Translations under genes and position numbers: made by a program
Virus record (IMG/VR): IMGVR_UViG_2585427779_000013
Coordinates: 1 to 52,997 of that record
Origin: a virus
Taxonomy: Duplodnaviria; Heunggongvirae; Uroviricota; Caudoviricetes
DNA length: 52,997 nucleotides
Strand: one strand, 5' to 3'
The notes under the pieces: generated by a model
Seen by the model: the letters and a program-made list of their open reading frames with translations, nothing else
Told to the model about the DNA's origin: nothing
Databases searched by the model: none
Part shown: positions 1-52,997 of the stretch, in pieces
Numbering within the stretch: position 1 is the first letter of the stretch
Layout of the letters: each line of letters starts with the position of its first letter

Positions 1-231
1 TTATGTATTATCTTTGGCTGACGTTAAACCAATCTGATCAAAGAACTGCATTACGTCCTGATAGCGGTACATAACGCCACGACCGTTACCAAGTACATCA
101 ACCGGGTCGGGGAACGGAGTTCCGTTCCGTTCCCATTTTTTACGCCATAAATAAAATGTTCCCCTGCTAATTCCACCAAGCATCCGGCAGATGGCAGGGC
201 GACTAAGAAGGATTGTCCCTGTTTTATCCAT
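1..231 (-). CDS. AlpA/Vis-like phage transcriptional regulator or excisionase-like protein (76 aa)
   Basis: Small basic protein with HTH-like segment (RGTFYLWRKKWERNGTPFP) typical of AlpA family; stop codon at 1-3; sits at the end of the minus-strand early arm where xis/alpA usually lies. Confidence 0.55.
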   Translation of the reverse strand: MDKTGTILLSRPAICRMLGGISRGTFYLWRKKWERNGTPFPDPVDVLGNGRGVMYRYQDVMQFFDQIGLTSAKDNT

Positions 232-884
232 TATTTACCTCCCGTGTACTCAACGTGTCCGATACATCCATCAATAATAGCTTGCGCCATATTGCGATAA
301 TCGCACGTAAATTCACTGTCACGGCTAAAGTCAATCTCTTTTGCCGCGTCTTCACCCATTACCTTAGTGGCAAGTGCAAACGCGATTTCAGCGAGCGCCT
401 TTTCTTTCGGATCAATATGAACTCGATACGAGTATTGTTTCCATGCAATCGGCGTCTCAATACCATTCTCTAACTTACTGTGAGCAATAGACCACTTATC
501 GCCAATGTAGAAAAACTTAACCACATCAATCACTCTGTCACTTGCTAATCCGATGCAATCAAGCCACACGCCAATCGGAGGCTTTTCTCCTGCCGACCAT
601 TCCGTTTTTTCTTGTTGCGTTTCGCAATCATGGCGCTCATCTTCGATCAGTTCATCAATAATTTCGCTTTCTTTGTTCATACCGTCATCATCCTTTTCAG
701 AGTAACGCACAAAGCGCCACGTATTAGCCATCAGCGTATAAGATTCACCGCCTACCTTAGATCCGGCGTAATACTCCGTCCCAAAATCGTAATAACTTGA
801 AAACGTGGTTACTTCAAAAGGCTGAATATCACCACGGAAGCGGTGGAACATTGCGCCTATTGCAAAAGGGGTTTTCTTCGTCAT
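231..884 (-). CDS. hypothetical phage protein (217 aa)
   Basis: Long ORF, acidic central region, tightly packed between neighbouring genes (stop/start spacing 1 nt with upstream ORF). Confidence 0.5.
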   Translation of the reverse strand: MTKKTPFAIGAMFHRFRGDIQPFEVTTFSSYYDFGTEYYAGSKVGGESYTLMANTWRFVRYSEKDDDGMNKESEIIDELIEDERHDCETQQEKTEWSAGEKPPIGVWLDCIGLASDRVIDVVKFFYIGDKWSIAHSKLENGIETPIAWKQYSYRVHIDPKEKALAEIAFALATKVMGEDAAKEIDFSRDSEFTCDYRNMAQAIIDGCIGHVEYTGGK

Positions 885-885
885 A

Positions 886-1047
886 TTACGCCACCGTTAC
901 ATTGTCAACCTTAATGTAATATTCAGGGTTGTTTTCTATTTCAGATTTAAACTTAGAAAAACATTCCCGCCATTCATGGGCTTGATTATTGAAGTAGTAC
1001 ACCGTATGGCGTTCTATTTTGTACAAAATCCCCGTTGATTTAGCCAT
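886..1047 (-). CDS. small hypothetical protein (54 aa, MAKSTGILYKIERH...)
   Basis: ATG-initiated ORF not in the six-frame track (<60 aa); stop lies 1 nt before start of the 231-884 gene; contains the perfect palindrome TTTTGTACAAAA at 1017-1028. Confidence 0.35.
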   Translation of the reverse strand: MAKSTGILYKIERHTVYYFNNQAHEWRECFSKFKSEIENNPEYYIKVDNVTVA

Positions 1048-1061
1048 GTAATAACTAACCA

Positions 1062-1493
1062 TCATTGCCCCCAGCGTTTTATAAATTCCTCGTTTAATTT
1101 CGTATCACCCGACCATTGAACATCATGTTCAGCACCGAACGAGTAGATCAATTCGATTAGTTCGCTGAATTCTGATTTACTCATTCGACTTGTAGACGTT
1201 CCCAATACAACGAAGCCTGATTTATCTAGGTTAGGGACTACGCCATATTTCTTAAGTCCGGCAGTGAATACCGCTTTCCAGTCTTCCGGCGACAGCTTTT
1301 TACCGTACCAATTAACCTGATCGCTAATGTCGGTTAACAGCGCCCAAAGCAACGCATTTTGACTTAGCGAGCGGGTTTTCTCCTGGATGGTAATTATCAG
1401 CGGGCTTTTGCTATCAGGCTGGATCTCTCTTATCTGCCTGATAGCATTTTCTTTCACGGCGTCGTTTACTATCTCAAATCTAATTTGCCTCAT
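1062..1493 (-). CDS. ninB: NinB/Orf-family recombination protein
   Basis: 143 aa; SQNALLWALL motif and overall similarity to lambda NinB by recall. Confidence 0.75.
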   Translation of the reverse strand: MRQIRFEIVNDAVKENAIRQIREIQPDSKSPLIITIQEKTRSLSQNALLWALLTDISDQVNWYGKKLSPEDWKAVFTAGLKKYGVVPNLDKSGFVVLGTSTSRMSKSEFSELIELIYSFGAEHDVQWSGDTKLNEEFIKRWGQ

Positions 1494-1687
1494 AATACAC
1501 CGTTGCTATTTTTCCATTGTGCCCGTGCGTACATGATCGCCCGCAAAGAAATTAGGCGCGAGCTTGTCATAAAAGCGCTTTTTAAGTACCTCATATCAAC
1601 AACAACAGGCTTATCAGGATCATCGCCGCGCATGTATTCAGCAATAGTGCTTAAATCCTCCACGGTCAATTCTAAATCCTTGTCCAT
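1490..1687 (-). CDS. hypothetical protein (65 aa)
   Basis: ORF with 4-nt overlap (ATGA) onto ninB start, consistent with operon coupling. Confidence 0.45.
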   Translation of the reverse strand: MDKDLELTVEDLSTIAEYMRGDDPDKPVVVDMRYLKSAFMTSSRLISLRAIMYARAQWKNSNGVL

Positions 1688-1696
1688 AATTCCCCC

Positions 1697-1903
1697 TTAC
1701 ACAATCCGCATTGTGTTTCGCAATTCCCCACGCAGCGCCCGCAATGCATCGTGCATTGGCACAAAAACCCGGTTAAATTTTACGTGTTTATATTTCCGCA
1801 TCAGTGGCGGTGTATACACCTTTGCGTCGTATACTTCCCACGGATAATAAACGCGCGTATCGTCGACAAACGTTTCAACTGAATAAAAGATTACCCGTCT
1901 CAT
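1697..1903 (-). CDS. hypothetical protein (68 aa)
   Basis: ORF in the nin-like region, overlaps upstream gene end by 4 nt. Confidence 0.45.
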   Translation of the reverse strand: MRRVIFYSVETFVDDTRVYYPWEVYDAKVYTPPLMRKYKHVKFNRVFVPMHDALRALRGELRNTMRIV

Positions 1904-2457
1904 AATTCTAACCCCGTTTCACCGTTAAGTTTTTCGATCTCAAATACTGGTTTATCCGGTAACAGGCCGTTATTTTTCCGGTATTCATTCAGGCGGCTGT
2001 CAAAATCAAACGCGAGATCATTAGCGTGACCAAAGCGCCCAGGTTTAAACAGTGAGTAAAAGTTAAGGCCGTGTTTATTGGTGTCTATGCAAAGCGTTTC
2101 ATCAAGTACCATTAAACGCAGCGTGCGCGACAGGTAATTCCACGGGATACCAGTTTCCGCGCTAATGTCACGCATACGCTTCTTAACGCTGTAGTCACTA
2201 AATAACGCCGCCACACGATCACGACGTTGTGCATACAAATATTTAATTCGATACCCCAATAATCTGCGGCGCGGTCCGAAATATGTATATACACGCTCGA
2301 CAATACCAGTATCAATCAAGTGTTTAATTGTCTCAGGCAAACATCCGGCTTCGTCATATTCCGCTGATAATCCGGTTTTCTGGCGTAGCTGGTGCATTGT
2401 TGCGATGCCGTCCAGTTCAAGGATATTGATAACTTTTGTTTCAAGTTCAATGCTCAT
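1900..2457 (-). CDS. hypothetical protein with N-terminal winged-helix-like segment (185 aa)
   Basis: Track ORF 1900-2493 uses a GTG; ATG at 2457 (MSIELETK...) has a GAGG RBS 10 nt upstream. Confidence 0.5.
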   Translation of the reverse strand: MSIELETKVINILELDGIATMHQLRQKTGLSAEYDEAGCLPETIKHLIDTGIVERVYTYFGPRRRLLGYRIKYLYAQRRDRVAALFSDYSVKKRMRDISAETGIPWNYLSRTLRLMVLDETLCIDTNKHGLNFYSLFKPGRFGHANDLAFDFDSRLNEYRKNNGLLPDKPVFEIEKLNGETGLEL

Positions 2458-2536
2458 TGTTTTTCGCCTCGTTTTAAGCGCGAAAACAGCCACCAGAAAG
2501 AGATCAACTTTCCGGTAAGCCGTTTGCTCAAGTTAA

Positions 2537-3958
2537 TTAAAAGGATGCGTTATTCTGGTTATTTCGTGGGGAGAATCGGCTTGCTGCCGGACGTTGTTGC
2601 ATTGACTGGATGCAGGCGGACGCCGCGCGAGCCTGGTCGCATGGAATGATGTTGCCGTTATCGTCAAACCGCTGGTAAACAGTCCCCGTTTTCCCGTGAC
2701 GGTTTTTTGAAACAATGATCTCCATGTATTCGCGGGCAACTGATTGTTCGTTGTAGTAGCCGTCGCGGTAGACCATGATGATCCGGTCTGCGTCTTGTTC
2801 AAGATTACCGGAATCACGCAGATCAGAATTGTTCGGGCGCTTGTTCGGTCGTTCTTCAACGCGGCGGGATAATTGCGCCAGCGCCGCCACTGGCACGCGC
2901 AACTCTTTCGCCATCATTTTCAATGACCACGACAATTGCCCTACGGCGAGATCATGACGTTCGGCCTTAGCCAGCTTCATTAACCCGATGTAGTCAATCA
3001 TCACCATTCCAAGATTAGGATGGTCCTGTTTCATCCGTTCGACGGTGGCGCGTATTTCCTCGACCGTTAACTGAGATGCGTCAACAATCCACACATCGAG
3101 ATCGGCAAGGGCACTCATTCCTTGTGCGACGTGCGCCCAACCTTCGTCATCCAGTTTTACCGGATTACGTAGGCAATCCGTTGATAAGTTCCCAGCGCCA
3201 GCGATAGCACGTTCAGTCATCTGATCGAGCGACATCTCAAGCGTGAACAGCAAAACGCCGACCCGCTGACCTTCGCCGCCAGGGTATGGACGTTCAGCCG
3301 CCGCGCGGGCAATTGCCAACGCCAACGCCGATTTACCAGACCCCGGGCGTCCGGCGATAAGCACCAGATCAGTAGCGTTAATGCCGCCTAACATTTCGTC
3401 GAGTGGGTCAATCCCTGTTTTGATGTTGTCAGAGTTCACGCCACACTCCATGCGTTTACTTAGCACTTCCGTGTATTCCTGGACCGCATCGCGCAACAGC
3501 ACCGGGATAATTTGATCTTTTGTTACCTTTAATTTTGAATACCGGGAATCAAAATCTTTCATCGTCTCTTTGACGACTTCAAGCGTCCCTGTTTCCAGTT
3601 TGTAGCGCATATCGTCGATGAGTTCCAACATCTGCCGACGCTGGTGCTCTTCACGTAGTAGCTGTGCGTATCCCTTCAGGTTGGCAGCAGAAGGGCACGA
3701 TCGCGCCGTTTGCATTAGCGGCACAAAGTTTTCATTACCAATCTCATCACCAACCAGTAACGCGTCGATGAGATTTCTGTTTCTGGCTTGCGCACGGATA
3801 ATTTCAAAAGCCCGCTTATATAGCGGAATAGTGAATACTTCAGGATCTAGAGTAGCGAGAACGTCTTGCGCGTTAGGAGTAAGCCCACCTAACAGCAGGC
3901 CACCGATAACCGCAGATTCTCTTTCTTGCCGCAATGAGTTTACTTGTTCGGTTATCAT
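2537..3958 (-). CDS. dnaB: DnaB-family replicative DNA helicase
   Basis: 473 aa; Walker A GRPGSGKSALALAIA, DnaB-like N-terminal domain and RecA-fold C-terminal motifs; GGAGG RBS upstream. Confidence 0.9.
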   Translation of the reverse strand: MITEQVNSLRQERESAVIGGLLLGGLTPNAQDVLATLDPEVFTIPLYKRAFEIIRAQARNRNLIDALLVGDEIGNENFVPLMQTARSCPSAANLKGYAQLLREEHQRRQMLELIDDMRYKLETGTLEVVKETMKDFDSRYSKLKVTKDQIIPVLLRDAVQEYTEVLSKRMECGVNSDNIKTGIDPLDEMLGGINATDLVLIAGRPGSGKSALALAIARAAAERPYPGGEGQRVGVLLFTLEMSLDQMTERAIAGAGNLSTDCLRNPVKLDDEGWAHVAQGMSALADLDVWIVDASQLTVEEIRATVERMKQDHPNLGMVMIDYIGLMKLAKAERHDLAVGQLSWSLKMMAKELRVPVAALAQLSRRVEERPNKRPNNSDLRDSGNLEQDADRIIMVYRDGYYNEQSVAREYMEIIVSKNRHGKTGTVYQRFDDNGNIIPCDQARAASACIQSMQQRPAASRFSPRNNQNNASF

Positions 3959-3976
3959 TATGGCATCGCCTCCGGT

Positions 3977-5095
3977 TTACAAAATGGAATATTCAGGGTA
4001 ATAAACAAAGCGCCCGATTTCTCCATGATCCGGGCTGTAAATAATCACCGCTGCCAGCCGCCGCGACCGCCAACCACCATTCGTTGAATAAGCGTCTTTG
4101 CCAGCTAACGTGCCGTGATACTCAACAACGCCTAACGATGACTCAATCAGCCGTTGATGATGCCAGTGCCCGCAATGAGCGTAAACCGCCGCAGACTTGC
4201 CGAAATCCTCACGCCAGTCAGATACGCAAGCAGACAATAAATTTTCCGGCTTTTTGATAGTGTGCCCGTGGTGGTAAGCAAGGAATGTTTTGCCGTACTG
4301 TGTGTGGTGGACGATAGCAGGGGACACATCAACCGTCACGCGCGGTTCATCTTCGTAAAAAGCCGCCAGCGCCGCGCGTAGCCAAATCATGCCTGACTGA
4401 TCGTGATTGCCTGATAACACCTGGATTTCAACATCCTTATGATTTAGTAACATCTTCCCGACCGCACGCCGGACCGACCGGATCGCCACGTAAACCAGTT
4501 TTGCGTAGCGTGAATCGCAATCCAGGACGTGATTGCTTGATGGCGTCACTGGTAACAGGCCGTCAGTATGAAGCACATCACCGCCGAGAAGTAAAACAGC
4601 CTTTTCAGACATTGGCGCAGCGCCTACCGCGTAGTCGAAGAAATCATTTAGCACACGTTCAGCGATCCCGGTGTCGTAGCTTTCGCCGCATTCAGCTTTA
4701 TGAGCAAGCGCCCCGATATGTAGATCGAATACCGGATAAAGGGCCAGGCTTTTTTGGAAATCAATTTCCGGCACTGGCACGGCCTCCGCGCGTGGCATAT
4801 CTTCCGTGAAAGCATCGCAAGCCGCTTGCATTAGCCTTTCCATTTCATCGCGATCACGGGCTGTTTTAATCCAGCGCATAATCACATTGCCATCCTTATC
4901 GACGAGCAAAGACTCACCATTGATGCCAAAACCAGGCGCGCGACGCGTGGATATTAAACCGCGCTTTGCCAATCGTGCGCCCAGCCGTTCGACGTTGCGT
5001 TTTGCCATGCCGTACTTTTCAGCGATCTGTTTATATGTCAGGCCGCTGTTATGTTCAGCGATTAGTTGTTCATCGCTGATCTTTCTTTGTGACAT
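3977..5095 (-). CDS. HTH domain fused to calcineurin-like metallophosphoesterase (372 aa)
   Basis: N-terminal HTH (LTYKQIAEKYGMAKRNVERL); C-terminal motifs GDVLH, GNHD, HHGH, HCGHWHH typical of metallophosphoesterases; occupies the helicase-loader position between initiator and DnaB. Confidence 0.7.
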   Translation of the reverse strand: MSQRKISDEQLIAEHNSGLTYKQIAEKYGMAKRNVERLGARLAKRGLISTRRAPGFGINGESLLVDKDGNVIMRWIKTARDRDEMERLMQAACDAFTEDMPRAEAVPVPEIDFQKSLALYPVFDLHIGALAHKAECGESYDTGIAERVLNDFFDYAVGAAPMSEKAVLLLGGDVLHTDGLLPVTPSSNHVLDCDSRYAKLVYVAIRSVRRAVGKMLLNHKDVEIQVLSGNHDQSGMIWLRAALAAFYEDEPRVTVDVSPAIVHHTQYGKTFLAYHHGHTIKKPENLLSACVSDWREDFGKSAAVYAHCGHWHHQRLIESSLGVVEYHGTLAGKDAYSTNGGWRSRRLAAVIIYSPDHGEIGRFVYYPEYSIL

Positions 5096-5256
5096 AACGT
5101 TACTTCCTCATGTTTACAGAATGTATATTTATTTTCCGTAAAACGCGCTACAACGCAAAATTCCACCGCGTAACCCATTTGTAAGGGTGCAGTGTCTTTT
5201 TTGCGCCAGAGGCGCTATCAGGTGGCTAATTTTCGATTTACAGACTGGTAGGTAGG

Positions 5257-5358
5257 TTATGGATTAACGAGAAGGTACAAACCGCCGAACAAAGCGACGT
5301 TAACAGCGATTACCGCAGCGATGGCAAAAGCCAGGGCGAAAACGTGTTTACCGTCCAT
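5257..5358 (-). CDS. small hydrophobic peptide (33 aa, MDGKHVFALAFAIAAVIAVNVALFGGLYLLVNP)
   Basis: ATG ORF with AGAGGA RBS 7 nt upstream; single predicted TM helix; not in ORF track (<60 aa). Confidence 0.3.
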   Translation of the reverse strand: MDGKHVFALAFAIAAVIAVNVALFGGLYLLVNP

Positions 5359-5490
5359 TTTAAAATCCTCTCTGTAACGCTCTATAACGAGCTAATCGCA
5401 AAAGGTAAGCAAGTGTAGCCCCATATGCGATTTAGCTCGCTGGTGAGGTTGTTTTGTGGGTAATTTTGGATTTTTGCGGATCGTGGTTGG

Positions 5491-6543
5491 TCAAAGAACG
5501 CCAGCGCGTGTATCACGTAGCGTTTTTGGTTTAAGCAGGAAATCAAGTGTCGCAGTAAAGCCATTGCCGAAGTAAAAATCTGAAGCCGTGTTTTTGAACG
5601 TTTCGAAGTAGGCGACAAAGCCGTTAATGCTTTTGTCTTTCAGGTAGTCAGTGAACGCATAGATCTTGCGTTCAAGATCCCGATCCAGTTCGGCAGGTGG
5701 TAACAGGCCGTCAAACGTGCTGTTAAATGCTTCCACCACGTCGGCAGCGTTTACAGTAGCTGATAGCTTGCGCCATTGTTCAGCATCAGCCAAATACCCA
5801 TCAAACTTAGTTACCCGGCAAATGTTGATAGGCTTAGGTGTTCCGCCACGGCTACGCCATTGCGTTAAAGCCCACTCAATCACTAATGTGATCTCATCCT
5901 CCGTATACGCTTTACGTGTTTTTGTTTCTGTCAGTAGTTCTACGAATGGCTTAGCGTCACGACATTTGCATCCTGCCTTGTCGTTGTAGAAGGCAAGGCA
6001 ACGCAATGCCGCTTCGTTTACGCCATCCTGATTGACCATTTTTTGTTCATTTTCGACAATACACGAAGTGTATATATCTTTTTCTCTTTCTTTTTCTACT
6101 TCTAATTCTAATTCATGACCCTTTCCTGACCCGGTCATGACCCTATCATGACCTTTTTGTGTTGGATTGATTAACTTTTCTAATTTTAATTGCTCCTTCG
6201 CTGTGTTTATGGCGGCCCTGTAAGCGCTTTTAGAAGTCATTGATTGGTCCAGCCTTTTCAATAACTTTAAACAAGTTATGTGGCCTTGAGAACATTCAAA
6301 CAAACCAATTTCGATGAAGTATTTCATCATTTCTTCTATACGTTTTTCAGTAGATCCGACGTTTCGCGCAATTATTCTTGCGTCATGTCGTAGGTCAAAA
6401 GTTAGATTGTGCTGATCTACGTCATAAGTTATTAGTTCTAGGCAATACCAATAAAGCCCGTACCCTTCCAGGCCATAATCTAATAAAACGTTTTGAAGTT
6501 TTTCATCGCGGTTCGCATCGCTATCATGCTTAAACCACTTCAT
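5491..6543 (-). CDS. phage replication initiation protein (O-like replisome organizer)
   Basis: 350 aa; N-terminus MKWFKHDSDANRDEKL is the hallmark of phage replisome-organizer N-domains by recall; lies immediately upstream of helicase module. Confidence 0.75.
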   Translation of the reverse strand: MKWFKHDSDANRDEKLQNVLLDYGLEGYGLYWYCLELITYDVDQHNLTFDLRHDARIIARNVGSTEKRIEEMMKYFIEIGLFECSQGHITCLKLLKRLDQSMTSKSAYRAAINTAKEQLKLEKLINPTQKGHDRVMTGSGKGHELELEVEKEREKDIYTSCIVENEQKMVNQDGVNEAALRCLAFYNDKAGCKCRDAKPFVELLTETKTRKAYTEDEITLVIEWALTQWRSRGGTPKPINICRVTKFDGYLADAEQWRKLSATVNAADVVEAFNSTFDGLLPPAELDRDLERKIYAFTDYLKDKSINGFVAYFETFKNTASDFYFGNGFTATLDFLLKPKTLRDTRAGVL

Positions 6544-6546
6544 AGA

Positions 6547-6801
6547 TCATTCCTCCGGCAATGCAATGTCATAAATGTCGCCGTATTCGTCAGCGCGTTT
6601 AATGAATCCTTTGCGGATCAATGAATTTAATGCGTCAACAGCAGTATGCAGTGGCAGTTCGCACACTTTTGCGATCTCTTCGCGTGAAGCATGTGCGCGG
6701 CCTTTGTTGTCTGCCTTTTCTGCAAACGCAATTAAGACAAGTTTTTGGATCGGGCTGTTAAGTTTTACGTTCCATGCTTCATTCATCATGTGCATACTCA
6801 T
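6547..6801 (-). CDS. winged-helix/HTH DNA-binding protein in Cro/CII position (84 aa)
   Basis: HTH segment ASREEIAKVCELPLHTAVDALNSLIRKGFI; first gene of minus-strand operon divergent from repressor; GGAGA RBS. Confidence 0.65.
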   Translation of the reverse strand: MSMHMMNEAWNVKLNSPIQKLVLIAFAEKADNKGRAHASREEIAKVCELPLHTAVDALNSLIRKGFIKRADEYGDIYDIALPEE

Positions 6802-7107
6802 CTTGTTTTTCTCCTATGGTTAGAGTGAACGCGCGGGCGGGCATCCCATTAGCATTAGATAGCAGTGACTGACCGCTCAACAGATCCCGCCGTTGCGTGA
6901 TATTTGTTTTTCGCTTCGCAGCGACACCGGATTTTTAAAGAGCTTAAGGTAAGTGCCTTTTTGTGCCTTCCGTTATCTTTTTCCTTGCGTCTTTGCAAGT
7001 ATGGCCTTACCTTGTCTGCAAGTTTACAAAATGGAATTTTAAGATCAAGGCTTAAAATACACGTTTTGTGACTTGCATCAAACTTTTTGAGGTTATAGGG
7101 TAGCGAC
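6802..7107. promoter_or_regulatory. divergent immunity-region control region (candidate PR/PRM-like promoters and operators)
   Basis: 306-bp non-coding gap between divergent repressor and Cro-position gene; repeated half-site TGCAAGT at 6994-7000 and 7017-7023 and inverted as ACTTGCA at 7071-7077; inverted repeat AAGGTAAG/CTTACCTT; motif TTTACAAAATGG at 7023-7034. Confidence 0.5.
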
Positions 7108-7755
7108 ATGAAAACAAAATGGTATGACTTAGCAAAGCAGCTCATGCGGGCGCAGGGCATGAGTCAGGATTCACTCGCAGATCTCATGGGGATAACTAAA
7201 GGCGGCCTGTCACACTGGCTTAACGGTCGCCGCGAGCCAAATCTTGAAGATATTGCGCGGATTATGCGGGCGCTTGGGCGTCGTCAGTTCACTGTTACAC
7301 ATGATGGTATGGTCATTGATGATTCTGTTTCTAATACACTTCAGGCCGCACCGCCGCGTGATTTAGGTAGTTACCCGGTTATTGACTGGAAGGACACAGT
7401 AAACAATATGGATGACACAAGGCGATCAGCATTACCACACGTTACGACTAGCGTTATTTGTTCAGATGATAGTTACTGGCTGGTTGCCAAAGGTGAATCA
7501 ATGAACGCGCCGCAGGGGTTAAGCATCCCGGCGGGGACGATGATACTTGTTGACCCGCACGCGCCAGCTATTGACGGCAAACTGGTTATAGCCCAGCTTG
7601 AGGAAGGGCAGATACCGACGTTTAAACAGTTGATTATTGATGGAGGTCAAAGGCTTTTACGTTCGCTGAATCCGCTGTATCCGCCAATCCCTATGAATCC
7701 AGAATCAAAAATTATAGGCGTGGTGGTTGATGCGAAGATCGTAACCCTGCCATAA
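7108..7755 (+). CDS. CI-like phage repressor (HTH plus LexA/S24 peptidase domain)
   Basis: 215 aa; N-terminal XRE-type HTH; C-terminal S24 autoproteolysis motifs (AKGESM serine, TFKQL lysine). Confidence 0.85.
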   Translation: MKTKWYDLAKQLMRAQGMSQDSLADLMGITKGGLSHWLNGRREPNLEDIARIMRALGRRQFTVTHDGMVIDDSVSNTLQAAPPRDLGSYPVIDWKDTVNNMDDTRRSALPHVTTSVICSDDSYWLVAKGESMNAPQGLSIPAGTMILVDPHAPAIDGKLVIAQLEEGQIPTFKQLIIDGGQRLLRSLNPLYPPIPMNPESKIIGVVVDAKIVTLP

Positions 7756-7760
7756 ACATT

Positions 7761-7786
7761 AGCCGCCGAATGGCGGCTTTTCTTTG
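7761..7786 (+). terminator. rho-independent terminator after repressor gene
   Basis: Hairpin AGCCGCC-GAAT-GGCGGCT followed by TTTTCTTTG. Confidence 0.6.
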
Positions 7787-7878
7787 CCTGGAAAACACCA
7801 AAACGTAAACAGAAAACGTTATTTATTATTTAAATATCAATGGTATATAAAATATTATAAAAAAGTATACAAAATGGA

Positions 7879-7907
7879 TTGACTCGGTGTTTTACGGGGC
7901 GTATATT
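7879..7907 (+). promoter_or_regulatory. candidate sigma70 promoter (PL-like)
   Basis: TTGACT (7879-7884), 17-bp spacer, TATATT (7902-7907); motif TATACAAAATGG ends 2 bp upstream of the -35. Confidence 0.45.
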
Positions 7908-8255
7908 GCGAATCAAAGGAAGGGCGCAGGTAACAAAAGCAACTTCCTGGCACTTTAAAAATCAGGCTTAACACCTTGTCAACCGTGGAGTAACTCCCCG
8001 ATGGGGGACCGAAAGCGGCACTGATAACAAGGCGCATGGGGTGTTTAAAGCGTTACATCCCCCACGAAACCGCACGCAAGGCGACGAGTCAGCTTGCTTG
8101 GAGTGAGCAAGGTCACGCCGGGAACGGCGATGATTGCGGGATTAGTTGAAAGATGTTAAGCCGCTCATTAACAATCTGGTCAGCCGCTGGAAGTGCGGCA
8201 ATTAACGAAGATGATTTTTTATTAAGTATCATCAAGGATATACGGAGATCAGATT

Positions 8256-8546
8256 ATGAGCGTTACAATTATATATGGTAAATGTGATAGCAAAATGAAT
8301 GCCAGGGAACGCAGAAGGATAAAAAGAGAAAACGAAAGAAAATCATCACCTGCAATCAATAAAACAGACAATGTGGATAAAGCTATTCGATTTGCAAACG
8401 AGGAAAGATGCAAACCAAATAGCATTAAAGAACGTCGCAAAGGATCAGTAAAATGGTATACGGAAAATGAAAGCGGCAGCTACTACCACGCAACGCAACC
8501 ACGCCATTTAGGGGAAAAACCCCTAGATAAAGTCCGCTATCATTAA
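8256..8546 (+). CDS. putative N-like antitermination protein (arginine-rich motif)
   Basis: 96 aa; segment MNARERRRIKRENERK resembles the ARM of lambda N (MDAQTRRRERRAEKQ) by recall; GGAG RBS before 8256; alternative start at ATG 8295 would place the ARM at the N-terminus. Confidence 0.45.
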   Translation: MSVTIIYGKCDSKMNARERRRIKRENERKSSPAINKTDNVDKAIRFANEERCKPNSIKERRKGSVKWYTENESGSYYHATQPRHLGEKPLDKVRYH

Positions 8547-8695
8547 TACAAAATGTAAACATCCGGAGATGACATTATGGTTATTCAGGCGCTTCAATTC
8601 AAACTGGCAGTAGCGGAAATGCTTCACGATGCCGAAATGTGGAGCGCCGCGAATAAAGCCTTATACATAGTGTTAACAGCGAAGGAGGCTAGTTA

Positions 8696-9226
8696 ATGTC
8701 TTATTCAAAACATGGAATGACGCACACAAAACTTTATGAAGTTTTTAAAGGAATGAAAACGAGATGCAGGAAAACCGATAAGAATCCACGAAATAAACAC
8801 TATAAGGATAAGAATATAACTATATGTGATGAATGGTTGAATGATTCATCAAAGTTTATTGAGTGGGCTTTCAATAACGGTTATCAGGAAGGGTTAGAGA
8901 TAGACAGAATTGATAACGACAAAGGTTATTCACCGGATAATTGCCGATGGGTTACACATGCTGAAAACATGCGCAATACATGTAGAACTACGATGTTAAC
9001 AGTGAGCGGGGAAACTAACACAATACATTATTTTTCCGAAAAATACGGTATATGTGAACGCACCATATATACAAGATTACGTCGCGGCTGGAGTCATGAG
9101 GCCGCTGTACTTCTTCCTTTAAGAAAGGGGAAACGATGTGAAGAAAGATTTATACAAAAAATTGTGGCTAATTCAGCAACAATTAAAAGCGCCAAAATCT
9201 CAGCGCAATTCATACGGTGGATATAA
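8696..9226 (+). CDS. HNH homing endonuclease
   Basis: 176 aa; pattern FKGMKTRC...ICDEW...IDRIDNDKGYSPDNCRWVTHAENMRN typical of phage HNH endonucleases; 3' end overlaps erf by 89 nt. Confidence 0.65.
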   Translation: MSYSKHGMTHTKLYEVFKGMKTRCRKTDKNPRNKHYKDKNITICDEWLNDSSKFIEWAFNNGYQEGLEIDRIDNDKGYSPDNCRWVTHAENMRNTCRTTMLTVSGETNTIHYFSEKYGICERTIYTRLRRGWSHEAAVLLPLRKGKRCEERFIQKIVANSATIKSAKISAQFIRWI

Positions 9227-9779
9227 TTACAGATCGGCGGAGGATATTTTAGAGGCTGTTAAGCCTTTATTGGAAGGCATTACGTTAACGCTTAATGATG
9301 AAGTGGTGTTAATTGGTGATCGTTATTACATTAAAGCAACAGCGATATTGAGCGATGGTGAAGATGAAATAACGGCTACTGCTTTCGCCCGCGAGGAAAA
9401 AGAACAAAAAGGCATGTCGTCTGGTCAGTTAACTGGCGCGACTTCTTCTTATGCTCGCAAATATTGTTTAAACGGCTTGTTCTGTATCGACGACGCAAAA
9501 GATCTGGATAGCGACGCTTACGCGAAGCAGACAGGCCAGCAGCCGCGACAACAGAAAAACCCACCAAAACAACAACCGCAGCAGAAGAAAGCGCCGCCAA
9601 ATCCTGATGAAGTATTAGCACGTTTCTGTGATGCAGCAGCGAAAGCGCAGGACGCTAACAAGCTGCGTGAAATATTTGGCAAATGCTGGAAATTACTACC
9701 GGAAGGATCGGAGCATCGAATCAAGGCAAAAGATGTTTATGACATCCGGGTAGCAGAGCTTAACGGGGAGATGGGTTAA
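9138..9779 (+). CDS. erf: Erf-family single-strand annealing recombinase
   Basis: GTG start with GGGG RBS; N-terminal region closely resembles P22 Erf (…YRSAEDILEAVKPLL…IGDRYYIKATA…TGATSSYARKYCLNGLF) by recall. Confidence 0.85.
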   Translation: MKKDLYKKLWLIQQQLKAPKSQRNSYGGYNYRSAEDILEAVKPLLEGITLTLNDEVVLIGDRYYIKATAILSDGEDEITATAFAREEKEQKGMSSGQLTGATSSYARKYCLNGLFCIDDAKDLDSDAYAKQTGQQPRQQKNPPKQQPQQKKAPPNPDEVLARFCDAAAKAQDANKLREIFGKCWKLLPEGSEHRIKAKDVYDIRVAELNGEMG

Positions 9780-10183
9780 TGAGTTTAAATTCAATCACGC
9801 TGGGCGGGAATATCGGTAATGATATGGAGGTTCGCTACACACAAAACGGGAAAGCGATTGGTAGTTTTCCGTTAGCTGTAACGAATGGCTACGGCGATAA
9901 TAAGCGGACAATGTGGGTCACTTGCCTGGTATTTGGTGAGCGTGCGGAAAAATTAGCGCCACATATCCGCAAGGGTGGAAAAATAGTGGTAAGCGGTCGC
10001 CTAGATGTTCGGCAATATGACCGGAACGACGGCACGAAGGGAACTGCGGTAGAAGTGGCGGTCAATGAGTTTGAGTTCATGGCTGTTAACCAGCAAGGCC
10101 AGCAGCAGAAAGCGCCGCCGCAGCAGCAGAATAATAACGGGAATAATGTTCCTCCTGACTTCGATGACGACATCCCGTTTTAA
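9779..10183 (+). CDS. ssb: single-stranded DNA-binding protein
   Basis: 134 aa; OB-fold SSB pattern, Gln/Pro-rich linker and acidic C-terminal tail DFDDDIPF. Confidence 0.9.
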   Translation: MSLNSITLGGNIGNDMEVRYTQNGKAIGSFPLAVTNGYGDNKRTMWVTCLVFGERAEKLAPHIRKGGKIVVSGRLDVRQYDRNDGTKGTAVEVAVNEFEFMAVNQQGQQQKAPPQQQNNNGNNVPPDFDDDIPF

Positions 10184-10198
10184 ATCAATAGGTTAGCG

Positions 10199-10477
10199 AT
10201 GGGTGATTATTTAAAACCGCCACCGCCACCGCGAACAAAAGAGCAAGTTCTAAGAGAAGCCCGTGATCAAATCGATCATGGGCTTTTTTTATGCGGAACG
10301 GCAGCGGAACGGATGGCAAAAAGATTTAGTGACCTGTACGCAAAACAAATATGGCTCGACAACTGGCAGGCAAGTTTTTATCCGCTGCAAAGAAAACCGG
10401 ATATGCACTGGCCTGAATATGTCGATCCACGTATGCGCAAATATCGCGGGCGTATGGGCCAGGTTATTAACGATTAA
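10199..10477 (+). CDS. hypothetical protein (92 aa)
   Basis: ORF in co-directional early cluster. Confidence 0.45.
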   Translation: MGDYLKPPPPPRTKEQVLREARDQIDHGLFLCGTAAERMAKRFSDLYAKQIWLDNWQASFYPLQRKPDMHWPEYVDPRMRKYRGRMGQVIND

Positions 10478-10491
10478 TGAGGTATTAAATC

Positions 10492-10716
10492 ATGATCGAA
10501 GATAAAGAAGTTGACGGAGAAATTCCTGACGGCGCTGATGAGCTTATCACTTTCGGCGGCGGGCTGTACGAGTTCGAAACGTCTGCGGGGTGGCACGATA
10601 AATGGCCTTTCCCTACTCGCCAGGAATTAAGTGACCGCAAAGCATTCGGCGAAGATGCAGAACGGCTGGCTAATAACAAATGGCTTGATAAGTTCATTGC
10701 GGAGGGTGGCAAATGA
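10492..10716 (+). CDS. hypothetical protein (74 aa)
   Basis: ORF in co-directional early cluster. Confidence 0.45.
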   Translation: MIEDKEVDGEIPDGADELITFGGGLYEFETSAGWHDKWPFPTRQELSDRKAFGEDAERLANNKWLDKFIAEGGK

Positions 10717-10826
10717 ATCTTGCAAAAATTGCCGCATTGCTTGCGGCTTTATCTATCGCCGTGCTGTATCTCAGCGTGTCGCTTTATATCACGGTAGCGA
10801 TCATTAAACTCATTACTAACATGTGA
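10713..10826 (+). CDS. small hydrophobic membrane peptide (37 aa)
   Basis: ATGA overlap with upstream stop; MNLAKIAALLAALSIAVLYLSVSLYITVAIIKLITNM single TM helix. Confidence 0.4.
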   Translation: MNLAKIAALLAALSIAVLYLSVSLYITVAIIKLITNM

Positions 10827-10834
10827 GGCCAATC

Positions 10835-10954
10835 ATGAAAGTCGGTAAGGACATTGTGACGGTCGCGTTTTGCATTATTTTCTTCCTTTTTGTTGTTGTG
10901 TTTTGTGGCGCATTTGCTGCGCTTGTTAGCTTTATTTTCAGAGGGTTGATGTAA
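10835..10954 (+). CDS. small hydrophobic membrane peptide (39 aa)
   Basis: MKVGKDIVTVAFCIIFFLFVVVFCGAFAALVSFIFRGLM; stop overlaps next start (TAATG). Confidence 0.4.
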   Translation: MKVGKDIVTVAFCIIFFLFVVVFCGAFAALVSFIFRGLM

Positions 10955-11223
10955 TGAAAACGTGGGATGCAAAGGCTGGTGATCTTGTCGTATTGCCTGA
11001 ATATCGTGATGACCCTGGCTTGGTTGTGCTGAATAAGGGGAGCTACGATCAGCGCCCGTTACTGGTTAAATATCTTGACGGAACAATAATAGAGCCGCGT
11101 TTCTTTGACAATATTGAACTGAAGGCCCGAAATGTTCGCGTTAAGCCGTTCCGGGCTTATGCTGAAAACCACTGGCGGAAATTGTTCGCCGGGCTGAATG
11201 GGATGTTCGGCGTATGGCTATAA
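10954..11223 (+). CDS. hypothetical protein (89 aa)
   Basis: ORF, coupled to neighbours. Confidence 0.45.
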   Translation: MKTWDAKAGDLVVLPEYRDDPGLVVLNKGSYDQRPLLVKYLDGTIIEPRFFDNIELKARNVRVKPFRAYAENHWRKLFAGLNGMFGVWL

Positions 11224-11405
11224 AAGAAGTAAAGGTTAAACACCTGAAAGGTGGGGAGCGCTTAAAGGCGTGGTGGGGCCGTGAATTTACAGCTACTGCT
11301 TTCAGATTCAGGCAAGGCGGAGAGGTCATTATATACGACGAAAACATGGATGAAGTTGGTAAATGGCATCTTGAGCAATACGTCGAGGTGTTAAATGAAA
11401 ATTAA
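11214..11405 (+). CDS. hypothetical protein (63 aa)
   Basis: ORF, overlaps neighbours by a few nt. Confidence 0.4.
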   Translation: MAIKEVKVKHLKGGERLKAWWGREFTATAFRFRQGGEVIIYDENMDEVGKWHLEQYVEVLNEN

Positions 11406-11727
11406 ATTCCATAAAGCATATGATAGCGAAACAAACAAGCTATCACTATTTATCGAATTCGAACGCCGGATCGTGGTTGTGCCCTGGGCGCGGCGCTTCA
11501 ATGACGCTGGCGGACGCAGACAATTCGCGGTTGATATGCTGTTACGCGGCTGCGGCCTTATGCGTCCGCTATCTGATTTAAAACGAATGATGCCGGGATC
11601 GTTCGGTCAGATTGATGAAATAGAAATAAGCCCGGAAGAACTGAAACGGGAGCGTGATTTATTCCTTTCAAGCGAAGGAAACCCGTTTAATTCAGAAACT
11701 GAAATGAAATGGCATCACCCACTATAA
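11395..11727 (+). CDS. hypothetical protein (110 aa)
   Basis: ORF in early cluster. Confidence 0.45.
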   Translation: MKIKFHKAYDSETNKLSLFIEFERRIVVVPWARRFNDAGGRRQFAVDMLLRGCGLMRPLSDLKRMMPGSFGQIDEIEISPEELKRERDLFLSSEGNPFNSETEMKWHHPL

Positions 11728-11740
11728 AAGGATAAATATC

Positions 11741-12361
11741 ATGAAAGACATCAAAACGGCTTATTCACTCGGCAGCGAAGGCATGTTAATCACTCGCTAC
11801 ACTGAAGACGCAAGTTTTCATGAAGTTGAAATTAAAGATTATCACGAAGTATTGAAAGATATGGAAGCTGGCAAGTATGACGCTGATTTGAATCTGGCGT
11901 TACAGATTGTTGATATTGTGATGGATGCGTCGATCCGCGATTATATGTCTTTAAATGCTGAAGAAAAAACTGCCGTAGCTCGTTATGTCTTCTGCCTTAC
12001 TTTCGTAAAACGAATGGAAGAGGAATATGGACGCGTACCAGTGCCGGAAGAGGTTGATCCGCTCGCGTTCGGAAGTGCTGTTATTTTCCCGTTGAACAAG
12101 GATCAGCTTGGTAGTGTTTCACTGCATTCTATGCGCGGCCTGATGAAAAACATCTTTGAAGTTAAGATGTTGCAGAAATGCATTGAGGAAGGCCACAAAG
12201 AAGAAGAAGTAAAAGCGTTTATGCCGCTGTTTTACGGTGAAATGGTTGGCAATGATATGCGCGCAAATGATTTCGGTGTGCAGGCGGCTATCGCTGTGCT
12301 TAATGATGCACGGAAAAACGCACAGCCGATGCCTGAACAGGAAAAACGTGTACTGCATTAA
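11741..12361 (+). CDS. hypothetical protein (206 aa)
   Basis: Long ORF with good coding continuity. Confidence 0.5.
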   Translation: MKDIKTAYSLGSEGMLITRYTEDASFHEVEIKDYHEVLKDMEAGKYDADLNLALQIVDIVMDASIRDYMSLNAEEKTAVARYVFCLTFVKRMEEEYGRVPVPEEVDPLAFGSAVIFPLNKDQLGSVSLHSMRGLMKNIFEVKMLQKCIEEGHKEEEVKAFMPLFYGEMVGNDMRANDFGVQAAIAVLNDARKNAQPMPEQEKRVLH

Positions 12362-12459
12362 CCGAGTGATTCCGATTACATAAATATACATTATGTATTG
12401 TGATCGCATATCCGTTTTGTAAGCCAAAATCAAAAGGTTTACGGTGCGGAGGAAGCAAA

Positions 12460-12678
12460 ATGGAACGCGAATTGATGCTTTATTGCGTAGAAGGTGGCGT
12501 AGGTCACGATGCCTACGTCGCTGGGAAAGGCTATCCAGCCGATGAAGTGCTTTCTAATATGCACTTCAGAGAAAATGAAAGCCAGGTGTCTGTGTGGAAA
12601 CGGTGCATTGATGGTATTGAGGTTGTAAGTATAGAACGGTATTTAGGCACGTTTGATTACGGTGTTATTGAGGCTTAA
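12460..12678 (+). CDS. hypothetical protein (72 aa)
   Basis: ATG at 12460 with GGAGGAAG RBS; track ORF 12400 starts earlier without RBS. Confidence 0.45.
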   Translation: MERELMLYCVEGGVGHDAYVAGKGYPADEVLSNMHFRENESQVSVWKRCIDGIEVVSIERYLGTFDYGVIEA

Positions 12679-12776
12679 TTATGGACGATACATTGTTTTA
12701 TATGTGCTGTTGCTGGGGTTTTATTGCCTTATGCCTGTTTATCAGGTGGTTTATTGAATACCATATGAGGTGATCT

Positions 12777-12968
12777 ATGAAAAAGGTTGGCGAATACATG
12801 ATACCGGATAACGCTAAATTAGCCGGAATCGGTCAATTTGGTTGTTATTACTATAACTGCGTTGGTGATATTTATCAGGTCAGTATTGTTGGTGGTGTAC
12901 AGCATTTTCGTCTTATGCACTTTGAATTGAGCGCACTTAAAAAGGCGGTGTTAATGTATGAAGTTTAA
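12777..12968 (+). CDS. hypothetical protein (63 aa)
   Basis: GAGGTGA RBS upstream of ATG. Confidence 0.45.
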   Translation: MKKVGEYMIPDNAKLAGIGQFGCYYYNCVGDIYQVSIVGGVQHFRLMHFELSALKKAVLMYEV

Positions 12969-13161
12969 ACACTATAGGGAATGGAAGATTCCAGAATCAG
13001 CAACAAAGGCAGCGCCCGGAAATGTTTCCGGCGTTTATTTTTATATGGAAGGTAAATGGTATTTCGGCAGCAGGCCGGATCACTATTATCAGGAAATGTG
13101 TGATTCTCATGTACTTGATATAAAATTTCGCGTGCAAGGCGGTGTGATTGAGGACGTTTAG
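12958..13161 (+). CDS. hypothetical protein (67 aa)
   Basis: ORF overlapping neighbours. Confidence 0.4.
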   Translation: MKFKHYREWKIPESATKAAPGNVSGVYFYMEGKWYFGSRPDHYYQEMCDSHVLDIKFRVQGGVIEDV

Positions 13162-13162
13162 A

Positions 13163-13390
13163 ATGATGCGTGCACTTATTGACTTCATTATGGGCTGGCT
13201 ATTTTGTTCTTTTTTTGTATTCTCATGCATAGCTACGGTTCTTATTGGAATTTTATGCGGTGTGTCTTTTGTTACATGGGAACTACCAGAAATGCCATCA
13301 CCTGATGATGCGCTTTATATGTTAAGGATCATTATTGCTGTTAGTGTATTTGTTGGGTTCTTTTTCGCTGATTCTACTGATTATTTATGA
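13163..13390 (+). CDS. small membrane protein (75 aa)
   Basis: ATG 13163 with GAGGA RBS; two predicted TM helices. Confidence 0.45.
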   Translation: MMRALIDFIMGWLFCSFFVFSCIATVLIGILCGVSFVTWELPEMPSPDDALYMLRIIIAVSVFVGFFFADSTDYL

Positions 13391-13391
13391 A

Positions 13392-13625
13392 ATGGCTTTA
13401 TTTAACCTGTCAGAGCCGCAATTTAACGCCGTAAAAGCTGCCGCCCGCGCAGCGCTTTCTGCCTGCAAAGCGGAGGTGGAGAAAAACGGCTACAGCGATA
13501 AAGCTACGCGGCTGATATTAGAGAAGCATTATCGCAAGGTCGCCCCACTAATCAGTATTGAGCGCTTTGTGTGGTTGGTGGGGTATTTAAACAACCGTTG
13601 GGGAACGGAACAGGATTATTTCTAA
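13392..13625 (+). CDS. hypothetical protein (77 aa)
   Basis: ATG immediately after upstream stop; start uncertain (alternative 13335). Confidence 0.35.
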   Translation: MALFNLSEPQFNAVKAAARAALSACKAEVEKNGYSDKATRLILEKHYRKVAPLISIERFVWLVGYLNNRWGTEQDYF

Positions 13626-13634
13626 GGGGGCGTA

Positions 13635-14174
13635 ATGAAAAATGATTACGGCGGCAGCTATACGCCGAAAGAAATAAAAGACTTATGGCAAACGCCAAAA
13701 CCTGTTTTTAGAGGAATGGATCGTGAATTCGAATTCGTCGCGGATGTGGCGGCAAACAAGGCAAACGCATTAATCCCGCGATATATAACCGAAGAAATGG
13801 ACACGCTCCATTATCCGTGGGGAGCGGTGGCAATGCCTGGTGAGTATGTCTGGCTTAATCCACCATATTCTAATCCGGGGCCATTCGTTGATAAAGCGGC
13901 GCTTGAACACAGCCGAAACCATATCGGATGCGTAATGTTATTGCCCGCTGATATTTCTGTTAACTGGTTTATGAACGGCGTGGAGACGGCAAACGAATGC
14001 CGATTAATTACGCGCGGGCGGCTGGCGTTTATCAATGCTGCGACGGGTAAACCAGCAAGCGGAAACAATAAAGGGAGTTTGTTCTTGATCTGGCATCCAC
14101 GATGCAGACATGAATGTATTTTCACGCAGATAACACGTAAAGAGCTATATGCAAGAGGTGCAGAAAATGAGTAA
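13635..14174 (+). CDS. phage DNA N6-adenine methyltransferase (Dam-like)
   Basis: 179 aa; catalytic NPPY motif (VWLNPPYSN) and overall resemblance to small phage Dam family by recall. Confidence 0.7.
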   Translation: MKNDYGGSYTPKEIKDLWQTPKPVFRGMDREFEFVADVAANKANALIPRYITEEMDTLHYPWGAVAMPGEYVWLNPPYSNPGPFVDKAALEHSRNHIGCVMLLPADISVNWFMNGVETANECRLITRGRLAFINAATGKPASGNNKGSLFLIWHPRCRHECIFTQITRKELYARGAENE

Positions 14175-14658
14175 AGCGGCTGAATTGCTAAGACTTGCGG
14201 CTGAAACTATTGAGGCAAGAGGGGAACAAAACGGATACGATCGAAAAGAAGAAAAATCAGCGCCAAAAATAGCCACTATTTACAACGCTAAGAAGGGGAC
14301 AAATCTAACCCCGCTTGATGTATGGGATCTACTAATTTGTCTCAAGGAGGGGCGATTAGAGGCCATTTTAAGCAATGGTAGCGACCCGCTCGACACTCTT
14401 ATAGACCTTATTGCTTATAACGCGCTAAAAGCGGAGCAAATATTAACGGAGCGGGAGGAAGAACAAAGAAAGAAACAGGCTGTTTTTGATATGCCGTTAA
14501 ATTGCGGCTGTAAGAATGTCACTATATCCGGCGGCACGATCGCCGCCAGCGGGATAACGCTAAATGGTAGCCTTTCAAATAGGATTGATGTGAAGTTCGA
14601 TAACGAATCACTACTACGCGCGGCGGGGTATCATAAAAATGGAAAGGGTGACAATTGA
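14167..14658 (+). CDS. hypothetical protein (163 aa)
   Basis: ATG 14167 with AGAGGTG RBS; overlaps Dam gene end by 8 nt. Confidence 0.45.
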   Translation: MSKAAELLRLAAETIEARGEQNGYDRKEEKSAPKIATIYNAKKGTNLTPLDVWDLLICLKEGRLEAILSNGSDPLDTLIDLIAYNALKAEQILTEREEEQRKKQAVFDMPLNCGCKNVTISGGTIAASGITLNGSLSNRIDVKFDNESLLRAAGYHKNGKGDN

Positions 14659-15142
14659 CAGGTTATTGGCCTGCGTTTATGTCGCCGTTTTCGTGATCAT
14701 CAACCTTATTGTTAACCATTGCGGCCCGTGGGTGATTCCGATCACTACGGTAGCCGCTGTGTGTGTCAATATGATGATCCGCGACTTCCTGTTATATGAC
14801 GGCGGCCTGAAATGGTCGGCTACAACATGCGCCGCCGCTGGCGCAATCACTGTGCTGATAAATTACGACGCCGGAATGGTGGCGATCGCGTCATTCGTTG
14901 CTGTTGTTTCCGGTGCGCTTATTTCTGGCGGCGTTTACCGGGTTTTGCCTGGTGATTTTGATTCGAAACGCTGGCCTGCCAATATAGCGTCAGCCATTGG
15001 CGATGCGTTGATTTTTCCTACGCTATCGTTCATGGCGTTTATGCCGGAAATATCAGCGATGCAATTCATCTCAAAAATGGCAGCGGTAACGGTGATCACT
15101 ATCATCATGCGCCGCTATTTCACGTTTGAGGGCAGAAAATGA
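14639..15142 (+). CDS. polytopic membrane protein (167 aa), possibly transporter-like
   Basis: About 5 hydrophobic helices; sits between the two methyltransferase genes; family not recognised. Confidence 0.45.
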   Translation: MERVTIDRLLACVYVAVFVIINLIVNHCGPWVIPITTVAAVCVNMMIRDFLLYDGGLKWSATTCAAAGAITVLINYDAGMVAIASFVAVVSGALISGGVYRVLPGDFDSKRWPANIASAIGDALIFPTLSFMAFMPEISAMQFISKMAAVTVITIIMRRYFTFEGRK

Positions 15143-15897
15143 GCAGGGCTAAACATTGGTTAAATAATTGGCTTAGAAGTTGGGTGGTATGGTCGCTGTA
15201 CGACGGCAGCGGGTACGCCGTTAAAGACTGGGCGGAAGCAGGATATAAGTGCTATTGCTTCAACTATGACGGCGCAAATCACGGCGATTATGAAGGCGTT
15301 AAAATCATTCATCCAAATATTGAATACGTTAACGTATGGATTGACAGCCATTTCCTGGTGATGTTCTCCCCTGAATTGTCTGTTTATCCAGAGCCTGACA
15401 TTATCTTGGGCTTTCCGCCGTGCGATGATCTCGCTGTGTCTGGCGCTCGCTGGTTCGCTGATAAACGGAGAAAAGATCCTGACTTCCAGGTGAAGGCTGC
15501 GCATAATGCAAAACTGGTAGAAAAACTGGCGAATATGCATAACGTGCCGTGGATGGTGGAAAATCCGGTGGGCGCACTGTCAACGTTATGGCGTAAACCG
15601 GATTTTATCTTCAATCCTTGCGCTTACGGTGGCTACCTGCCGGAAGATGACAAACATCCTGCTTTCCCGGATGTTTACCCGGCGCGCGACGCGTATACAA
15701 AGAAAACTTGTATTTGGTGCGGTAACGGATTTAAGCAGCCGCTTTTCAGACCTGTAGATCTTAACTCTGGTGATAACCCGGGGTGGGCGAAAACAGGAGG
15801 CAGGACGAAACGAACAAAGATGATCCGCTCACTAACGCCGCGCGGCTTTGCCCGTGCTGTATTCCTGGCTAACCATGACCGCGTTTTACCGGACTGA
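15139..15897 (+). CDS. putative DNA cytosine-C5 methyltransferase-like protein
   Basis: 252 aa; PC motif (GFPPCDDLAVSG) and ENV-like motif (MVENPVGAL); divergent from canonical motifs, so assignment is tentative. Confidence 0.5.
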   Translation: MSRAKHWLNNWLRSWVVWSLYDGSGYAVKDWAEAGYKCYCFNYDGANHGDYEGVKIIHPNIEYVNVWIDSHFLVMFSPELSVYPEPDIILGFPPCDDLAVSGARWFADKRRKDPDFQVKAAHNAKLVEKLANMHNVPWMVENPVGALSTLWRKPDFIFNPCAYGGYLPEDDKHPAFPDVYPARDAYTKKTCIWCGNGFKQPLFRPVDLNSGDNPGWAKTGGRTKRTKMIRSLTPRGFARAVFLANHDRVLPD

Positions 15898-16056
15898 AGT
15901 TTACAAAATGGCGTCATTGCGTGATATGGATCACATAATGGCGCTTTTCGCCTTGTTCTGGTGTATCCATTTTGTATACTTCAAGCAAACAAAATGCTCT
16001 TTAAAAATCCGGCAGCGCTGAAATGCGTAGAAATCACCTGAAAAGGAGAGAGCATT

Positions 16057-16233
16057 ATGTCTTTTGATAATTACCAATGGCATGACGACTATGAACGAGA
16101 AAGCGTTATGCGTGCAATGTGCAATGTATGCAGCACGAAGAAAGGAGGCTGTAACGAGTGCAACGAATGCTTAGAACATTGGCTAAGGGCTGGACACGCC
16201 GAAAGGCTGAACGAAACAGAGAATCAAAAATAA
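16057..16233 (+). CDS. small Cys-rich protein (58 aa)
   Basis: AAGGAGAG RBS then ATG; MSFDNYQWHDDYERESVMRAMCNVCSTKKGGCNECNECLEHW; not in ORF track. Confidence 0.4.
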   Translation: MSFDNYQWHDDYERESVMRAMCNVCSTKKGGCNECNECLEHWLRAGHAERLNETENQK

Positions 16234-16247
16234 TCGGGGTGGTTTTT

Positions 16248-16853
16248 ATGCAAAACCCTAAAAAACCCATAAGACGCCGTTGCAAATGCTGCGGCGTTTT
16301 TTTTGAGCCTAAATATCACAATCAAACGTGGTGCAGCGATGAATGTCTGGAAGAACTGAAGTTTGACCAGCTATGCCGCGACCGTGAGAAGGCTATGAAG
16401 GCTATGGAGCGGAAGAAACGCCGTGATAGCCAGAGGGAAGAACGCAACCGGAAGCGTAAACAGTTAAATCCGCGTAGTTATTGGATCAAGCAAGTTCAAA
16501 ACGTATTTAACGCATATATTCGCGAACGTGATGCGCGGTTGCCGTGTATATCCTGCGGGACTTACTACGGTGAGCAATGCGGGTGGGATGCGGGCCATTA
16601 CAGGACGGTTGCCGCCGCAGGACACCTTCGCTTTAACGAGGATAATTGCCATAAACAATGCAGGCACTGCAACCAGACATTAGACGGAAACATAGGAGGG
16701 TATCGCCCGGCACTGATTCGAAAAATTGGCCTCGCCAGGGTGGTAGCGCTGGAAAACAACAATGATACGCATAAATGGACGATCGCAGAATGTAAGGAGC
16801 TAATAAACATCTATCAGGCTAAATTGGACGCTTTAAGGAGAAAGGCGGCATGA
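16248..16853 (+). CDS. ninG: NinG/Rap-family recombination protein
   Basis: Conserved Cys pattern and strong similarity to lambda NinG (RRRC…PRSYWIKQ…LPCISCGT…WDAGHYR…LRFNE…HKQC) by recall; start set at ATG 16248 (track ORF begins upstream). Confidence 0.8.
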   Translation: MQNPKKPIRRRCKCCGVFFEPKYHNQTWCSDECLEELKFDQLCRDREKAMKAMERKKRRDSQREERNRKRKQLNPRSYWIKQVQNVFNAYIRERDARLPCISCGTYYGEQCGWDAGHYRTVAAAGHLRFNEDNCHKQCRHCNQTLDGNIGGYRPALIRKIGLARVVALENNNDTHKWTIAECKELINIYQAKLDALRRKAA

Positions 16854-17257
16854 ATGAATATTCTTTTAGTCTGCCTTACCCGCCGTCGAATAACCGCTAT
16901 TACCGACATTCACGCGGTTTTCACTATATCAGCAAGGTTGGAAAAGAATACAGGGAACAGGTAAGAGACATCATCGAGCTATTAAATTTAAATATTAACC
17001 TACCTTGCCGACTGGCAATTGCAATTTACGCCGCGCCGCCGGATAACCGGATCAGAGATCTGGACAATATCCCTAAATGCCTTTTTGACAGCCTTACTTA
17101 TGCCGGATTCTGGAAGGATGACGGGCAAATCGACTCAATAAAAATTGTTCGCTGCCGGAAGGTAAAAGGCGGACGCTTGTTTATTAAGATCCGCGAACGC
17201 GGCGACCTACTACCGGATATTGACGAATACGCGACTAATATGTGGGGTGAGCAATGA
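16850..17257 (+). CDS. rusA: RusA Holliday junction resolvase
   Basis: 135 aa; SLPYPPSNNRYYRH…RDLDN…GGRL pattern matches E. coli RusA by recall. Confidence 0.85.
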   Translation: MNEYSFSLPYPPSNNRYYRHSRGFHYISKVGKEYREQVRDIIELLNLNINLPCRLAIAIYAAPPDNRIRDLDNIPKCLFDSLTYAGFWKDDGQIDSIKIVRCRKVKGGRLFIKIRERGDLLPDIDEYATNMWGEQ

Positions 17258-17436
17258 AAAACGAAGTTAAAGATCTGCAAATAGATATTCAGCGCGACGA
17301 GCGTGATTTAGAGACGGTCCGACAAATCCAGGCTTTCCACATGCGCGAATTACTTGCGCTGAAAGAGTTCGAAAGAAAGCTGGTGCAATCCATTTCTGAT
17401 CGTAAACGGCTGGCGGCACGTTATGAGGGCAAATAA
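17254..17436 (+). CDS. hypothetical coiled-coil protein (60 aa)
   Basis: ATGA-coupled ORF between rusA and Q-like gene. Confidence 0.4.
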   Translation: MKNEVKDLQIDIQRDERDLETVRQIQAFHMRELLALKEFERKLVQSISDRKRLAARYEGK

Positions 17437-18164
17437 TGAATTTAGAATCCATTCTAAAATTCCACTTTCCTAAATCACCGCGATTATCTGACGAAAGCCG
17501 GGGCACGTCCCCGGACGCTCTTAATACGACGGATGCGCTAACAGCTGCGGGTATGGCGCAATCGCGCGTAGAGCTTGGCTATAGCGCTTTTTTGGGAAAG
17601 ATGGAGCTATCACAAGCCGAAAAACATAAGGCCGTAGTTTTGCTTACAGAGCGTTTAAGGGCTATGGCAAAAGATTATGAATACGTTATGGAACTGGACG
17701 AGGCCAAACGCAATGATCTCATTATTCTTGTTGCCGTTTTCGCGTTTCGGGATTATTGCCAGAGTGCGGCGACCGAAAAAGTTTGCCCTAAGTGCGGCGG
17801 TAACGGGCTTTCACCACATCCATATTGTGAGTACGCATCGACAGTTTGCTCGCGGTGCGGCGGCAAAGGCTACGTTAAAAACCATTGCCAGCGGTGCAAG
17901 GGTCGTGGCGAAGTACCGGATAAAGCAGCCAGCGAGGCGGCGGAAATGCCAGTGTTCAAAACATGCCAGCACTGCGGCGGGCGCGGGTACTCGCGTTTCC
18001 CTGTAGATCTTGTCCGGCAGGCGGTTAATCAGCTTGTTTTCCCGGTAAGCCGATCAACATGGTGGAAGAAATACCGGGCTTTCTATGAAGACGCCATTGC
18101 TGAATTGTTCAAAGAAGAGGCGCGGGCTGACAACGAAATTAAACGAGTGACGCGGGGTGAATAA
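17436..18164 (+). CDS. putative late antiterminator (Q-like) with DnaJ-type zinc finger
   Basis: 242 aa; four CxxCxGxG repeats (CPKCGGNG, CSRCGGKG, CQRCKGRG, CQHCGGRG); located directly after ninG-rusA where lambdoid phages place Q. Confidence 0.45.
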   Translation: MNLESILKFHFPKSPRLSDESRGTSPDALNTTDALTAAGMAQSRVELGYSAFLGKMELSQAEKHKAVVLLTERLRAMAKDYEYVMELDEAKRNDLIILVAVFAFRDYCQSAATEKVCPKCGGNGLSPHPYCEYASTVCSRCGGKGYVKNHCQRCKGRGEVPDKAASEAAEMPVFKTCQHCGGRGYSRFPVDLVRQAVNQLVFPVSRSTWWKKYRAFYEDAIAELFKEEARADNEIKRVTRGE

Positions 18165-18364
18165 TGGATAAGCTGGAAATAAACGATCAGTTTGCCGTTA
18201 TCTTATTTGAAGATAAAACAGGCGGCGCATGGTGTAAGAAAGTCACTGGCGCGGAAGCGCGTTTAATATTGGGTATGGCAAGCGCGTTAAACGAAGGTGA
18301 ATTGCCAGCCGTGCCAATTGAGCCAGTTCATATTTACGGACGGAGTAACGACAATGAAGCCTAA
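18164..18364 (+). CDS. hypothetical protein (66 aa)
   Basis: ATGA-coupled ORF. Confidence 0.4.
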   Translation: MDKLEINDQFAVILFEDKTGGAWCKKVTGAEARLILGMASALNEGELPAVPIEPVHIYGRSNDNEA

Positions 18365-18623
18365 ATTAAAGGAACATATATTTGCAAAGCTGGTTAATGA
18401 CCTGACATTATCTGCGCGGTTGTGTCGTGATACGCAACAATTAAGGGCGTGGATAGCAAGGGATTTAAGAAAATATATTGAACCAGGCAGGCCAGGCGGA
18501 GAAATCACGATGGACGAAGCCATCAAGCGCCGTTCGGCTGAATGGTCAGTAAGTAATACAGGATTAACCGGATACATCGAAGGCTATAACGACTGTTTAC
18601 AGGATCATGGCGATGGCAAGTAA
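18354..18623 (+). CDS. hypothetical protein (89 aa)
   Basis: ATG 18354 with GGAG RBS. Confidence 0.45.
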   Translation: MKPKLKEHIFAKLVNDLTLSARLCRDTQQLRAWIARDLRKYIEPGRPGGEITMDEAIKRRSAEWSVSNTGLTGYIEGYNDCLQDHGDGK

Positions 18624-18921
18624 AGATCTGCATTTAAACCTGAAAGGAGAATACTTTTACGCCATCCGGGCGGGAAAGAAGGTGGAAGAATACAGGCTTT
18701 ACAATGACTATTGGCGTAAACGCCTGGAAGGGCGGGAATATGAACGCCTGATCATTAAGCTGGGGTATCCAGCCAGCCACGAAGCGCACCGGATTATAAA
18801 CCTGCCTTATTTCGGGTACGAAGTAAAAACTATCACGCATCCATTATTCGGCCCTGATCCTGTTAAGGTATTCGCAATTAAGTGTGATGTGAATTGGATG
18901 TTAAGGTGGGGTGAGCAATGA
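18607..18921 (+). CDS. hypothetical protein (104 aa)
   Basis: ORF in packed accessory cluster. Confidence 0.45.
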   Translation: MAMASKDLHLNLKGEYFYAIRAGKKVEEYRLYNDYWRKRLEGREYERLIIKLGYPASHEAHRIINLPYFGYEVKTITHPLFGPDPVKVFAIKCDVNWMLRWGEQ

Positions 18922-19127
18922 AAAAAGCTGGCCTGTCAATTAGCCGTGTATTGTGCGGCGACGAAAACGAGATCCGCATAGAAATTAAATTTAGCATGGG
19001 TAAAGAGATAATTCTTTACACGACACCTGAAAACATGACGCTGGCGCTTACTGGTAAATCTGAAACGCCGTGCGACGTCCGGTTACGCAATATTGAAATT
19101 AAGGAATTAAGGAAGGGTGAAAAATGA
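18918..19127 (+). CDS. hypothetical protein (69 aa)
   Basis: ATGA-coupled ORF. Confidence 0.4.
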   Translation: MKKAGLSISRVLCGDENEIRIEIKFSMGKEIILYTTPENMTLALTGKSETPCDVRLRNIEIKELRKGEK

Positions 19128-19339
19128 AAAGTAACCGTAAACGCCTGGTAAGGGCGTATGATAAAGCATTAAAGGCTTTTGACGACCTGCGACACAATAA
19201 GCGCCAGCGCCGCAAATGGGCGCGTATGCTTGTTTATGAGTGGCATTATTCTGATGCTTTTATGGAAAGTGCGCCGCTATTAACACAAGAACAAGCCGAC
19301 GAAGTAGCTAACGATAACGTTTATTATATGATGTGGTGA
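19124..19339 (+). CDS. hypothetical protein (71 aa)
   Basis: ATGA-coupled ORF. Confidence 0.4.
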   Translation: MKSNRKRLVRAYDKALKAFDDLRHNKRQRRKWARMLVYEWHYSDAFMESAPLLTQEQADEVANDNVYYMMW

Positions 19340-19343
19340 TAAT

Positions 19344-19709
19344 ATGCAAATAATCATTGATTACCTTTGCCACGCTGCAAATACGCTTTTCGGTTTTTAT
19401 CAGCAACCATTCCTGAAAGAATGGGACGAAATGCTTAATGACATCCTCGACAAAGGATTAATAATGGAATTCGGGGAGCTAACAATCAAATTTAATTACG
19501 AAGGCAAAGAATATGACATATGGGTAGGCAACAGATGGTATTCATACGGGCATATTTATTCAATTGGCGGTAAATACATTAAACGAAGTCAGGAATTTAG
19601 ACCGCGCTTCCGCACAATGCGACGACTGCATGACCTGCATATGAAGATATTTGGAGATCAGGAAGCACGGGAATTATTCAAAATTTACGGGGATAAATCA
19701 TGGAGCTAA
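19344..19709 (+). CDS. hypothetical protein (121 aa)
   Basis: ORF in packed cluster. Confidence 0.45.
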   Translation: MQIIIDYLCHAANTLFGFYQQPFLKEWDEMLNDILDKGLIMEFGELTIKFNYEGKEYDIWVGNRWYSYGHIYSIGGKYIKRSQEFRPRFRTMRRLHDLHMKIFGDQEARELFKIYGDKSWS

Positions 19710-19930
19710 AAATCTGGCAGGCTATCGACGTAGTTGATAATGAATTAACAATGTTTGCCACTGACGGAAAACGCGTGGTGATCGCCACATGGACGCACAA
19801 CCATGATGATATTGTTTTTCGTCGCAAAGCTGCGGAATGGCTTTTCTCTGATGAAGGCTACACGATGAACATTGCACAGCTTGCAAGAATGAAGGATGAA
19901 AAGCTGGTAGACAGCTACACAACTGCATAA
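19700..19930 (+). CDS. hypothetical small protein (76 aa), member of apparent paralog family
   Basis: Shares a loose pattern (G..Y… D.G..W.F) with neighbouring small ORFs. Confidence 0.4.
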   Translation: MELKIWQAIDVVDNELTMFATDGKRVVIATWTHNHDDIVFRRKAAEWLFSDEGYTMNIAQLARMKDEKLVDSYTTA

Positions 19931-19940
19931 CGGGGTAAAT

Positions 19941-20174
19941 ATGCGTATTTATGAACACAAGCGGGATAAAACCCGCTTTTTTGTTCGTGCTGGCGTGGCG
20001 TACCAGTATCACGACTGCGGATATATTGAGGCGCTTGCTTACGACATGGATTTCGAACAAGAAAAAGAATGGTTTGACTTTAAGATTTACCGTAAGCGCA
20101 AGCCAACGCGTGACGAACGACACGCTATCCGGGACTTTTTAATCAGCATAGACCGCTGGGAGGCAGACGAATGA
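19941..20174 (+). CDS. hypothetical small protein (77 aa)
   Basis: ORF in packed cluster. Confidence 0.4.
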   Translation: MRIYEHKRDKTRFFVRAGVAYQYHDCGYIEALAYDMDFEQEKEWFDFKIYRKRKPTRDERHAIRDFLISIDRWEADE

Positions 20175-20398
20175 AAGTTAAATTCTTGCACGATCACGGA
20201 TACCCGTCATTGAAACAGGTTGTTGGTAAGGTCGTTAATGTCGTTCATAGCGATGATATTACTTGCATGATTAATGGTGCTGATCTCATTGCTGCTGGTG
20301 CTGATGACCATTACATCAATCCGGCGTGGTCGTATACGTTCAGCATGGGCGATTTCGTCGGGGACAAGGGGCGCGGGCTTGAGATTGTAGAGGATTAA
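20171..20398 (+). CDS. hypothetical small protein (75 aa)
   Basis: ATGA-coupled ORF. Confidence 0.4.
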   Translation: MKVKFLHDHGYPSLKQVVGKVVNVVHSDDITCMINGADLIAAGADDHYINPAWSYTFSMGDFVGDKGRGLEIVED

Positions 20399-20402
20399 CG
20401 GT

Positions 20403-20618
20403 ATGGACGTTTACGAAGATCTCTACCTACAGACCAATAGCCGCACTTTTTATTTTCTGAAAAGCGGCGTCGTATATCGCAGCGACGACGGGGTGATAAT
20501 GAAAGAGTGGTTATTTAAGCGTAAAGACCTACTCGAAGATCTGGTTTTTGCCGGGATATTTCGTAAACGTCCGGCTAACCTGGAAGAAGAAATGTTGATC
20601 GACGAGGTGTTAAAATGA
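20403..20618 (+). CDS. hypothetical small protein (71 aa)
   Basis: ORF in packed cluster. Confidence 0.4.
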   Translation: MDVYEDLYLQTNSRTFYFLKSGVVYRSDDGVIMKEWLFKRKDLLEDLVFAGIFRKRPANLEEEMLIDEVLK

Positions 20619-20860
20619 AAGTGAATTATTTCAGGGCAAAAGACAAGGCAACAGGAAAGCGGGTGGCTATCCTGGTTAATGAAGCAAATTATATGTTTGT
20701 TCTCCAGCCGTGGTGCATGGCTGACTATAACGATGATTATCGTCGTCACGCTGCGCGGCGGGCGGTCGGGATGAAAGGCTGGCAACCGCGCGACATGCTT
20801 AATTATTGCGACTGGAATCTGATAGCAAAATACACGGTAGATTATAAAGGGGTTTTCTGA
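20615..20860 (+). CDS. hypothetical small protein (81 aa)
   Basis: ATGA-coupled ORF. Confidence 0.4.
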   Translation: MKVNYFRAKDKATGKRVAILVNEANYMFVLQPWCMADYNDDYRRHAARRAVGMKGWQPRDMLNYCDWNLIAKYTVDYKGVF

Positions 20861-20862
20861 TT

Positions 20863-21078
20863 ATGTTTGCAAGATGCGTTTATTCTGACACTACATGCTT
20901 TACTACTGGCGAACTATATAGCGTTGATCTTCTTAATGGGTGCAAGCGCGGCGCGGGCGGTATTCATTATGTAAAAGATAATGATGGCGATGCGTGGCAA
21001 TTTTACGGCGATTACGCAAAAGGGTTTGTTAAGGGTAGTTTTGATAATCGTGTGATGGCGCGCTTTGTTAAGTGGTGA
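20863..21078 (+). CDS. hypothetical small protein (71 aa), paralog-like
   Basis: FTTGELYSV…DGDAWQFYGDY pattern recurs in neighbours. Confidence 0.4.
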   Translation: MFARCVYSDTTCFTTGELYSVDLLNGCKRGAGGIHYVKDNDGDAWQFYGDYAKGFVKGSFDNRVMARFVKW

Positions 21079-21087
21079 GGTGGTGTT

Positions 21088-21327
21088 ATGAGACGGAACC
21101 ATAGATACCAGTGCACATACTCACGATGCAGCGCGTTTTTTAAGAATGGCAAGATCTACGAAGTCGGCGCGGCATTGGTTGACGCAAAGGATCAGGAATA
21201 TATTCACGCCATTACTGACGACCAGGGCCAGTTATGGCGATTTTATAAGATGGGGTGTGGCACGGCGCTTGTTTATGCGCGTGCTGGTGGTGGTGCTTTT
21301 GCTGCGTTTTCGTATGTAGGGGTATGA
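21088..21327 (+). CDS. hypothetical small protein (79 aa), paralog-like
   Basis: FKNGKIYEV…DQGQLWRFYKMG pattern. Confidence 0.4.
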   Translation: MRRNHRYQCTYSRCSAFFKNGKIYEVGAALVDAKDQEYIHAITDDQGQLWRFYKMGCGTALVYARAGGGAFAAFSYVGV

Positions 21328-21548
21328 AAATGATTTTAACGTGTAACGAATCGGAATTGGGCTGTTTTGAGGAAGGCGTACAGTATACGGCTGAAAAACC
21401 GATGGGGTTGTCGCCTAAATTTCCGTTTATCGTCGTGACTGACACTTACGGTCACTTATGGTATGCAGAGCCGCTAGGCGGTATTGGTCGTTATGTTGTC
21501 CGTAGTTCGGATGGGGCGATGAAGGTTACTTTTACGGAAGAAGCATAA
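21324..21548 (+). CDS. hypothetical small protein (74 aa), paralog-like
   Basis: ATG overlapping upstream stop; FEEGVQYTA…YGHLWYAE pattern. Confidence 0.4.
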   Translation: MKMILTCNESELGCFEEGVQYTAEKPMGLSPKFPFIVVTDTYGHLWYAEPLGGIGRYVVRSSDGAMKVTFTEEA

Positions 21549-21646
21549 ATGTGATCTACCCTTCAAAGTTTACAGAATGGCATTGCTCTGGCGGTGCCAT
21601 TTTGTTATAAAGAAGCTGAAGAGAGAACGATGCGGAGGGTAGAAAA

Positions 21647-21919
21647 ATGAAACGCTGGATTAACGAAGAAACAGAGGCCCGCTTCAATGCAATTTGGGAT
21701 CTGATTGAAAAAGAGGACGGCGTTTCTAGTCCCTACCTGAACAATCTTGAGTTCCACTATGTAGAAGCGATGAACGCAGAGCATGACCACGAAGGCGGTG
21801 CCGATGAATTCGCTAAAAAATACGGCTTCGATGATGCAAACCATATGATTAACAACGTGGTGATGCAGGCAGAGGAAGACTACGAATGCAAATCACTTGA
21901 ATTCGCACGCATGGCATAA
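21647..21919 (+). CDS. hypothetical acidic protein (90 aa)
   Basis: GGAGGG RBS; preceded by motif pair and a 20-codon upstream ORF. Confidence 0.45.
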   Translation: MKRWINEETEARFNAIWDLIEKEDGVSSPYLNNLEFHYVEAMNAEHDHEGGADEFAKKYGFDDANHMINNVVMQAEEDYECKSLEFARMA

Positions 21920-21929
21920 GGGGGAAAAC

Positions 21930-22070
21930 ATGAACGCTAACGCTAAATATCCGGCCTGGGTCTTTGAACTATACGCCCGCTATTTTGAAGAACTGGCACC
22001 AGGTGAAGAAGCATTAAGCATTGACGAATACGCGGAGTGTTTAGGATTCAAGGGGGACGAAGAAGAATAA
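21930..22070 (+). CDS. small acidic protein (46 aa)
   Basis: AGGGGGAAA RBS then ATG; not in track. Confidence 0.35.
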   Translation: MNANAKYPAWVFELYARYFEELAPGEEALSIDEYAECLGFKGDEEE

Positions 22071-22113
22071 AACACGGGGCCGGATGGCCCCATCAAATCA
22101 GAAGGGTGTAATT

Positions 22114-22413
22114 ATGAAAAGCGCTAAATTCATTGCGTGCTGTTTTGTTGAAGTCCCTAACGATGATGTTTTCTGCAATTATGAATTTAAAGACAGTTTA
22201 GGCAGATCTCATGTTGTTGTTGGTAAGCGCGGCGACTGGTTATATATCACTGATGGAGACAGGATCTTCACTAAAAACCAGTTGTTAAGAATAAAGGCAG
22301 AAAATGATGAAATACCAGTAGGTAATATGGGGATTATGAATTATCACGCTGGTTTATCGTTAAAGCACGATGCGGTAAATAAAGCGCGTAGCTTACCTGG
22401 TGCGGAGTTTTAA
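22114..22413 (+). CDS. hypothetical protein (99 aa)
   Basis: ATG 22114 with GAAGGGTG RBS. Confidence 0.45.
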   Translation: MKSAKFIACCFVEVPNDDVFCNYEFKDSLGRSHVVVGKRGDWLYITDGDRIFTKNQLLRIKAENDEIPVGNMGIMNYHAGLSLKHDAVNKARSLPGAEF

Positions 22414-22436
22414 TTTATTACGAAGGGGAATAATAA

Positions 22437-22760
22437 ATGTCTAAATTTATCAGCGTTAAGGTTTTTCGTGGCAATTTTCCAGAAGATAAAGAAATTGGAC
22501 AATTCGCAGGTGAACGTGGAGTATGTTTCCGTGTAGCTACTGAAGACGATGCGCACGTTAAATGCTTTCACGTATCTGAACCGCCTTTTAATGCAGAACA
22601 TCTTGAAGACCTGAATAGAATTAAAAGCCTTATTTTTGCCTATCTGGCGTTCCCTGGCATAGCTAATGCTGATGTGGGATTGGTTGGCGCTGAACTGGTT
22701 GCGGAATACAAAATGACTGAAGGTGTAACAGGGGGAATTGACATTGAGCGCATCAAGTAA
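22437..22760 (+). CDS. hypothetical protein (107 aa)
   Basis: ORF in packed cluster. Confidence 0.45.
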   Translation: MSKFISVKVFRGNFPEDKEIGQFAGERGVCFRVATEDDAHVKCFHVSEPPFNAEHLEDLNRIKSLIFAYLAFPGIANADVGLVGAELVAEYKMTEGVTGGIDIERIK

Positions 22761-22995
22761 GCTATACAAGATCAGGTGTAAAGGCGAATACCCTGGCTTT
22801 ACGATTGGTTGCGAATACCTGGGCCACATTGGGTACGGCCCTTTCGGTGAGTTGGGGATGAGCACGCTGGACGATGACGGCGACAGCCGGACGCTTGATC
22901 TTGATTCTGATGATTTCGAATACATCCCGCCAGTCACTTACCGTGACGTCGATGATTTCCTGGCTGAACAAGAAGACGATGAAGAGGATGATTAA
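22738..22995 (+). CDS. hypothetical protein with acidic C-terminus (85 aa)
   Basis: ORF; C-terminal EQEDDEEDD. Confidence 0.4.
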   Translation: MTLSASSKLYKIRCKGEYPGFTIGCEYLGHIGYGPFGELGMSTLDDDGDSRTLDLDSDDFEYIPPVTYRDVDDFLAEQEDDEEDD

Positions 22996-22997
22996 CT

Positions 22998-23138
22998 ATG
23001 GATGACGAATACGTTAATAATTTTATTGTTATGTTTCTTAGTGAAAACTGGCGCATGTTTGAACATTATTGTTTTGAGCGCGGGGAAAATGCTGAAGAAA
23101 TATATCAATATTTAGGCGGGGAGAAAGAGGATGATTGA
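22998..23138 (+). CDS. small protein (46 aa)
   Basis: ATG ORF not in track; overlaps next start. Confidence 0.3.
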   Translation: MDDEYVNNFIVMFLSENWRMFEHYCFERGENAEEIYQYLGGEKEDD

Positions 23139-23328
23139 ATGCCTTATTATTGCGGTTATTCTCCTTTACCTGGCTGGCGTAATTTTAATGGGCGCTTTTC
23201 AGAAAGCTGTTGATAGTGACGGCGTCATTTGGTTCGAGCTAGTCTTCTGGCCTTTCATTACGATATACGCTTTCACTGATGCTATGCGCATTAACATCAT
23301 GCGGGAAATTAAGGAGCGCAAAAAATGA
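23131..23328 (+). CDS. small membrane protein (65 aa)
   Basis: Two predicted TM helices (MIECLIIAVILLYLAGVILMGAF…). Confidence 0.45.
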   Translation: MIECLIIAVILLYLAGVILMGAFQKAVDSDGVIWFELVFWPFITIYAFTDAMRINIMREIKERKK

Positions 23329-23495
23329 TTGAAGACGGTATCTATTTGCACAAGTTATTTGACATCGCTTATCTGGTTAAAGGTGACAAGGTGATGATTC
23401 AGAATCCAGAAAAACCATACTGGGAATCAAGCGAGATGGATCGGTGGCATATGCAAATGTTGCTTGATAATGGCCTGATATACAGAAAGCAGTAA
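23325..23495 (+). CDS. hypothetical protein (56 aa)
   Basis: ATGA-coupled ORF ending just before candidate late promoter. Confidence 0.35.
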   Translation: MIEDGIYLHKLFDIAYLVKGDKVMIQNPEKPYWESSEMDRWHMQMLLDNGLIYRKQ

Positions 23496-23503
23496 AGCCG
23501 TAT

Positions 23504-23532
23504 TTGTGGGTCGAAAACAAACGGATTAAAAT
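23504..23532 (+). promoter_or_regulatory. candidate late promoter (PR'-like)
   Basis: TTGTGG, 17-bp spacer, TAAAAT; about 30 nt upstream of a strong terminator and 70 nt upstream of the holin start. Confidence 0.4.
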
Positions 23533-23560
23533 ATTACCTAACAATGCGAAACTGTAACTA

Positions 23561-23586
23561 CCCGGCCCCGTGCCGGGTTTTTGCTT
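23561..23586 (+). terminator. rho-independent terminator (tR'-like) upstream of lysis cassette
   Basis: GC stem CCCGGC-CCCGT-GCCGGG followed by TTTTTGCTTTGTT. Confidence 0.65.
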
Positions 23587-23602
23587 TGTTGGAGGAAAAT
23601 CT

Positions 23603-23803
23603 ATGTTCGACAAAATACGGGAGGCGTGCGCGTATGCAGTAGGGGCCGTAACGGCCTTTTTTGGTGCGATAACCATTAATGATGTTGCTGTCTTTGTGGG
23701 TATCTTATCAACCGTAGGCACATTTGCCGTTAATTATTACTTCAAATCACAGGAGAACAAGCGAGCGCAAGAGGAACACGACGCGCGAATGGGGAATAAG
23801 TAA
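23603..23803 (+). CDS. holin (pinholin-like, two TM helices)
   Basis: GGAGG RBS; 66 aa with two TM helices and charged C-terminus; immediately precedes SAR endolysin as in phage 21. Confidence 0.7.
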
Positions 23804-23804
23804 C

Positions 23805-24296
23805 ATGATTAGCCAATCGCTGAAAAATAAGATTATTGCGGCGGCGGCTGGTGGGGCGATCGCTATTGCGGGGATGATGATAAAAGATCTTGAAGGCGTT
23901 GAGTATAAGCCGTACAGAGATGTCATCGGTGTTTACACGATATGTTATGGACACGTCGGAAAAGACATCATGCTTGGGAAGACTTACACGCAATCAGAAT
24001 GCGATGCTTTGTTAAATAAAGATCTACACAAGACCGCAAAAGCGATTGACCCATATATCAAGGTCGAAATATCAGATTTTACCCGCGCTGCACTTTATTC
24101 CTTCGCCTATAACGTAGGCACTACCAACTTCAAAACATCAACCTTATTAAAGCTACTCAATGACGGCAAGAAATCAGAAGCGTGCGCACAGCTTAAACGC
24201 TGGATTTATGCTGGCGGTAAGCAGTGGCAAGGGTTAATTAACCGCCGTGATGTTGAATATGCCGTTTGCGAATGGGGTGAGACATGGACAAGGTGA
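23805..24296 (+). CDS. SAR endolysin (lysozyme, T4/P1 Lyz type)
   Basis: N-terminal Gly/Ala-rich SAR helix, then [34 protein letters not shown]… closely resembling phage 21 R / P1 Lyz by recall; track ORF starts upstream at 23724. Confidence 0.85.
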
Positions 24297-24754
24297 AGAC
24301 GTTAATTATCGCCGTTGTTGTTTGCATTATTGCCGGGCTGACCGCCGTAACGTGTTATTACCAGAGTGAGGCGGCAAGGTTACAGGAAGAAGTCACGGTG
24401 ACGCAAGGTGCACTAAAGACAGCAAGTAACACTATTCAGCAGATGAAGGATCGGAACGCCGAACTGTCAAAACTTGATAAGAGGTATCACGATGAGATTA
24501 AAGCTATCAGATCTGACATTGCCGATCTGCGTGCTGGCATTGATAGCGGTGCTATCCGGTTGCACGTCAACGCCGAGCCAGTGCGATTGCTCGACAATAC
24601 CGGAACCGCCAGCCGCATTGATGGAGCCACCTGTAGACTCACTCCAGACGCTGAATCGGCTTATCTATCCCTCAGAGAACAACTAAAAGAGAAAGATGCG
24701 AAGATCGCCGGACTTCAGAGCTATATCAAAACGCAGTGCTTACGCAAAAAATAA
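24284..24754 (+). CDS. Rz-like i-spanin
   Basis: 156 aa; N-terminal TM helix, coiled coil, C-terminal pattern similar to lambda Rz. Confidence 0.8.
24492..24686 (+). CDS. Rz1-like o-spanin lipoprotein embedded in Rz (+1 frame)
   Basis: [24 protein letters not shown] lipobox then Pro-rich region, like lambda Rz1. Confidence 0.75.
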   Translation: MRLKLSDLTLPICVLALIAVLSGCTSTPSQCDCSTIPEPPAALMEPPVDSLQTLNRLIYPSENN

Positions 24755-24986
24755 CAGCGCGTGGACGTGTCGCCGTTTCCGCCAGCCAGCCATAACCGGG
24801 TCAATCCTTCCCGCGAGCGACGGCGGAATAGTCAAAAACACGTAATACCGGATCATCCATCCCATTAACAGGTCAGGCGCTACCTGGGTAGAAGAAAGCG
24901 CCATTCTCCAGTTTTATAAAATTCTAAAAACGGTACTCATGCAGCGCCGTTTTTAGTGTTTTATAGCATTTGCCTATGGTGGAGAT

Positions 24987-25559
24987 ATGTTAACACTAGA
25001 CGAACTAGACAGGATTTTATTCTGTGATGTTGAAAATGGTTTGCTTTACTGGAAATCACGCCCGCGTAGTGACTTTAGCAATGATTTTACTTGCAGGATG
25101 TTTAATTTTAAGGCCGGGAAGATAGCTGGCGGTATTAATGGCGACGGATACGTCGTTATCCATCATAACGGTAAACCTATATTTGCTCATGATGCCGTAT
25201 GGCTTTTTGCTGGTAATGAATTGATAGATGGGCTTGTTATAGATCACATAAACCATATAAGGAGCGATAACAGGCTAAAAAATCTTAGAATGGTTAGTGA
25301 GTTAACTAATTCAAGAAATCAAAAACTTCATAGCAATAACATTACGGGATATAGCGGGGTAAGAAAAACCAAATCAGGAAAATGGTCCGCGCACATACAT
25401 GTAAACGGTAAGGAAAGGCAAATAGGGACATTTTTAACGATTGATGAGGCTGTTAAAGCCAGAAAGAACGCTGAAGCAATTAACGGTTATCATGATAATC
25501 ACGGGCGAGACATCTATGTTGATCTGCCATATATAGACCCGTGGAATAGAATAAATTAA
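24987..25559 (+). CDS. HNH homing endonuclease (HNH plus AP2-like DNA-binding domain)
   Basis: 190 aa; DGLVIDHINHIRSDNRLKNLRMVSELTNSRN and GYSGVRK…W.A motifs; GGTGGAGA RBS. Confidence 0.75.
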   Translation: MLTLDELDRILFCDVENGLLYWKSRPRSDFSNDFTCRMFNFKAGKIAGGINGDGYVVIHHNGKPIFAHDAVWLFAGNELIDGLVIDHINHIRSDNRLKNLRMVSELTNSRNQKLHSNNITGYSGVRKTKSGKWSAHIHVNGKERQIGTFLTIDEAVKARKNAEAINGYHDNHGRDIYVDLPYIDPWNRIN

Positions 25560-25574
25560 TAAAGGAGTCCTGCG

Positions 25575-26117
25575 ATGGCTAAGGGTAAAGGCATTAAGTT
25601 GCCTCAATTCAAAGTCCCGCTCTTTGAGCATACAACAGTATTCTTCTGCCCTACTCGCGATATGTTTTACGAGTTTTGCGAAAAGGCAGGGATCCCAATC
25701 GAACCTGATTTTGAACTGGCAGGAGGTTTAACACTTACTTGCACTGGCGAGAAAGGCGGTAACTTCTACGTGATCGCAGTATTCGATAATGAGCTGGGTA
25801 CGCTGGTACATGAATGCGCTCACACCACATTCCACGTTTTAAGTGATGTAGGCGTCGTAGCGACCACTGATCCAACTCATCCGGCGAACGAGACTTACGC
25901 TTACATGGTAGGCCGCATCTTTGATGCATTTTTCCCTATCCTGGCCGAATCAAACGAAGCACAGGTTGCAGCAATGCAGGCTGCTGAAGTAGTAGAGCAG
26001 GCATTAGAACAGGCAGAACAGCCGAAGAAAGAAGAAAAACCCGCTAAGAAAGGCAAACGTAAGCCGAAATCAAAAGAAGCGTATGTACCGCGCGTAATGA
26101 GCTTTAAACGAGGCTGA
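25575..26117 (+). CDS. hypothetical protein with HExxH motif and Lys-rich tail (180 aa)
   Basis: LVHECAHTTFH motif suggests a zinc-peptidase-like fold; C-terminal KKEEKPAKKGKRKPK. Confidence 0.5.
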   Translation: MAKGKGIKLPQFKVPLFEHTTVFFCPTRDMFYEFCEKAGIPIEPDFELAGGLTLTCTGEKGGNFYVIAVFDNELGTLVHECAHTTFHVLSDVGVVATTDPTHPANETYAYMVGRIFDAFFPILAESNEAQVAAMQAAEVVEQALEQAEQPKKEEKPAKKGKRKPKSKEAYVPRVMSFKRG

Positions 26118-26119
26118 TT

Positions 26120-26209
26120 ATGATTGCGTCAATATTAACGTTTATGGGTGGCGTGGCATTCGGATTCATTATTTGCCTGTTTATGGTGATTATGTCTATG
26201 CGAGGCTGA
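26120..26209 (+). CDS. mini-ORF 1 of tandem hydrophobic peptide array (29 aa)
   Basis: MIASILTFMGGVAFGFIICLFMVIMSMRG; GAGG RBS 7 nt upstream. Confidence 0.4.
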   Translation: MIASILTFMGGVAFGFIICLFMVIMSMRG

Positions 26210-26211
26210 TT

Positions 26212-26307
26212 ATGGACGCTTACATCATCTCCGGATTAATCGGTGTTTCTGTATTTATGGTGGGATTTGTTATTGCCGTGCTGATAACCGTAAAGAGTAA
26301 ATTATGA
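26212..26307 (+). CDS. mini-ORF 2 (31 aa)
   Basis: MDAYIISGLIGVSVFMVGFVIAVLITVKSKL; same GAGGCTGATTATG context as ORF 1. Confidence 0.4.
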   Translation: MDAYIISGLIGVSVFMVGFVIAVLITVKSKL

Positions 26308-26378
26308 ACTCCTACGATTTCATCTGGTTATTGGTGCTCATCGTAGGTATTGGCGTGAACATTTGCAGGCTATGGTGA
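26304..26378 (+). CDS. mini-ORF 3 (24 aa)
   Basis: MNSYDFIWLLVLIVGIGVNICRLW; ATGA overlap with ORF 2. Confidence 0.4.
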   Translation: MNSYDFIWLLVLIVGIGVNICRLW

Positions 26379-26382
26379 AAAT

Positions 26383-26457
26383 ATGATTGACCCGCTAATT
26401 ATCCTTTCTGCCTGCGTCGCTGTATGGCTGGCGATCATGATATTCATTGAAAGCTGA
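26383..26457 (+). CDS. mini-ORF 4 (24 aa)
   Basis: MIDPLIILSACVAVWLAIMIFIES; GGTGA upstream. Confidence 0.35.
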   Translation: MIDPLIILSACVAVWLAIMIFIES

Positions 26458-26468
26458 AGGTATTCACC

Positions 26469-26543
26469 ATGAATATTTACGATCTCATCTGGTGGTCGTT
26501 GGTCGCCGTCATTATCTATTTCTGGTGGAAGAATGTTGTATAG
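26469..26543 (+). CDS. mini-ORF 5 (24 aa)
   Basis: MNIYDLIWWSLVAVIIYFWWKNVV; GAAGG RBS. Confidence 0.4.
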   Translation: MNIYDLIWWSLVAVIIYFWWKNVV

Positions 26544-26551
26544 GTGAAAGC

Positions 26552-26632
26552 ATGAACGCATACGATATGCTATTGCTGGTGGCTGTTATTACAGTCATTG
26601 CCGTTGATGTGTATCGGGAGCTTAAAAAATGA
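26552..26632 (+). CDS. mini-ORF 6 (26 aa)
   Basis: MNAYDMLLLVAVITVIAVDVYRELKK; AGGTGA RBS. Confidence 0.4.
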   Translation: MNAYDMLLLVAVITVIAVDVYRELKK

Positions 26633-26697
26633 AATGGCTTGATTTCTTTTTCCTGATTGTTGCGATTGTTCTTACCATGACAGCACTGACTCAATAG
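26629..26697 (+). CDS. mini-ORF 7 (22 aa)
   Basis: MKWLDFFFLIVAIVLTMTALTQ; ATGA overlap with ORF 6. Confidence 0.35.
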   Translation: MKWLDFFFLIVAIVLTMTALTQ

Positions 26698-26705
26698 GTG
26701 AGCTA

Positions 26706-26780
26706 ATGGATGTTATCGAAGCCGTATTATTCGTATGTATCGCCGCGTTAATTATTGTTGGGGTGATTATCAATGTCTGA
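26706..26780 (+). CDS. mini-ORF 8 (24 aa)
   Basis: MDVIEAVLFVCIAALIIVGVIINV; AGGTGA RBS. Confidence 0.4.
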   Translation: MDVIEAVLFVCIAALIIVGVIINV

Positions 26781-26841
26781 TAGTGATTTCTTAATTATGG
26801 CTATAAGCACGCTGTTGGTTGTTATTGTTTTCTTCTGGTGA
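26773..26841 (+). CDS. mini-ORF 9 (22 aa)
   Basis: MSDSDFLIMAISTLLVVIVFFW; GGGTGA RBS; overlaps ORF 8 end by 8 nt. Confidence 0.3.
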   Translation: MSDSDFLIMAISTLLVVIVFFW

Positions 26842-26849
26842 GAAATATT

Positions 26850-26993
26850 ATGTTTGAATTTATCGATCTACTGATGTTCTTGCTTTGCGCTGGTGTGCTT
26901 ATTATCGCGTTAATGCTATGCGCATACGTGATTGTAATGATTGGCGCGCTCATTTACAGAGAAGCAAAACAGAGATTTAAGGGTAAACAATGA
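26850..26993 (+). CDS. mini-ORF 10 (47 aa)
   Basis: MFEFIDLLMFLLCAGVLIIALMLCAYVIVMIGALIYREAKQRFKGKQ; GGTGAG RBS. Confidence 0.4.
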   Translation: MFEFIDLLMFLLCAGVLIIALMLCAYVIVMIGALIYREAKQRFKGKQ

Positions 26994-27076
26994 AAGAATT
27001 ATTCGACTGGTTGGAAGTATTAACGTACTGCGCGACGATGGTCGTGTGTTTGTATATTCTGTGTAAATTATATTGA
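26990..27076 (+). CDS. mini-ORF 11 (28 aa)
   Basis: MKELFDWLEVLTYCATMVVCLYILCKLY; ATGA overlap with ORF 10; ends 12 nt before terS start. Confidence 0.35.
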   Translation: MKELFDWLEVLTYCATMVVCLYILCKLY

Positions 27077-27087
27077 GAGGTGACATT

Positions 27088-27573
27088 ATGGCCCGCACGA
27101 AAAAGGCAAAGGCTGAAGACAAAAAGCCAGCAGCCAAAAAGACGGGCCGTCCGCATGGCTATTCAGAAGAAAAGGCATTGGAGATCTGCGAGCTTGTGTC
27201 GGACGGCGAAAGCATTAACAAAATTTCGAAGATGCCTGGTATGCCTGCACGTTCAACAATCCTTAAGTGGTTCCGTGATGTGCCGGAATTTTCGGACATG
27301 TACATACGCGCGAAGGAGATCGGCTTTGAGGTGTTAGCTGATGAAATCATCGATCTCGCTGATGCGCCAGAGAACATCAAAAAGGAAGAGTTAAACAGAC
27401 ACCATTTGATGATTGAAACGCGCAAATGGCTATTAGCAAAACTGCAACCGCGTAAATACGGTGAACGCGTCACGCAGGAAATCGTAGGCAACAAGGAAGA
27501 AGCGCCCGTCCAGGTTGAAGTCACGAAAGAAGAGATCGCCCGCATCGTCCAGGAAGTAGAAGACGAGGTGTGA
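27088..27573 (+). CDS. terminase small subunit
   Basis: 161 aa starting MARTKKAK; basic N-terminus and HTH-like region; directly precedes large terminase with 4-nt overlap. Confidence 0.7.
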   Translation: MARTKKAKAEDKKPAAKKTGRPHGYSEEKALEICELVSDGESINKISKMPGMPARSTILKWFRDVPEFSDMYIRAKEIGFEVLADEIIDLADAPENIKKEELNRHHLMIETRKWLLAKLQPRKYGERVTQEIVGNKEEAPVQVEVTKEEIARIVQEVEDEV

Positions 27574-29054
27574 TTATGTTGTCCATCAAAGAAAGGGTTA
27601 TTCAGTCAAAATGTGAAAACGATGGCCTGTTCTTCAACCGTTATTTCTACAAGCAAGCAAACGGAACGAAGATGTTAATCTCAGGCCATCACATAGCCAT
27701 ACGTGATGCTCTACAACGCGTTATTAATGGTGAGATTACCCGGCTCATCATTAACATTCCCCCAGGGTACGGTAAAACCATGATTGCGACCATTAACATG
27801 ATGGCCCGCTCCCTCGCAATAAATCCCCGCACACGCTTCCTTCACGTTTCATACTCCGACAACCTGGCATTACTTAATTCCTCGACAGTCAGAAGCATGG
27901 TTTGTTCGCAGGAATACCAAAAGCTATGGCCCATGAAGATCCGCAACGATGCCAACAGTAAATCGATGTGGTGGACGGAACAGGGCGGCGGGATATATGC
28001 CGCATCGTCACACGGTCAGATTACGGGTTTTCGTGCTGGTTACATGGAGCCAGGTTTTAACGGCGCGATGATTATCGACGACCCATTAAAGCCCGCTGAC
28101 GCTTACTCTGATGTGATGCGGGATAAGGTAAAGAACAACTACAACGATACGCTTGCTTCACGTCTGGCAGTGCAAACAACGCCTGTTATCGTCATTATGC
28201 AGCGTATCCACTACGATGATTTGTCCGGCTACCTGTTACGCGGTGGCAGTGGTGAGAAGTGGTATCACCTTAACCTGCCAGTGAAGATCGACAATAGCAT
28301 CGACTATTGGGATCTGTACCCGGAAAACGAATTCGCTATTCCTATTGCTCATAACCTGCCGGACGGCTGGCTATGGCCTAAAAAGCACAATGACAGCCAT
28401 GAAGCCGGACTGAAAGCGCACCGTAGGTCATTCGAGGCACAGTACATGCAGCGCCCGCGTAAATTCGACGAGGAAGGCGCGTTATGGACTGAAGCCATGA
28501 TAACCGCCGCGCACCGGATGCAGATAACGCAGGACAAGATCCGCACGGTGATAGCCATCGACCCGGCGACAACATCATCTGATGAGTCAGACGAAACAGG
28601 GATTGTAGCCTGTTCAGCCTATGGTGGCGGCAAGTACGCACAGTATTCTGTAGACGGTGACTACTCAGGCCGCATGTCTCCTAACGATTGGGCGCAAGCA
28701 TCAATTAACGCTTACAACATCCATGAAGCTGACGCGATAGTTATCGAAACCAACCAGGGCGGGGAAATGGCAGAGGCCACGCTACGTAACGCCGGATTCA
28801 AAGGCCGCATTGTTAAGGTGCACGCAAGCAAGGGTAAATTCGCCCGCGCCGAGCCAATATCGGCACTGTATGCACAAGGAAGGGTGGCCCACACAGGCAG
28901 CCTGTACACGCTGGAAAATCAAATGATGGAATACGTGCCAGCTACCGCTAAAAAATCCCCGGACCGCCTCGACGCAATGGTGTGGGGTATCACTGAATTA
29001 AGCCAACCACAGGCTATGGGCCTCATGTTACCGAAGCGCCTGCGCGGATTTTAA
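27570..29054 (+). CDS. terminase large subunit (ATPase/nuclease)
   Basis: 494 aa; Walker A PPGYGKT, Walker B MIIDDP, C-terminal nuclease-like acidic motifs. Confidence 0.85.
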   Translation: MIMLSIKERVIQSKCENDGLFFNRYFYKQANGTKMLISGHHIAIRDALQRVINGEITRLIINIPPGYGKTMIATINMMARSLAINPRTRFLHVSYSDNLALLNSSTVRSMVCSQEYQKLWPMKIRNDANSKSMWWTEQGGGIYAASSHGQITGFRAGYMEPGFNGAMIIDDPLKPADAYSDVMRDKVKNNYNDTLASRLAVQTTPVIVIMQRIHYDDLSGYLLRGGSGEKWYHLNLPVKIDNSIDYWDLYPENEFAIPIAHNLPDGWLWPKKHNDSHEAGLKAHRRSFEAQYMQRPRKFDEEGALWTEAMITAAHRMQITQDKIRTVIAIDPATTSSDESDETGIVACSAYGGGKYAQYSVDGDYSGRMSPNDWAQASINAYNIHEADAIVIETNQGGEMAEATLRNAGFKGRIVKVHASKGKFARAEPISALYAQGRVAHTGSLYTLENQMMEYVPATAKKSPDRLDAMVWGITELSQPQAMGLMLPKRLRGF

Positions 29055-29132
29055 AAACCATCCCACAATCCCCCACAAGTTTTTCTATTTTTCGCGTAGC
29101 AACGCGTAAACATGTATTCAGGAGTAAACATT

Positions 29133-30506
29133 ATGCCATCCAATTTAGAATTGGCGGTTAATGCTGCCTTGTCACAACGCCAGGCGGCCTTTGCCCGCTA
29201 TGCAGCCGCTAACCCATTCACTATGGGGATCGATGCTAAACGTAACGCCGCGTGGAGTGAATACGGATTCAAAGAAGAGCTTACCTATACTGATCTATAT
29301 AAGCTGTATCGTCGCGGTGGTATTGCTCACGGGGCCATTGAAAAAATTATCACCACATGCTGGCGCGATAGCCCGGTGCTGATAGAAGGCACTGAAGACG
29401 AGAAAGCGGAAACGGAAACACCCTGGGAAAGAGAAATAAAGAAACAATTCGATAACCGATTCTGGCGTGTTATTGCTGAATGCGATCGCCGTCGCCTGGT
29501 TGGTCGTTATGCCGGACTATTGATTCACGTCAAAGATAACCAGCCGTGGGATCGTCCAGTAACAAAAGGGGTAGGCATCGCTAAATTCACTCCTGTATGG
29601 GCTGGCGCACTAACACCAAAGGACTTCGATGAAAACCCGGATAGCGATAACTACGGTCTGCCGACATGGTGGGAATACAAAGAACGCATCAACAGCAAGA
29701 CCATCGCAAGGAAAATACATCCAGACCGGATATTTATCTTTGGTGACTATTCTGATGATGCTATCGCTTTCCTTGAGCCATCCTATAACGCTTTCGTTTC
29801 GCTGGAGAAAGTGGAAGGTGGTAGCGGTGAGTCATTCCTGAAGAACGCCGCACGCCAGCTTGCTATCTCATTCGACAAAGAAATTGACTTCCGCTCACTG
29901 GCTGCAACGTATGACTGCGACGTCACAGAGTTACGCGAAAAATTCAATGAAGCCGCAGCGGAAATGAATAAAGGTAATGATGTGATGATGGCGTTACAGG
30001 GCGCAACAGTAAGCCCGCTGGTAACTGCCGTATCTGACCCGTCCGCAACCTATGATGTAAACCTGCAAACCGCCGCCGCTGGTATCGACATTCCAACGCG
30101 TATCCTAGTTGGGAATCAACAGGGTGAACGAGCATCAACTGAAGATCTCCGCTATTTCAATAACCGATGCATGACCCGCCGCCAGGAAATCGGAGGCGAG
30201 CTTGAAGAACTATTCCGCAAACTGGCAGATCTACGCCTTACCAGTGAGCCACGCGACATATCAGTGCTATGGGATGACCTTAACGCTATGACCAAAGCCG
30301 AACTACTGGAAGCGGCACACAAGATGGCGCAAATCAATCAGGCATGTCTTGCTACTGGTGAGCAGGTATTCAGCGGTGATGAGATCCGCGAAGCTGCCGG
30401 ATATGAAGGGCCAACGCAGGAAGTAGAAGTGGAAGACGAGGAAAACGATGATGAAGGTGAAGAAAATAATCAGGCGAATACCTCCAGCCGCGATAATGCC
30501 ATCTAA
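29133..30506 (+). CDS. putative portal protein
   Basis: 457 aa following terL, acidic C-terminus; AGGAG RBS before ATG 29133; assignment by size and gene order. Confidence 0.6.
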   Translation: MPSNLELAVNAALSQRQAAFARYAAANPFTMGIDAKRNAAWSEYGFKEELTYTDLYKLYRRGGIAHGAIEKIITTCWRDSPVLIEGTEDEKAETETPWEREIKKQFDNRFWRVIAECDRRRLVGRYAGLLIHVKDNQPWDRPVTKGVGIAKFTPVWAGALTPKDFDENPDSDNYGLPTWWEYKERINSKTIARKIHPDRIFIFGDYSDDAIAFLEPSYNAFVSLEKVEGGSGESFLKNAARQLAISFDKEIDFRSLAATYDCDVTELREKFNEAAAEMNKGNDVMMALQGATVSPLVTAVSDPSATYDVNLQTAAAGIDIPTRILVGNQQGERASTEDLRYFNNRCMTRRQEIGGELEELFRKLADLRLTSEPRDISVLWDDLNAMTKAELLEAAHKMAQINQACLATGEQVFSGDEIREAAGYEGPTQEVEVEDEENDDEGEENNQANTSSRDNAI

Positions 30507-31392
30507 CACCGAAGACCCGACCATGACAGGTAAGTTGCGGTCGGGCGCTATTAAGCGTTTTAAGTCCTGCCTGAAGAAAATAGCCGATCCATATATCGCC
30601 ATACTGGACAGAATACAATATAGCCTGGCTGTTAATAAGAAATACACCTTCCAGATTTACATGGATGAATTGCACGACATGCTGGAGGACGCCAGCAACA
30701 TGATTGATGAGATATTCGAACTAACCGACCCGGAAAGTTTTTGGTTCTGGCAGGAATACGTGAAGGTGGCCTATCAGCGCGGCACGGCACAGGAATACGC
30801 CAACATCGCTAACCAGTCTGTCACGTACTCAAGCGCATACCCTGATGTATCTGCCGTGTTATCAAGCACAACTTACCGCACCCGCCTTGCCCTGGTGCGT
30901 ACCCGTGTATTTGAGGAAATGCGCGGGCTGACCGCACAGATCAAAAAGGATATGGCCCGGCGATTAACTGAAGGCATGGCCCGTGGTTTAAATCCACTGG
31001 AAATAGCGCGCACATTGAATCAGGAAACGCAATTGCCACTGTACAGGTGCAAACGTATTGCCCGAACTGAAATATGCACAGCGTTACGCACAGCACGTAT
31101 GGATGAGGCCGAAGCGGCGACAGAAGAATTTAATCTGCGCACTATGCAAATGCACATTTCGGCATTATCACCGACTACCAGGCTATCGCACGCGCAGCGG
31201 CACGGGAAAACATACACCATAGATGAGCAGCGCGAATGGTGGAGCAGATCCCCAAATTCTATTAACTGCAAATGTAGCACGATTACCGTATTAGTTGACG
31301 AAGACGGTAATATATTAAACGAAAGAATATTAGATCGGGCGCAAGAAAACTATAAGGTTGCGCACGCTAAATATGGCGAAGATTGGGAGTAA
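30448..31392 (+). CDS. head morphogenesis protein (Mu F / SPP1 gp7-like minor head protein)
   Basis: 314 aa; position after portal and overall resemblance to Mu F-like family by recall; start uncertain because it overlaps the portal gene end. Confidence 0.6.
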   Translation: MMKVKKIIRRIPPAAIMPSNTEDPTMTGKLRSGAIKRFKSCLKKIADPYIAILDRIQYSLAVNKKYTFQIYMDELHDMLEDASNMIDEIFELTDPESFWFWQEYVKVAYQRGTAQEYANIANQSVTYSSAYPDVSAVLSSTTYRTRLALVRTRVFEEMRGLTAQIKKDMARRLTEGMARGLNPLEIARTLNQETQLPLYRCKRIARTEICTALRTARMDEAEAATEEFNLRTMQMHISALSPTTRLSHAQRHGKTYTIDEQREWWSRSPNSINCKCSTITVLVDEDGNILNERILDRAQENYKVAHAKYGEDWE

Positions 31393-31405
31393 AACCGTGA
31401 GTAAA

Positions 31406-31888
31406 ATGATTAACTGGCATGATTATTTCACGTATGAATCAGGTCATATTTATTGGAAAATATCACCAACTAACGGCGTACATATTGGCGATCATGCAGG
31501 CAATGACAGCGGGTTAGGATATTTGCGTGTCCGTGTCAACTATAGGTTATATCTTGTTAGTAGAATCATATGGGAAATGCACAACGGACCGATACCTGAA
31601 GGTTACGAGATAGATCATATTGACCATAACACGCTAAATAACGATATAACGAATCTAAGGATGGTAAGTCATTACGAAAATACACTAAATGCGCCAATGA
31701 GAAAAGATAATAAAAGCGGTTACATCGGTGTTATTTGGCATAAGGCGTCACGTAAATGGATGGCGTATGTACAAGTGAATAAGAAGCGCAAACATTTAGG
31801 TTTATTTGACAGCATAGATGAGGCTGTAGCCGCACGCCGACAAGCTGAAAAAGAGAACAATTATCATCCAAATCACTGGAGTGTTTAA
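31406..31888 (+). CDS. HNH homing endonuclease (paralog of 24987-25559)
   Basis: EIDHIDHNTLNNDITNLRMVSHYENT and GYIGV…W.A motifs align with the other HNH gene; track ORF begins at TTG 31358, start set to ATG 31406. Confidence 0.7.
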   Translation: MINWHDYFTYESGHIYWKISPTNGVHIGDHAGNDSGLGYLRVRVNYRLYLVSRIIWEMHNGPIPEGYEIDHIDHNTLNNDITNLRMVSHYENTLNAPMRKDNKSGYIGVIWHKASRKWMAYVQVNKKRKHLGLFDSIDEAVAARRQAEKENNYHPNHWSV

Positions 31889-31889
31889 G

Positions 31890-33155
31890 ATGTCAGATTT
31901 AATTCAAGTAAACGCAAAAATTTCATGTAATAAAATACGCAGGGAGATATACAACGGTAGGGAACACATCGTAGTCCCTTCGTATACACTCCCTTTCGGT
32001 ATCGTTATGAATCGTGAATATTACCCGGAAGCTGAAATTATCGCTAATTACCAGTCACTGGAGGGTACACTTGCCCCGCTGGGCCATCCTACCGTTGACG
32101 GTAAATTTGTTTCCGCATTTAGCCCGGAAGGATTAAACACGGGTTTTTGTGGAGCGTGGAACAGAAACGTTGAATTACGCGGCAATCGTGTTTATGTGGA
32201 AAAGTGGGTGGATATTGAAACAGCCAGCCACTCAGAACAAGGCCGGGAATTGTTGAGCAGGCTGGAAGCACTGGAGAAAGGAGAAAGCAAGGATCCCATC
32301 TGGTCGTCCGTCGCTGTATATCGTCAACGTATGCCAGCTACTGAAGAGATGAAAGCCCAGGGCGCTGACAGCGTTGTTAAAATTATGTCGATCGACCATG
32401 ACGCTATTTTACTGCATGAGCCGCCAGCCGCCTCACCTGAACAGGGTGTAGGGTTGATGGTTAATACTGACCAGGCGAAACCGTTAATGGCGGTGGCAAT
32501 GAAAGAAAACAGCTACCGCACGCTTGAGAAACAATTAACCGACGCGGCGCGGGAATTATTCCCTGATGCCGATTATGTGTACGTGGTGGACTTCACTGAT
32601 AAAGAGGTGACGATCGCCACTAATACTGAAAGTGCTCAAGTTTGCGCATATGAAAAACAGGCTGATAAAATTATTCTCAATAATGGCGAGCTTGCAACCA
32701 ACGAGGAAAGTAAATCCTGGTTTGCTCAGTTCGCTGAACACCTTTCTAATCTTTTCTCCCTGAATGAAAAAATTAAGGCCAATAAATCGGAGGACGATCC
32801 CATGCCTTTGACCAAAGAAGAACGCGCCGAACTGGTAAAAGAAATTAACGAAGGCTTAGCCGCCAATATCGCTAATGCAGTAGCAGAGGCATTAAAACCA
32901 GTACAGGCAAGCGTGGAAGAATTACAGACCAACCAGAAAGCAATTAAAGAAGAAATTGCAGCAAATGCAAATAAAGAAGTAGCAGAAAAACGCGCCGCAG
33001 TAGCAAAAGTACACGGCGAAATTGTTGCTAACGCATTAAATGGTGAAGCGTTAGAAGCAATGTTTAAATCCCTGGGTAAAGCAGCGCCGATGGCAACCAA
33101 CGCAGCAAGCGAAGGTAAAAAAGGCGAAGTACCAGACTTTAACACTTATTTCTAA
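31890..33155 (+). CDS. putative scaffolding protein / prohead-assembly protein
   Basis: 421 aa; Ala/Glu/Lys-rich coiled-coil C-terminal half; GGAG RBS; lies between head morphogenesis and capsid genes. Confidence 0.55.
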   Translation: MSDLIQVNAKISCNKIRREIYNGREHIVVPSYTLPFGIVMNREYYPEAEIIANYQSLEGTLAPLGHPTVDGKFVSAFSPEGLNTGFCGAWNRNVELRGNRVYVEKWVDIETASHSEQGRELLSRLEALEKGESKDPIWSSVAVYRQRMPATEEMKAQGADSVVKIMSIDHDAILLHEPPAASPEQGVGLMVNTDQAKPLMAVAMKENSYRTLEKQLTDAARELFPDADYVYVVDFTDKEVTIATNTESAQVCAYEKQADKIILNNGELATNEESKSWFAQFAEHLSNLFSLNEKIKANKSEDDPMPLTKEERAELVKEINEGLAANIANAVAEALKPVQASVEELQTNQKAIKEEIAANANKEVAEKRAAVAKVHGEIVANALNGEALEAMFKSLGKAAPMATNAASEGKKGEVPDFNTYF

Positions 33156-33171
33156 TTAAAAGGGGATCACA

Positions 33172-33600
33172 ATGTTTCGTTTTCGTCGTGTAAATATTGA
33201 TGGCAAGTCAATTACCGAAACCTATGCAGCCAATGAGGCGGTGAAGCCCGGTGAACTGGTTAAACTGGCTGAAGGTAAATTCGCTAAAGCAGCCCTTGCA
33301 GATGTTGGCAAGGCCCAACTTTTCATCGTTAACCCGGCATTCCATGAAGGCAAAACCATTGCTGATGAAATTGCTAAAGGTGCAACCGTTGTTGCTGATT
33401 ATGTGGAGCAGGGCCGTGAGTTTGCTCTTCGTGTCCCTGCCGCAGCATACAAAAAGGGGGCAGCTATCGCTTTCACGGCTACTGGCGTCAAGCTGTTTAC
33501 CGAGCCACTTGAATCAGCACCCGCAGATCCGATTGTCGCATACTGCCAGGAAGACGTAACCCTGGAAGCGGAAGACTTTATCCGCGTTCGCGTCGCTTAA
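33172..33600 (+). CDS. putative head decoration / capsid-associated protein
   Basis: 142 aa; position immediately upstream of major capsid gene. Confidence 0.45.
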   Translation: MFRFRRVNIDGKSITETYAANEAVKPGELVKLAEGKFAKAALADVGKAQLFIVNPAFHEGKTIADEIAKGATVVADYVEQGREFALRVPAAAYKKGAAIAFTATGVKLFTEPLESAPADPIVAYCQEDVTLEAEDFIRVRVA

Positions 33601-33617
33601 TTTAAAAGGGGGAAAAC

Positions 33618-34682
33618 ATGTACTTTACTAAAGAAAACCTTGCTACCAACGCCCGTATGCAGGGCCATTGGAAAGAACTGTGGGCGCAACGCAATATCTT
33701 CAACGAGCAGCACAACGCCATGATTGCAGCAAATCAGGCAAATATGACCGCTGAAATGTTGACCTGTAACGCCGTCGGCGGCTTCGCAAAAGAATTCTGG
33801 AAAGAAATCGATAACCAGATTATCGAACTGAACACCGAAGAAATCGGTATTGAAATCGTCAACGACCTGATGGGCGTGCAAACCGTACTGCCTATCGGTA
33901 AAACGCTGAAAATGTACAGCGTATCCGGCGACATCAACGATGAAGTCGTGATGTCTATGGATGGTCAAGCGCCGCACGGCTTTGATCACACCGAATACGG
34001 CAGCGATGGCGACCCGATCCCGATGTTCGCGGCTGGTTATGGTGTCAACTGGCGTCTTGCTCAAGGTCTGAATACTGTAGGTATCGATCTCGCCCTGGAT
34101 AGCCAACGCCTGAAACTGAAAAAATTCAATAAAGCCCGCGTACAGTTCTATCTGAACGGTAACGACAATATCGTGGTAGATGGTCATAAAGCAATGGGTA
34201 TTAAAAACCACAAAAACACCCAGCAACTTAAACTGAAATCTGTCGCTAAAATCGACCTGACCACCGCGACTTTCGATAAGATTATTGAATTCTTTACCAC
34301 TGGTGAGTTCGGGAAACTGGCCCGCGCCAACTTCGTAGCTAAATACGATGTAATGTGGGTATCGCCAGAAATCATGGCTAACCTGGCACGCCCACACATC
34401 GTTAATGGCGCAATTGTTGGTAGTGTACTGGATGTTATCAAGCCGTTTGTCCCGGTTGATGATATTCGCCAGACCTATGCGCTGACTGGCAACGAATTTA
34501 TCGCTTATCAGCGTAGTCGCAGCGTCATCACCCCGCTGATTGGCATGACCACTGGCGTAGTTCCGTTACCGCGCATGATGCCGACCGATAACTACAACTT
34601 CCGCATTATGTCTGCTGAGGGTCTTCAGATCACCTGTGATATGAAAGGTCGTTCAGGTGTGGTCTACGGCAGCAATACCTGA
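33618..34682 (+). CDS. major capsid protein
   Basis: 354 aa; GGGGGAAAA RBS; followed by strong terminator; order after scaffold/decoration genes. Confidence 0.7.
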   Translation: MYFTKENLATNARMQGHWKELWAQRNIFNEQHNAMIAANQANMTAEMLTCNAVGGFAKEFWKEIDNQIIELNTEEIGIEIVNDLMGVQTVLPIGKTLKMYSVSGDINDEVVMSMDGQAPHGFDHTEYGSDGDPIPMFAAGYGVNWRLAQGLNTVGIDLALDSQRLKLKKFNKARVQFYLNGNDNIVVDGHKAMGIKNHKNTQQLKLKSVAKIDLTTATFDKIIEFFTTGEFGKLARANFVAKYDVMWVSPEIMANLARPHIVNGAIVGSVLDVIKPFVPVDDIRQTYALTGNEFIAYQRSRSVITPLIGMTTGVVPLPRMMPTDNYNFRIMSAEGLQITCDMKGRSGVVYGSNT

Positions 34683-34701
34683 TTGATGTGTTTCTGTAAC
34701 T

Positions 34702-34730
34702 CCCCGGCGCGATGCCGGGGATTTTTTTTG
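34702..34730 (+). terminator. rho-independent terminator after major capsid gene
   Basis: CCCCGGC-GCGAT-GCCGGGG followed by ATTTTTTTTG. Confidence 0.75.
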
Positions 34731-34747
34731 TATGTGGAGAAAACAAA

Positions 34748-35134
34748 ATGGTCACTACAGAACAGGCGCGGGAATATCTTGAAAGCCAGGGTATTGACCT
34801 GCCAGACATTATCTTATCTTTGCTGGTGGAGCAGGCAAATAGCGTTAATGAATGCCTTGATGCCAACTATCCGGCCTCCACTGCAACATTGATTCAGCTT
34901 TATCTGATTGGACTGTTAGGACTCAGCCAGGCTGATAAATACGTCTCATCGCAGACGGGTCCGAACGGTGCAAGCCAGTCATACCGCTATGTCGATTTCA
35001 ACAAACGATGGAAGGCGGCCTATTCGTTGCTTTACTCACTTGATAAACATCACTGTACAGCCGAACTAATTCCAGCAGATCCAGAAAACACCGCGCACGC
35101 CGGACTGTGGATAGGTAAAAGCGGGAGGATGTAA
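34748..35134 (+). CDS. putative head-tail connector/adaptor protein (128 aa)
   Basis: ATG 34748 with GGAG RBS; first gene after capsid terminator. Confidence 0.45.
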   Translation: MVTTEQAREYLESQGIDLPDIILSLLVEQANSVNECLDANYPASTATLIQLYLIGLLGLSQADKYVSSQTGPNGASQSYRYVDFNKRWKAAYSLLYSLDKHHCTAELIPADPENTAHAGLWIGKSGRM

Positions 35135-35136
35135 CA

Positions 35137-35322
35137 ATGTGGAACGACCTGACATTACCGGATCCGCTATTGCCGAAACTGTTTACCCGCGTGTGGGTGA
35201 AGACAGACACCGGGCGACAGGTGGCAGCCTACCTCAATGATGCTGGTGAATGGGCAATTCTTTGCCCGCGCGTGGCGAAAACTCATCCAAAGGTCATTAG
35301 CTGGAGTTACGGTTATGAGTAA
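35137..35322 (+). CDS. hypothetical structural protein (61 aa)
   Basis: Short ORF between connector-region genes. Confidence 0.35.
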   Translation: MWNDLTLPDPLLPKLFTRVWVKTDTGRQVAAYLNDAGEWAILCPRVAKTHPKVISWSYGYE

Positions 35323-35683
35323 GATTGCGCGATTCAGTTACAAGGCATTAGCCACCATTTACCCCGTAACGCATGACGACTGGACAAACTCCGATGTATA
35401 CGGTGCACCATACCTGATTAACTGCGCATGGGAGCGCACAGACGGCACTGCAACAGACACAAACGGCAATGAGGTTAGCAATACAATAACTGTATTTACC
35501 GAACTGCTTCACAATATGCAGCCAGTGCAGCGCCCGGAAAAAGGCTGGATGATTGCCACTGGCGACACCACTGATATTTCAGACCCGCTGGCGGCAGGTG
35601 CGAACGTTATAACCGGAATCGTTGAATGGGATATGAGCATGTTTAACGACACGCCGGATTATAAGATCGTGACAGGGGGTTAA
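35315..35683 (+). CDS. putative head-tail joining protein (122 aa)
   Basis: ATG 35315 with GGAG RBS; track ORF 35237 starts upstream in overlap. Confidence 0.45.
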   Translation: MSKIARFSYKALATIYPVTHDDWTNSDVYGAPYLINCAWERTDGTATDTNGNEVSNTITVFTELLHNMQPVQRPEKGWMIATGDTTDISDPLAAGANVITGIVEWDMSMFNDTPDYKIVTGG

Positions 35684-35685
35684 TC

Positions 35686-36126
35686 ATGCCTATCAAGGGT
35701 GTTAAACGTGTCAGGGAGCGATTAAAGCAGGAGCTAAAGGAAATCACAGATAAGAAAACTCATGAGGTGTTATGGCGAGTAGGGATGCTGGCTGGTGGCT
35801 TCGCGGCGAACATGACCCCCGTTGATACGGGTTTTTTAATTAACAGCCAATTTCAGTATATAGGTAGCACGGCGGAGGGTATGCAGTTACGGCTGGGATA
35901 TACGGCCCGGTATGCTGAATGGGTGCACAATATGCCAGGTAAATTAAAAGGACAGCCGCGCGAACATTTCGGCAAGACTAGCGAAGGGGTTGAATTCGGC
36001 GGCGGTACTGGAAAAGGTAAATATTGGGACCCAAACGCGGAGCCGGAATTTTTGCGCAAGGCATTCGAAGATCCAAACAACGCTGACGATATTTATAAAG
36101 AGATTGTAGAAGGTTACAAAACATGA
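35686..36126 (+). CDS. HK97 gp10-like head-tail joining protein
   Basis: 146 aa; VDTGFLINS motif typical of HK97 gp10 family by recall. Confidence 0.55.
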   Translation: MPIKGVKRVRERLKQELKEITDKKTHEVLWRVGMLAGGFAANMTPVDTGFLINSQFQYIGSTAEGMQLRLGYTARYAEWVHNMPGKLKGQPREHFGKTSEGVEFGGGTGKGKYWDPNAEPEFLRKAFEDPNNADDIYKEIVEGYKT

Positions 36127-36509
36127 AACGCAGCGAAGTATACGACGAAATAAGGGATTGGATTAAATCCCACGGGTACGATGAAGGCTATATTTTGCAG
36201 GCCCGTTTCTGGAATGAAAAATCCAATTCGAATAACGACCGATACATTGTTATCCAGCAAAACGGCGGCGCGGCTGGTGAGGAAGCAATAACCCGTGATT
36301 ATTTCCGCATCCTGGTTATTTCGGCGCGTAATGATGCAAATATCAGTGAAGTGGAAGACCTTGCCGACGCCATCCGTCAAAGTATGTTAACAGAATATAA
36401 AACTGATAAAATTACACACATGAAGCCAGTTGGCGCTATTCCTGCAATGCAGACAAGAGAAGGGCGCTTTATTTTCACCGTAGCTTTTCAAACCATCATA
36501 TCCAGATAA
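36123..36509 (+). CDS. putative tail completion/neck protein (128 aa)
   Basis: ATGA-coupled ORF preceding major tail gene. Confidence 0.45.
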   Translation: MKRSEVYDEIRDWIKSHGYDEGYILQARFWNEKSNSNNDRYIVIQQNGGAAGEEAITRDYFRILVISARNDANISEVEDLADAIRQSMLTEYKTDKITHMKPVGAIPAMQTREGRFIFTVAFQTIISR

Positions 36510-36521
36510 GAGGTAATAAAC

Positions 36522-36998
36522 ATGTCTCAGACTTGCGAAAAGGGCGCGTTTTTGGGCCGCGACGTGGCTGTATTCTTCGCTATCGCTTGTCCTAACGCGA
36601 AGCCGTTAGATGACGACTACAAAGCGTTAGGAATGATGCGCGGCAAAACGCTCTCAGTCGAATGGGAAACCGCAGACGCCACCGCTGATAAATCAGCAGA
36701 CTACACAAAAGAATCAATGGTTACTTACAAATCTGTTTCTTTCTCCGGCGATGGTGTATCGCGTACTGAAGCAATCCATAATCAGAAAGAACTGAAGCGT
36801 CACGTTATTAACCCTGGTGAAACAACCGGATCTCAGCCTTATGTGTGGCTTAAACTTGTTTCTCCGGTTGATGTAACTGAAGGTCCATTCCTTTGCACTT
36901 CCTTTAAAGAGGAAGACCCGAACGATGATGTCTCCACCTGGTCTATTGAGTGCTCAAGCGCTGGTAAGGTGACGGTTGGCGACATCCCAGCAGCATAA
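36522..36998 (+). CDS. major tail protein
   Basis: 158 aa; position before chaperone and tape measure genes; followed by terminator. Confidence 0.6.
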   Translation: MSQTCEKGAFLGRDVAVFFAIACPNAKPLDDDYKALGMMRGKTLSVEWETADATADKSADYTKESMVTYKSVSFSGDGVSRTEAIHNQKELKRHVINPGETTGSQPYVWLKLVSPVDVTEGPFLCTSFKEEDPNDDVSTWSIECSSAGKVTVGDIPAA

Positions 36999-37016
36999 TA
37001 ATCAATATTAATAATC

Positions 37017-37040
37017 GGGGCCGTTGGCCCCTTTCTTTTA
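37017..37040 (+). terminator. rho-independent terminator after major tail gene
   Basis: GGGGCC-GTT-GGCCCC followed by TTTCTTTTA. Confidence 0.7.
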
Positions 37041-37051
37041 GGGTGAAAACT

Positions 37052-37729
37052 ATGATTCATGTTCGAACAGGACAATTTGCGGCGGTGGTAGACGGCAGGC
37101 GGTATGTGTTTAATCCCTGTTTCGCTGCAATGGCTAAGATCGGTAGTGACAGAGAACTGGTCGAATACTTCGCAACCATCCACGGTGGCAAATATCCATC
37201 ACGATTGCCAGCAGATCCAGACCTACGCAATCGCATTCTGGCGCGGTGTTATGGTGAGATAGTGCAAACGTCAATACACATCCTGAAATGTTGCTCAGAA
37301 GACGAAATAGGCCCGTTATTGGGTGAATGTAGGTTTACTCCTTCCGGCAAATTGCGACTAAAACCCGGACTGATGCCGACCAGTGACGTTATCACGCTGG
37401 CGCAACATTGCATGTACCACGGCTTAATCGGTGACGGGCCGGAAGAAGACGCCGGAGAGATCCGGGAAGGGGAATATAAGCCTACTTTTAACGTGCTGGA
37501 ATTCGTTTATTCTGCCGTTGCTCACCTGGGCTTGTCAGAATCGGAAGCATGGAATATGACAATGACCGGATATAGGGCCGCTGTACGCGCTAAAACGCCG
37601 CCAGACGAAAGAAACGAGAGAAGCAAGCCAAACGTTCACATAAATAAACGTGCTTATGACGAGCAAATGGAGGTCGCTAAAAAGGCACTAGAAAGAATGA
37701 AAAATCGAGAGCAAGAAAAAGCCCGGTAG
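37052..37729 (+). CDS. putative tail assembly chaperone (225 aa)
   Basis: GGGTGA RBS, ATG 37052 (MIHVRTGQF); position between major tail and tape measure genes. Confidence 0.45.
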   Translation: MIHVRTGQFAAVVDGRRYVFNPCFAAMAKIGSDRELVEYFATIHGGKYPSRLPADPDLRNRILARCYGEIVQTSIHILKCCSEDEIGPLLGECRFTPSGKLRLKPGLMPTSDVITLAQHCMYHGLIGDGPEEDAGEIREGEYKPTFNVLEFVYSAVAHLGLSESEAWNMTMTGYRAAVRAKTPPDERNERSKPNVHINKRAYDEQMEVAKKALERMKNREQEKAR

Positions 37730-37745
37730 ATCCGGGCGTTTTTGT
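37716..37745. terminator. bidirectional terminator between chaperone gene and reverse-strand moron
   Basis: AAAAAGCCCGG-TAGAT-CCGGGCGTTTTT, A-run and T-run on either side. Confidence 0.7.
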
Positions 37746-37754
37746 TAAGTTCGC

Positions 37755-38075
37755 TTATGCTATTTTTTCGTAAAGCACATTCATCTGGGTGCGAATCACT
37801 GTTAATATATTGATTGCTGCGTTCTTATCAATGCGTTTATTCGCTACTATTTTTGTTTTCCCATCAATAACAACCAGATCTGCGTGCAATACATGGTTGA
37901 AGTTAATAATGTAATAATACTGTTTATCGCCAACATGTTGAACATATGCACCATTTAGATTTCCTTTATACCCACAATCACGCTCTGCGACACCGAAGTC
38001 AAATTCGCGGTTCATCTTGCGATTATATGCTACTTGTTTATGTTCCCATTTTCTCATCCATTCATCGCGCTTCAT
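37755..38075 (-). CDS. hypothetical moron protein (106 aa)
   Basis: Reverse-strand ORF inside tail cluster, coupled to upstream lipoprotein gene. Confidence 0.5.
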   Translation of the reverse strand: MKRDEWMRKWEHKQVAYNRKMNREFDFGVAERDCGYKGNLNGAYVQHVGDKQYYYIINFNHVLHADLVVIDGKTKIVANKRIDKNAAINILTVIRTQMNVLYEKIA

Positions 38076-38084
38076 GTTTCACCC

Positions 38085-38744
38085 TTAATTCCAGTTGCAA
38101 GCGTTTTTTACTTTGTCGATGTGGTTATAAAGACCATCAATGTTAAACACTGCTTTCTCAATGTCGCCAGCTTCCGGCACTACTTCAATGATGAATTGTT
38201 TTTCGTTAACCATTTTTTTAATCATTGGGATGGCTTTTTTGCCGTCCCATAATCCAAGAGCTTTATAATTAGTTGACCGTCCCCACTCAGTAGCTACAGC
38301 TTTGTGAACGCCGATCCGGTAGTTAATATAAGTAGTGTCCCCGGCGTCAGTTACATGGTGTGACCATGCTACGAACATTTTTGTTTTATTACCCTGGCAA
38401 GCGATTGTTAATACCGGTTTATTCTTATCCTGTGCCTTCAGTGTCGGGAAAGCATCAAGACTTCCGCTGAATTGTTCTGCTTTCACAAAAAGGAATACGT
38501 TTTTTGCGTCCTGCATATCATCTTTTCTTTCAACTACAAGCCACTGTTTACCAGCATTTTCTTTTTCTAACTGTGCATCGTATGCGGCTTGTTTTGCTTG
38601 TTGTTCTGCAAGCCATTTAGCATTTTTCTCTGCTAATGCTTGTTGTTCTTGATTGGTCACTATAGGCGCTTTTTCATTATCCTCATTGCAACCAACCAGA
38701 CCCAATACCGCCGCAATCATTGCCACTTTTGCTAACTGTTTCAT
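38085..38744 (-). CDS. moron lipoprotein (219 aa)
   Basis: Signal peptide with lipobox MKQLAKVAMIAAVLGLVGC; coiled-coil rich N-terminal region. Confidence 0.6.
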   Translation of the reverse strand: MKQLAKVAMIAAVLGLVGCNEDNEKAPIVTNQEQQALAEKNAKWLAEQQAKQAAYDAQLEKENAGKQWLVVERKDDMQDAKNVFLFVKAEQFSGSLDAFPTLKAQDKNKPVLTIACQGNKTKMFVAWSHHVTDAGDTTYINYRIGVHKAVATEWGRSTNYKALGLWDGKKAIPMIKKMVNEKQFIIEVVPEAGDIEKAVFNIDGLYNHIDKVKNACNWN

Positions 38745-39004
38745 AACCCACCACGCTTAGTTTTTATTTTTAAGTGATTTTAACATTTCTTCAATGAAAT
38801 CCGCATAGCGTTCATGTTCGTTGGGACGGTAGTTTACGTTTTTCATTTTCTTGTCCTCTTTTGCTTCCTCCGGTTTATCCGGTCCTTTTAAATCCCTTTA
38901 CTCTATCCATTTCCTTTAGCCTCTTTATACAAAATGTATTCGTTGAAGTGAAGCCATTTTGTATAAAATAGAGACATAGATCACATCTTGTATGAGGTTA
39001 AATC

Positions 39005-41350
39005 ATGGCTACCAGTGTAGGTACAATTTATTACGAAGTTGATGCAAAAACTGGTCAACTTCTCGTTGCACAACGACAGGCAGACCAGGCCTTTGACCGT
39101 ATAGAGCGCGGCGCAAAACAGGCTGACCGCCAGGTAAACACCCTGAAAACATCCATCAAGGCACTGACCAGGGTTATCCATTTGCTAATTGCTGCCGAGG
39201 CTGTGCGCCAATTTATGGATATGGCGGAGCAAGCAAAAATGCTTCGCGTAAAAATCAAAATGCTTACGGGCGATGCGGAGTCCGCTGGACGGGTTTTCGA
39301 CGGCCTGAAAGCAATATCCAGGGAAACGGGGCAAAGCCTGAAGGATACTGGCGAGCTATGGCAAGGTCTTGCCATCTCACTGAAGAACACGTCAGCTACG
39401 GAAGGGCAATTACTTAACCTGGTTGGCACTATTCAGAAAATGGGGGCGTTAGGCGGCGCATCAGCGGAACAGATGTCTAACTCTATGCGCCAGTTCCGCC
39501 AGTCTATAGACGGCGGCGTGCTGCGTGCTGAAGAATTTAACAGCCTACTTGAAAACACCCCGACCATCGTACAGACAATGGCCCGTCAGATGGGGTTATC
39601 TATGGGCCAGTTCCGCGCCGAAATGCTGGACGGCAAGATCACGGCAGAAAGGATGGTTAACGCAATCCAGGCGGCTACGCAGGAAACAAACGAGCAGTTT
39701 GCTCAGTTGCCGCGCACATCCGGCATGGCTATCAATGAGCTTAAAGTCGAAATCATGGGTCTTGTTGAACAGCTTGATGATCTTTTCGGCGTGTCAGATG
39801 GCGTAGTCTCAGCTATCGACTTAATCACAAAAGGCGTTAAGGGGTTAGGTGAGGGCGCTAAATTCGCTAAAACCTGCTTCGATACACTCAAAACGGCTGG
39901 TGGCGAATTCATCGACATGTTTGATGATGTGGCTGTGAAGGCTGGCGAGGTGGCAGAGAAGATCATCGCAATGGTGACGCCAATCAAGGCACTTATGGAC
40001 GCCTACAAATGGATGAAGGAGGTTGTAGATAAGCGCAAGGAAGAACTAAATAGCAACAATGAGAAGAAATTCGGCCCTACAGTCGGTAAAGTCATGACTT
40101 TTGCAAACGACATTAAAAACGCGACTGCCGCTTATGATGAGTTTATGCAGAAACAGGCAGAAGCCAACGACGGCAAGATCACCGGATTCGACAAGCCAGT
40201 TGATAAGCCTAAAAAGGGTAAGAAGACTGGCAGCAAGAAAAGCAAAGAGGATACGCTTGGTGACAAGGGTATAAGCGTTTCTGACCAGTACAATAAAGAC
40301 GCCGCCGCCATGCGCAAAGCGTTAGAGAACGGCAAGGCCATTGATGCTGCATTCGCCCAGGGTAAAATCACCCTCCTTGAGTACCGCGCCGCGCAAAAAG
40401 GGATAGGTAAGGAACTGAAGGAAGAATTAGCCCAAATTCCGGTAGATGAATTGCGTGATAAATGGGCGCAAATAGTAAGCCCGATGAATCAGCTTAAAGG
40501 CGAGGTTGACCCTATTCAGCAGGTACAAAATGAATGGGCCGTCCGTAAGCAAATGCTTATCGACCTGGGCGCTACCGAAGCGCAACAGAAACAGGCATTG
40601 TTAGCCTATGAGCAACAGATCCGCGATCTGAAATGGGAGCAATGGCAGGCGCAAAGCCAGACAAACGGCCTGATCGGTGATTGCGTTAATGGCCTTAAAG
40701 GTGGCATGAGCAATGCGCTTGTTGGCCTGCTTAACGGTACTCAATCATTGAGCGATGTTTTTGCTAACTTAGGGAGCAATATACTAGGGAATATTGGCAA
40801 CAGACTTTCTGATATAGCAGCCGACTGGATAGCAGATCAGATCATGATGGAAACACAAAGCAAGGCAACTCAAGCAAGTACAACGGCAAGCGCGGTTGCC
40901 GCTCAGGGAAGCATCGCGGCGGCGGCGGCCCCGGCGGCGGCGGCAACGGCTGCATCAACTGGCGGTAGCTGGGCGGCGGCTGGTTCGGCGGCGCTCACTG
41001 CGATCATGTCGCTGGCTACGTCAATTTTCGGCGGCGGTCGCTTTAATGGTGGTAGCGTCATTGGTGGCAATATGTACCGCGTAGGGGAACACAACAGGCC
41101 GGAGCTATTCCAGACGTCTAACGGCAACCAATATATGATCCCAGGCGAGAACGGCAGGGTTATTCCTGGTCGTGATATTGGTGGCGGTGGCGGTTTTAGT
41201 ATGCCTGTCAGTATCAGTATTCAAACCACAAACGGATTTAGCGAAGAAGACAGCCGCAGACTTGAATCAACAATGGAACGTGTAGCAATGAAGATGATAA
41301 CAAGGGAATCGCAAAGACCTGGCGGGATGTTGCAACCGCGCCGCAAATAA
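39005..41350 (+). CDS. tail tape measure protein
   Basis: 781 aa; long helical protein with Gly/Ala-rich C-terminal region; location and size typical. Confidence 0.85.
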   Translation: MATSVGTIYYEVDAKTGQLLVAQRQADQAFDRIERGAKQADRQVNTLKTSIKALTRVIHLLIAAEAVRQFMDMAEQAKMLRVKIKMLTGDAESAGRVFDGLKAISRETGQSLKDTGELWQGLAISLKNTSATEGQLLNLVGTIQKMGALGGASAEQMSNSMRQFRQSIDGGVLRAEEFNSLLENTPTIVQTMARQMGLSMGQFRAEMLDGKITAERMVNAIQAATQETNEQFAQLPRTSGMAINELKVEIMGLVEQLDDLFGVSDGVVSAIDLITKGVKGLGEGAKFAKTCFDTLKTAGGEFIDMFDDVAVKAGEVAEKIIAMVTPIKALMDAYKWMKEVVDKRKEELNSNNEKKFGPTVGKVMTFANDIKNATAAYDEFMQKQAEANDGKITGFDKPVDKPKKGKKTGSKKSKEDTLGDKGISVSDQYNKDAAAMRKALENGKAIDAAFAQGKITLLEYRAAQKGIGKELKEELAQIPVDELRDKWAQIVSPMNQLKGEVDPIQQVQNEWAVRKQMLIDLGATEAQQKQALLAYEQQIRDLKWEQWQAQSQTNGLIGDCVNGLKGGMSNALVGLLNGTQSLSDVFANLGSNILGNIGNRLSDIAADWIADQIMMETQSKATQASTTASAVAAQGSIAAAAAPAAAATAASTGGSWAAAGSAALTAIMSLATSIFGGGRFNGGSVIGGNMYRVGEHNRPELFQTSNGNQYMIPGENGRVIPGRDIGGGGGFSMPVSISIQTTNGFSEEDSRRLESTMERVAMKMITRESQRPGGMLQPRRK

Positions 41351-41354
41351 CACT

Positions 41355-41382
41355 AAGGCCGCTTATAGCGGCCTTTATTTTA
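41355..41382. terminator. bidirectional terminator after tape measure gene
   Basis: AGGCCGC-TTATA-GCGGCCT followed by TTATTTT. Confidence 0.7.
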
Positions 41383-41667
41383 CATGGTGAGAATATAAAT
41401 CAAACAGCACAGGAATACAGGTGCGGCGAAGTCGCAAACGCTAGCCATATTCCATGCTTTAGGTAATAATCCGCCATACCACGGCATTCTTTCCCGTTTT
41501 CCACCGCAAAATTCCGCTATGTAACGATATTCAGCCTGCGTGTGTTCCCGTGCAAAAAAGAATGTACATCCAATCAGGCCGCCAGTGAGATAATCACCAG
41601 TAAGCAGGCCGATAACAACCTGCATAGCCGCCGCAGCCAGTGCGTGACCAATGACGGTTAAATCCAT
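41380..41667 (-). CDS. moron membrane protein (95 aa)
   Basis: Three hydrophobic segments; reverse strand inside tail cluster. Confidence 0.5.
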   Translation of the reverse strand: MDLTVIGHALAAAAMQVVIGLLTGDYLTGGLIGCTFFFAREHTQAEYRYIAEFCGGKRERMPWYGGLLPKAWNMASVCDFAAPVFLCCLIYILTM

Positions 41668-41669
41668 TG

Positions 41670-41855
41670 TTAATCCTCCTGATCGTTCTCAAATGTGCCA
41701 TCTATAAATTTTTGAAGCCCGGCGATAAGTTGCGTCGCCTGCGATTTGTCAATTACGAGGGTGTCAGTCCCCATGAGTTCGGTTATCCATAGCCGACCAT
41801 CCTCATCAAGATCTAACCTAACTCCGTAACATAACTCTGTTTCGTCAATAATCAT
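41670..41855 (-). CDS. moron acidic small protein (61 aa)
   Basis: ORF 2 nt upstream of membrane protein gene (coupled pair). Confidence 0.45.
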   Translation of the reverse strand: MIIDETELCYGVRLDLDEDGRLWITELMGTDTLVIDKSQATQLIAGLQKFIDGTFENDQED

Positions 41856-41964
41856 TTTTCCTCCTATAATCTTCCGTTACGTGCTACGTAACCACTGCCG
41901 AACATCACCAACCAAATATTCCAGATCTCCCGCCAGGTGAATTTATCGTCCTCCATGTCCCACC

Positions 41965-42219
41965 TCACTTATGCACCCCTTTGACTCCACAGTGCCTGTT
42001 ATATTCCAGATGATCGATAATTAACCAGACTTTTAGGTCTTCGCTAAACAGCCTCCAGTCAGGGGTGATGTCGAATTTAAAGCCATAACCATCACGTAAC
42101 TTTTTGGGGCGCGCCTCTTTCTTCAAAAATGCTTTAAGCAGTTCCCTCCCTTTCTTGATAATCCTGTCTTGTGCGTTTTTCTGTACTTTCAGGTTTTTAT
42201 CAATCGCTACCAGTTTCAT
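41965..42219 (-). CDS. moron basic small protein (84 aa)
   Basis: Reverse-strand ORF. Confidence 0.45.
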   Translation of the reverse strand: MKLVAIDKNLKVQKNAQDRIIKKGRELLKAFLKKEARPKKLRDGYGFKFDITPDWRLFSEDLKVWLIIDHLEYNRHCGVKGVHK

Positions 42220-42236
42220 AACTCACCCCATCATCC

Positions 42237-42392
42237 TTAGTTGAGTGCCTTCAGGAAGAAATCACGGTATTCATCTTCTTTTGCATTCATCATGAATTGA
42301 CCGTATTTGAATGCGTCGTCGAAGCCCTTAACGATTGCTATTTCCACTTGTTCGAATGCGTTGTTCAGCATTACCACTACATAGCGTTTCAT
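42237..42392 (-). CDS. moron small protein (51 aa; possible N-terminal extension to 42467)
   Basis: ATG at 42392 has GGAGG RBS; an in-frame upstream ATG at 42467 lies inside the TTTACAAAATGG motif. Confidence 0.45.
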   Translation of the reverse strand: MKRYVVVMLNNAFEQVEIAIVKGFDDAFKYGQFMMNAKEDEYRDFFLKALN

Positions 42393-42560
42393 TTTTGGCC
42401 TCCTTCGTTGGTACTGCTTTTCTTCTTGCTTTCTATATACATCTTGTTGCGTACTATGTGAAGCCATTTTGTAAACTAGCTATAATCATTGTGATTAAGA
42501 TCTCATTTTTCGCGTAGAGGCGCGTAAAGATATATACAAAATGTAACTTATGGGGGTTTT

Positions 42561-42914
42561 ATGCCGGAAGTGTTCAGATGGACGCCGCAACGAAGCTACA
42601 GCGTGACCAGGGAGCCGGACGTATCAGTTGTTAAGCTGGGCGATGGTTATGAGCAAAGACAGGTTAAAGGTATCAACCCGTTACTTGATAGCTACACCCT
42701 GGTGTTTAAGGGCAGTAGCGCCGGATGTGGTGATGGTGAAAACGTAGCAATCCAGGCGGAAGCATTCTTGAGGGCGCGCGGCGCGGTCGAGGCTTTTTAC
42801 TGGTCGCCGTCGATGGATAACGTGCAAAGGCTTTTTGTTTGCCGTAGCTGGAGCATGACTAAAGACGGTCCGCTATACACGCTAAATGCAACATTTGAGC
42901 AAGTTATTAATTAG
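42561..42914 (+). CDS. minor tail protein M (lambda gpM-like)
   Basis: 117 aa; resemblance to lambda gpM family by recall; followed later by L, K, I, J in lambda order. Confidence 0.65.
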   Translation: MPEVFRWTPQRSYSVTREPDVSVVKLGDGYEQRQVKGINPLLDSYTLVFKGSSAGCGDGENVAIQAEAFLRARGAVEAFYWSPSMDNVQRLFVCRSWSMTKDGPLYTLNATFEQVIN

Positions 42915-42922
42915 GGGGGGAT

Positions 42923-43105
42923 ATGCCTTATTTTTGTGTAGTGGAGCGCACTGGCGCTTTTACATTGTTCGCCGACTATGAAATTAATGATCTTACTGTC
43001 CGGGCTGATAACGGTGAGACGTGGTATCTTCATGATATGGGTGATGGATATATCGGCTGTACGACTTGGGATGGCAAAGAAGTAGCATTTCTATCCTACG
43101 ATTAA
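42923..43105 (+). CDS. hypothetical protein (60 aa)
   Basis: Short ORF after gpM, before bidirectional terminator. Confidence 0.35.
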   Translation: MPYFCVVERTGAFTLFADYEINDLTVRADNGETWYLHDMGDGYIGCTTWDGKEVAFLSYD

Positions 43106-43131
43106 AAAACACCCCGCCACGGCGGGGTTTA
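43104..43131. terminator. bidirectional terminator
   Basis: AAAAAAC-ACCCCGCC-ACG-GCGGGGT-TTAT. Confidence 0.65.
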
Positions 43132-43203
43132 TAGTGTCGATAGCAGAATGCATAACAATCCAATAATGATAATGATCATTTCCAGAACGTAATGTTCGCA
43201 CAT
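43129..43203 (-). CDS. very small hydrophobic peptide (24 aa, MCEHYVLEMIIIIIGLLCILLSTL)
   Basis: ATG 1 nt after upstream stop; overlaps terminator; speculative. Confidence 0.25.
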   Translation of the reverse strand: MCEHYVLEMIIIIIGLLCILLSTL

Positions 43204-43204
43204 C

Positions 43205-43453
43205 TCATAACGCCCCCTTCAAATATGTCAATCCCTTATCAGTGACGAATGAATGATTAACCTTGTTTTCATCCGTCATGATGATGAATAACTTTTCCTG
43301 CAAGTATTTTGCTTTCGGGTACAGCGTTAAGCAGACCTGGTATAAAATCCCGCGCTCAATCAGCAAATCAATAAATTCGTGTTCATGATAACCGACGAGG
43401 CGGGCGGCCTGTTTCAACGTGTACACATAATCACCGTGATTGCGCCGCCCCAT
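43205..43453 (-). CDS. moron protein with HTH-like segment (82 aa)
   Basis: TLKQAARLVGYHEHEFIDLLIERGIL resembles a DNA-binding helix-turn-helix. Confidence 0.45.
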   Translation of the reverse strand: MGRRNHGDYVYTLKQAARLVGYHEHEFIDLLIERGILYQVCLTLYPKAKYLQEKLFIIMTDENKVNHSFVTDKGLTYLKGAL

Positions 43454-43462
43454 GTTGTCGCC

Positions 43463-43810
43463 TTATTTATCGAACGCAGACAAATTGTCGATACAGAAAT
43501 CTTTTGCCGCTTTTTCGTATTCGCGTTTTGCTTGCGGATCGTCTGCCGGGAAACCTTTTGCGTGTATTTCACCAGGGCAAGACTGATCCATAGAATCAGC
43601 AAATTCAACATTGACGTTAAAGTTAATATCTTTCGGATTCATGTTTTCCACCTCATCAATTATCTGCACCGGATTAGCGGCATATTTCACTGGATGGCCT
43701 AAACTACATTCAAGAATCCTGCCTTCTTCCAGGGCTGCCTCTTCGCTATCAAATAATCCGAAACACTCCTTGCAACCACTTAACCACACATCAAGACTAT
43801 ATTTTTGCAT
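43463..43810 (-). CDS. moron protein (115 aa)
   Basis: Reverse-strand ORF, several Cys residues. Confidence 0.45.
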   Translation of the reverse strand: MQKYSLDVWLSGCKECFGLFDSEEAALEEGRILECSLGHPVKYAANPVQIIDEVENMNPKDINFNVNVEFADSMDQSCPGEIHAKGFPADDPQAKREYEKAAKDFCIDNLSAFDK

Positions 43811-43822
43811 TTCGTTAACCTC

Positions 43823-43978
43823 TCATTTGACAGGTTCGATTCTGTACCCCAAAACGCGTTCGTCTTCAGCGAGTAATAGCGCGTCAGTCAGTGCCTCGCC
43901 TTCGTCTTTATACAGAGCTACAGTCATTTCCCTGCCACCTGACAGGAATACCTTCAACCTCCACACCTTATCAGCCAT
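43823..43978 (-). CDS. moron small protein (51 aa)
   Basis: ATG 43978 with GGAGG RBS; in-frame upstream ATG at 43996 sits in motif CCATTTTGTTAA. Confidence 0.4.
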   Translation of the reverse strand: MADKVWRLKVFLSGGREMTVALYKDEGEALTDALLLAEDERVLGYRIEPVK

Positions 43979-44107
43979 CTCACACCTCCGCGCCATTTTG
44001 TTAACTGTGCTTCCGTTTGAGTAAAATATACATATTGTATAAACCGCGATCAATCCATTTTGGTATGATTTAGCGTGACGCAGATCACAAAATCAGAAGG
44101 TGAGAAA

Positions 44108-44812
44108 ATGCGCAATATACCTACAGAGATGATTATTGATTCCGTGGACGCTGGTGTGGGCGCGGTGATTGACTTGTTCGAACTGGACTTGTCGCCCCTG
44201 GGTGGCGAGGTTATCCGCTTCCATTCCGGCGCGAATGGCTATTACGGCCCGGTTATCTGGAAGGGATTAACTTACAACAGCTACCCGATCGAGGCTACTG
44301 GCTTCGAAATGAAAAACGAGGGCGTTTATTCGCGGCCTCAAATGGTTGTAGCTAATATCGGCGGGCTAATCACAGGGATGAATAACGACTTCAACGACCT
44401 GCGAGGAATGAAGGTTACGCGCCGCCAGGTGGAAGTAAAATACCTGGACGCCGTTAACTTCCCAAACGGCAATCCAGACGCAGATCCATCTATTGAGGCT
44501 GTATCTTTTTACGTCGTGGAGGCCATGAGCGAGGAAACAGCGGATCAGGTGCAATATGAGCTGTCAACGCCAATTGATGCTGATAAGGCCGTTATCCCTG
44601 GGCGCACCATCCTTGCTGACGTTTGCCAGTGGCAATACAGAGGCGACGGGTGTATGTACGCTGGCGGACCAGTAGCAAACGATAAAGACGAGCCGACAAG
44701 CGATCCTAAAGCCGACAGATGCAGCCACCGTCTAAGCGGTTGTCGTTTGCGTTTCCCGCGTCCAAATCCGTTACCGATTTCCTGTTTCCCTGGTTCCAGC
44801 AAGGTAGGTTAA
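44108..44812 (+). CDS. minor tail protein L (lambda gpL-like)
   Basis: 234 aa; C-terminal Cys cluster (CSHRLSGCRLRF) as in gpL; AGAAGGTGAG RBS. Confidence 0.7.
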   Translation: MRNIPTEMIIDSVDAGVGAVIDLFELDLSPLGGEVIRFHSGANGYYGPVIWKGLTYNSYPIEATGFEMKNEGVYSRPQMVVANIGGLITGMNNDFNDLRGMKVTRRQVEVKYLDAVNFPNGNPDADPSIEAVSFYVVEAMSEETADQVQYELSTPIDADKAVIPGRTILADVCQWQYRGDGCMYAGGPVANDKDEPTSDPKADRCSHRLSGCRLRFPRPNPLPISCFPGSSKVG

Positions 44813-44814
44813 TC

Positions 44815-45546
44815 ATGGTAATGGAAGACAAAATGTTGCGTTATGCCGCCGCGCATCCGTTTGAAGAAGTTTGCGGACTGGTAATAGATAACGAATATTT
44901 TTACCCGTGCACTAACGTGTCTGAAACGCCCTACAACAGCTTCAAAATTTCGCCGGACGATTACATCAAAGCGGACGAATTGGGCGTTATAACCGCCGTT
45001 TTCCACTCCCACGTTGGTGATATTCCTGTATTGTCAGCGCGGGATCGACAGCAACAGGTTATTTCCGGGCTACCCTGGTTTTTATATTCCGGCGGCAAGA
45101 TCAGGAAATTCCGTCCGGTTGCGCACCTGCTAGGCCGTAAATTCGTACACGGAACGACAGACTGTTACGCGCTTTTCCGCGACGCATATCACCTTTGTGG
45201 CGTGGATCTGCCTGACTTTGAGCGCCACGATGGGTGGTGGCTGCGTGGTGAAAACCTGTACATAAAAAACCTGCCACTAAACGGGTTTTTCATGGTTGAT
45301 GCGCAAAGCATTCAGCCTGGTGACGTGATTATTCGCCAGCCGTTCAAGGGCGCTGCCCCATGCCACGCGATGATTTACCTGGGCGATAACACTGTTTTGC
45401 ATCATGACAATGCCGGACTGCTAAGCCGCCGCGAGCAAATGCGGCCCGCGTATGTTCGACAAACGCATTCAATATGGAGATCTGACAAATGCTCAAATTT
45501 AGATTTACGGGCAATCTTCGAAGATATTACGGCAAAGTGTGTTTAA
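44815..45546 (+). CDS. tail protein K (lambda gpK-like, MPN/JAB plus NlpC/P60-like)
   Basis: 243 aa; FHSHVGDIP (JAB-like His motif) and Cys/His NlpC-like motif; order after L. Confidence 0.7.
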   Translation: MVMEDKMLRYAAAHPFEEVCGLVIDNEYFYPCTNVSETPYNSFKISPDDYIKADELGVITAVFHSHVGDIPVLSARDRQQQVISGLPWFLYSGGKIRKFRPVAHLLGRKFVHGTTDCYALFRDAYHLCGVDLPDFERHDGWWLRGENLYIKNLPLNGFFMVDAQSIQPGDVIIRQPFKGAAPCHAMIYLGDNTVLHHDNAGLLSRREQMRPAYVRQTHSIWRSDKCSNLDLRAIFEDITAKCV

Positions 45547-46019
45547 ACGTTGATACGCCAGCGCAAGGACTTAGCCTATTGACCGCGCAGGATCAGGAGT
45601 TCAAGAAGGCTTTTTTAAATACACCTTTGCGCTTACGAATTGCCGGAAAAGATTATGACGAAAAGAACGCGCCCGCAGCAGTTAACAGTAAATACCCTGA
45701 CGGAACAACCATCATTATTGCCCCAGTAGTTGAAGGTGGTATTGCGGGGATTGGTGTTGTGGGTTGGATCTTGATTGGTGTTTCAGTGGTTAGCGTTGCG
45801 TTTTCAATCTTTATGTCTCGCAACATGAAGGTAAAAACATCATCAGAAAGCGCGCAGGATAACACCATAACTAATAACACTTACACCAGCATAGAAAACA
45901 GGGTAGGACAGGGTAGACCAGTGCCGATTCTACTTGGCGAAATGAAAGTAGGTTCAAACGTCGGATCGTTAGGCATAGACACAACAAACAATAAAGACGC
46001 CTTAGACGTTGTAAGTTAA
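45489..46019 (+). CDS. tail assembly protein I (lambda gpI-like)
   Basis: 176 aa; hydrophobic central helix; position between K and J. Confidence 0.65.
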   Translation: MLKFRFTGNLRRYYGKVCLNVDTPAQGLSLLTAQDQEFKKAFLNTPLRLRIAGKDYDEKNAPAAVNSKYPDGTTIIIAPVVEGGIAGIGVVGWILIGVSVVSVAFSIFMSRNMKVKTSSESAQDNTITNNTYTSIENRVGQGRPVPILLGEMKVGSNVGSLGIDTTNNKDALDVVS

Positions 46020-46033
46020 TAGGAGGATTAACC

Positions 46034-49000
46034 ATGAGTAGCGGCGGCGGTAAAGCAAAAACACCGACTTTAATTAATGATAATCTATACCATAAACAAT
46101 TTTATCGTGTACTGGATATTATTTCGGAAGGTCCTATTTATGGACCTGTAAATACAAAAGCACCATTAAATAGCGTGATGCTTAATGACACGCCTGTAAC
46201 TGACGCGAACGGCAATACAAGTGTCCCTGGTGTTAGCGTGGCGTGGCGTAACGGCACGTTAGATCAATCACCTATTAACGGTTTTAACGCCATTGAATCA
46301 ACCGTTATTGTTAACGCTCAGGTGAAACACGATACCCCAATAATCAGGACTGTATCAGATCCTAACGTTACGCGCGTTCGCCTGAATATCGGCGTCGATT
46401 CACTTGTACAATCTGACGAGCAAAGCAATCAACATAACACATCGGTTATGATGATGATTGATGTCAAGCCTTCATCTTCTTCTACGTGGACGCTTGTTAA
46501 AGACGTAACTATAGGCCCGGGTAAGATCAGCGGAGAATATCTTGAAGCGCATATTATCAATGCACCAGATGAAAAGCCGTTTGATATTCGCGTTCGCCGT
46601 GTAACGGCCGATAGCACAAGCGATCTATTGCAGAATGATACGAGATGGAGTAGTTACAGCGAAATAATCGACGATAATTTGTCATATCCCCACACAGCTG
46701 TAGCTGGCGCGGTTATTGATCATGATCAGTACACTGACACGCCTACCCGCACTTATCACCTGCGCGGGCTGATTGTTGACGTTCCTGATAACTATAACCC
46801 GGAAACGCGCACTTATTCCGGTTTGTGGCTTGGCGGCTTCAAGAAGGCGTACACCAATAACCCCGCGTGGATCTTCCGTTACCTGGTTAAAAACGAGCGT
46901 TTCGGTCTTGCCCGCCATGCTGGCTATATTGACGTTGACGACGGCGCATTATATACGCTCTCCCGATACTGCGACCAGTTGGTTGATGATGGTTACGGTG
47001 GCCTTGAGCCTCGCATGACGCTTAATGCTTACATTACAGAGCAAATGAGCGCCCGCGATTTACTGGACAATATCGCCGGGATGTTCCGAGGCATCGCGTT
47101 ATGGGACGGACAACGCCTTACCGTGATGATTGATGCGCCACAAGACCCGATCGCCACCATCACAAACGCAAACGTCGTTGATGGTGCGTTCACTCGTTCA
47201 AGTATCGCCCGAGCAGAATGCTACAACGCCGTGATTGTATCATGGACTGACCCGGAAAACGGCTGGGAGCAATCAAAAGAGTATGTGGCAGATGATGAGC
47301 TAATCGCCCGTGATGGTTATAACGAAACTACGTTGGAGGCGTTCGGGTGCACTTCACGCGGGCAAGCGCACCGCGCGGGTAAATGGCTGATAGAAACAGC
47401 AAAACGCGAGCCGTCAAAATTCACGTTTAAAATGGCCCGTGATGCGATTCACTTTACGCCAGGGGATATAATCGAGATCCTCGACAATAACCGCGCAGGC
47501 GCGCGTTTAGGCGGTCGTATCGTGGCGAACAATGGGAAAGTGATAACGGTCGATAAGGTCGATTCAGAATACATTGCAGCAGGCGACACCATCAGTTTAC
47601 TTGATGGCGATGGCAAATTTAAAAAACATCAGATCACTGGTGTTAACGGGAACAAAATCACACTGGCAGCAGCCCCGGCATGGATTCGGAACGGTACTGT
47701 TTTTGCTGTATCAACCGAATCTGCAAAACCCGTTTTATGTCGAATCATCAGCGTAGCAGAAACTGAAAACAACAGCGTGTACACCATCGAAGCCGCGCAA
47801 CATGACCCGAAAAAACAAGCAGTAGTCGATGAAGGAGCGATATTTGAAATCAACAACGACACGCTTAATCACTTCCGCGTGCCGAACATTGAAAATCTGA
47901 AGGTTGTAAACATTGGATCTGAAACGGTTCAATGCCGCGCAACATGGGAGACACAGACAACAACACATCGCATGACATTTGAGATCCGCATATATAACGC
48001 CGATGGTGCGGTGGTTAGAAGCTACGAAACAACGAAATACAGTTATGATTTTTATGGCATCGACTCTGGCGCGTATTCGTTAGGCGTTCGCGGAAGAAAT
48101 GACACTGGCATGAAGGGTGCAGAAAGCATAGTAGATCTTGTTATCGGTGCGCCAGCCTCGCCAATAGGCGTTAACTGGGTTCCAGGTGTATTTCAGGCTA
48201 CAGTGTACCCGATAAGCAAGACGACGCTAACAACTGATACAGCGTATGAATTCTACTATGCAGGTGAAAACCAGATTACGGATCCTGCAAAAATAACCAC
48301 GTCTGCGCAGTTTACCGGGCGCGGGTATCAGTGGACGTTTGGCGGCATGAATACAGGCCACACTTATTACGTTTATGTGCGCACGCGTAACGCTTTTGGC
48401 GTGTCTGACTTTGTGGAAGCATCAGGTAAGCCGACAGAAAATTTTGATGAAATTAGCGATTACGTCACCAAAGACGTGATGAATTCAGAACAATTTAAGG
48501 GAATGGTAAGTGATATTAAGGATCTTGGTGATCGCGCTGATATTATAGAAAGCGCAACCGCCGACCTTAAAACAGCTACAGACGGCCTTAAAGCTGATAC
48601 AGATACACTTAAAAAAGACACCGAAGACCTCTATAAAAAAGTCGAAGAAAACGCAGATGGAATAGGCAAACATGAGGTAAGAATAGACTCATTAGAGGTA
48701 TCAAACGAAAACGTTAACAATGAACTGGCACAGACAAAAGCAAGTCTACAAAACGCTTCTCTAGCCCTGATCAACAACTCACTTGCTCAAACTAACACGC
48801 GCGTTACTCTTACCGCTCAATATAAGAAAGGGCGCAACGAAACGAAAGCGCAGATTGACCGCATAGACAACGTTATCGCAGAGGAGAAAAAAGCGACAGC
48901 GGAATCACTGGAAACCATTACAGCAGAAATGAACGCAATGGACTCCAGCATCAAAGGGGAAATCGCCCGCGTTGACAAAGCAATCGCAACCGAAACGCAG

Positions 49001-50482
49001 GCAAGAAGCGACGCAATAACAGAGGTTAAAGCTGATTTAACCACGCTTGAAAATAGCACAAACGCCAGTGTTAGACGCCTTGATCAAGCTATCGCTGACG
49101 AATCAAGCGCGCGCGCCCAGGCAATATCAGGCATCAGTGCGGAGCTTGGTCTTGTTAAAAGTGATGTTGATAAAAACAGCGACAAGATAGAGCAGGCGAA
49201 AGCAAGTCTGCAAAACGCCTCGATTGCACTTATCAACAACTCAATAGCGCAAAGCAAGATGGGCACTGTTATTGAGGCGAAATACAGGAAAGGACAGACA
49301 AAAACAAAAGCGGAAATAGCAAGGATCGACACAGCAATAGCAGACGAAACACAGGCCCGCGCGGAGGCTATAGCATCACTTGAAGCCAATATTAATGAAA
49401 ACATTTCAGCAAAAATAACAGATATATCAACGGCGCTAGCTACTCACGAGGCATCAAGTGCTGAAAAATTTGTCAAAATATCGGCATCTTTCGACGATGT
49501 AAACTCAAGCATCACGGAATGGTCGCAGGCCATGTCAACGGCAGATGAGGCGTTATCGACAAAAATTGATCAACTGAAAGTGACCGTTAACGGAAACACA
49601 ACAGCGATCGAGACAACATCGAAAGCGTTAACCGATTTTAAAGGTAACGTTGATGCGTCATATTCAATCAAGATTGCCACTGATAACAACGGTATGAAAT
49701 ACGCAACAGGAATGTCACTTGGCCTAACTGGCAGCGGTACTGATGTTCAATCGCAGTGCATTTTCCTTGTTGACCGATTCGTGTTAATGACTGCCGCAAA
49801 CGGCACATATCAGACACCTTTCTATGTCACTAACGGCGCAATGTATGTGCGCGAAGCGTTTATTAAAGACGGTTCAATCGACAATGCAAAAATAGGCAAT
49901 GTCATAACGTCATACAATTGGAACGGTAGCGATCAAGGTTGGGCAATAGTTAAAGATGGCTGGGCTACATTTAACAACGTTACAGTACGCGGCACGGTAT
50001 ACGCTAATTCTGGTGTGTTTAACGGTGCTGTTTACGCGACTGACGGTAAATTCAGAGGCACTGTAGAAGCTACATCCTTTGTTGGTGACGTTGCGAGTAT
50101 GTCAGTAATTCCAGAGGCAACATTCCCTGCGCAATCAGGGTCAGGTAGCAGGAGTGTAACCAAAAATTATTGGGATTCATCATCATCCGCTTTATCGAAA
50201 ACGGTTTATGTAATGATACCTTATAACCTTGCTTACTATATATATAACCAGTCTGGACGCATTAACGTAACCATAAACATTAACGGAAATTCAAAGACTA
50301 TAGACATAGAAAGGGCGGCATCAACGCCCCACAAGTCAGACGTTGCCGTTCATTGTGTTTCAGGTATTACATCTCAGCATGTTTCCGTAACTGTTACAGA
50401 AAACTACACAAATACATCATCAGCGGCAATAAGGAGACCAGGCCTAGTCCTTGTCACAAGAAGCTCAGGATCGTGGTCATAA
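46034..50482 (+). CDS. host specificity / central tail fibre protein J
   Basis: 1482 aa; lambda J-like N-terminal region, fibronectin-III-like segment, internally duplicated coiled-coil region near C-terminus. Confidence 0.85.
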   Translation: MSSGGGKAKTPTLINDNLYHKQFYRVLDIISEGPIYGPVNTKAPLNSVMLNDTPVTDANGNTSVPGVSVAWRNGTLDQSPINGFNAIESTVIVNAQVKHDTPIIRTVSDPNVTRVRLNIGVDSLVQSDEQSNQHNTSVMMMIDVKPSSSSTWTLVKDVTIGPGKISGEYLEAHIINAPDEKPFDIRVRRVTADSTSDLLQNDTRWSSYSEIIDDNLSYPHTAVAGAVIDHDQYTDTPTRTYHLRGLIVDVPDNYNPETRTYSGLWLGGFKKAYTNNPAWIFRYLVKNERFGLARHAGYIDVDDGALYTLSRYCDQLVDDGYGGLEPRMTLNAYITEQMSARDLLDNIAGMFRGIALWDGQRLTVMIDAPQDPIATITNANVVDGAFTRSSIARAECYNAVIVSWTDPENGWEQSKEYVADDELIARDGYNETTLEAFGCTSRGQAHRAGKWLIETAKREPSKFTFKMARDAIHFTPGDIIEILDNNRAGARLGGRIVANNGKVITVDKVDSEYIAAGDTISLLDGDGKFKKHQITGVNGNKITLAAAPAWIRNGTVFAVSTESAKPVLCRIISVAETENNSVYTIEAAQHDPKKQAVVDEGAIFEINNDTLNHFRVPNIENLKVVNIGSETVQCRATWETQTTTHRMTFEIRIYNADGAVVRSYETTKYSYDFYGIDSGAYSLGVRGRNDTGMKGAESIVDLVIGAPASPIGVNWVPGVFQATVYPISKTTLTTDTAYEFYYAGENQITDPAKITTSAQFTGRGYQWTFGGMNTGHTYYVYVRTRNAFGVSDFVEASGKPTENFDEISDYVTKDVMNSEQFKGMVSDIKDLGDRADIIESATADLKTATDGLKADTDTLKKDTEDLYKKVEENADGIGKHEVRIDSLEVSNENVNNELAQTKASLQNASLALINNSLAQTNTRVTLTAQYKKGRNETKAQIDRIDNVIAEEKKATAESLETITAEMNAMDSSIKGEIARVDKAIATETQARSDAITEVKADLTTLENSTNASVRRLDQAIADESSARAQAISGISAELGLVKSDVDKNSDKIEQAKASLQNASIALINNSIAQSKMGTVIEAKYRKGQTKTKAEIARIDTAIADETQARAEAIASLEANINENISAKITDISTALATHEASSAEKFVKISASFDDVNSSITEWSQAMSTADEALSTKIDQLKVTVNGNTTAIETTSKALTDFKGNVDASYSIKIATDNNGMKYATGMSLGLTGSGTDVQSQCIFLVDRFVLMTAANGTYQTPFYVTNGAMYVREAFIKDGSIDNAKIGNVITSYNWNGSDQGWAIVKDGWATFNNVTVRGTVYANSGVFNGAVYATDGKFRGTVEATSFVGDVASMSVIPEATFPAQSGSGSRSVTKNYWDSSSSALSKTVYVMIPYNLAYYIYNQSGRINVTININGNSKTIDIERAASTPHKSDVAVHCVSGITSQHVSVTVTENYTNTSSAAIRRPGLVLVTRSSGSWS

Positions 50483-50515
50483 AAATAACCCCGCTTTGCG
50501 CGGGGTTTTCTTTTA
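50483..50515. terminator. bidirectional terminator after J
   Basis: AAAAATAA-CCCCGC-TTTGC-GCGGGG-TTTTCTTTT. Confidence 0.75.
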
Positions 50516-50761
50516 GTAGTTAGCTACACAATTCGACGGGCTACCGATGCGGCGCATATTGTGATCTAGTTCATGACACCATTGACCAGTATATGGAAGT
50601 TTTTCAGTGTCATAGACAAGATGACCATTAGCATCATAGACAATTTCTTGAGGAATTACTCCGCTATTTGGCAGGTTGTGCAATGCAGCATCTTTGTCAA
50701 CAGCACAACCAGTAAGAGCAACAGCCGCAGCGAATAATACCACTTTGAGCATGTTTTTCAT
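50513..50761 (-). CDS. small lipoprotein, candidate receptor-blocking superinfection exclusion protein (Cor/Llp-like)
   Basis: 82 aa; signal peptide with lipobox MKNMLKVVLFAAAVALTGC; reverse strand between J and tail fibre gene. Confidence 0.55.
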   Translation of the reverse strand: MKNMLKVVLFAAAVALTGCAVDKDAALHNLPNSGVIPQEIVYDANGHLVYDTEKLPYTGQWCHELDHNMRRIGSPSNCVANY

Positions 50762-50938
50762 TTTTGAATCCCCATTCTCGTTAGCTCGCCAGGTTCATCC
50801 GGTGGCTTAAATATCCGACAAAACAACATTTCGTATATTGATATAAATCAATAAATACATTTTGTATAAGCCAGAAATGTAACACAGATCACAAAATGGT
50901 AAAATTACCAGGTTAATTAACATAATGGAGTCATTGCG

Positions 50939-52720
50939 ATGATTTACACAACAGGCACGATAGCCGTTAGCGGAAAAACAGTTACCGGAACGGGGACTGA
51001 ATTCAATGCCGCATTATCTCTGATCAGGGTCGGTTGCACCCTTATTGCCATTAGCAATCCGGTGCAGATTTTCTCAATCACAGAGGTAAAAAGCGCAACA
51101 AGTTTATCAGTAACACCTGCGGCAAGTCCGAATATTCCTGCTGGAACTAAATTTAGTATCCTGCTTTCAGATTCGATCTCTGTGGATGGTCTTGCTCAGG
51201 ATGTTGCAGAAACACTGCGTTACTATCAGGGCAAGGAATCAGAAATAGCTGACGCCGTCGAATTTTTCAGCGACAACAAAGATGTGATTTCAGCCTCAAA
51301 ATTAGCGTCACAATCAGCTACCACTGCAACCAACGCTGCAACAACAGCGACAAGCGCCGCCGATTCAGCTAAGACATACAGAGACGAGGCCCACGAATAC
51401 GCTAATCAGACAGCGCAGCCTTACGCGTATGTTTTGCAGCCGCTGCCGGACGTATGGATACCGTTTAACGACTCTCTCGACATGATTACCGGGTTTTCCC
51501 CTTCCTATAAAAAGATTGTTATTGGTGAAGAAGAAACAACAGTACCAGGTGACAAGATCGTTAAATTTAAACGCGCGTCAAAAGCAACTTATATAAACAA
51601 ATCCGGTGTGTTTAAGGAAGCAGCCATTGACGAACCACGTTTTGAACGAGAAGGGCTGCTGATTGAAGGGACCAGAACTAACCACATTATAAACGGTAAC
51701 ACTCCATCAAGCTGGGGGAGATCGCCGTCAGTTACGACAACTGCAAACACGGATGCCTTCGGCTTCCTGTACGGTAAGTTCGTGATCGGGGACGATGATG
51801 TGGGAAAAACTACGGCGTTAAACATGGCTTCCGTAATTGCGGCTAACAGTCTTGATACGTCTGGTGACGAGAAATATGTAACGGCATCATGCCGATTCCG
51901 ATCCGACAAGGATGTACGTCTGCGCGTGCGTTTTGCAGAGGGTGCGGATCAGGATAGCATGACTTTCTCCGGCGACGCATACATTAAACTTAGCGACTTG
52001 TCAGTGTCTAAAACTGGTGGCGCTGCGGAACGTATCACGGTAGAAGTTGAGAGGGACGAGGTCACCGGATGGAATCGCGCGGTGGTGATGCTGCAATCCA
52101 CCACGGCATTGGTTAACGCACAGTTTCAGATCTCGCCAGTGAGTAGTTATGCTGCCGGGGATTATATCGAACTAACCACACCGCAAGTTGAGCTAGGTAT
52201 CGGGGCGTCCTCGTATATCATATCCAACACATCACCGACAACCAGGGCAAGTGATATAGCCACGGCTCCGATAAAGAACAACATTTATAATGCACCATTT
52301 ACTATTCTTTGTGAGGTGCATAAAAATTGGAACAAAACGCCGAGTTCAGCGCCGCGTGTTTTTGACACAGGAGGTCATCAGACTGGCGCGGCTATAATTC
52401 TTGCTTTTGGGTCGTCGGCAGAATACGACGGATTTCCTTATTGCGATATTGGCGGGGCAAACAGGCGCGTTAACGAAAACGCATCACTGCAAAAAATGAT
52501 TATCGGCATGAGGGTTAAAAGCACCTATGATACATGTTGTGTCAGTAACGGACGCATATCAAGCGAAACAAAAACAACATGGAGATATATATATAACGCA
52601 GCAATATTCCGTTTCGGCGGTCAAACAACATCAGGGGAGCGACATCTTTTTGGACATATTAGAAATTTCAGGGTATGGCACAAAGCATTAACCGATGCGC
52701 AATTGAGCGAGATTGTTTAA
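50939..52720 (+). CDS. tail fibre protein
   Basis: 593 aa; Ser/Thr/Ala-rich N-terminal region typical of fibre proteins; location after J. Confidence 0.6.
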   Translation: MIYTTGTIAVSGKTVTGTGTEFNAALSLIRVGCTLIAISNPVQIFSITEVKSATSLSVTPAASPNIPAGTKFSILLSDSISVDGLAQDVAETLRYYQGKESEIADAVEFFSDNKDVISASKLASQSATTATNAATTATSAADSAKTYRDEAHEYANQTAQPYAYVLQPLPDVWIPFNDSLDMITGFSPSYKKIVIGEEETTVPGDKIVKFKRASKATYINKSGVFKEAAIDEPRFEREGLLIEGTRTNHIINGNTPSSWGRSPSVTTTANTDAFGFLYGKFVIGDDDVGKTTALNMASVIAANSLDTSGDEKYVTASCRFRSDKDVRLRVRFAEGADQDSMTFSGDAYIKLSDLSVSKTGGAAERITVEVERDEVTGWNRAVVMLQSTTALVNAQFQISPVSSYAAGDYIELTTPQVELGIGASSYIISNTSPTTRASDIATAPIKNNIYNAPFTILCEVHKNWNKTPSSAPRVFDTGGHQTGAAIILAFGSSAEYDGFPYCDIGGANRRVNENASLQKMIIGMRVKSTYDTCCVSNGRISSETKTTWRYIYNAAIFRFGGQTTSGERHLFGHIRNFRVWHKALTDAQLSEIV

Positions 52721-52730
52721 GGTGGTGAAT

Positions 52731-52997
52731 ATGAAAGATGTTAGCTTGCAATTTACTGATAAACAGCAATACAACGACATTGTGATTAATAGCGGATGGC
52801 TGGACGCCAACTGGTCAACCGTATTTGTTGATGAAATTGGTTTTGTTCCTGTATTCGATGATCCAGAAAGTGAGACACCTGTACTGATTGAGAAAAAAGG
52901 CTATTACGTCAACATGCGCATAACTGGTGACGATGTTGATTTGTCGCCGCTGGAAAAATTCATCGTTCCAGATCCAGGCGTCCGCGCGTGGGCTTGA
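52731..52997 (+). CDS. hypothetical protein, possibly tail fibre-associated (88 aa)
   Basis: GGTGG RBS then ATG 52731; stop codon coincides with window end. Confidence 0.4.
   Translation: MKDVSLQFTDKQQYNDIVINSGWLDANWSTVFVDEIGFVPVFDDPESETPVLIEKKGYYVNMRITGDDVDLSPLEKFIVPDPGVRAWA

What the first reader, a model, noticed from the sequence alone, without database searches (positions are those of the whole stretch)
43129..44053. Third moron island between gpM and gpL, including an HTH-like protein
Three to four minus-strand ORFs split the M-L pair, which is contiguous in lambda. One product (43205-43453) has an HTH-like segment; the 115-aa product is Cys-containing. The island is flanked by a bidirectional terminator and by motif copies at 43993-44065.
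Basis: partly seen in the sequence, partly recalled or inferred. Interest (0 to 1): 0.5.

Follow-up and report, generated by a model that had tools for sequence, protein, structure and literature searches.

The report
Conserved leftward accessory operon between tail genes
Three small genes sit backwards between two tail genes of a known family of gut E. coli phages; they form a self-contained accessory unit that nearly every family member keeps, they are not part of the tail, and their function is still unknown.

Summary
Between gpM (42561-42914) and gpL (44108-44812) lies a minus-strand operon of three real genes: p51 (43978-43823), p115 (43810-43463) and an 82-aa KilAC-domain protein (43453-43205). 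It has a predicted sigma70-type promoter (44053-44025) and an intrinsic terminator (43128-43111).

The window is an mEpimmI (mEp021-like) phage. The "variable moron hotspot" reading is only partly right:
- **Derived insertion.** In the nearest outgroup found, M and L overlap.
- **Almost fixed.** It is present in 7/7 sequenced phages, 34/35 E. coli prophages and 43 IMG/VR loci, always in the same order.
- **One clean loss.** An apparently intact prophage (E. coli MS 21-1) lacks it, which argues against a virion-assembly role.
- **Variation is allelic.** The p115 N-domain is the most divergent segment (mean amino-acid distance 0.40, against 0.05 for L). Its C-terminal 45 residues are nearly invariant.

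Kil82 is a lone KilAC domain with a MerR/Xis-like helix-turn-helix. The only tested KilAC domain (Listeria AriS) suppresses the SOS response. The promoter region is about four times more conserved than synonymous sites and carries a dispersed operator-like motif.

Function is inferred, not shown. My best guess is a host- or competitor-directed accessory module. Interest is modest.

The parts
42923..43105 (+). o60: a 60-aa acidic protein gene directly after gpM. It is part of the block that is extra relative to outgroups, and it is lost together with the island in E. coli MS 21-1.
   Evidence: ORF with a G-rich RBS. phrog_3249, E 2e-16. Present in all relatives that have the island. pN/pS 0.19. 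Absent from MS 21-1.
43104..43128 (-). Intrinsic terminator of the leftward operon. It may also act on rightward transcription.
   Evidence: 7-pair GC-rich stem ACCCCGC/GCGGGGT with a GTTTTTT tail on the minus strand. Annotated as a terminator on both strands in mEp021, and as a terminator in mEp013, mEp554, mEp010 and mEp044.
43130..43204 (-). Variable slot 1, empty in this window. Relatives carry a 45-aa membrane peptide gene or a 67-aa gene here.
   Evidence: Homology with relatives breaks at 43129/43233. mEp013_96 and a gene in strain N25 occupy the slot.
43205..43453 (-). Kil82: a stand-alone ANT/KilAC-domain protein with a MerR/Xis-like helix-turn-helix. It is the last gene of the operon.
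   Evidence: PF03374, 27.8 bits against a 25.3-bit cut-off. Distant tblastn hits are the C-terminal domains of Rha/Ant antirepressors, at 30-41% identity. AlphaFold2 pLDDT 77. Top fold hits are MerR-type HTH domains, E >= 0.5. pN/pS 0.13.
43454..43462 (-). Variable slot 2, between Kil82 and p115. mEp021 (75 aa) and E. coli N25 (93 aa) carry an extra gene here.
43463..43810 (-). p115: an acidic two-part protein. The N-domain (aa 1-56) is hypervariable with a beta-beta-alpha-beta fold. The C-terminal module (aa 71-115) is nearly invariant.
   Evidence: Alignment of 26 family members. AlphaFold2 N-domain pLDDT about 90, C-half low confidence. BFVD fold hits are 50-60-aa phage proteins, several named DUF7336 (E 5e-3 to 0.1, TM up to 0.80). 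pN/pS 0.44 for the N-domain against 0.11 for the C-module. Net charge -12.
43640..43654 (-). Conserved internal Shine-Dalgarno-like GAGGTGG plus the ATG of Met57. This is a possible in-frame internal start or a relic of a gene fusion.
   Evidence: AGGTGGAA-N3-ATG is kept, including synonymous positions, in 39 of 41 unique genes. Stand-alone 56-60-aa proteins begin at exactly this Met (L053, P0117, P0118).
43823..43978 (-). p51: a 51-aa acidic protein and the first gene of the operon. It is a probable paralogue of the p115 N-domain.
   Evidence: ATG with a GGAGG RBS, conserved across relatives. phrog_29559, E 7e-24. BLASTP against p115 residues 4-49 gives 34% identity, E 1e-3. hhalign gives E 0.002 with probability only 14%. 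pN/pS 0.32.
43993..44005 (-). Motif copy GTTAACAAAATGG in the 5' leader of p51. Its complement supplies the -35 (TTGTTA) of the predicted rightward gpL promoter. It is also the right-hand boundary of the MS 21-1 deletion.
   Evidence: Invariant in 38 unique intergenic sequences.
44025..44053 (-). Predicted sigma70 promoter of the island: TTGATC, 17 nt, TATATT. The predicted start site is near 44018.
   Evidence: Consensus scan, 9 of 12 matches. Both hexamers are conserved in 38 unique sequences. The same [motif]-A-[-35]-17-[TATATT] layout occurs at 7866-7909.
43998..44027 (+). Predicted rightward promoter for gpL: TTGTTA, 18 nt, TAAAAT. Its -10 overlaps the island's -10.
   Evidence: The alternative allele in relatives gives TACAAT at the same place.
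44027..44041 (.). Perfect 15-bp dyad TATACA-TAT-TGTATA (plus strand). It overlaps the island's -10 fully and touches one base of the gpL -10, so it is operator-like.
   Evidence: It is the only zero-mismatch match in the window. The core TACAATATGTA is invariant or nearly so in relatives.
44055..44067 (-). Motif copy CATACCAAAATGG immediately upstream of the island's -35, centred at about -44.

Best explanation
This is a self-contained leftward operon (p51, then p115, then Kil82). It entered, together with the small rightward gene o60 and a terminator, between tail genes M and L in the ancestor of the mEpimmI (mEp021-like) coliphages, and it has been kept by almost all of them.

**Transcription (inferred).** It is transcribed from its own sigma70-type promoter. 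That promoter is interlocked with a rightward promoter for gpL and covered by operator-like motif copies. The same motif marks the other backward-facing islands of the tail region, including the one that encodes the tested Lpp superinfection-exclusion lipoprotein. Q-antiterminated late transcription can read through the island in antisense.

**Role (inferred).** The products are accessory, not virion parts. Most likely they act on the host or on competing phages.
- Kil82 is a lone KilAC domain. It could work like the KilAC domain of Listeria AriS, which damps the RecA/SOS response, or as a small MerR/Xis-like DNA binder that regulates the motif-bearing promoters.
- p51 and p115 are small acidic proteins with a DUF7336-like fold. 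Their recognition surfaces diversify quickly, while p115 keeps an invariant C-terminal peptide that may also be translated on its own.

**Shown here:** the anatomy, the coding status, the distribution, the one clean loss, the domain architecture and the conservation pattern.

**Inferred only:** the timing of expression and every biochemical activity.
For: **Lineage and layout**
- The window belongs to the mEp021 group: seven phage records match at 85-92% nucleotide identity with the same layout.
- The gene order M-o60-Kil-p115-p51-L is invariant in 7 phages, 8 of the 9 phage or prophage loci read in detail, and 43 IMG/VR loci. 34 of 35 E. coli prophages carry the KilAC gene.
- In the outgroup Erwinia phage vB_EhrS_49, M and L overlap.
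- None of the three proteins has relatives outside this phage group and E. coli.

**Dispensability**
- The E. coli MS 21-1 prophage lacks window 42909-43994 but keeps the promoter region and intact M and L.
- That prophage is otherwise collinear and carries no pseudogene flags.

**Coding and expression signals**
- All genes are under purifying selection.
- The promoter and terminator are predicted.
- The 129-bp intergenic region diverges by 0.11, against synonymous divergence of 0.43-0.50 in the flanking genes.
- A Q-type antiterminator is present (PF03589).

**Shared regulation**
- The motif is enriched about 15-fold and keeps the same positions in MS 21-1.
- It also lies in the promoter region of the Lpp lipoprotein gene (50513-50761). 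That class of lipoprotein was shown to exclude phages (PMC11893012).

**Proteins**
- Kil82 matches KilAC above the Pfam cut-off.
- The KilAC domain of AriS, expressed alone, blocks SOS induction (PMC9043618).
- mEpimmI phages are mostly not UV-inducible (PMC11893012).
- The p115 N-domain is the most variable segment of the M-to-K region, and segments assort independently.
- A stand-alone copy of the C-module exists in an unrelated 121-kb viral contig.
Against: - There are no expression data. The promoter call is a 9-of-12 consensus match, and promoter-like sites are not enriched in the region.
- The perfect dyad over the promoter core could mean the operon is repressed in lysogens. That would undercut a prophage-benefit role.
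- Near-fixation in the lineage is unusual for a dispensable moron. It could mean the operon matters for the phage's own life cycle.
- The intact appearance of the MS 21-1 prophage does not prove it is viable.
- There is no hit to any defence model (PADLOC), NCBIfam model or solved structure for p51 or p115.
- Kil82 lacks the N-terminal domain of every characterised KilAC protein and is only distantly related to them. Its fold hits are not significant.
- I could not read the list of 16 virion proteins of mEp021, which is only in a figure. Virion association is therefore not formally excluded.
Confidence: 0.55

Rival explanations
1. The operon is a phage regulatory module. Kil82 is the DNA-binding protein that recognises the dispersed TATACA-N3-TGTATA / TACAAAATGG motif. 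Through it, Kil82 controls its own promoter, the gpL promoter and the other backward-facing islands. p51 and p115 modulate it.
For: - Kil82 has a MerR/Xis-like HTH, and the top fold hits are DNA-bound MerR, RacA, Xis and BldC domains.
- Kil82 and the motif-bearing intergenic region are both unusually conserved: Kil82 amino-acid distance 0.054, intergenic distance 0.11.
- The only perfect dyad in the genome lies over the operon's own promoter.
- The motif sits at about -44 of several promoters.
Against: - MS 21-1 has lost Kil82 yet keeps all ten motif copies at their usual places. This is weak evidence if the deletion is recent.
- Fold hits are not significant (E >= 0.5).
- The CI-like repressor (7108-7755, HTH_3 plus S24) or another phage or host protein could equally be the binder.
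- Autoregulators are usually the first gene of an operon, not the last.
Confidence: 0.2
2. The operon is an antirepressor-type induction switch. Kil82 inactivates the CI-like repressor, as P22 Ant and the Gifsy or Stx-phage antirepressors do, and so sets the lysis-lysogeny decision.
For: - The mEp021 record names the gene 'putative antirepressor'.
- The nearest non-family relatives are C-terminal domains of Rha/Ant antirepressors.
- The phages are mostly not UV-inducible, so they might use another induction route.
Against: - Kil82 has only the KilAC domain. The N-terminal AntA, Bro-N or Rha domain found in all those proteins is missing.
- There is no LexA box anywhere near the promoter.
- The location, inside the tail genes and far from the immunity region, is atypical.
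- In AriS the KilAC domain acted on SOS, not on the repressor.
Confidence: 0.1
3. The genes are tail-tip assembly or virion-associated factors specific to this lineage, for example chaperones for M, L or the tape measure. That would make them ordinary morphogenesis genes.
For: - The position is inside the tail-tip gene cluster.
- The genes are present in nearly all lineage members.
- Small acidic proteins can be chaperones.
Against: - The genes are on the opposite strand with their own promoter and terminator.
- They are absent from the closest outgroup with the same M, L, K, I and J module.
- They are absent from an apparently intact prophage.
- The p115 N-domain diverges far faster than its supposed tail partners and does not co-vary with M, L or K.
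- A stand-alone copy of the C-module lies in a non-tail context.
Confidence: 0.05
4. The operon is a toxin-antitoxin or abortive-infection cassette, like the ParE-like pair in the neighbouring TMP-M island. p51 would be the antitoxin and p115 or Kil82 the toxin.
For: - The genes are small, tightly spaced and have their own promoter.
- The neighbouring island has a ParE-like toxin preceded by a 51-aa gene.
- p115 has a disordered-then-helical conserved tail of the kind seen in antitoxins.
Against: - There is no toxin or antitoxin family hit in Pfam, NCBIfam or PADLOC.
- All three proteins are soluble, and two are strongly acidic.
- p51 and the p115 N-domain look like paralogues rather than a toxin-antitoxin pair.
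- There is no special co-variation between p51 and p115.
Confidence: 0.08

Closest known systems
Morons of lambdoid phages (for example HK97 gene 15, lambda lom and bor), as defined by Hendrix and colleagues. This comparison is from my own knowledge.
   Same: - Extra genes lie between two genes that are adjacent in related phages.
- The block has its own predicted promoter and terminator inside the late region.
- Its GC is lower than that of its flanks.
- It is not needed to keep the neighbouring structural genes intact.
   Different: - It is not sporadic. It is fixed in nearly the whole lineage: 34 of 35 prophages and all 7 phages.
- It has three genes on the opposite strand.
- Its promoter is interlocked with a promoter for the next tail gene.
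- Its proteins are unrelated to known moron products.
- Expression from the prophage has not been shown.
Lpp superinfection-exclusion cassette of the same phage group (window 50513-50761; PMC11893012)
   Same: - It is a backward-facing small gene unit inside the structural cluster of mEpimmI phages.
- It carries the same TATACAAAATG-type motif in its promoter region.
   Different: - Lpp is a lipoprotein with a tested exclusion phenotype and is present in 83% of genomes.
- The M-L operon encodes cytoplasmic acidic proteins and a KilAC domain, and has no tested phenotype.
AriS and other ANT/KilAC-domain regulators (Pfam PF03374; Listeria phage phi10403S, PMC9043618)
   Same: - Kil82 matches the KilAC model above the gathering score.
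- In AriS the KilAC domain alone is sufficient for activity, namely SOS inhibition.
   Different: - Kil82 is 82 aa and lacks the N-terminal AntA, Bro-N or Rha domain.
- It is encoded in the tail region, not the early region.
- The host is Gram-negative.
- Sequence identity to any characterised member was not measured here.
DUF7336-type tiny phage proteins (BFVD models)
   Same: The p115 N-domain model superposes on many 50-60-aa phage proteins with a beta-beta-alpha-beta fold. TM-scores reach 0.80 at about 2 A rmsd, and Foldseek probability is about 1.0.
   Different: - There is no sequence-level match to the Pfam family, even at E <= 10.
- Foldseek E-values are only 5e-3 to 0.1.
- That family has no known function either.
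- p115 carries an extra conserved C-terminal module.

Membership tests
Moron (autonomous accessory unit in a phage late region) | It lies between two genes that are adjacent in related phages. | tested here: met
   M and L overlap by 4 nt in Erwinia phage vB_EhrS_49, whose L is 69% identical. Most of the 710 other L-bearing phage records show M directly under the L match.
Moron (autonomous accessory unit in a phage late region) | It has its own promoter and terminator. | tested here: inconclusive
   A sigma70-like promoter (9 of 12 matches) and a strong intrinsic terminator are predicted, and both are conserved. No transcript data are available.
Moron (autonomous accessory unit in a phage late region) | Its distribution among close relatives is sporadic (present or absent). 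| tested here: not met
   It is present in 7 of 7 phages, 34 of 35 E. coli prophages and 43 of 43 IMG/VR loci (the last set is biased). There is a single deletion, in MS 21-1.
Moron (autonomous accessory unit in a phage late region) | Its base composition differs from its flanks. | tested here: met
   GC is 0.40-0.46 in the island, against 0.50-0.53 in M and L.
Moron (autonomous accessory unit in a phage late region) | It is expressed from the repressed prophage. | not testable with these tools
   This needs RNA-seq or reporter fusions in a lysogen.
ANT/KilAC domain (PF03374) | The profile HMM score is above the curated cut-off. | tested here: met
   27.8 bits against 25.3. The match covers profile positions 23-102 of 108. 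The precomputed Pfam assignment is the same for 6 of 7 family clusters.
Two-domain phage antirepressors (Ant, Rha, Bro-N or AriS type) | An N-terminal AntA/AntB, Bro-N or pRha domain is fused to KilAC. | tested here: not met
   The protein is 82 aa and contains only KilAC. Distant homologues align only by their C-terminal parts.
Two-domain phage antirepressors (Ant, Rha, Bro-N or AriS type) | It has antirepressor or SOS-inhibiting activity. | not testable with these tools
   The activity is known only for Listeria AriS and two homologues.
LexA-controlled antirepressor modules | A LexA box lies at the promoter. | tested here: not met
   No CTGT-N8-ACAG match with up to 1 mismatch occurs within the island or its promoter. 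Genome-wide there are 6 matches against 12.5 expected.
Type II toxin-antitoxin systems | A recognisable toxin or antitoxin family member is present. | tested here: not met
   There are no Pfam, NCBIfam or PADLOC hits for p51 or p115.
Tail morphogenesis genes | It is co-oriented with the late operon and conserved wherever the same tail module occurs. | tested here: not met
   It is on the opposite strand. It is absent from the outgroup and from MS 21-1.
Tail morphogenesis genes | The product is found in purified virions. | not tested
   The 16 virion proteins of mEp021 are listed only in a figure that I could not read. The text does not mention these genes.
DUF7336 | There is a sequence match to the family profile. 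| tested here: not met
   No Pfam hit at E <= 10 for the p115 N-domain or for p51. There is only fold-level resemblance.

The most novel reading that the evidence does not exclude
The lone KilAC protein is a prophage-encoded brake on the RecA/SOS response. This would explain why mEpimmI prophages are mostly not UV-inducible even though their repressor has an S24 self-cleavage domain.

p115 is a new kind of modular effector. A fast-evolving DUF7336-like head is fused to an invariant 45-residue tail, and the tail is also made on its own from a conserved internal start.

The whole operon belongs to a phage-wide regulon defined by the TATACA-N3-TGTATA operator, which also controls the other antisense islands in the tail region.
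Probability: 0.12. Interest if true: 0.6.

Novelty: new member of a known kind. Interest (0 to 1): 0.35.

Why it matters
mEpimmI phages are reported to be as common in human faecal isolates as lambdoid phages, yet their accessory genes are untested.

If the operon damps the SOS response or blocks rival phages, it would affect how stable these prophages, and their co-resident prophages, are in gut E. coli.

The p115 architecture (variable head, invariant tail, possible internal start) and the dispersed operator-like motif are concrete, cheap targets for experiments in an existing collection (mEp021 and relatives in K-12).

Otherwise this is a routine case: an uncharacterised accessory block that is already annotated in public records.

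Tried and rejected
- **Zinc finger in p115.** The CxxC...CxxxH pattern in the N-terminus is not conserved across 26 family members.
- **Known defence, NCBI or solved-structure families.** PADLOC, NCBIfam and PDB sequence searches returned nothing for p51, p115 or o60.
- **T7 Gp2-like RNA polymerase inhibitor.** The p115 N-domain gave only E 1.7 and probability 0.54 on a very simple fold. I do not use this.
- **OmpA-like origin of the p115 C-module.** The profile search hit OmpA-repeat proteins through a short HAKGxPADDxxAKR stretch. Pfam does not see OmpA in p115, so I treat it as chance.
- **Wider taxonomic spread.** There are no relatives of p115 or p51 in 185,579 species-representative genomes.
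- **RNA element.** The only Rfam match is a sub-threshold hit on the terminator. The 3' region does not fold unusually well, with z = -1.0.
- **Co-evolution of p51 with the p115 N-domain.** The distance correlation is 0.36, no higher than between p51 and L at 0.53.
- **LexA control.** There is no LexA box.
- **Supplementary tables of PMC11893012.** I searched them for the core-gene and virion lists and found nothing readable.
- **Identity of the 121-kb contig L053.** It has no match in the phage or plasmid collections.
Full report
**What is there**

In the window, gpM (42561-42914, PF05939) and gpL (44108-44812, PF05100) are separated by 1.2 kb. In order, that interval contains:
- a small rightward gene, o60 (42923-43105);
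- a GC-rich hairpin (43111-43128) followed by a T-run on the minus strand;
- three minus-strand genes spaced 9-12 nt apart: Kil82 (43205-43453), p115 (43463-43810) and p51 (43823-43978);
- a 129-bp intergenic region that ends at the gpL start codon.

Its TTG is the -35 hexamer of the predicted promoter. The conserved start is ATG 43978 behind GGAGG, and indels in relatives break the upstream frame. The 36-aa ORF at 43091-43201 overlaps the terminator and is not conserved.

All three genes, and o60, are under purifying selection. pN/pS runs from 0.13 to 0.33, against 0.12 for M and 0.07 for L. GC is 0.40-0.46 in the island, against 0.50-0.53 in M and L.

**Where the window comes from and how the island is distributed**

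The region matches seven phage records at 85-92% identity: MagusPhagus, mEp013, mEp021, mEp554, mEp010, mEp515 and mEp044. This is the mEpimmI group described in PMC11893012.
- The six phage records I read in detail carry the same three genes between M and L.
- Among 5,426 complete E. coli genomes, 35 carry this M-L region and 34 of them include the KilAC gene.
- In 43 IMG/VR loci retrieved through p115, the order M-o60-Kil-p115-p51-L is invariant. This set is biased towards having the island.
- The published pangenome lists the "KilAC-like antirepressor" among the manually defined core genes of 48 genomes.
- None of the three proteins has relatives outside this group and E. coli. p115 has 59 clusters, Kil82 has 7 and p51 has 50. 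A full profile scan of 1.8 billion representatives added essentially nothing. There is nothing in 185,579 species-representative genomes.

**The island is a derived insertion with one secondary loss**

The nearest outgroup with the same tail module is Erwinia phage vB_EhrS_49, whose L is 69% identical. There, M and L overlap by 4 nt, as in lambda. The block is therefore an insertion in the ancestor of the group.

One prophage, in E. coli MS 21-1, lacks window 42909-43994.
- M is followed after 124 bp by L.
- The retained 124 bp are the island's promoter region, starting exactly at the motif copy CCATTTTGTTAAC.
- Because the promoter region is retained, this looks like a secondary deletion rather than the ancestral state. 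That is an inference.
- The prophage is otherwise collinear with the window over 50 kb and has no pseudogene flags.

The block is therefore not needed to keep an apparently complete phage genome. Viability of that prophage is unknown.

**What varies**

Gene presence hardly varies. Two small slots do:
- Between the terminator and Kil82, relatives carry a 45-aa membrane peptide gene or a 67-aa gene.
- Between Kil82 and p115, mEp021 carries a 75-aa gene and strain N25 a 93-aa gene.

The main variation is allelic. Mean pairwise amino-acid distances are listed below.

| Segment | Mean pairwise distance |
|---|---|
| p115 residues 1-56 | 0.40 |
| p115 residues 57-70 | 0.28 |
| p51 | 0.25 |
| o60 | 0.17 |
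| p115 C-module | 0.07 |
| Kil82 | 0.05 |
| L | 0.05 |

Distance matrices of adjacent segments are barely correlated. The p115 N-domain against its own C-module gives r = 0.13. Recombination therefore shuffles segments, with breakpoints inside p115.

**The proteins**

*Kil82.*
- It matches Pfam ANT/KilAC above the gathering score.
- Its distant relatives are the C-terminal domains of Rha/Ant antirepressors of Vibrio, Cronobacter and Stx phages, at 30-41% identity. Kil82 itself has no N-terminal domain.
- The AlphaFold2 model has pLDDT 77. It shows a short strand, a helix-turn-helix and further helices.
- The best PDB fold matches are all MerR-family, RacA, Xis or BldC DNA-binding domains, but none is significant (E >= 0.5).
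- The only experimental result I found for this domain concerns Listeria phage AriS. Its KilAC domain, expressed alone, blocks SOS gene induction and prophage induction, probably through RecA (PMC9043618).
- mEpimmI phages are reported as mostly not UV-inducible. The link between these two facts is my inference.

*p115.*
- It is acidic, with a net charge of -12.
- Its N-domain is modelled with confidence (pLDDT about 90) as beta-beta-alpha-beta. The conserved C-half is modelled as a disordered stretch plus a helix, at low confidence.
- The N-domain superposes on many 50-60-aa phage proteins, several named DUF7336. TM-scores reach 0.80 and E-values are 5e-3 to 0.1. There is no sequence-level match.
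- The N-terminal cysteines are not conserved. C78, H83 and C106 are invariant.
- Directly before the near-invariant Met57 lies AGGTGGAA-N3-ATG. It is kept in 39 of 41 unique genes, including at synonymous positions, inside an otherwise hypervariable stretch.
- Stand-alone 56-60-aa proteins start exactly at that Met. One of them is in an unrelated 121-kb viral contig, next to a homologue of the 45-aa membrane peptide.
- This points to a gene fusion, and possibly to an internal start that also yields the C-module alone. That is an inference.

*p51.* It aligns end to end with the p115 N-domain, at 34% identity (BLASTP E 1e-3; hhalign E 0.002 but probability only 14%). Paralogy is probable but not proven.

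**Regulatory region**

The 129-bp region between p51 and L diverges by 0.11 among 38 unique sequences. Synonymous divergence in the flanking genes is 0.43-0.50. The invariant blocks coincide with these elements:
- a leftward promoter, TTGATC-17-TATATT (44053-44025);
- a rightward promoter, TTGTTA-18-TAAAAT (43998-44027), whose -10 overlaps the leftward -10;
- a perfect 15-bp dyad, TATACA-N3-TGTATA (44027-44041), which covers the leftward -10 and abuts the rightward one;
- two flanking motif copies, at 43993-44005 and 44055-44067.

The 12-mer motif occurs 10 times in the window, against 0.68 expected. It keeps the same positions in MS 21-1. It lies in nearly all divergent intergenic regions, including the one upstream of the Lpp lipoprotein gene (50513-50761). 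That class of lipoprotein excluded phages when expressed.

In four promoters the motif is centred near -44, with the same [motif]-[-35]-17-[TATATT] layout. One of these is the promoter just downstream of the CI-like repressor gene. I could not identify what binds the motif.

A Q-type antiterminator is present. Late transcription can therefore cross the terminators and run antisense through the island. That step follows from established knowledge of Q-type antiterminators.

**Interpretation**

The anatomy is that of a moron, but the distribution is that of a lineage-specific, nearly fixed accessory operon. I rank the explanations as follows.
1. A host- or competitor-directed accessory module. 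Kil82 acts either like the AriS KilAC domain or as a small DNA binder, and p51 and p115 are fast-evolving binders (confidence 0.55 for the general statement, much lower for any single activity).
2. A regulatory module in which Kil82 is the motif binder (0.2).
3. An antirepressor switch (0.1). Against it: the N-terminal domain is missing and there is no LexA box.
4. A toxin-antitoxin or abortive-infection cassette (0.08).
5. Tail assembly (0.05).

The timing of expression is open. The dyad over the promoter core could mean repression in lysogens.

**Novelty**

The genes are already annotated as hypothetical proteins or as a KilAC domain protein, and the phage group is published. The following appear to be new here:
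- the evidence that the block is a derived insertion with one clean loss;
- the two-part architecture of p115 with its internal start signal;
- the probable paralogy of p51 with the p115 N-domain;
- the interlocked, strongly conserved promoter region with the only perfect dyad in the genome;
- the proposed link between the lone KilAC domain and UV non-inducibility.

None of this places the island outside the known kind, which is phage accessory operons.

Noticed in passing
window 3976, 7023, 7866, 15900/15967, 21569/21597, 38926/38954, 42464/42533, 43993-44067, 50826-50917: A dispersed motif, TWTACAAAATGK, and its dyad form, TATACA-N3-TGTATA, occur in nearly every divergent intergenic region. 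There are 10 exact copies against 0.68 expected, and 14 dyad-like copies against 2.7. Some copies are centred near -44 of sigma70-like promoters, some lie just upstream of ribosome-binding sites, and two lie about 20 nt before boxA-like nut sequences. The positions are conserved in the MS 21-1 prophage. The binding protein is unknown.
   Followed up: partly
window 41965-42219 and 42237-42392 (minus strand): The TMP-M island holds a ParE-like toxin gene (PF24732, E 4e-11). A 51-aa gene precedes it and is probably its antitoxin. The longer ORF starting at 42467 begins inside a motif copy and is probably not the real start.
   Followed up: partly
window 38085-38744 (minus strand): The island before the tape-measure gene encodes a VasI/TagO-like protein associated with type VI secretion (PF11319, E 1e-15). 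That is an unusual cargo for a siphophage tail region.
   Followed up: no
window 50513-50761 (minus strand): This is a lipoprotein gene with lipobox LTGC. It belongs to the class of Lpp superinfection-exclusion proteins tested in PMC11893012, and the same motif lies in its upstream region.
   Followed up: partly
window 29087-29120 and 42505-42538: A 34-nt repeat, 82% identical, contains a CGCG...CGCG hairpin. One copy lies just upstream of the 464-aa gene at 29112 and the other just upstream of gpM. It could be a shared RNA or regulatory element of late-gene leaders.
   Followed up: no
L053:3962-4292 (IMGVR_UViG_3300045988_157310, 121 kb): An unrelated large viral contig carries a stand-alone 60-aa copy of the p115 C-terminal module. 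A homologue of the 45-aa membrane peptide found next to the terminator in mEp013, mEp010, mEp044 and mEp554 follows it directly. The contig has no match in the phage or plasmid collections.
   Followed up: partly
p115 residues 78-100 (window 43511-43579): The invariant stretch CPGEIHAKGFPADDPxAKRE resembles the core motif of OmpA-family repeats in two long repeat proteins (P0121 and P0123, E 5e-6 and 5e-5). Pfam does not detect OmpA in p115, so this is probably chance.
   Followed up: partly
window 43205-43453: The Kil82 gene has about half the synonymous divergence of its neighbours: pS 0.25 against 0.42-0.59. This suggests either a recent sweep or an extra constraint at the nucleotide level.
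   Followed up: no
window 43823-43978, and RefSeq proteins such as WP_065225619.1: NCBI's annotation pipeline names the 51-aa protein 'transporter'. Nothing supports this name: the protein is soluble and acidic, and it has no NCBIfam or Pfam hit.
   Followed up: yes
L055:29703-31073 (E. coli MS 21-1), orthologous to window 29112-30506: RefSeq annotates the 456-aa protein at this head-region position, between a 504-aa hypothetical protein and the minor head protein, as 'anti-CBASS protein Acb1 family protein'. I did not check whether this is a real fusion or a naming artefact.
   Followed up: no

What the first reader, a model, noticed from the sequence alone, without database searches (positions are those of the whole stretch)
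50513..50761. Small lipoprotein on the opposite strand next to the receptor-binding genes (candidate Cor/Llp-like exclusion factor)
An 82-aa lipoprotein gene (lipobox LTGC) lies between J and the tail fibre gene on the opposite strand, with its own promoter region containing the recurrent motif and a bidirectional terminator. In T5 (llp) and phi80/N15/T1-type phages (cor), a small lipoprotein encoded beside the receptor-binding protein gene blocks the phage receptor to prevent superinfection; this gene fits that placement and size, but I cannot confirm sequence similarity.
Basis: inference. Interest (0 to 1): 0.6.

Follow-up and report, generated by a model that had tools for sequence, protein, structure and literature searches.

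The report
LamB-phage exclusion lipoprotein gene
This small outer-membrane lipoprotein gene beside the phage's receptor-binding tail tip is a near-identical copy of a protein shown in 2025 to make E. coli resistant to phages that enter through the LamB porin, so it is real but already described, although how it disables LamB is still unknown.

Summary
The 82-aa ORF at 50513-50761 (-) is a real gene under purifying selection (dN/dS 0.07-0.14). It has a signal peptide, the lipobox LTGC, a Shine-Dalgarno site and a bidirectional terminator shared with J. The window is a temperate coliphage of the mEpimmI group. The protein is 91.5% identical to mEp010 gp116 (Lpp010, "type-C" lipoprotein). Negrete-Mendez et al. 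2025 showed that plasmid-expressed Lpp010 excludes the LamB-dependent phages mEp010, mEp044, mEp554 and lambda.

Homologues lie in the same place (after J, opposite strand) in virulent Seuratvirus, Nonagvirus and Dhillonvirus phages. Among the BASEL phages Bas14-25, they occur only in the four that use LamB and in none of the eight that use LptD or FhuA. The last ~195 codons of J, the terminator and the lipoprotein gene form one exchangeable module. Relatives carry Cor or an Rtp44/Rtp45-like pair in that slot.

Once the signal peptide is removed, the family shows no detectable sequence relation to Cor, T5 Llp or Rtp45. The likely target is LamB, not FhuA. This is already known biology. The open point is how a ~7 kDa lipoprotein blocks a porin that has no plug.

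The parts
50513..50761 (-). Gene for the 82-aa prolipoprotein, an orthologue of the mEpimmI 'type-C' exclusion lipoprotein Lpp010. The mature form has 64 residues, about 7.2 kDa, pI 5.3.
   Evidence: ORF; 91.5% identity to mEp010 gp116; dN/dS 0.07-0.14; PHROG 12984 E=2.4e-27; mature-protein properties.
50705..50761 (-). Signal peptide and lipobox (residues 1-19, LTGC). Cys19 would be the lipidated first residue. Ala at +2 predicts outer-membrane sorting.
   Evidence: Sequence. The cysteine aligned with Cys19 is invariant across 25 homologues, and the +2 residue is A/G/S/T, never Asp. The sorting rule is established knowledge (the +2 Asp Lol-avoidance rule).
50516..50665 (-). Conserved core of the mature protein (residues 33-82: SGV.P ... 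DTEKLP.TGQWC.E ... RRIGSPSNC...Y), with the conserved Cys62/Cys78 pair (probable disulfide) and an invariant C-terminal Tyr.
   Evidence: Alignment A1: C78 and Y82 invariant, C62 at least 90% conserved. The disulfide is an inference.
50769..50773 (-). Shine-Dalgarno sequence GGGGA, 7 nt upstream of the ATG (GAGGA in relatives).
50487..50507 (.). Bidirectional intrinsic terminator shared by J and the lipoprotein gene.
   Evidence: Scan hits on both strands. ARNold terminator annotated at the same place in mEp010, mEp013, mEp044 and mEp554.
49897..50482 (+). Variable C-terminal tip of J (about residues 1288-1482), the presumed receptor-binding part. It travels with the lipoprotein gene.
   Evidence: Homology to mEp021 and to the E. 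coli M15 prophage stops at 49895/49896 and resumes at 50851/50837. The tip aligns to its last residue only with J proteins of phages that carry the lipoprotein.
49897..50836 (.). Exchangeable host-range module: J tip, terminator, lipoprotein gene and about 75 bp upstream of it.
   Evidence: Break points from blastn against loci carrying other cassettes.
50762..50938 (.). Divergent intergenic region. It holds motif copies at 50856-50869 (+) and 50886-50899 (-), a conserved extended -10 TGGTAAAAT (50897-50905, +) before the fibre gene, and a weak extended -10 candidate TGTTACATT (50884-50876, -) toward the lipoprotein gene.
   Evidence: No transcription data, so the promoters are unverified.
46034..50482 (+). 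J-type tail tip / central fibre gene (1482 aa).
   Evidence: Pfam FNIII-A_GpJ, Phage-tail_3, Ig_J, Ig_J_second, Phage_Tail_Tip.
50939..52720 (+). Tail fibre gene (593 aa), transcribed divergently from the lipoprotein gene.
   Evidence: PHROG 1419 tail protein E=1.8e-201.

Best explanation
The gene encodes a superinfection-exclusion (lytic-conversion) lipoprotein specific for phages that use the maltoporin LamB. The precursor is exported, lipidated at Cys19 and sorted to the outer membrane, because it has Ala rather than Asp at +2. There the ~7 kDa mature protein, probably stabilised by a Cys62-Cys78 disulfide, acts on LamB so that J-type tail tips can no longer use it productively. This protects the lysogen or infected cell from related phages and from lambda, and it spares progeny from adsorbing to debris. 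By analogy with Llp-FhuA and Rtp45-LptDE, I propose that it binds LamB at the periplasmic rim or lumen and alters or occupies the part of the porin the phage needs. Shown: the gene, its lipoprotein features, its orthology to Lpp010, its linkage to the J tip and its association with LamB-using phages. Shown by others for the orthologue: the exclusion phenotype. Inferred: that this phage uses LamB, outer-membrane localisation, direct LamB binding, the side of the membrane, and the disulfide.
For: (1) Orthology: 91.5% identity to mEp010 gp116 and a mature sequence 100% identical to that of an E. coli N1286 prophage.
(2) Experiment on the orthologue: plasmid-borne Lpp010 excludes LamB-dependent mEp010, mEp044, mEp554 and lambda. 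The OmpA-dependent phages mEp021 and mEp515 are instead excluded by the unrelated type-A lipoprotein (PMC11893012).
(3) Lambda's J tip is not alignable with this J tip (27% identity over q16-214 only; 30% in a forced global alignment, at or near the 16-30% seen between unrelated tips), yet lambda is excluded. The common element is therefore the receptor, not the phage tip.
(4) Association with receptor: a tblastn search at E<=1 finds the family in 44 phage records. In the BASEL phages Bas14-25 it is present in all 4 LamB users (Bas21-24) and in none of the 8 LptD or FhuA users.
(5) Both J-tip subtypes nearest to the window's tip belong to phages with experimentally assigned LamB dependence: 48-49% identity to the tips of the LamB-verified Bas21, Bas23 and Bas24, and 37-42% to the tips of the LamB-verified mEp010, mEp013 and Bas22.
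(6) Module structure: the J tip and the lipoprotein gene are exchanged together. The same slot holds Cor in an E. coli M15 prophage and an Rtp44/Rtp45-like pair in mEp021.
(7) Between the window and mEp010 the J tip has diverged to 37% identity while the lipoprotein stays at 92%, as expected if its partner is a conserved host protein.
(8) Synteny is conserved in CAjan, EP23, KurtStettler, a Salmonella contig and a lambdoid E. coli prophage.
(9) Precedent: small lipoproteins encoded next to the receptor-binding protein block FhuA (Llp) and LptD (Rtp45) from the periplasmic side (PMC9586334, PMC12685063).
Against: No experiment exists on this allele. It differs from Lpp010 at five mature positions (residues 24, 39, 40, 44, 45), and its J tip belongs to a third sub-branch whose receptor has not been tested. 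Nobody has shown binding to LamB or a loss of adsorption; the published assay is plaque formation only. LamB has no plug domain and no known allostery, so the Llp mechanism cannot simply be transferred (noted in PMC9586334). mEp013 is LamB-dependent and carries a mature lipoprotein identical to Lpp010, yet it is not excluded, so LamB is not simply made unavailable. No convincing promoter was found, so the timing of expression is unknown. The AlphaFold2 model is unreliable (pLDDT 57.6).
Confidence: 0.78

Rival explanations
1. The lipoprotein excludes phages after adsorption. It would block tail-tip or tape-measure insertion, or DNA passage through the periplasm or inner membrane (as with Ltp of Streptococcus phage TP-J34 or T4 Imm/Sp), rather than acting on LamB itself.
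For: The published assay scores plaques, not adsorption, and its authors leave open 'interfere with DNA ejection or block the receptor'. mEp013 escapes exclusion although it needs LamB. Lambda and these phages share J N-terminal domains.
Against: The family tracks the receptor, not the tail. Seuratviruses Bas21-24 (LamB) have it, while Bas25 of the same genus (LptD) lacks it. The gene is exchanged together with only the last ~195 residues of J. OmpA-dependent mEp021 and mEp515, from the same phage group, are reported as excluded only by the type-A lipoprotein.
Confidence: 0.1
2. The lipoprotein is flipped to the cell surface and masks the LamB loops from outside, instead of acting from the periplasm.
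For: Van den Berg et al. raised this possibility for surface-exposed lipoproteins blocking receptors that are not TonB-dependent transporters. Allele-specific escape by mEp013 fits partial masking of the loops.
Against: The only other such case solved so far (Rtp45-LptDE) turned out to be periplasmic. There is no surface-export signature, and the +2 Ala only predicts Lol-dependent delivery to the inner leaflet.
Confidence: 0.08
3. It is a moron unrelated to exclusion, such as a Bor- or Lom-like virulence or serum-resistance factor, or the outer-membrane spanin of the lysis system.
For: In lambda the position after J is occupied by lom. Small outer-membrane lipoproteins in phages include Bor and Rz1.
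Against: There is no Pfam or NCBIfam match to Bor, Lom or spanins. The lysis cassette, with endolysin and Rz, is at 23724-24754. The orthologue has a demonstrated exclusion phenotype. The family also occurs in strictly virulent phages.
Confidence: 0.03
4. It is not a functional gene, only a chance ORF or a decaying remnant.
For: Pfam and NCBIfam have no family for it, and several records annotate it only as hypothetical.
Against: dN/dS is 0.07-0.14. The cysteine aligned with the lipobox Cys19 and the core motifs are conserved in 25 homologues. It has a Shine-Dalgarno site and a terminator. Synteny is conserved across distant phage genera.
Confidence: 0.01

Closest known systems
Lpp010 (mEp010 gp116), the 'type-C' exclusion lipoprotein of mEpimmI phages (Negrete-Mendez et al. 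2025, PMC11893012)
   Same: Orthologue: 91.5% identity over 82 aa, same lipobox, same position between J and the fibre gene on the opposite strand, same shared terminator, same phage group.
   Different: There are five substitutions in the mature part, at residues 24 and 39-45 (QEIVYDANG versus QDVVYDGSG). The J tip next to it is only 37% identical to that of mEp010. This allele is untested.
Lipoproteins downstream of gpJ in LamB-targeting Seuratvirus, Nonagvirus and Dhillonvirus phages (e.g. bas21-24_0021, CAjan gp19, EP23, 9g). Van den Berg et al. 2022 flagged them as likely exclusion lipoproteins.
   Same: Same family: 55-65% identity overall and about 70-77% over the C-terminal 52 residues. 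Same convergent position after J.
   Different: They are carried by virulent phages, so their role there must be lytic conversion. The N-terminal third of the mature protein differs. As far as I found, none has been tested.
T5 Llp
   Same: Same kind of device: a ~7 kDa lipoprotein with an internal Cys pair, encoded next to and divergent from a receptor-recognition gene, which inactivates the phage's own receptor.
   Different: No detectable sequence relation. Its target is FhuA, a plugged TonB-dependent transporter with known allostery. Its disulfide joins the N-terminal region to the C-terminus, whereas here the two Cys residues are 16 residues apart near the C-terminus.
Cor (phi80, N15, T1, HK022)
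   Same: An exclusion lipoprotein of temperate siphoviruses encoded near J. In an E. coli M15 prophage of this same phage group, Cor occupies exactly this slot.
   Different: No homology (PHROG 1119 matches the signal peptide only, E=0.16; hhalign probability 0.2%). Cor acts on FhuA.
Rtp45 (phage Rtp) and the mEp021 type-A lipoprotein Lpp021
   Same: Exclusion lipoproteins in the same slot and on the opposite strand. Rtp45 has been shown structurally to bind its receptor from the periplasmic side, and that receptor (LptD) is not a TonB-dependent transporter. It is the best mechanistic precedent.
   Different: A different family (hhalign probability 2% and 0.2%). They are co-transcribed with a separate receptor-binding protein (Rtp44 or gp80), whereas here specificity lies in the J tip itself. 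Their targets are LptD and, presumably, OmpA.

Membership tests
mEpimmI type-C Lpp / PHROG 12984 lipoprotein family | Sequence membership: full-length similarity, including PNSGV.P, DTEKLP.TGQWC and RRIGSPSNC...Y. | tested here: met
   PHROG 12984 E=2.4e-27 over residues 7-82; 91.5% identity to Lpp010; alignment A1.
mEpimmI type-C Lpp / PHROG 12984 lipoprotein family | Lipoprotein signal peptide with lipobox [LVI][ASTVI][GAS]C. | tested here: met
   L-T-G-C at residues 16-19. The cysteine aligned with Cys19 is invariant in the family, though P0026 lacks a canonical lipobox.
mEpimmI type-C Lpp / PHROG 12984 lipoprotein family | Located immediately after J, convergent with it, and before the lateral fibre gene. 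| tested here: met
mEpimmI type-C Lpp / PHROG 12984 lipoprotein family | Excludes LamB-dependent phages when expressed. | not testable with these tools
   Shown for Lpp010 only (PMC11893012).
Receptor-blocking exclusion lipoproteins encoded next to the receptor-binding determinant (functional class: Llp, Cor, Rtp45) | The gene co-varies with the phage's receptor specificity. | tested here: met
   Present in 4 of 4 LamB users and 0 of 8 LptD or FhuA users among BASEL Bas14-25, and in the LamB-dependent but not the OmpA-dependent mEp phages. It is exchanged together with the J tip.
Receptor-blocking exclusion lipoproteins encoded next to the receptor-binding determinant (functional class: Llp, Cor, Rtp45) | Direct binding to the receptor and loss of adsorption. 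| not testable with these tools
   I found no published data for any member of this family.
Cor family | Sequence similarity of the mature domain to Cor. | tested here: not met
   PHROG 1119 E=0.16, signal peptide only. No hit to any Cor-named NCBIfam family at E<=1. hhalign of mature domains gives probability 0.2%, the same as shuffled controls.
Cor family | Inactivates FhuA. | not tested
   The family is absent from the FhuA-using BASEL phages Bas15-17, which argues against this.
T5 Llp family | Sequence similarity of the mature domain to Llp. | tested here: not met
   hhalign probability 0.1%. Llp did not appear in the profile search of PDB chain sequences at E<=10.
Rtp45 / type-A Lpp family | Sequence similarity of the mature domain; co-transcribed with an Rtp44-like receptor-binding protein. 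| tested here: not met
   hhalign probability 2% and 0.2%. No Rtp44-like gene lies between J and the lipoprotein gene. In contrast, mEp021 gp81 and gp80 are 49% and 64% identical to Rtp45 and Rtp44.
Rz1-type outer-membrane spanin | Embedded in or adjacent to an Rz gene within the lysis cassette. | tested here: not met
   Endolysin and Rz are at 23724-24754, about 26 kb away.

The most novel reading that the evidence does not exclude
The family may be a third, independently evolved class of receptor-inactivating lipoproteins. It would work on LamB, a trimeric porin with no plug and no known allostery, by a structural mechanism different from Llp-FhuA. One possibility is that the disulfide-stapled C-terminal core enters the maltoporin lumen from the periplasm and repositions the constriction or surface loops. 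That would predict allele-specific escape, as seen for mEp013, and possibly impaired maltodextrin uptake. The variable patch at residues 38-46 and the rapidly diverging J tips would then mark an arms race fought through a host protein.
Probability: 0.4. Interest if true: 0.55.

Novelty: already known. Interest (0 to 1): 0.27.

Why it matters
For annotation, the gene can be named: an exclusion lipoprotein of the Lpp010 (type-C) family. Together with the J tip it predicts that this phage uses LamB. More broadly, the locus is a clean example of the host-range module in which the receptor-binding tip and its cognate receptor blocker are swapped as one unit. That module is shared between temperate mEpimmI phages, lambdoid prophages and virulent Seuratvirus, Nonagvirus and Dhillonvirus phages. 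The unresolved part is how a 64-residue lipoprotein disables LamB. This question was raised in 2022 and has since been answered only for LptD. This family is the obvious reagent for answering it, but it was already identified for that purpose.

Tried and rejected
- Pfam and NCBIfam scans of the protein gave nothing above noise.
- A profile search of all PDB chain sequences at E<=10 gave two chance hits and no Llp or Rtp45.
- AlphaFold2 with the 25-sequence alignment gave pLDDT 57.6 and pTM 0.29. That is too poor for a fold search, so none was run. The LptDE paper also reports that predictions for such lipoproteins are unreliable.
- An exhaustive HMM search of 1.84 billion representatives found only three family clusters, plus one weak repeat match in a 4467-aa protein. 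There are therefore no distant relatives that could bridge to Cor or Llp.
- Full-length hhalign gave 78-87% 'probability' against Llp and Rtp45. This came from the signal peptide and vanished once it was removed, so I rejected it.
- An Rfam scan of 50300-51100 gave only sub-threshold chance hits.
- The sigma-70 consensus scan found no promoter in the intergenic region. The lenient scan's candidate toward the lipoprotein gene is weak and not conserved.
- I tried to read the recurrent motif as a -10 box, a -35 box, an IHF site or a leaderless start. None fits all copies.
- I tried to identify the contig that carries the variant without a lipobox (P0026). It has no match in the phage collection and no tRNAs.
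- The spanin and Bor/Lom readings were rejected.

Full report
**What is there.**
The minus-strand ORF 50513-50761 encodes 82 aa: MKNMLKVVLFAAAVALTGC|AVDKDAALHNLPNSGVIPQEIVYDANGHLVYDTEKLPYTGQWCHELDHNMRRIGSPSNCVANY.
- It has a basic n-region, a hydrophobic core and the lipobox L-T-G-C. Ala at +2 predicts outer-membrane sorting by the established Lol rule.
- A GGGGA Shine-Dalgarno sequence lies 7 nt before the ATG.
- The gene converges on J (46034-50482; five GpJ/tail-tip Pfam domains). It diverges from a tail-fibre gene (50939-52720).
- Between the two stop codons sits an 8-bp-stem G+C-rich hairpin at 50487-50507, flanked by A and T runs. It scores as an intrinsic terminator on both strands.
- Against six orthologues, dN/dS is 0.07-0.14, so the gene is real and constrained.

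**What the window is.**
The window belongs to the mEpimmI group of temperate, Nus-dependent, non-lambdoid coliphages. It is related to mEp010, mEp013, mEp021, mEp044, mEp515, mEp554, MagusPhagus and about 35 E. coli prophages. No record in the searched collections matches closely enough to be the same phage: the best match to the first 25 kb is 93%, and phage records match the J-fibre region at 81-87%.

**Identity of the protein.**
- Pfam and NCBIfam have no family for it. PHROG 12984 'lipoprotein' matches at E=2.4e-27.
- It is 95% identical to the MagusPhagus lipoprotein. It is 91.5% identical to mEp010 gp116 and 89-91.5% identical to the mEp013, mEp044 and mEp554 proteins.
- Its mature part is identical to that of an E. 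coli N1286 prophage.
- Negrete-Mendez et al. (Front Microbiol 2025, PMC11893012) call this the type-C lipoprotein. They cloned mEp010 gp116 (Lpp010) and showed that it excludes mEp010, mEp044, mEp554 and lambda, but not mEp013. All of these phages need LamB. The unrelated type-A lipoprotein of mEp021 excludes the OmpA-dependent mEp021 and mEp515.

**Wider family and link to the receptor.**
- A tblastn search with the mature protein at E<=1 finds 44 phage records. Besides the mEp group, they are Seuratvirus, Nonagvirus (9g) and Dhillonvirus (EP23, PNS1) phages, plus Cronobacter, Salmonella and Enterobacter phages.
- In the family-bearing phage and prophage loci whose gene context was examined, the gene lies just after the J-like gene on the opposite strand. 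These include CAjan, EP23, KurtStettler, a Salmonella contig and a lambdoid E. coli prophage. The exception is the non-lipobox variant P0026, described under side observations.
- In the BASEL collection, receptors of Bas14-25 were determined experimentally. Bas21-24 use LamB and all four carry the gene. Bas14, 18, 19, 20 and 25 (LptD) and Bas15-17 (FhuA) do not.
- Van den Berg et al. 2022 had already remarked that LamB-targeting phages such as Bas23 'likely do have SE lipoproteins' downstream of gpJ. They also noted that the mechanism on LamB is an open question.
- An exhaustive profile search of 1.84 billion representative proteins finds only three clusters. The family is narrow and has no distant relatives.

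**The module.**
- Homology of the window to mEp021 and to an E. coli M15 prophage stops at 49895/49896, inside J. It resumes at 50851/50837.
- The interval holds the last ~195 codons of J, the terminator, the lipoprotein gene and about 75 bp upstream. In mEp021 the same interval holds homologues of Rtp44 and Rtp45 (64% and 49% identity). In M15 it holds two ORFs and a Cor gene. This is one exchangeable host-range cassette.
- The window's J tip aligns to its last residue only with J proteins of phages that carry this lipoprotein. It forms a sub-branch with MagusPhagus and N1286 (67-80% identity). It is 48-49% identical to the tips of the LamB-verified Bas21, Bas23 and Bas24, and 49% to CAjan, whose tip is 97-99% identical to theirs. 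It is 37-42% identical to the tips of the LamB-verified mEp010, mEp013 and Bas22. Identity to lambda, mEp021 and M15 is 24-30%, at or near the 16-30% seen between unrelated tips.
- Between the window and mEp010 the J tip is no longer alignable at the DNA level, yet the adjacent lipoprotein gene remains 92% identical. That pattern fits a lipoprotein whose partner is a conserved host protein, not the phage tip.
- The exclusion of lambda, whose tip is unrelated, points the same way.

**Relation to Cor, Llp and Rtp45.**
- Full-length comparisons give spurious signal from the signal peptide.
- With the signal peptide removed, profile-sequence comparisons to T5 Llp, Rtp45, the mEp021 type-A lipoprotein and Cor give probabilities of 0.1-2%. 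These are indistinguishable from shuffled controls.
- A profile search of all PDB chain sequences, which should include Llp and Rtp45, gives nothing relevant.
- The protein works like these proteins but is not a member of their families.
- What they share is size, lipidation, an internal Cys pair (here the conserved C62 and C78) and genomic placement.

**Mechanism.**
The best-supported reading is a LamB-directed exclusion or lytic-conversion lipoprotein anchored in the outer membrane. By analogy with Llp-FhuA and especially Rtp45-LptDE, it most likely acts from the periplasmic side. Rtp45 is a periplasmic lipoprotein whose disulfide-bearing hairpin reaches up the lumen of a receptor that is not a TonB-dependent transporter.

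mEp013 needs LamB and has a mature lipoprotein identical to Lpp010, yet escapes exclusion. This argues for a modification of LamB that some J tips tolerate, not for removal of LamB.

Three rivals remain open because nobody has measured adsorption or binding:
- a block after adsorption;
- a surface-exposed mask;
- to a much smaller degree, an unrelated moron function.

The AlphaFold2 model was too poor to help (pLDDT 57.6).

**Regulation.**
- The recurrent motif is real: TACATTTTGTATAA gives 9 sites against 0.88 expected, and the core CATTTTGT gives 20 against 4.3.
- One copy lies at 50856-50869, with a degenerate inverted copy at 50886-50899. Both lie in the conserved backbone outside the cassette.
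- The clearest promoter-like element there is a conserved extended -10 (TGGTA[A/G]AAT, 50897-50905) facing the fibre gene. The leftward candidate (TGTTACATT) is weak and not conserved.
- All three cassette types are oriented so that they would be read leftward from this backbone region. A leftward promoter there is therefore plausible but unproven.

**Verdict.**
Membership in the Cor and Llp families is rejected. The gene is an orthologue of a published, experimentally tested exclusion lipoprotein, so it is already known. The residual interest lies in the unsolved mechanism on LamB.

Noticed in passing
window 7865-7878(-), 8544-8557(-), 15966-15979(+), 19674-19687(-), 38925-38938(-), 38953-38966(+), 42532-42545(-), 44029-44042(+), 50856-50869(+), 50886-50899(-): The motif TACATTTTGTATAA (core CATTTTGT) is strongly over-represented: 9 sites against 0.88 expected, and 20 core copies against 4.3. 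Most copies lie in intergenic regions ahead of genes, including a divergent pair at 38925/38953 before the tape-measure-sized gene. It fits no sigma-70, IHF or leaderless-start logic that I tried, so it may be a regulator-binding site.
   Followed up: partly
window 49897-50836; L002 (mEp021) 3397-4859; L005 (E. coli M15 prophage) 4556-6000: The same slot in sister phages carries unrelated receptor modules. mEp021 has gp80 and gp81, which are 64% and 49% identical to Rtp44 and Rtp45 of phage Rtp, although mEp021 uses OmpA and Rtp uses LptD. The M15 prophage has two small ORFs plus a Cor lipoprotein, followed by an IS903B insertion.
   Followed up: partly
L020 3293-3511 and L021 2212-2430 (E. 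coli contigs carrying P0026): This is a 72-aa family member without a lipobox. It reads ...AIALCCTAFA|NTNEPNSG, which looks like a signal peptidase I site. It sits among small genes in an AT-rich contig with no J gene nearby and has no match in the phage collection. It may be a soluble periplasmic version in an unknown phage type.
   Followed up: partly
L006 6037-6534 (-) (E. coli O68:H12 97.3 lambdoid prophage): This is a mosaic lipoprotein with a CAjan-like N-terminal half and a window-like C-terminal half. It shares 93% DNA identity with the window over 138 nt spanning the J stop codon, the terminator and the 3' end of the gene. PGAP annotated it as an over-extended 165-aa hypothetical protein. 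It shows that the family also occurs in lambdoid prophages.
   Followed up: partly
window 50877-50892 (+): TGTAACACAGATCACA resembles a CRP site (TGTGA-N6-TCACA) in the divergent intergenic region. This could matter, because LamB expression itself depends on CRP. The left half-site is degenerate in the mEp010 group (TGCAA).
   Followed up: no
window 50897-50905 (+): An extended -10 element, TGGTAAAAT (TGGTAGAAT in relatives), is conserved in all seven aligned phages. It lies about 34 nt upstream of the fibre gene's ATG and is a likely dedicated promoter for the fibre gene.
   Followed up: partly
window 41380-42467 (-): A block of four small minus-strand ORFs (95, 61, 84 and 76 aa) sits inside the plus-strand tail gene cluster. 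It is preceded by a motif copy at 42532-42545(-), and another core copy overlaps the first ORF's start codon at 42465-42467. These are possibly morons.
   Followed up: no
window about 15990-16010 (+): A boxA-like sequence, TGCTCTTTAAAAA, lies next to two motif copies. It may be one of the nut sites described for this Nus-dependent phage group.
   Followed up: no
window 50513-50527 (-), residues 78-82: This family, T5 Llp (CEGVF) and Cor (CPELN) all have a Cys exactly five residues from the C-terminus. This family and Llp also end in an aromatic residue. There is no other detectable similarity, so this may be coincidence or convergence.
   Followed up: no
window 24987-25559 (+): An HNH endonuclease gene (PHROG 99, E=5.9e-56) lies just after the lysis cassette (endolysin 23724-24296, Rz 24284-24754). 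This is presumably the terminase-associated HNH.
   Followed up: no
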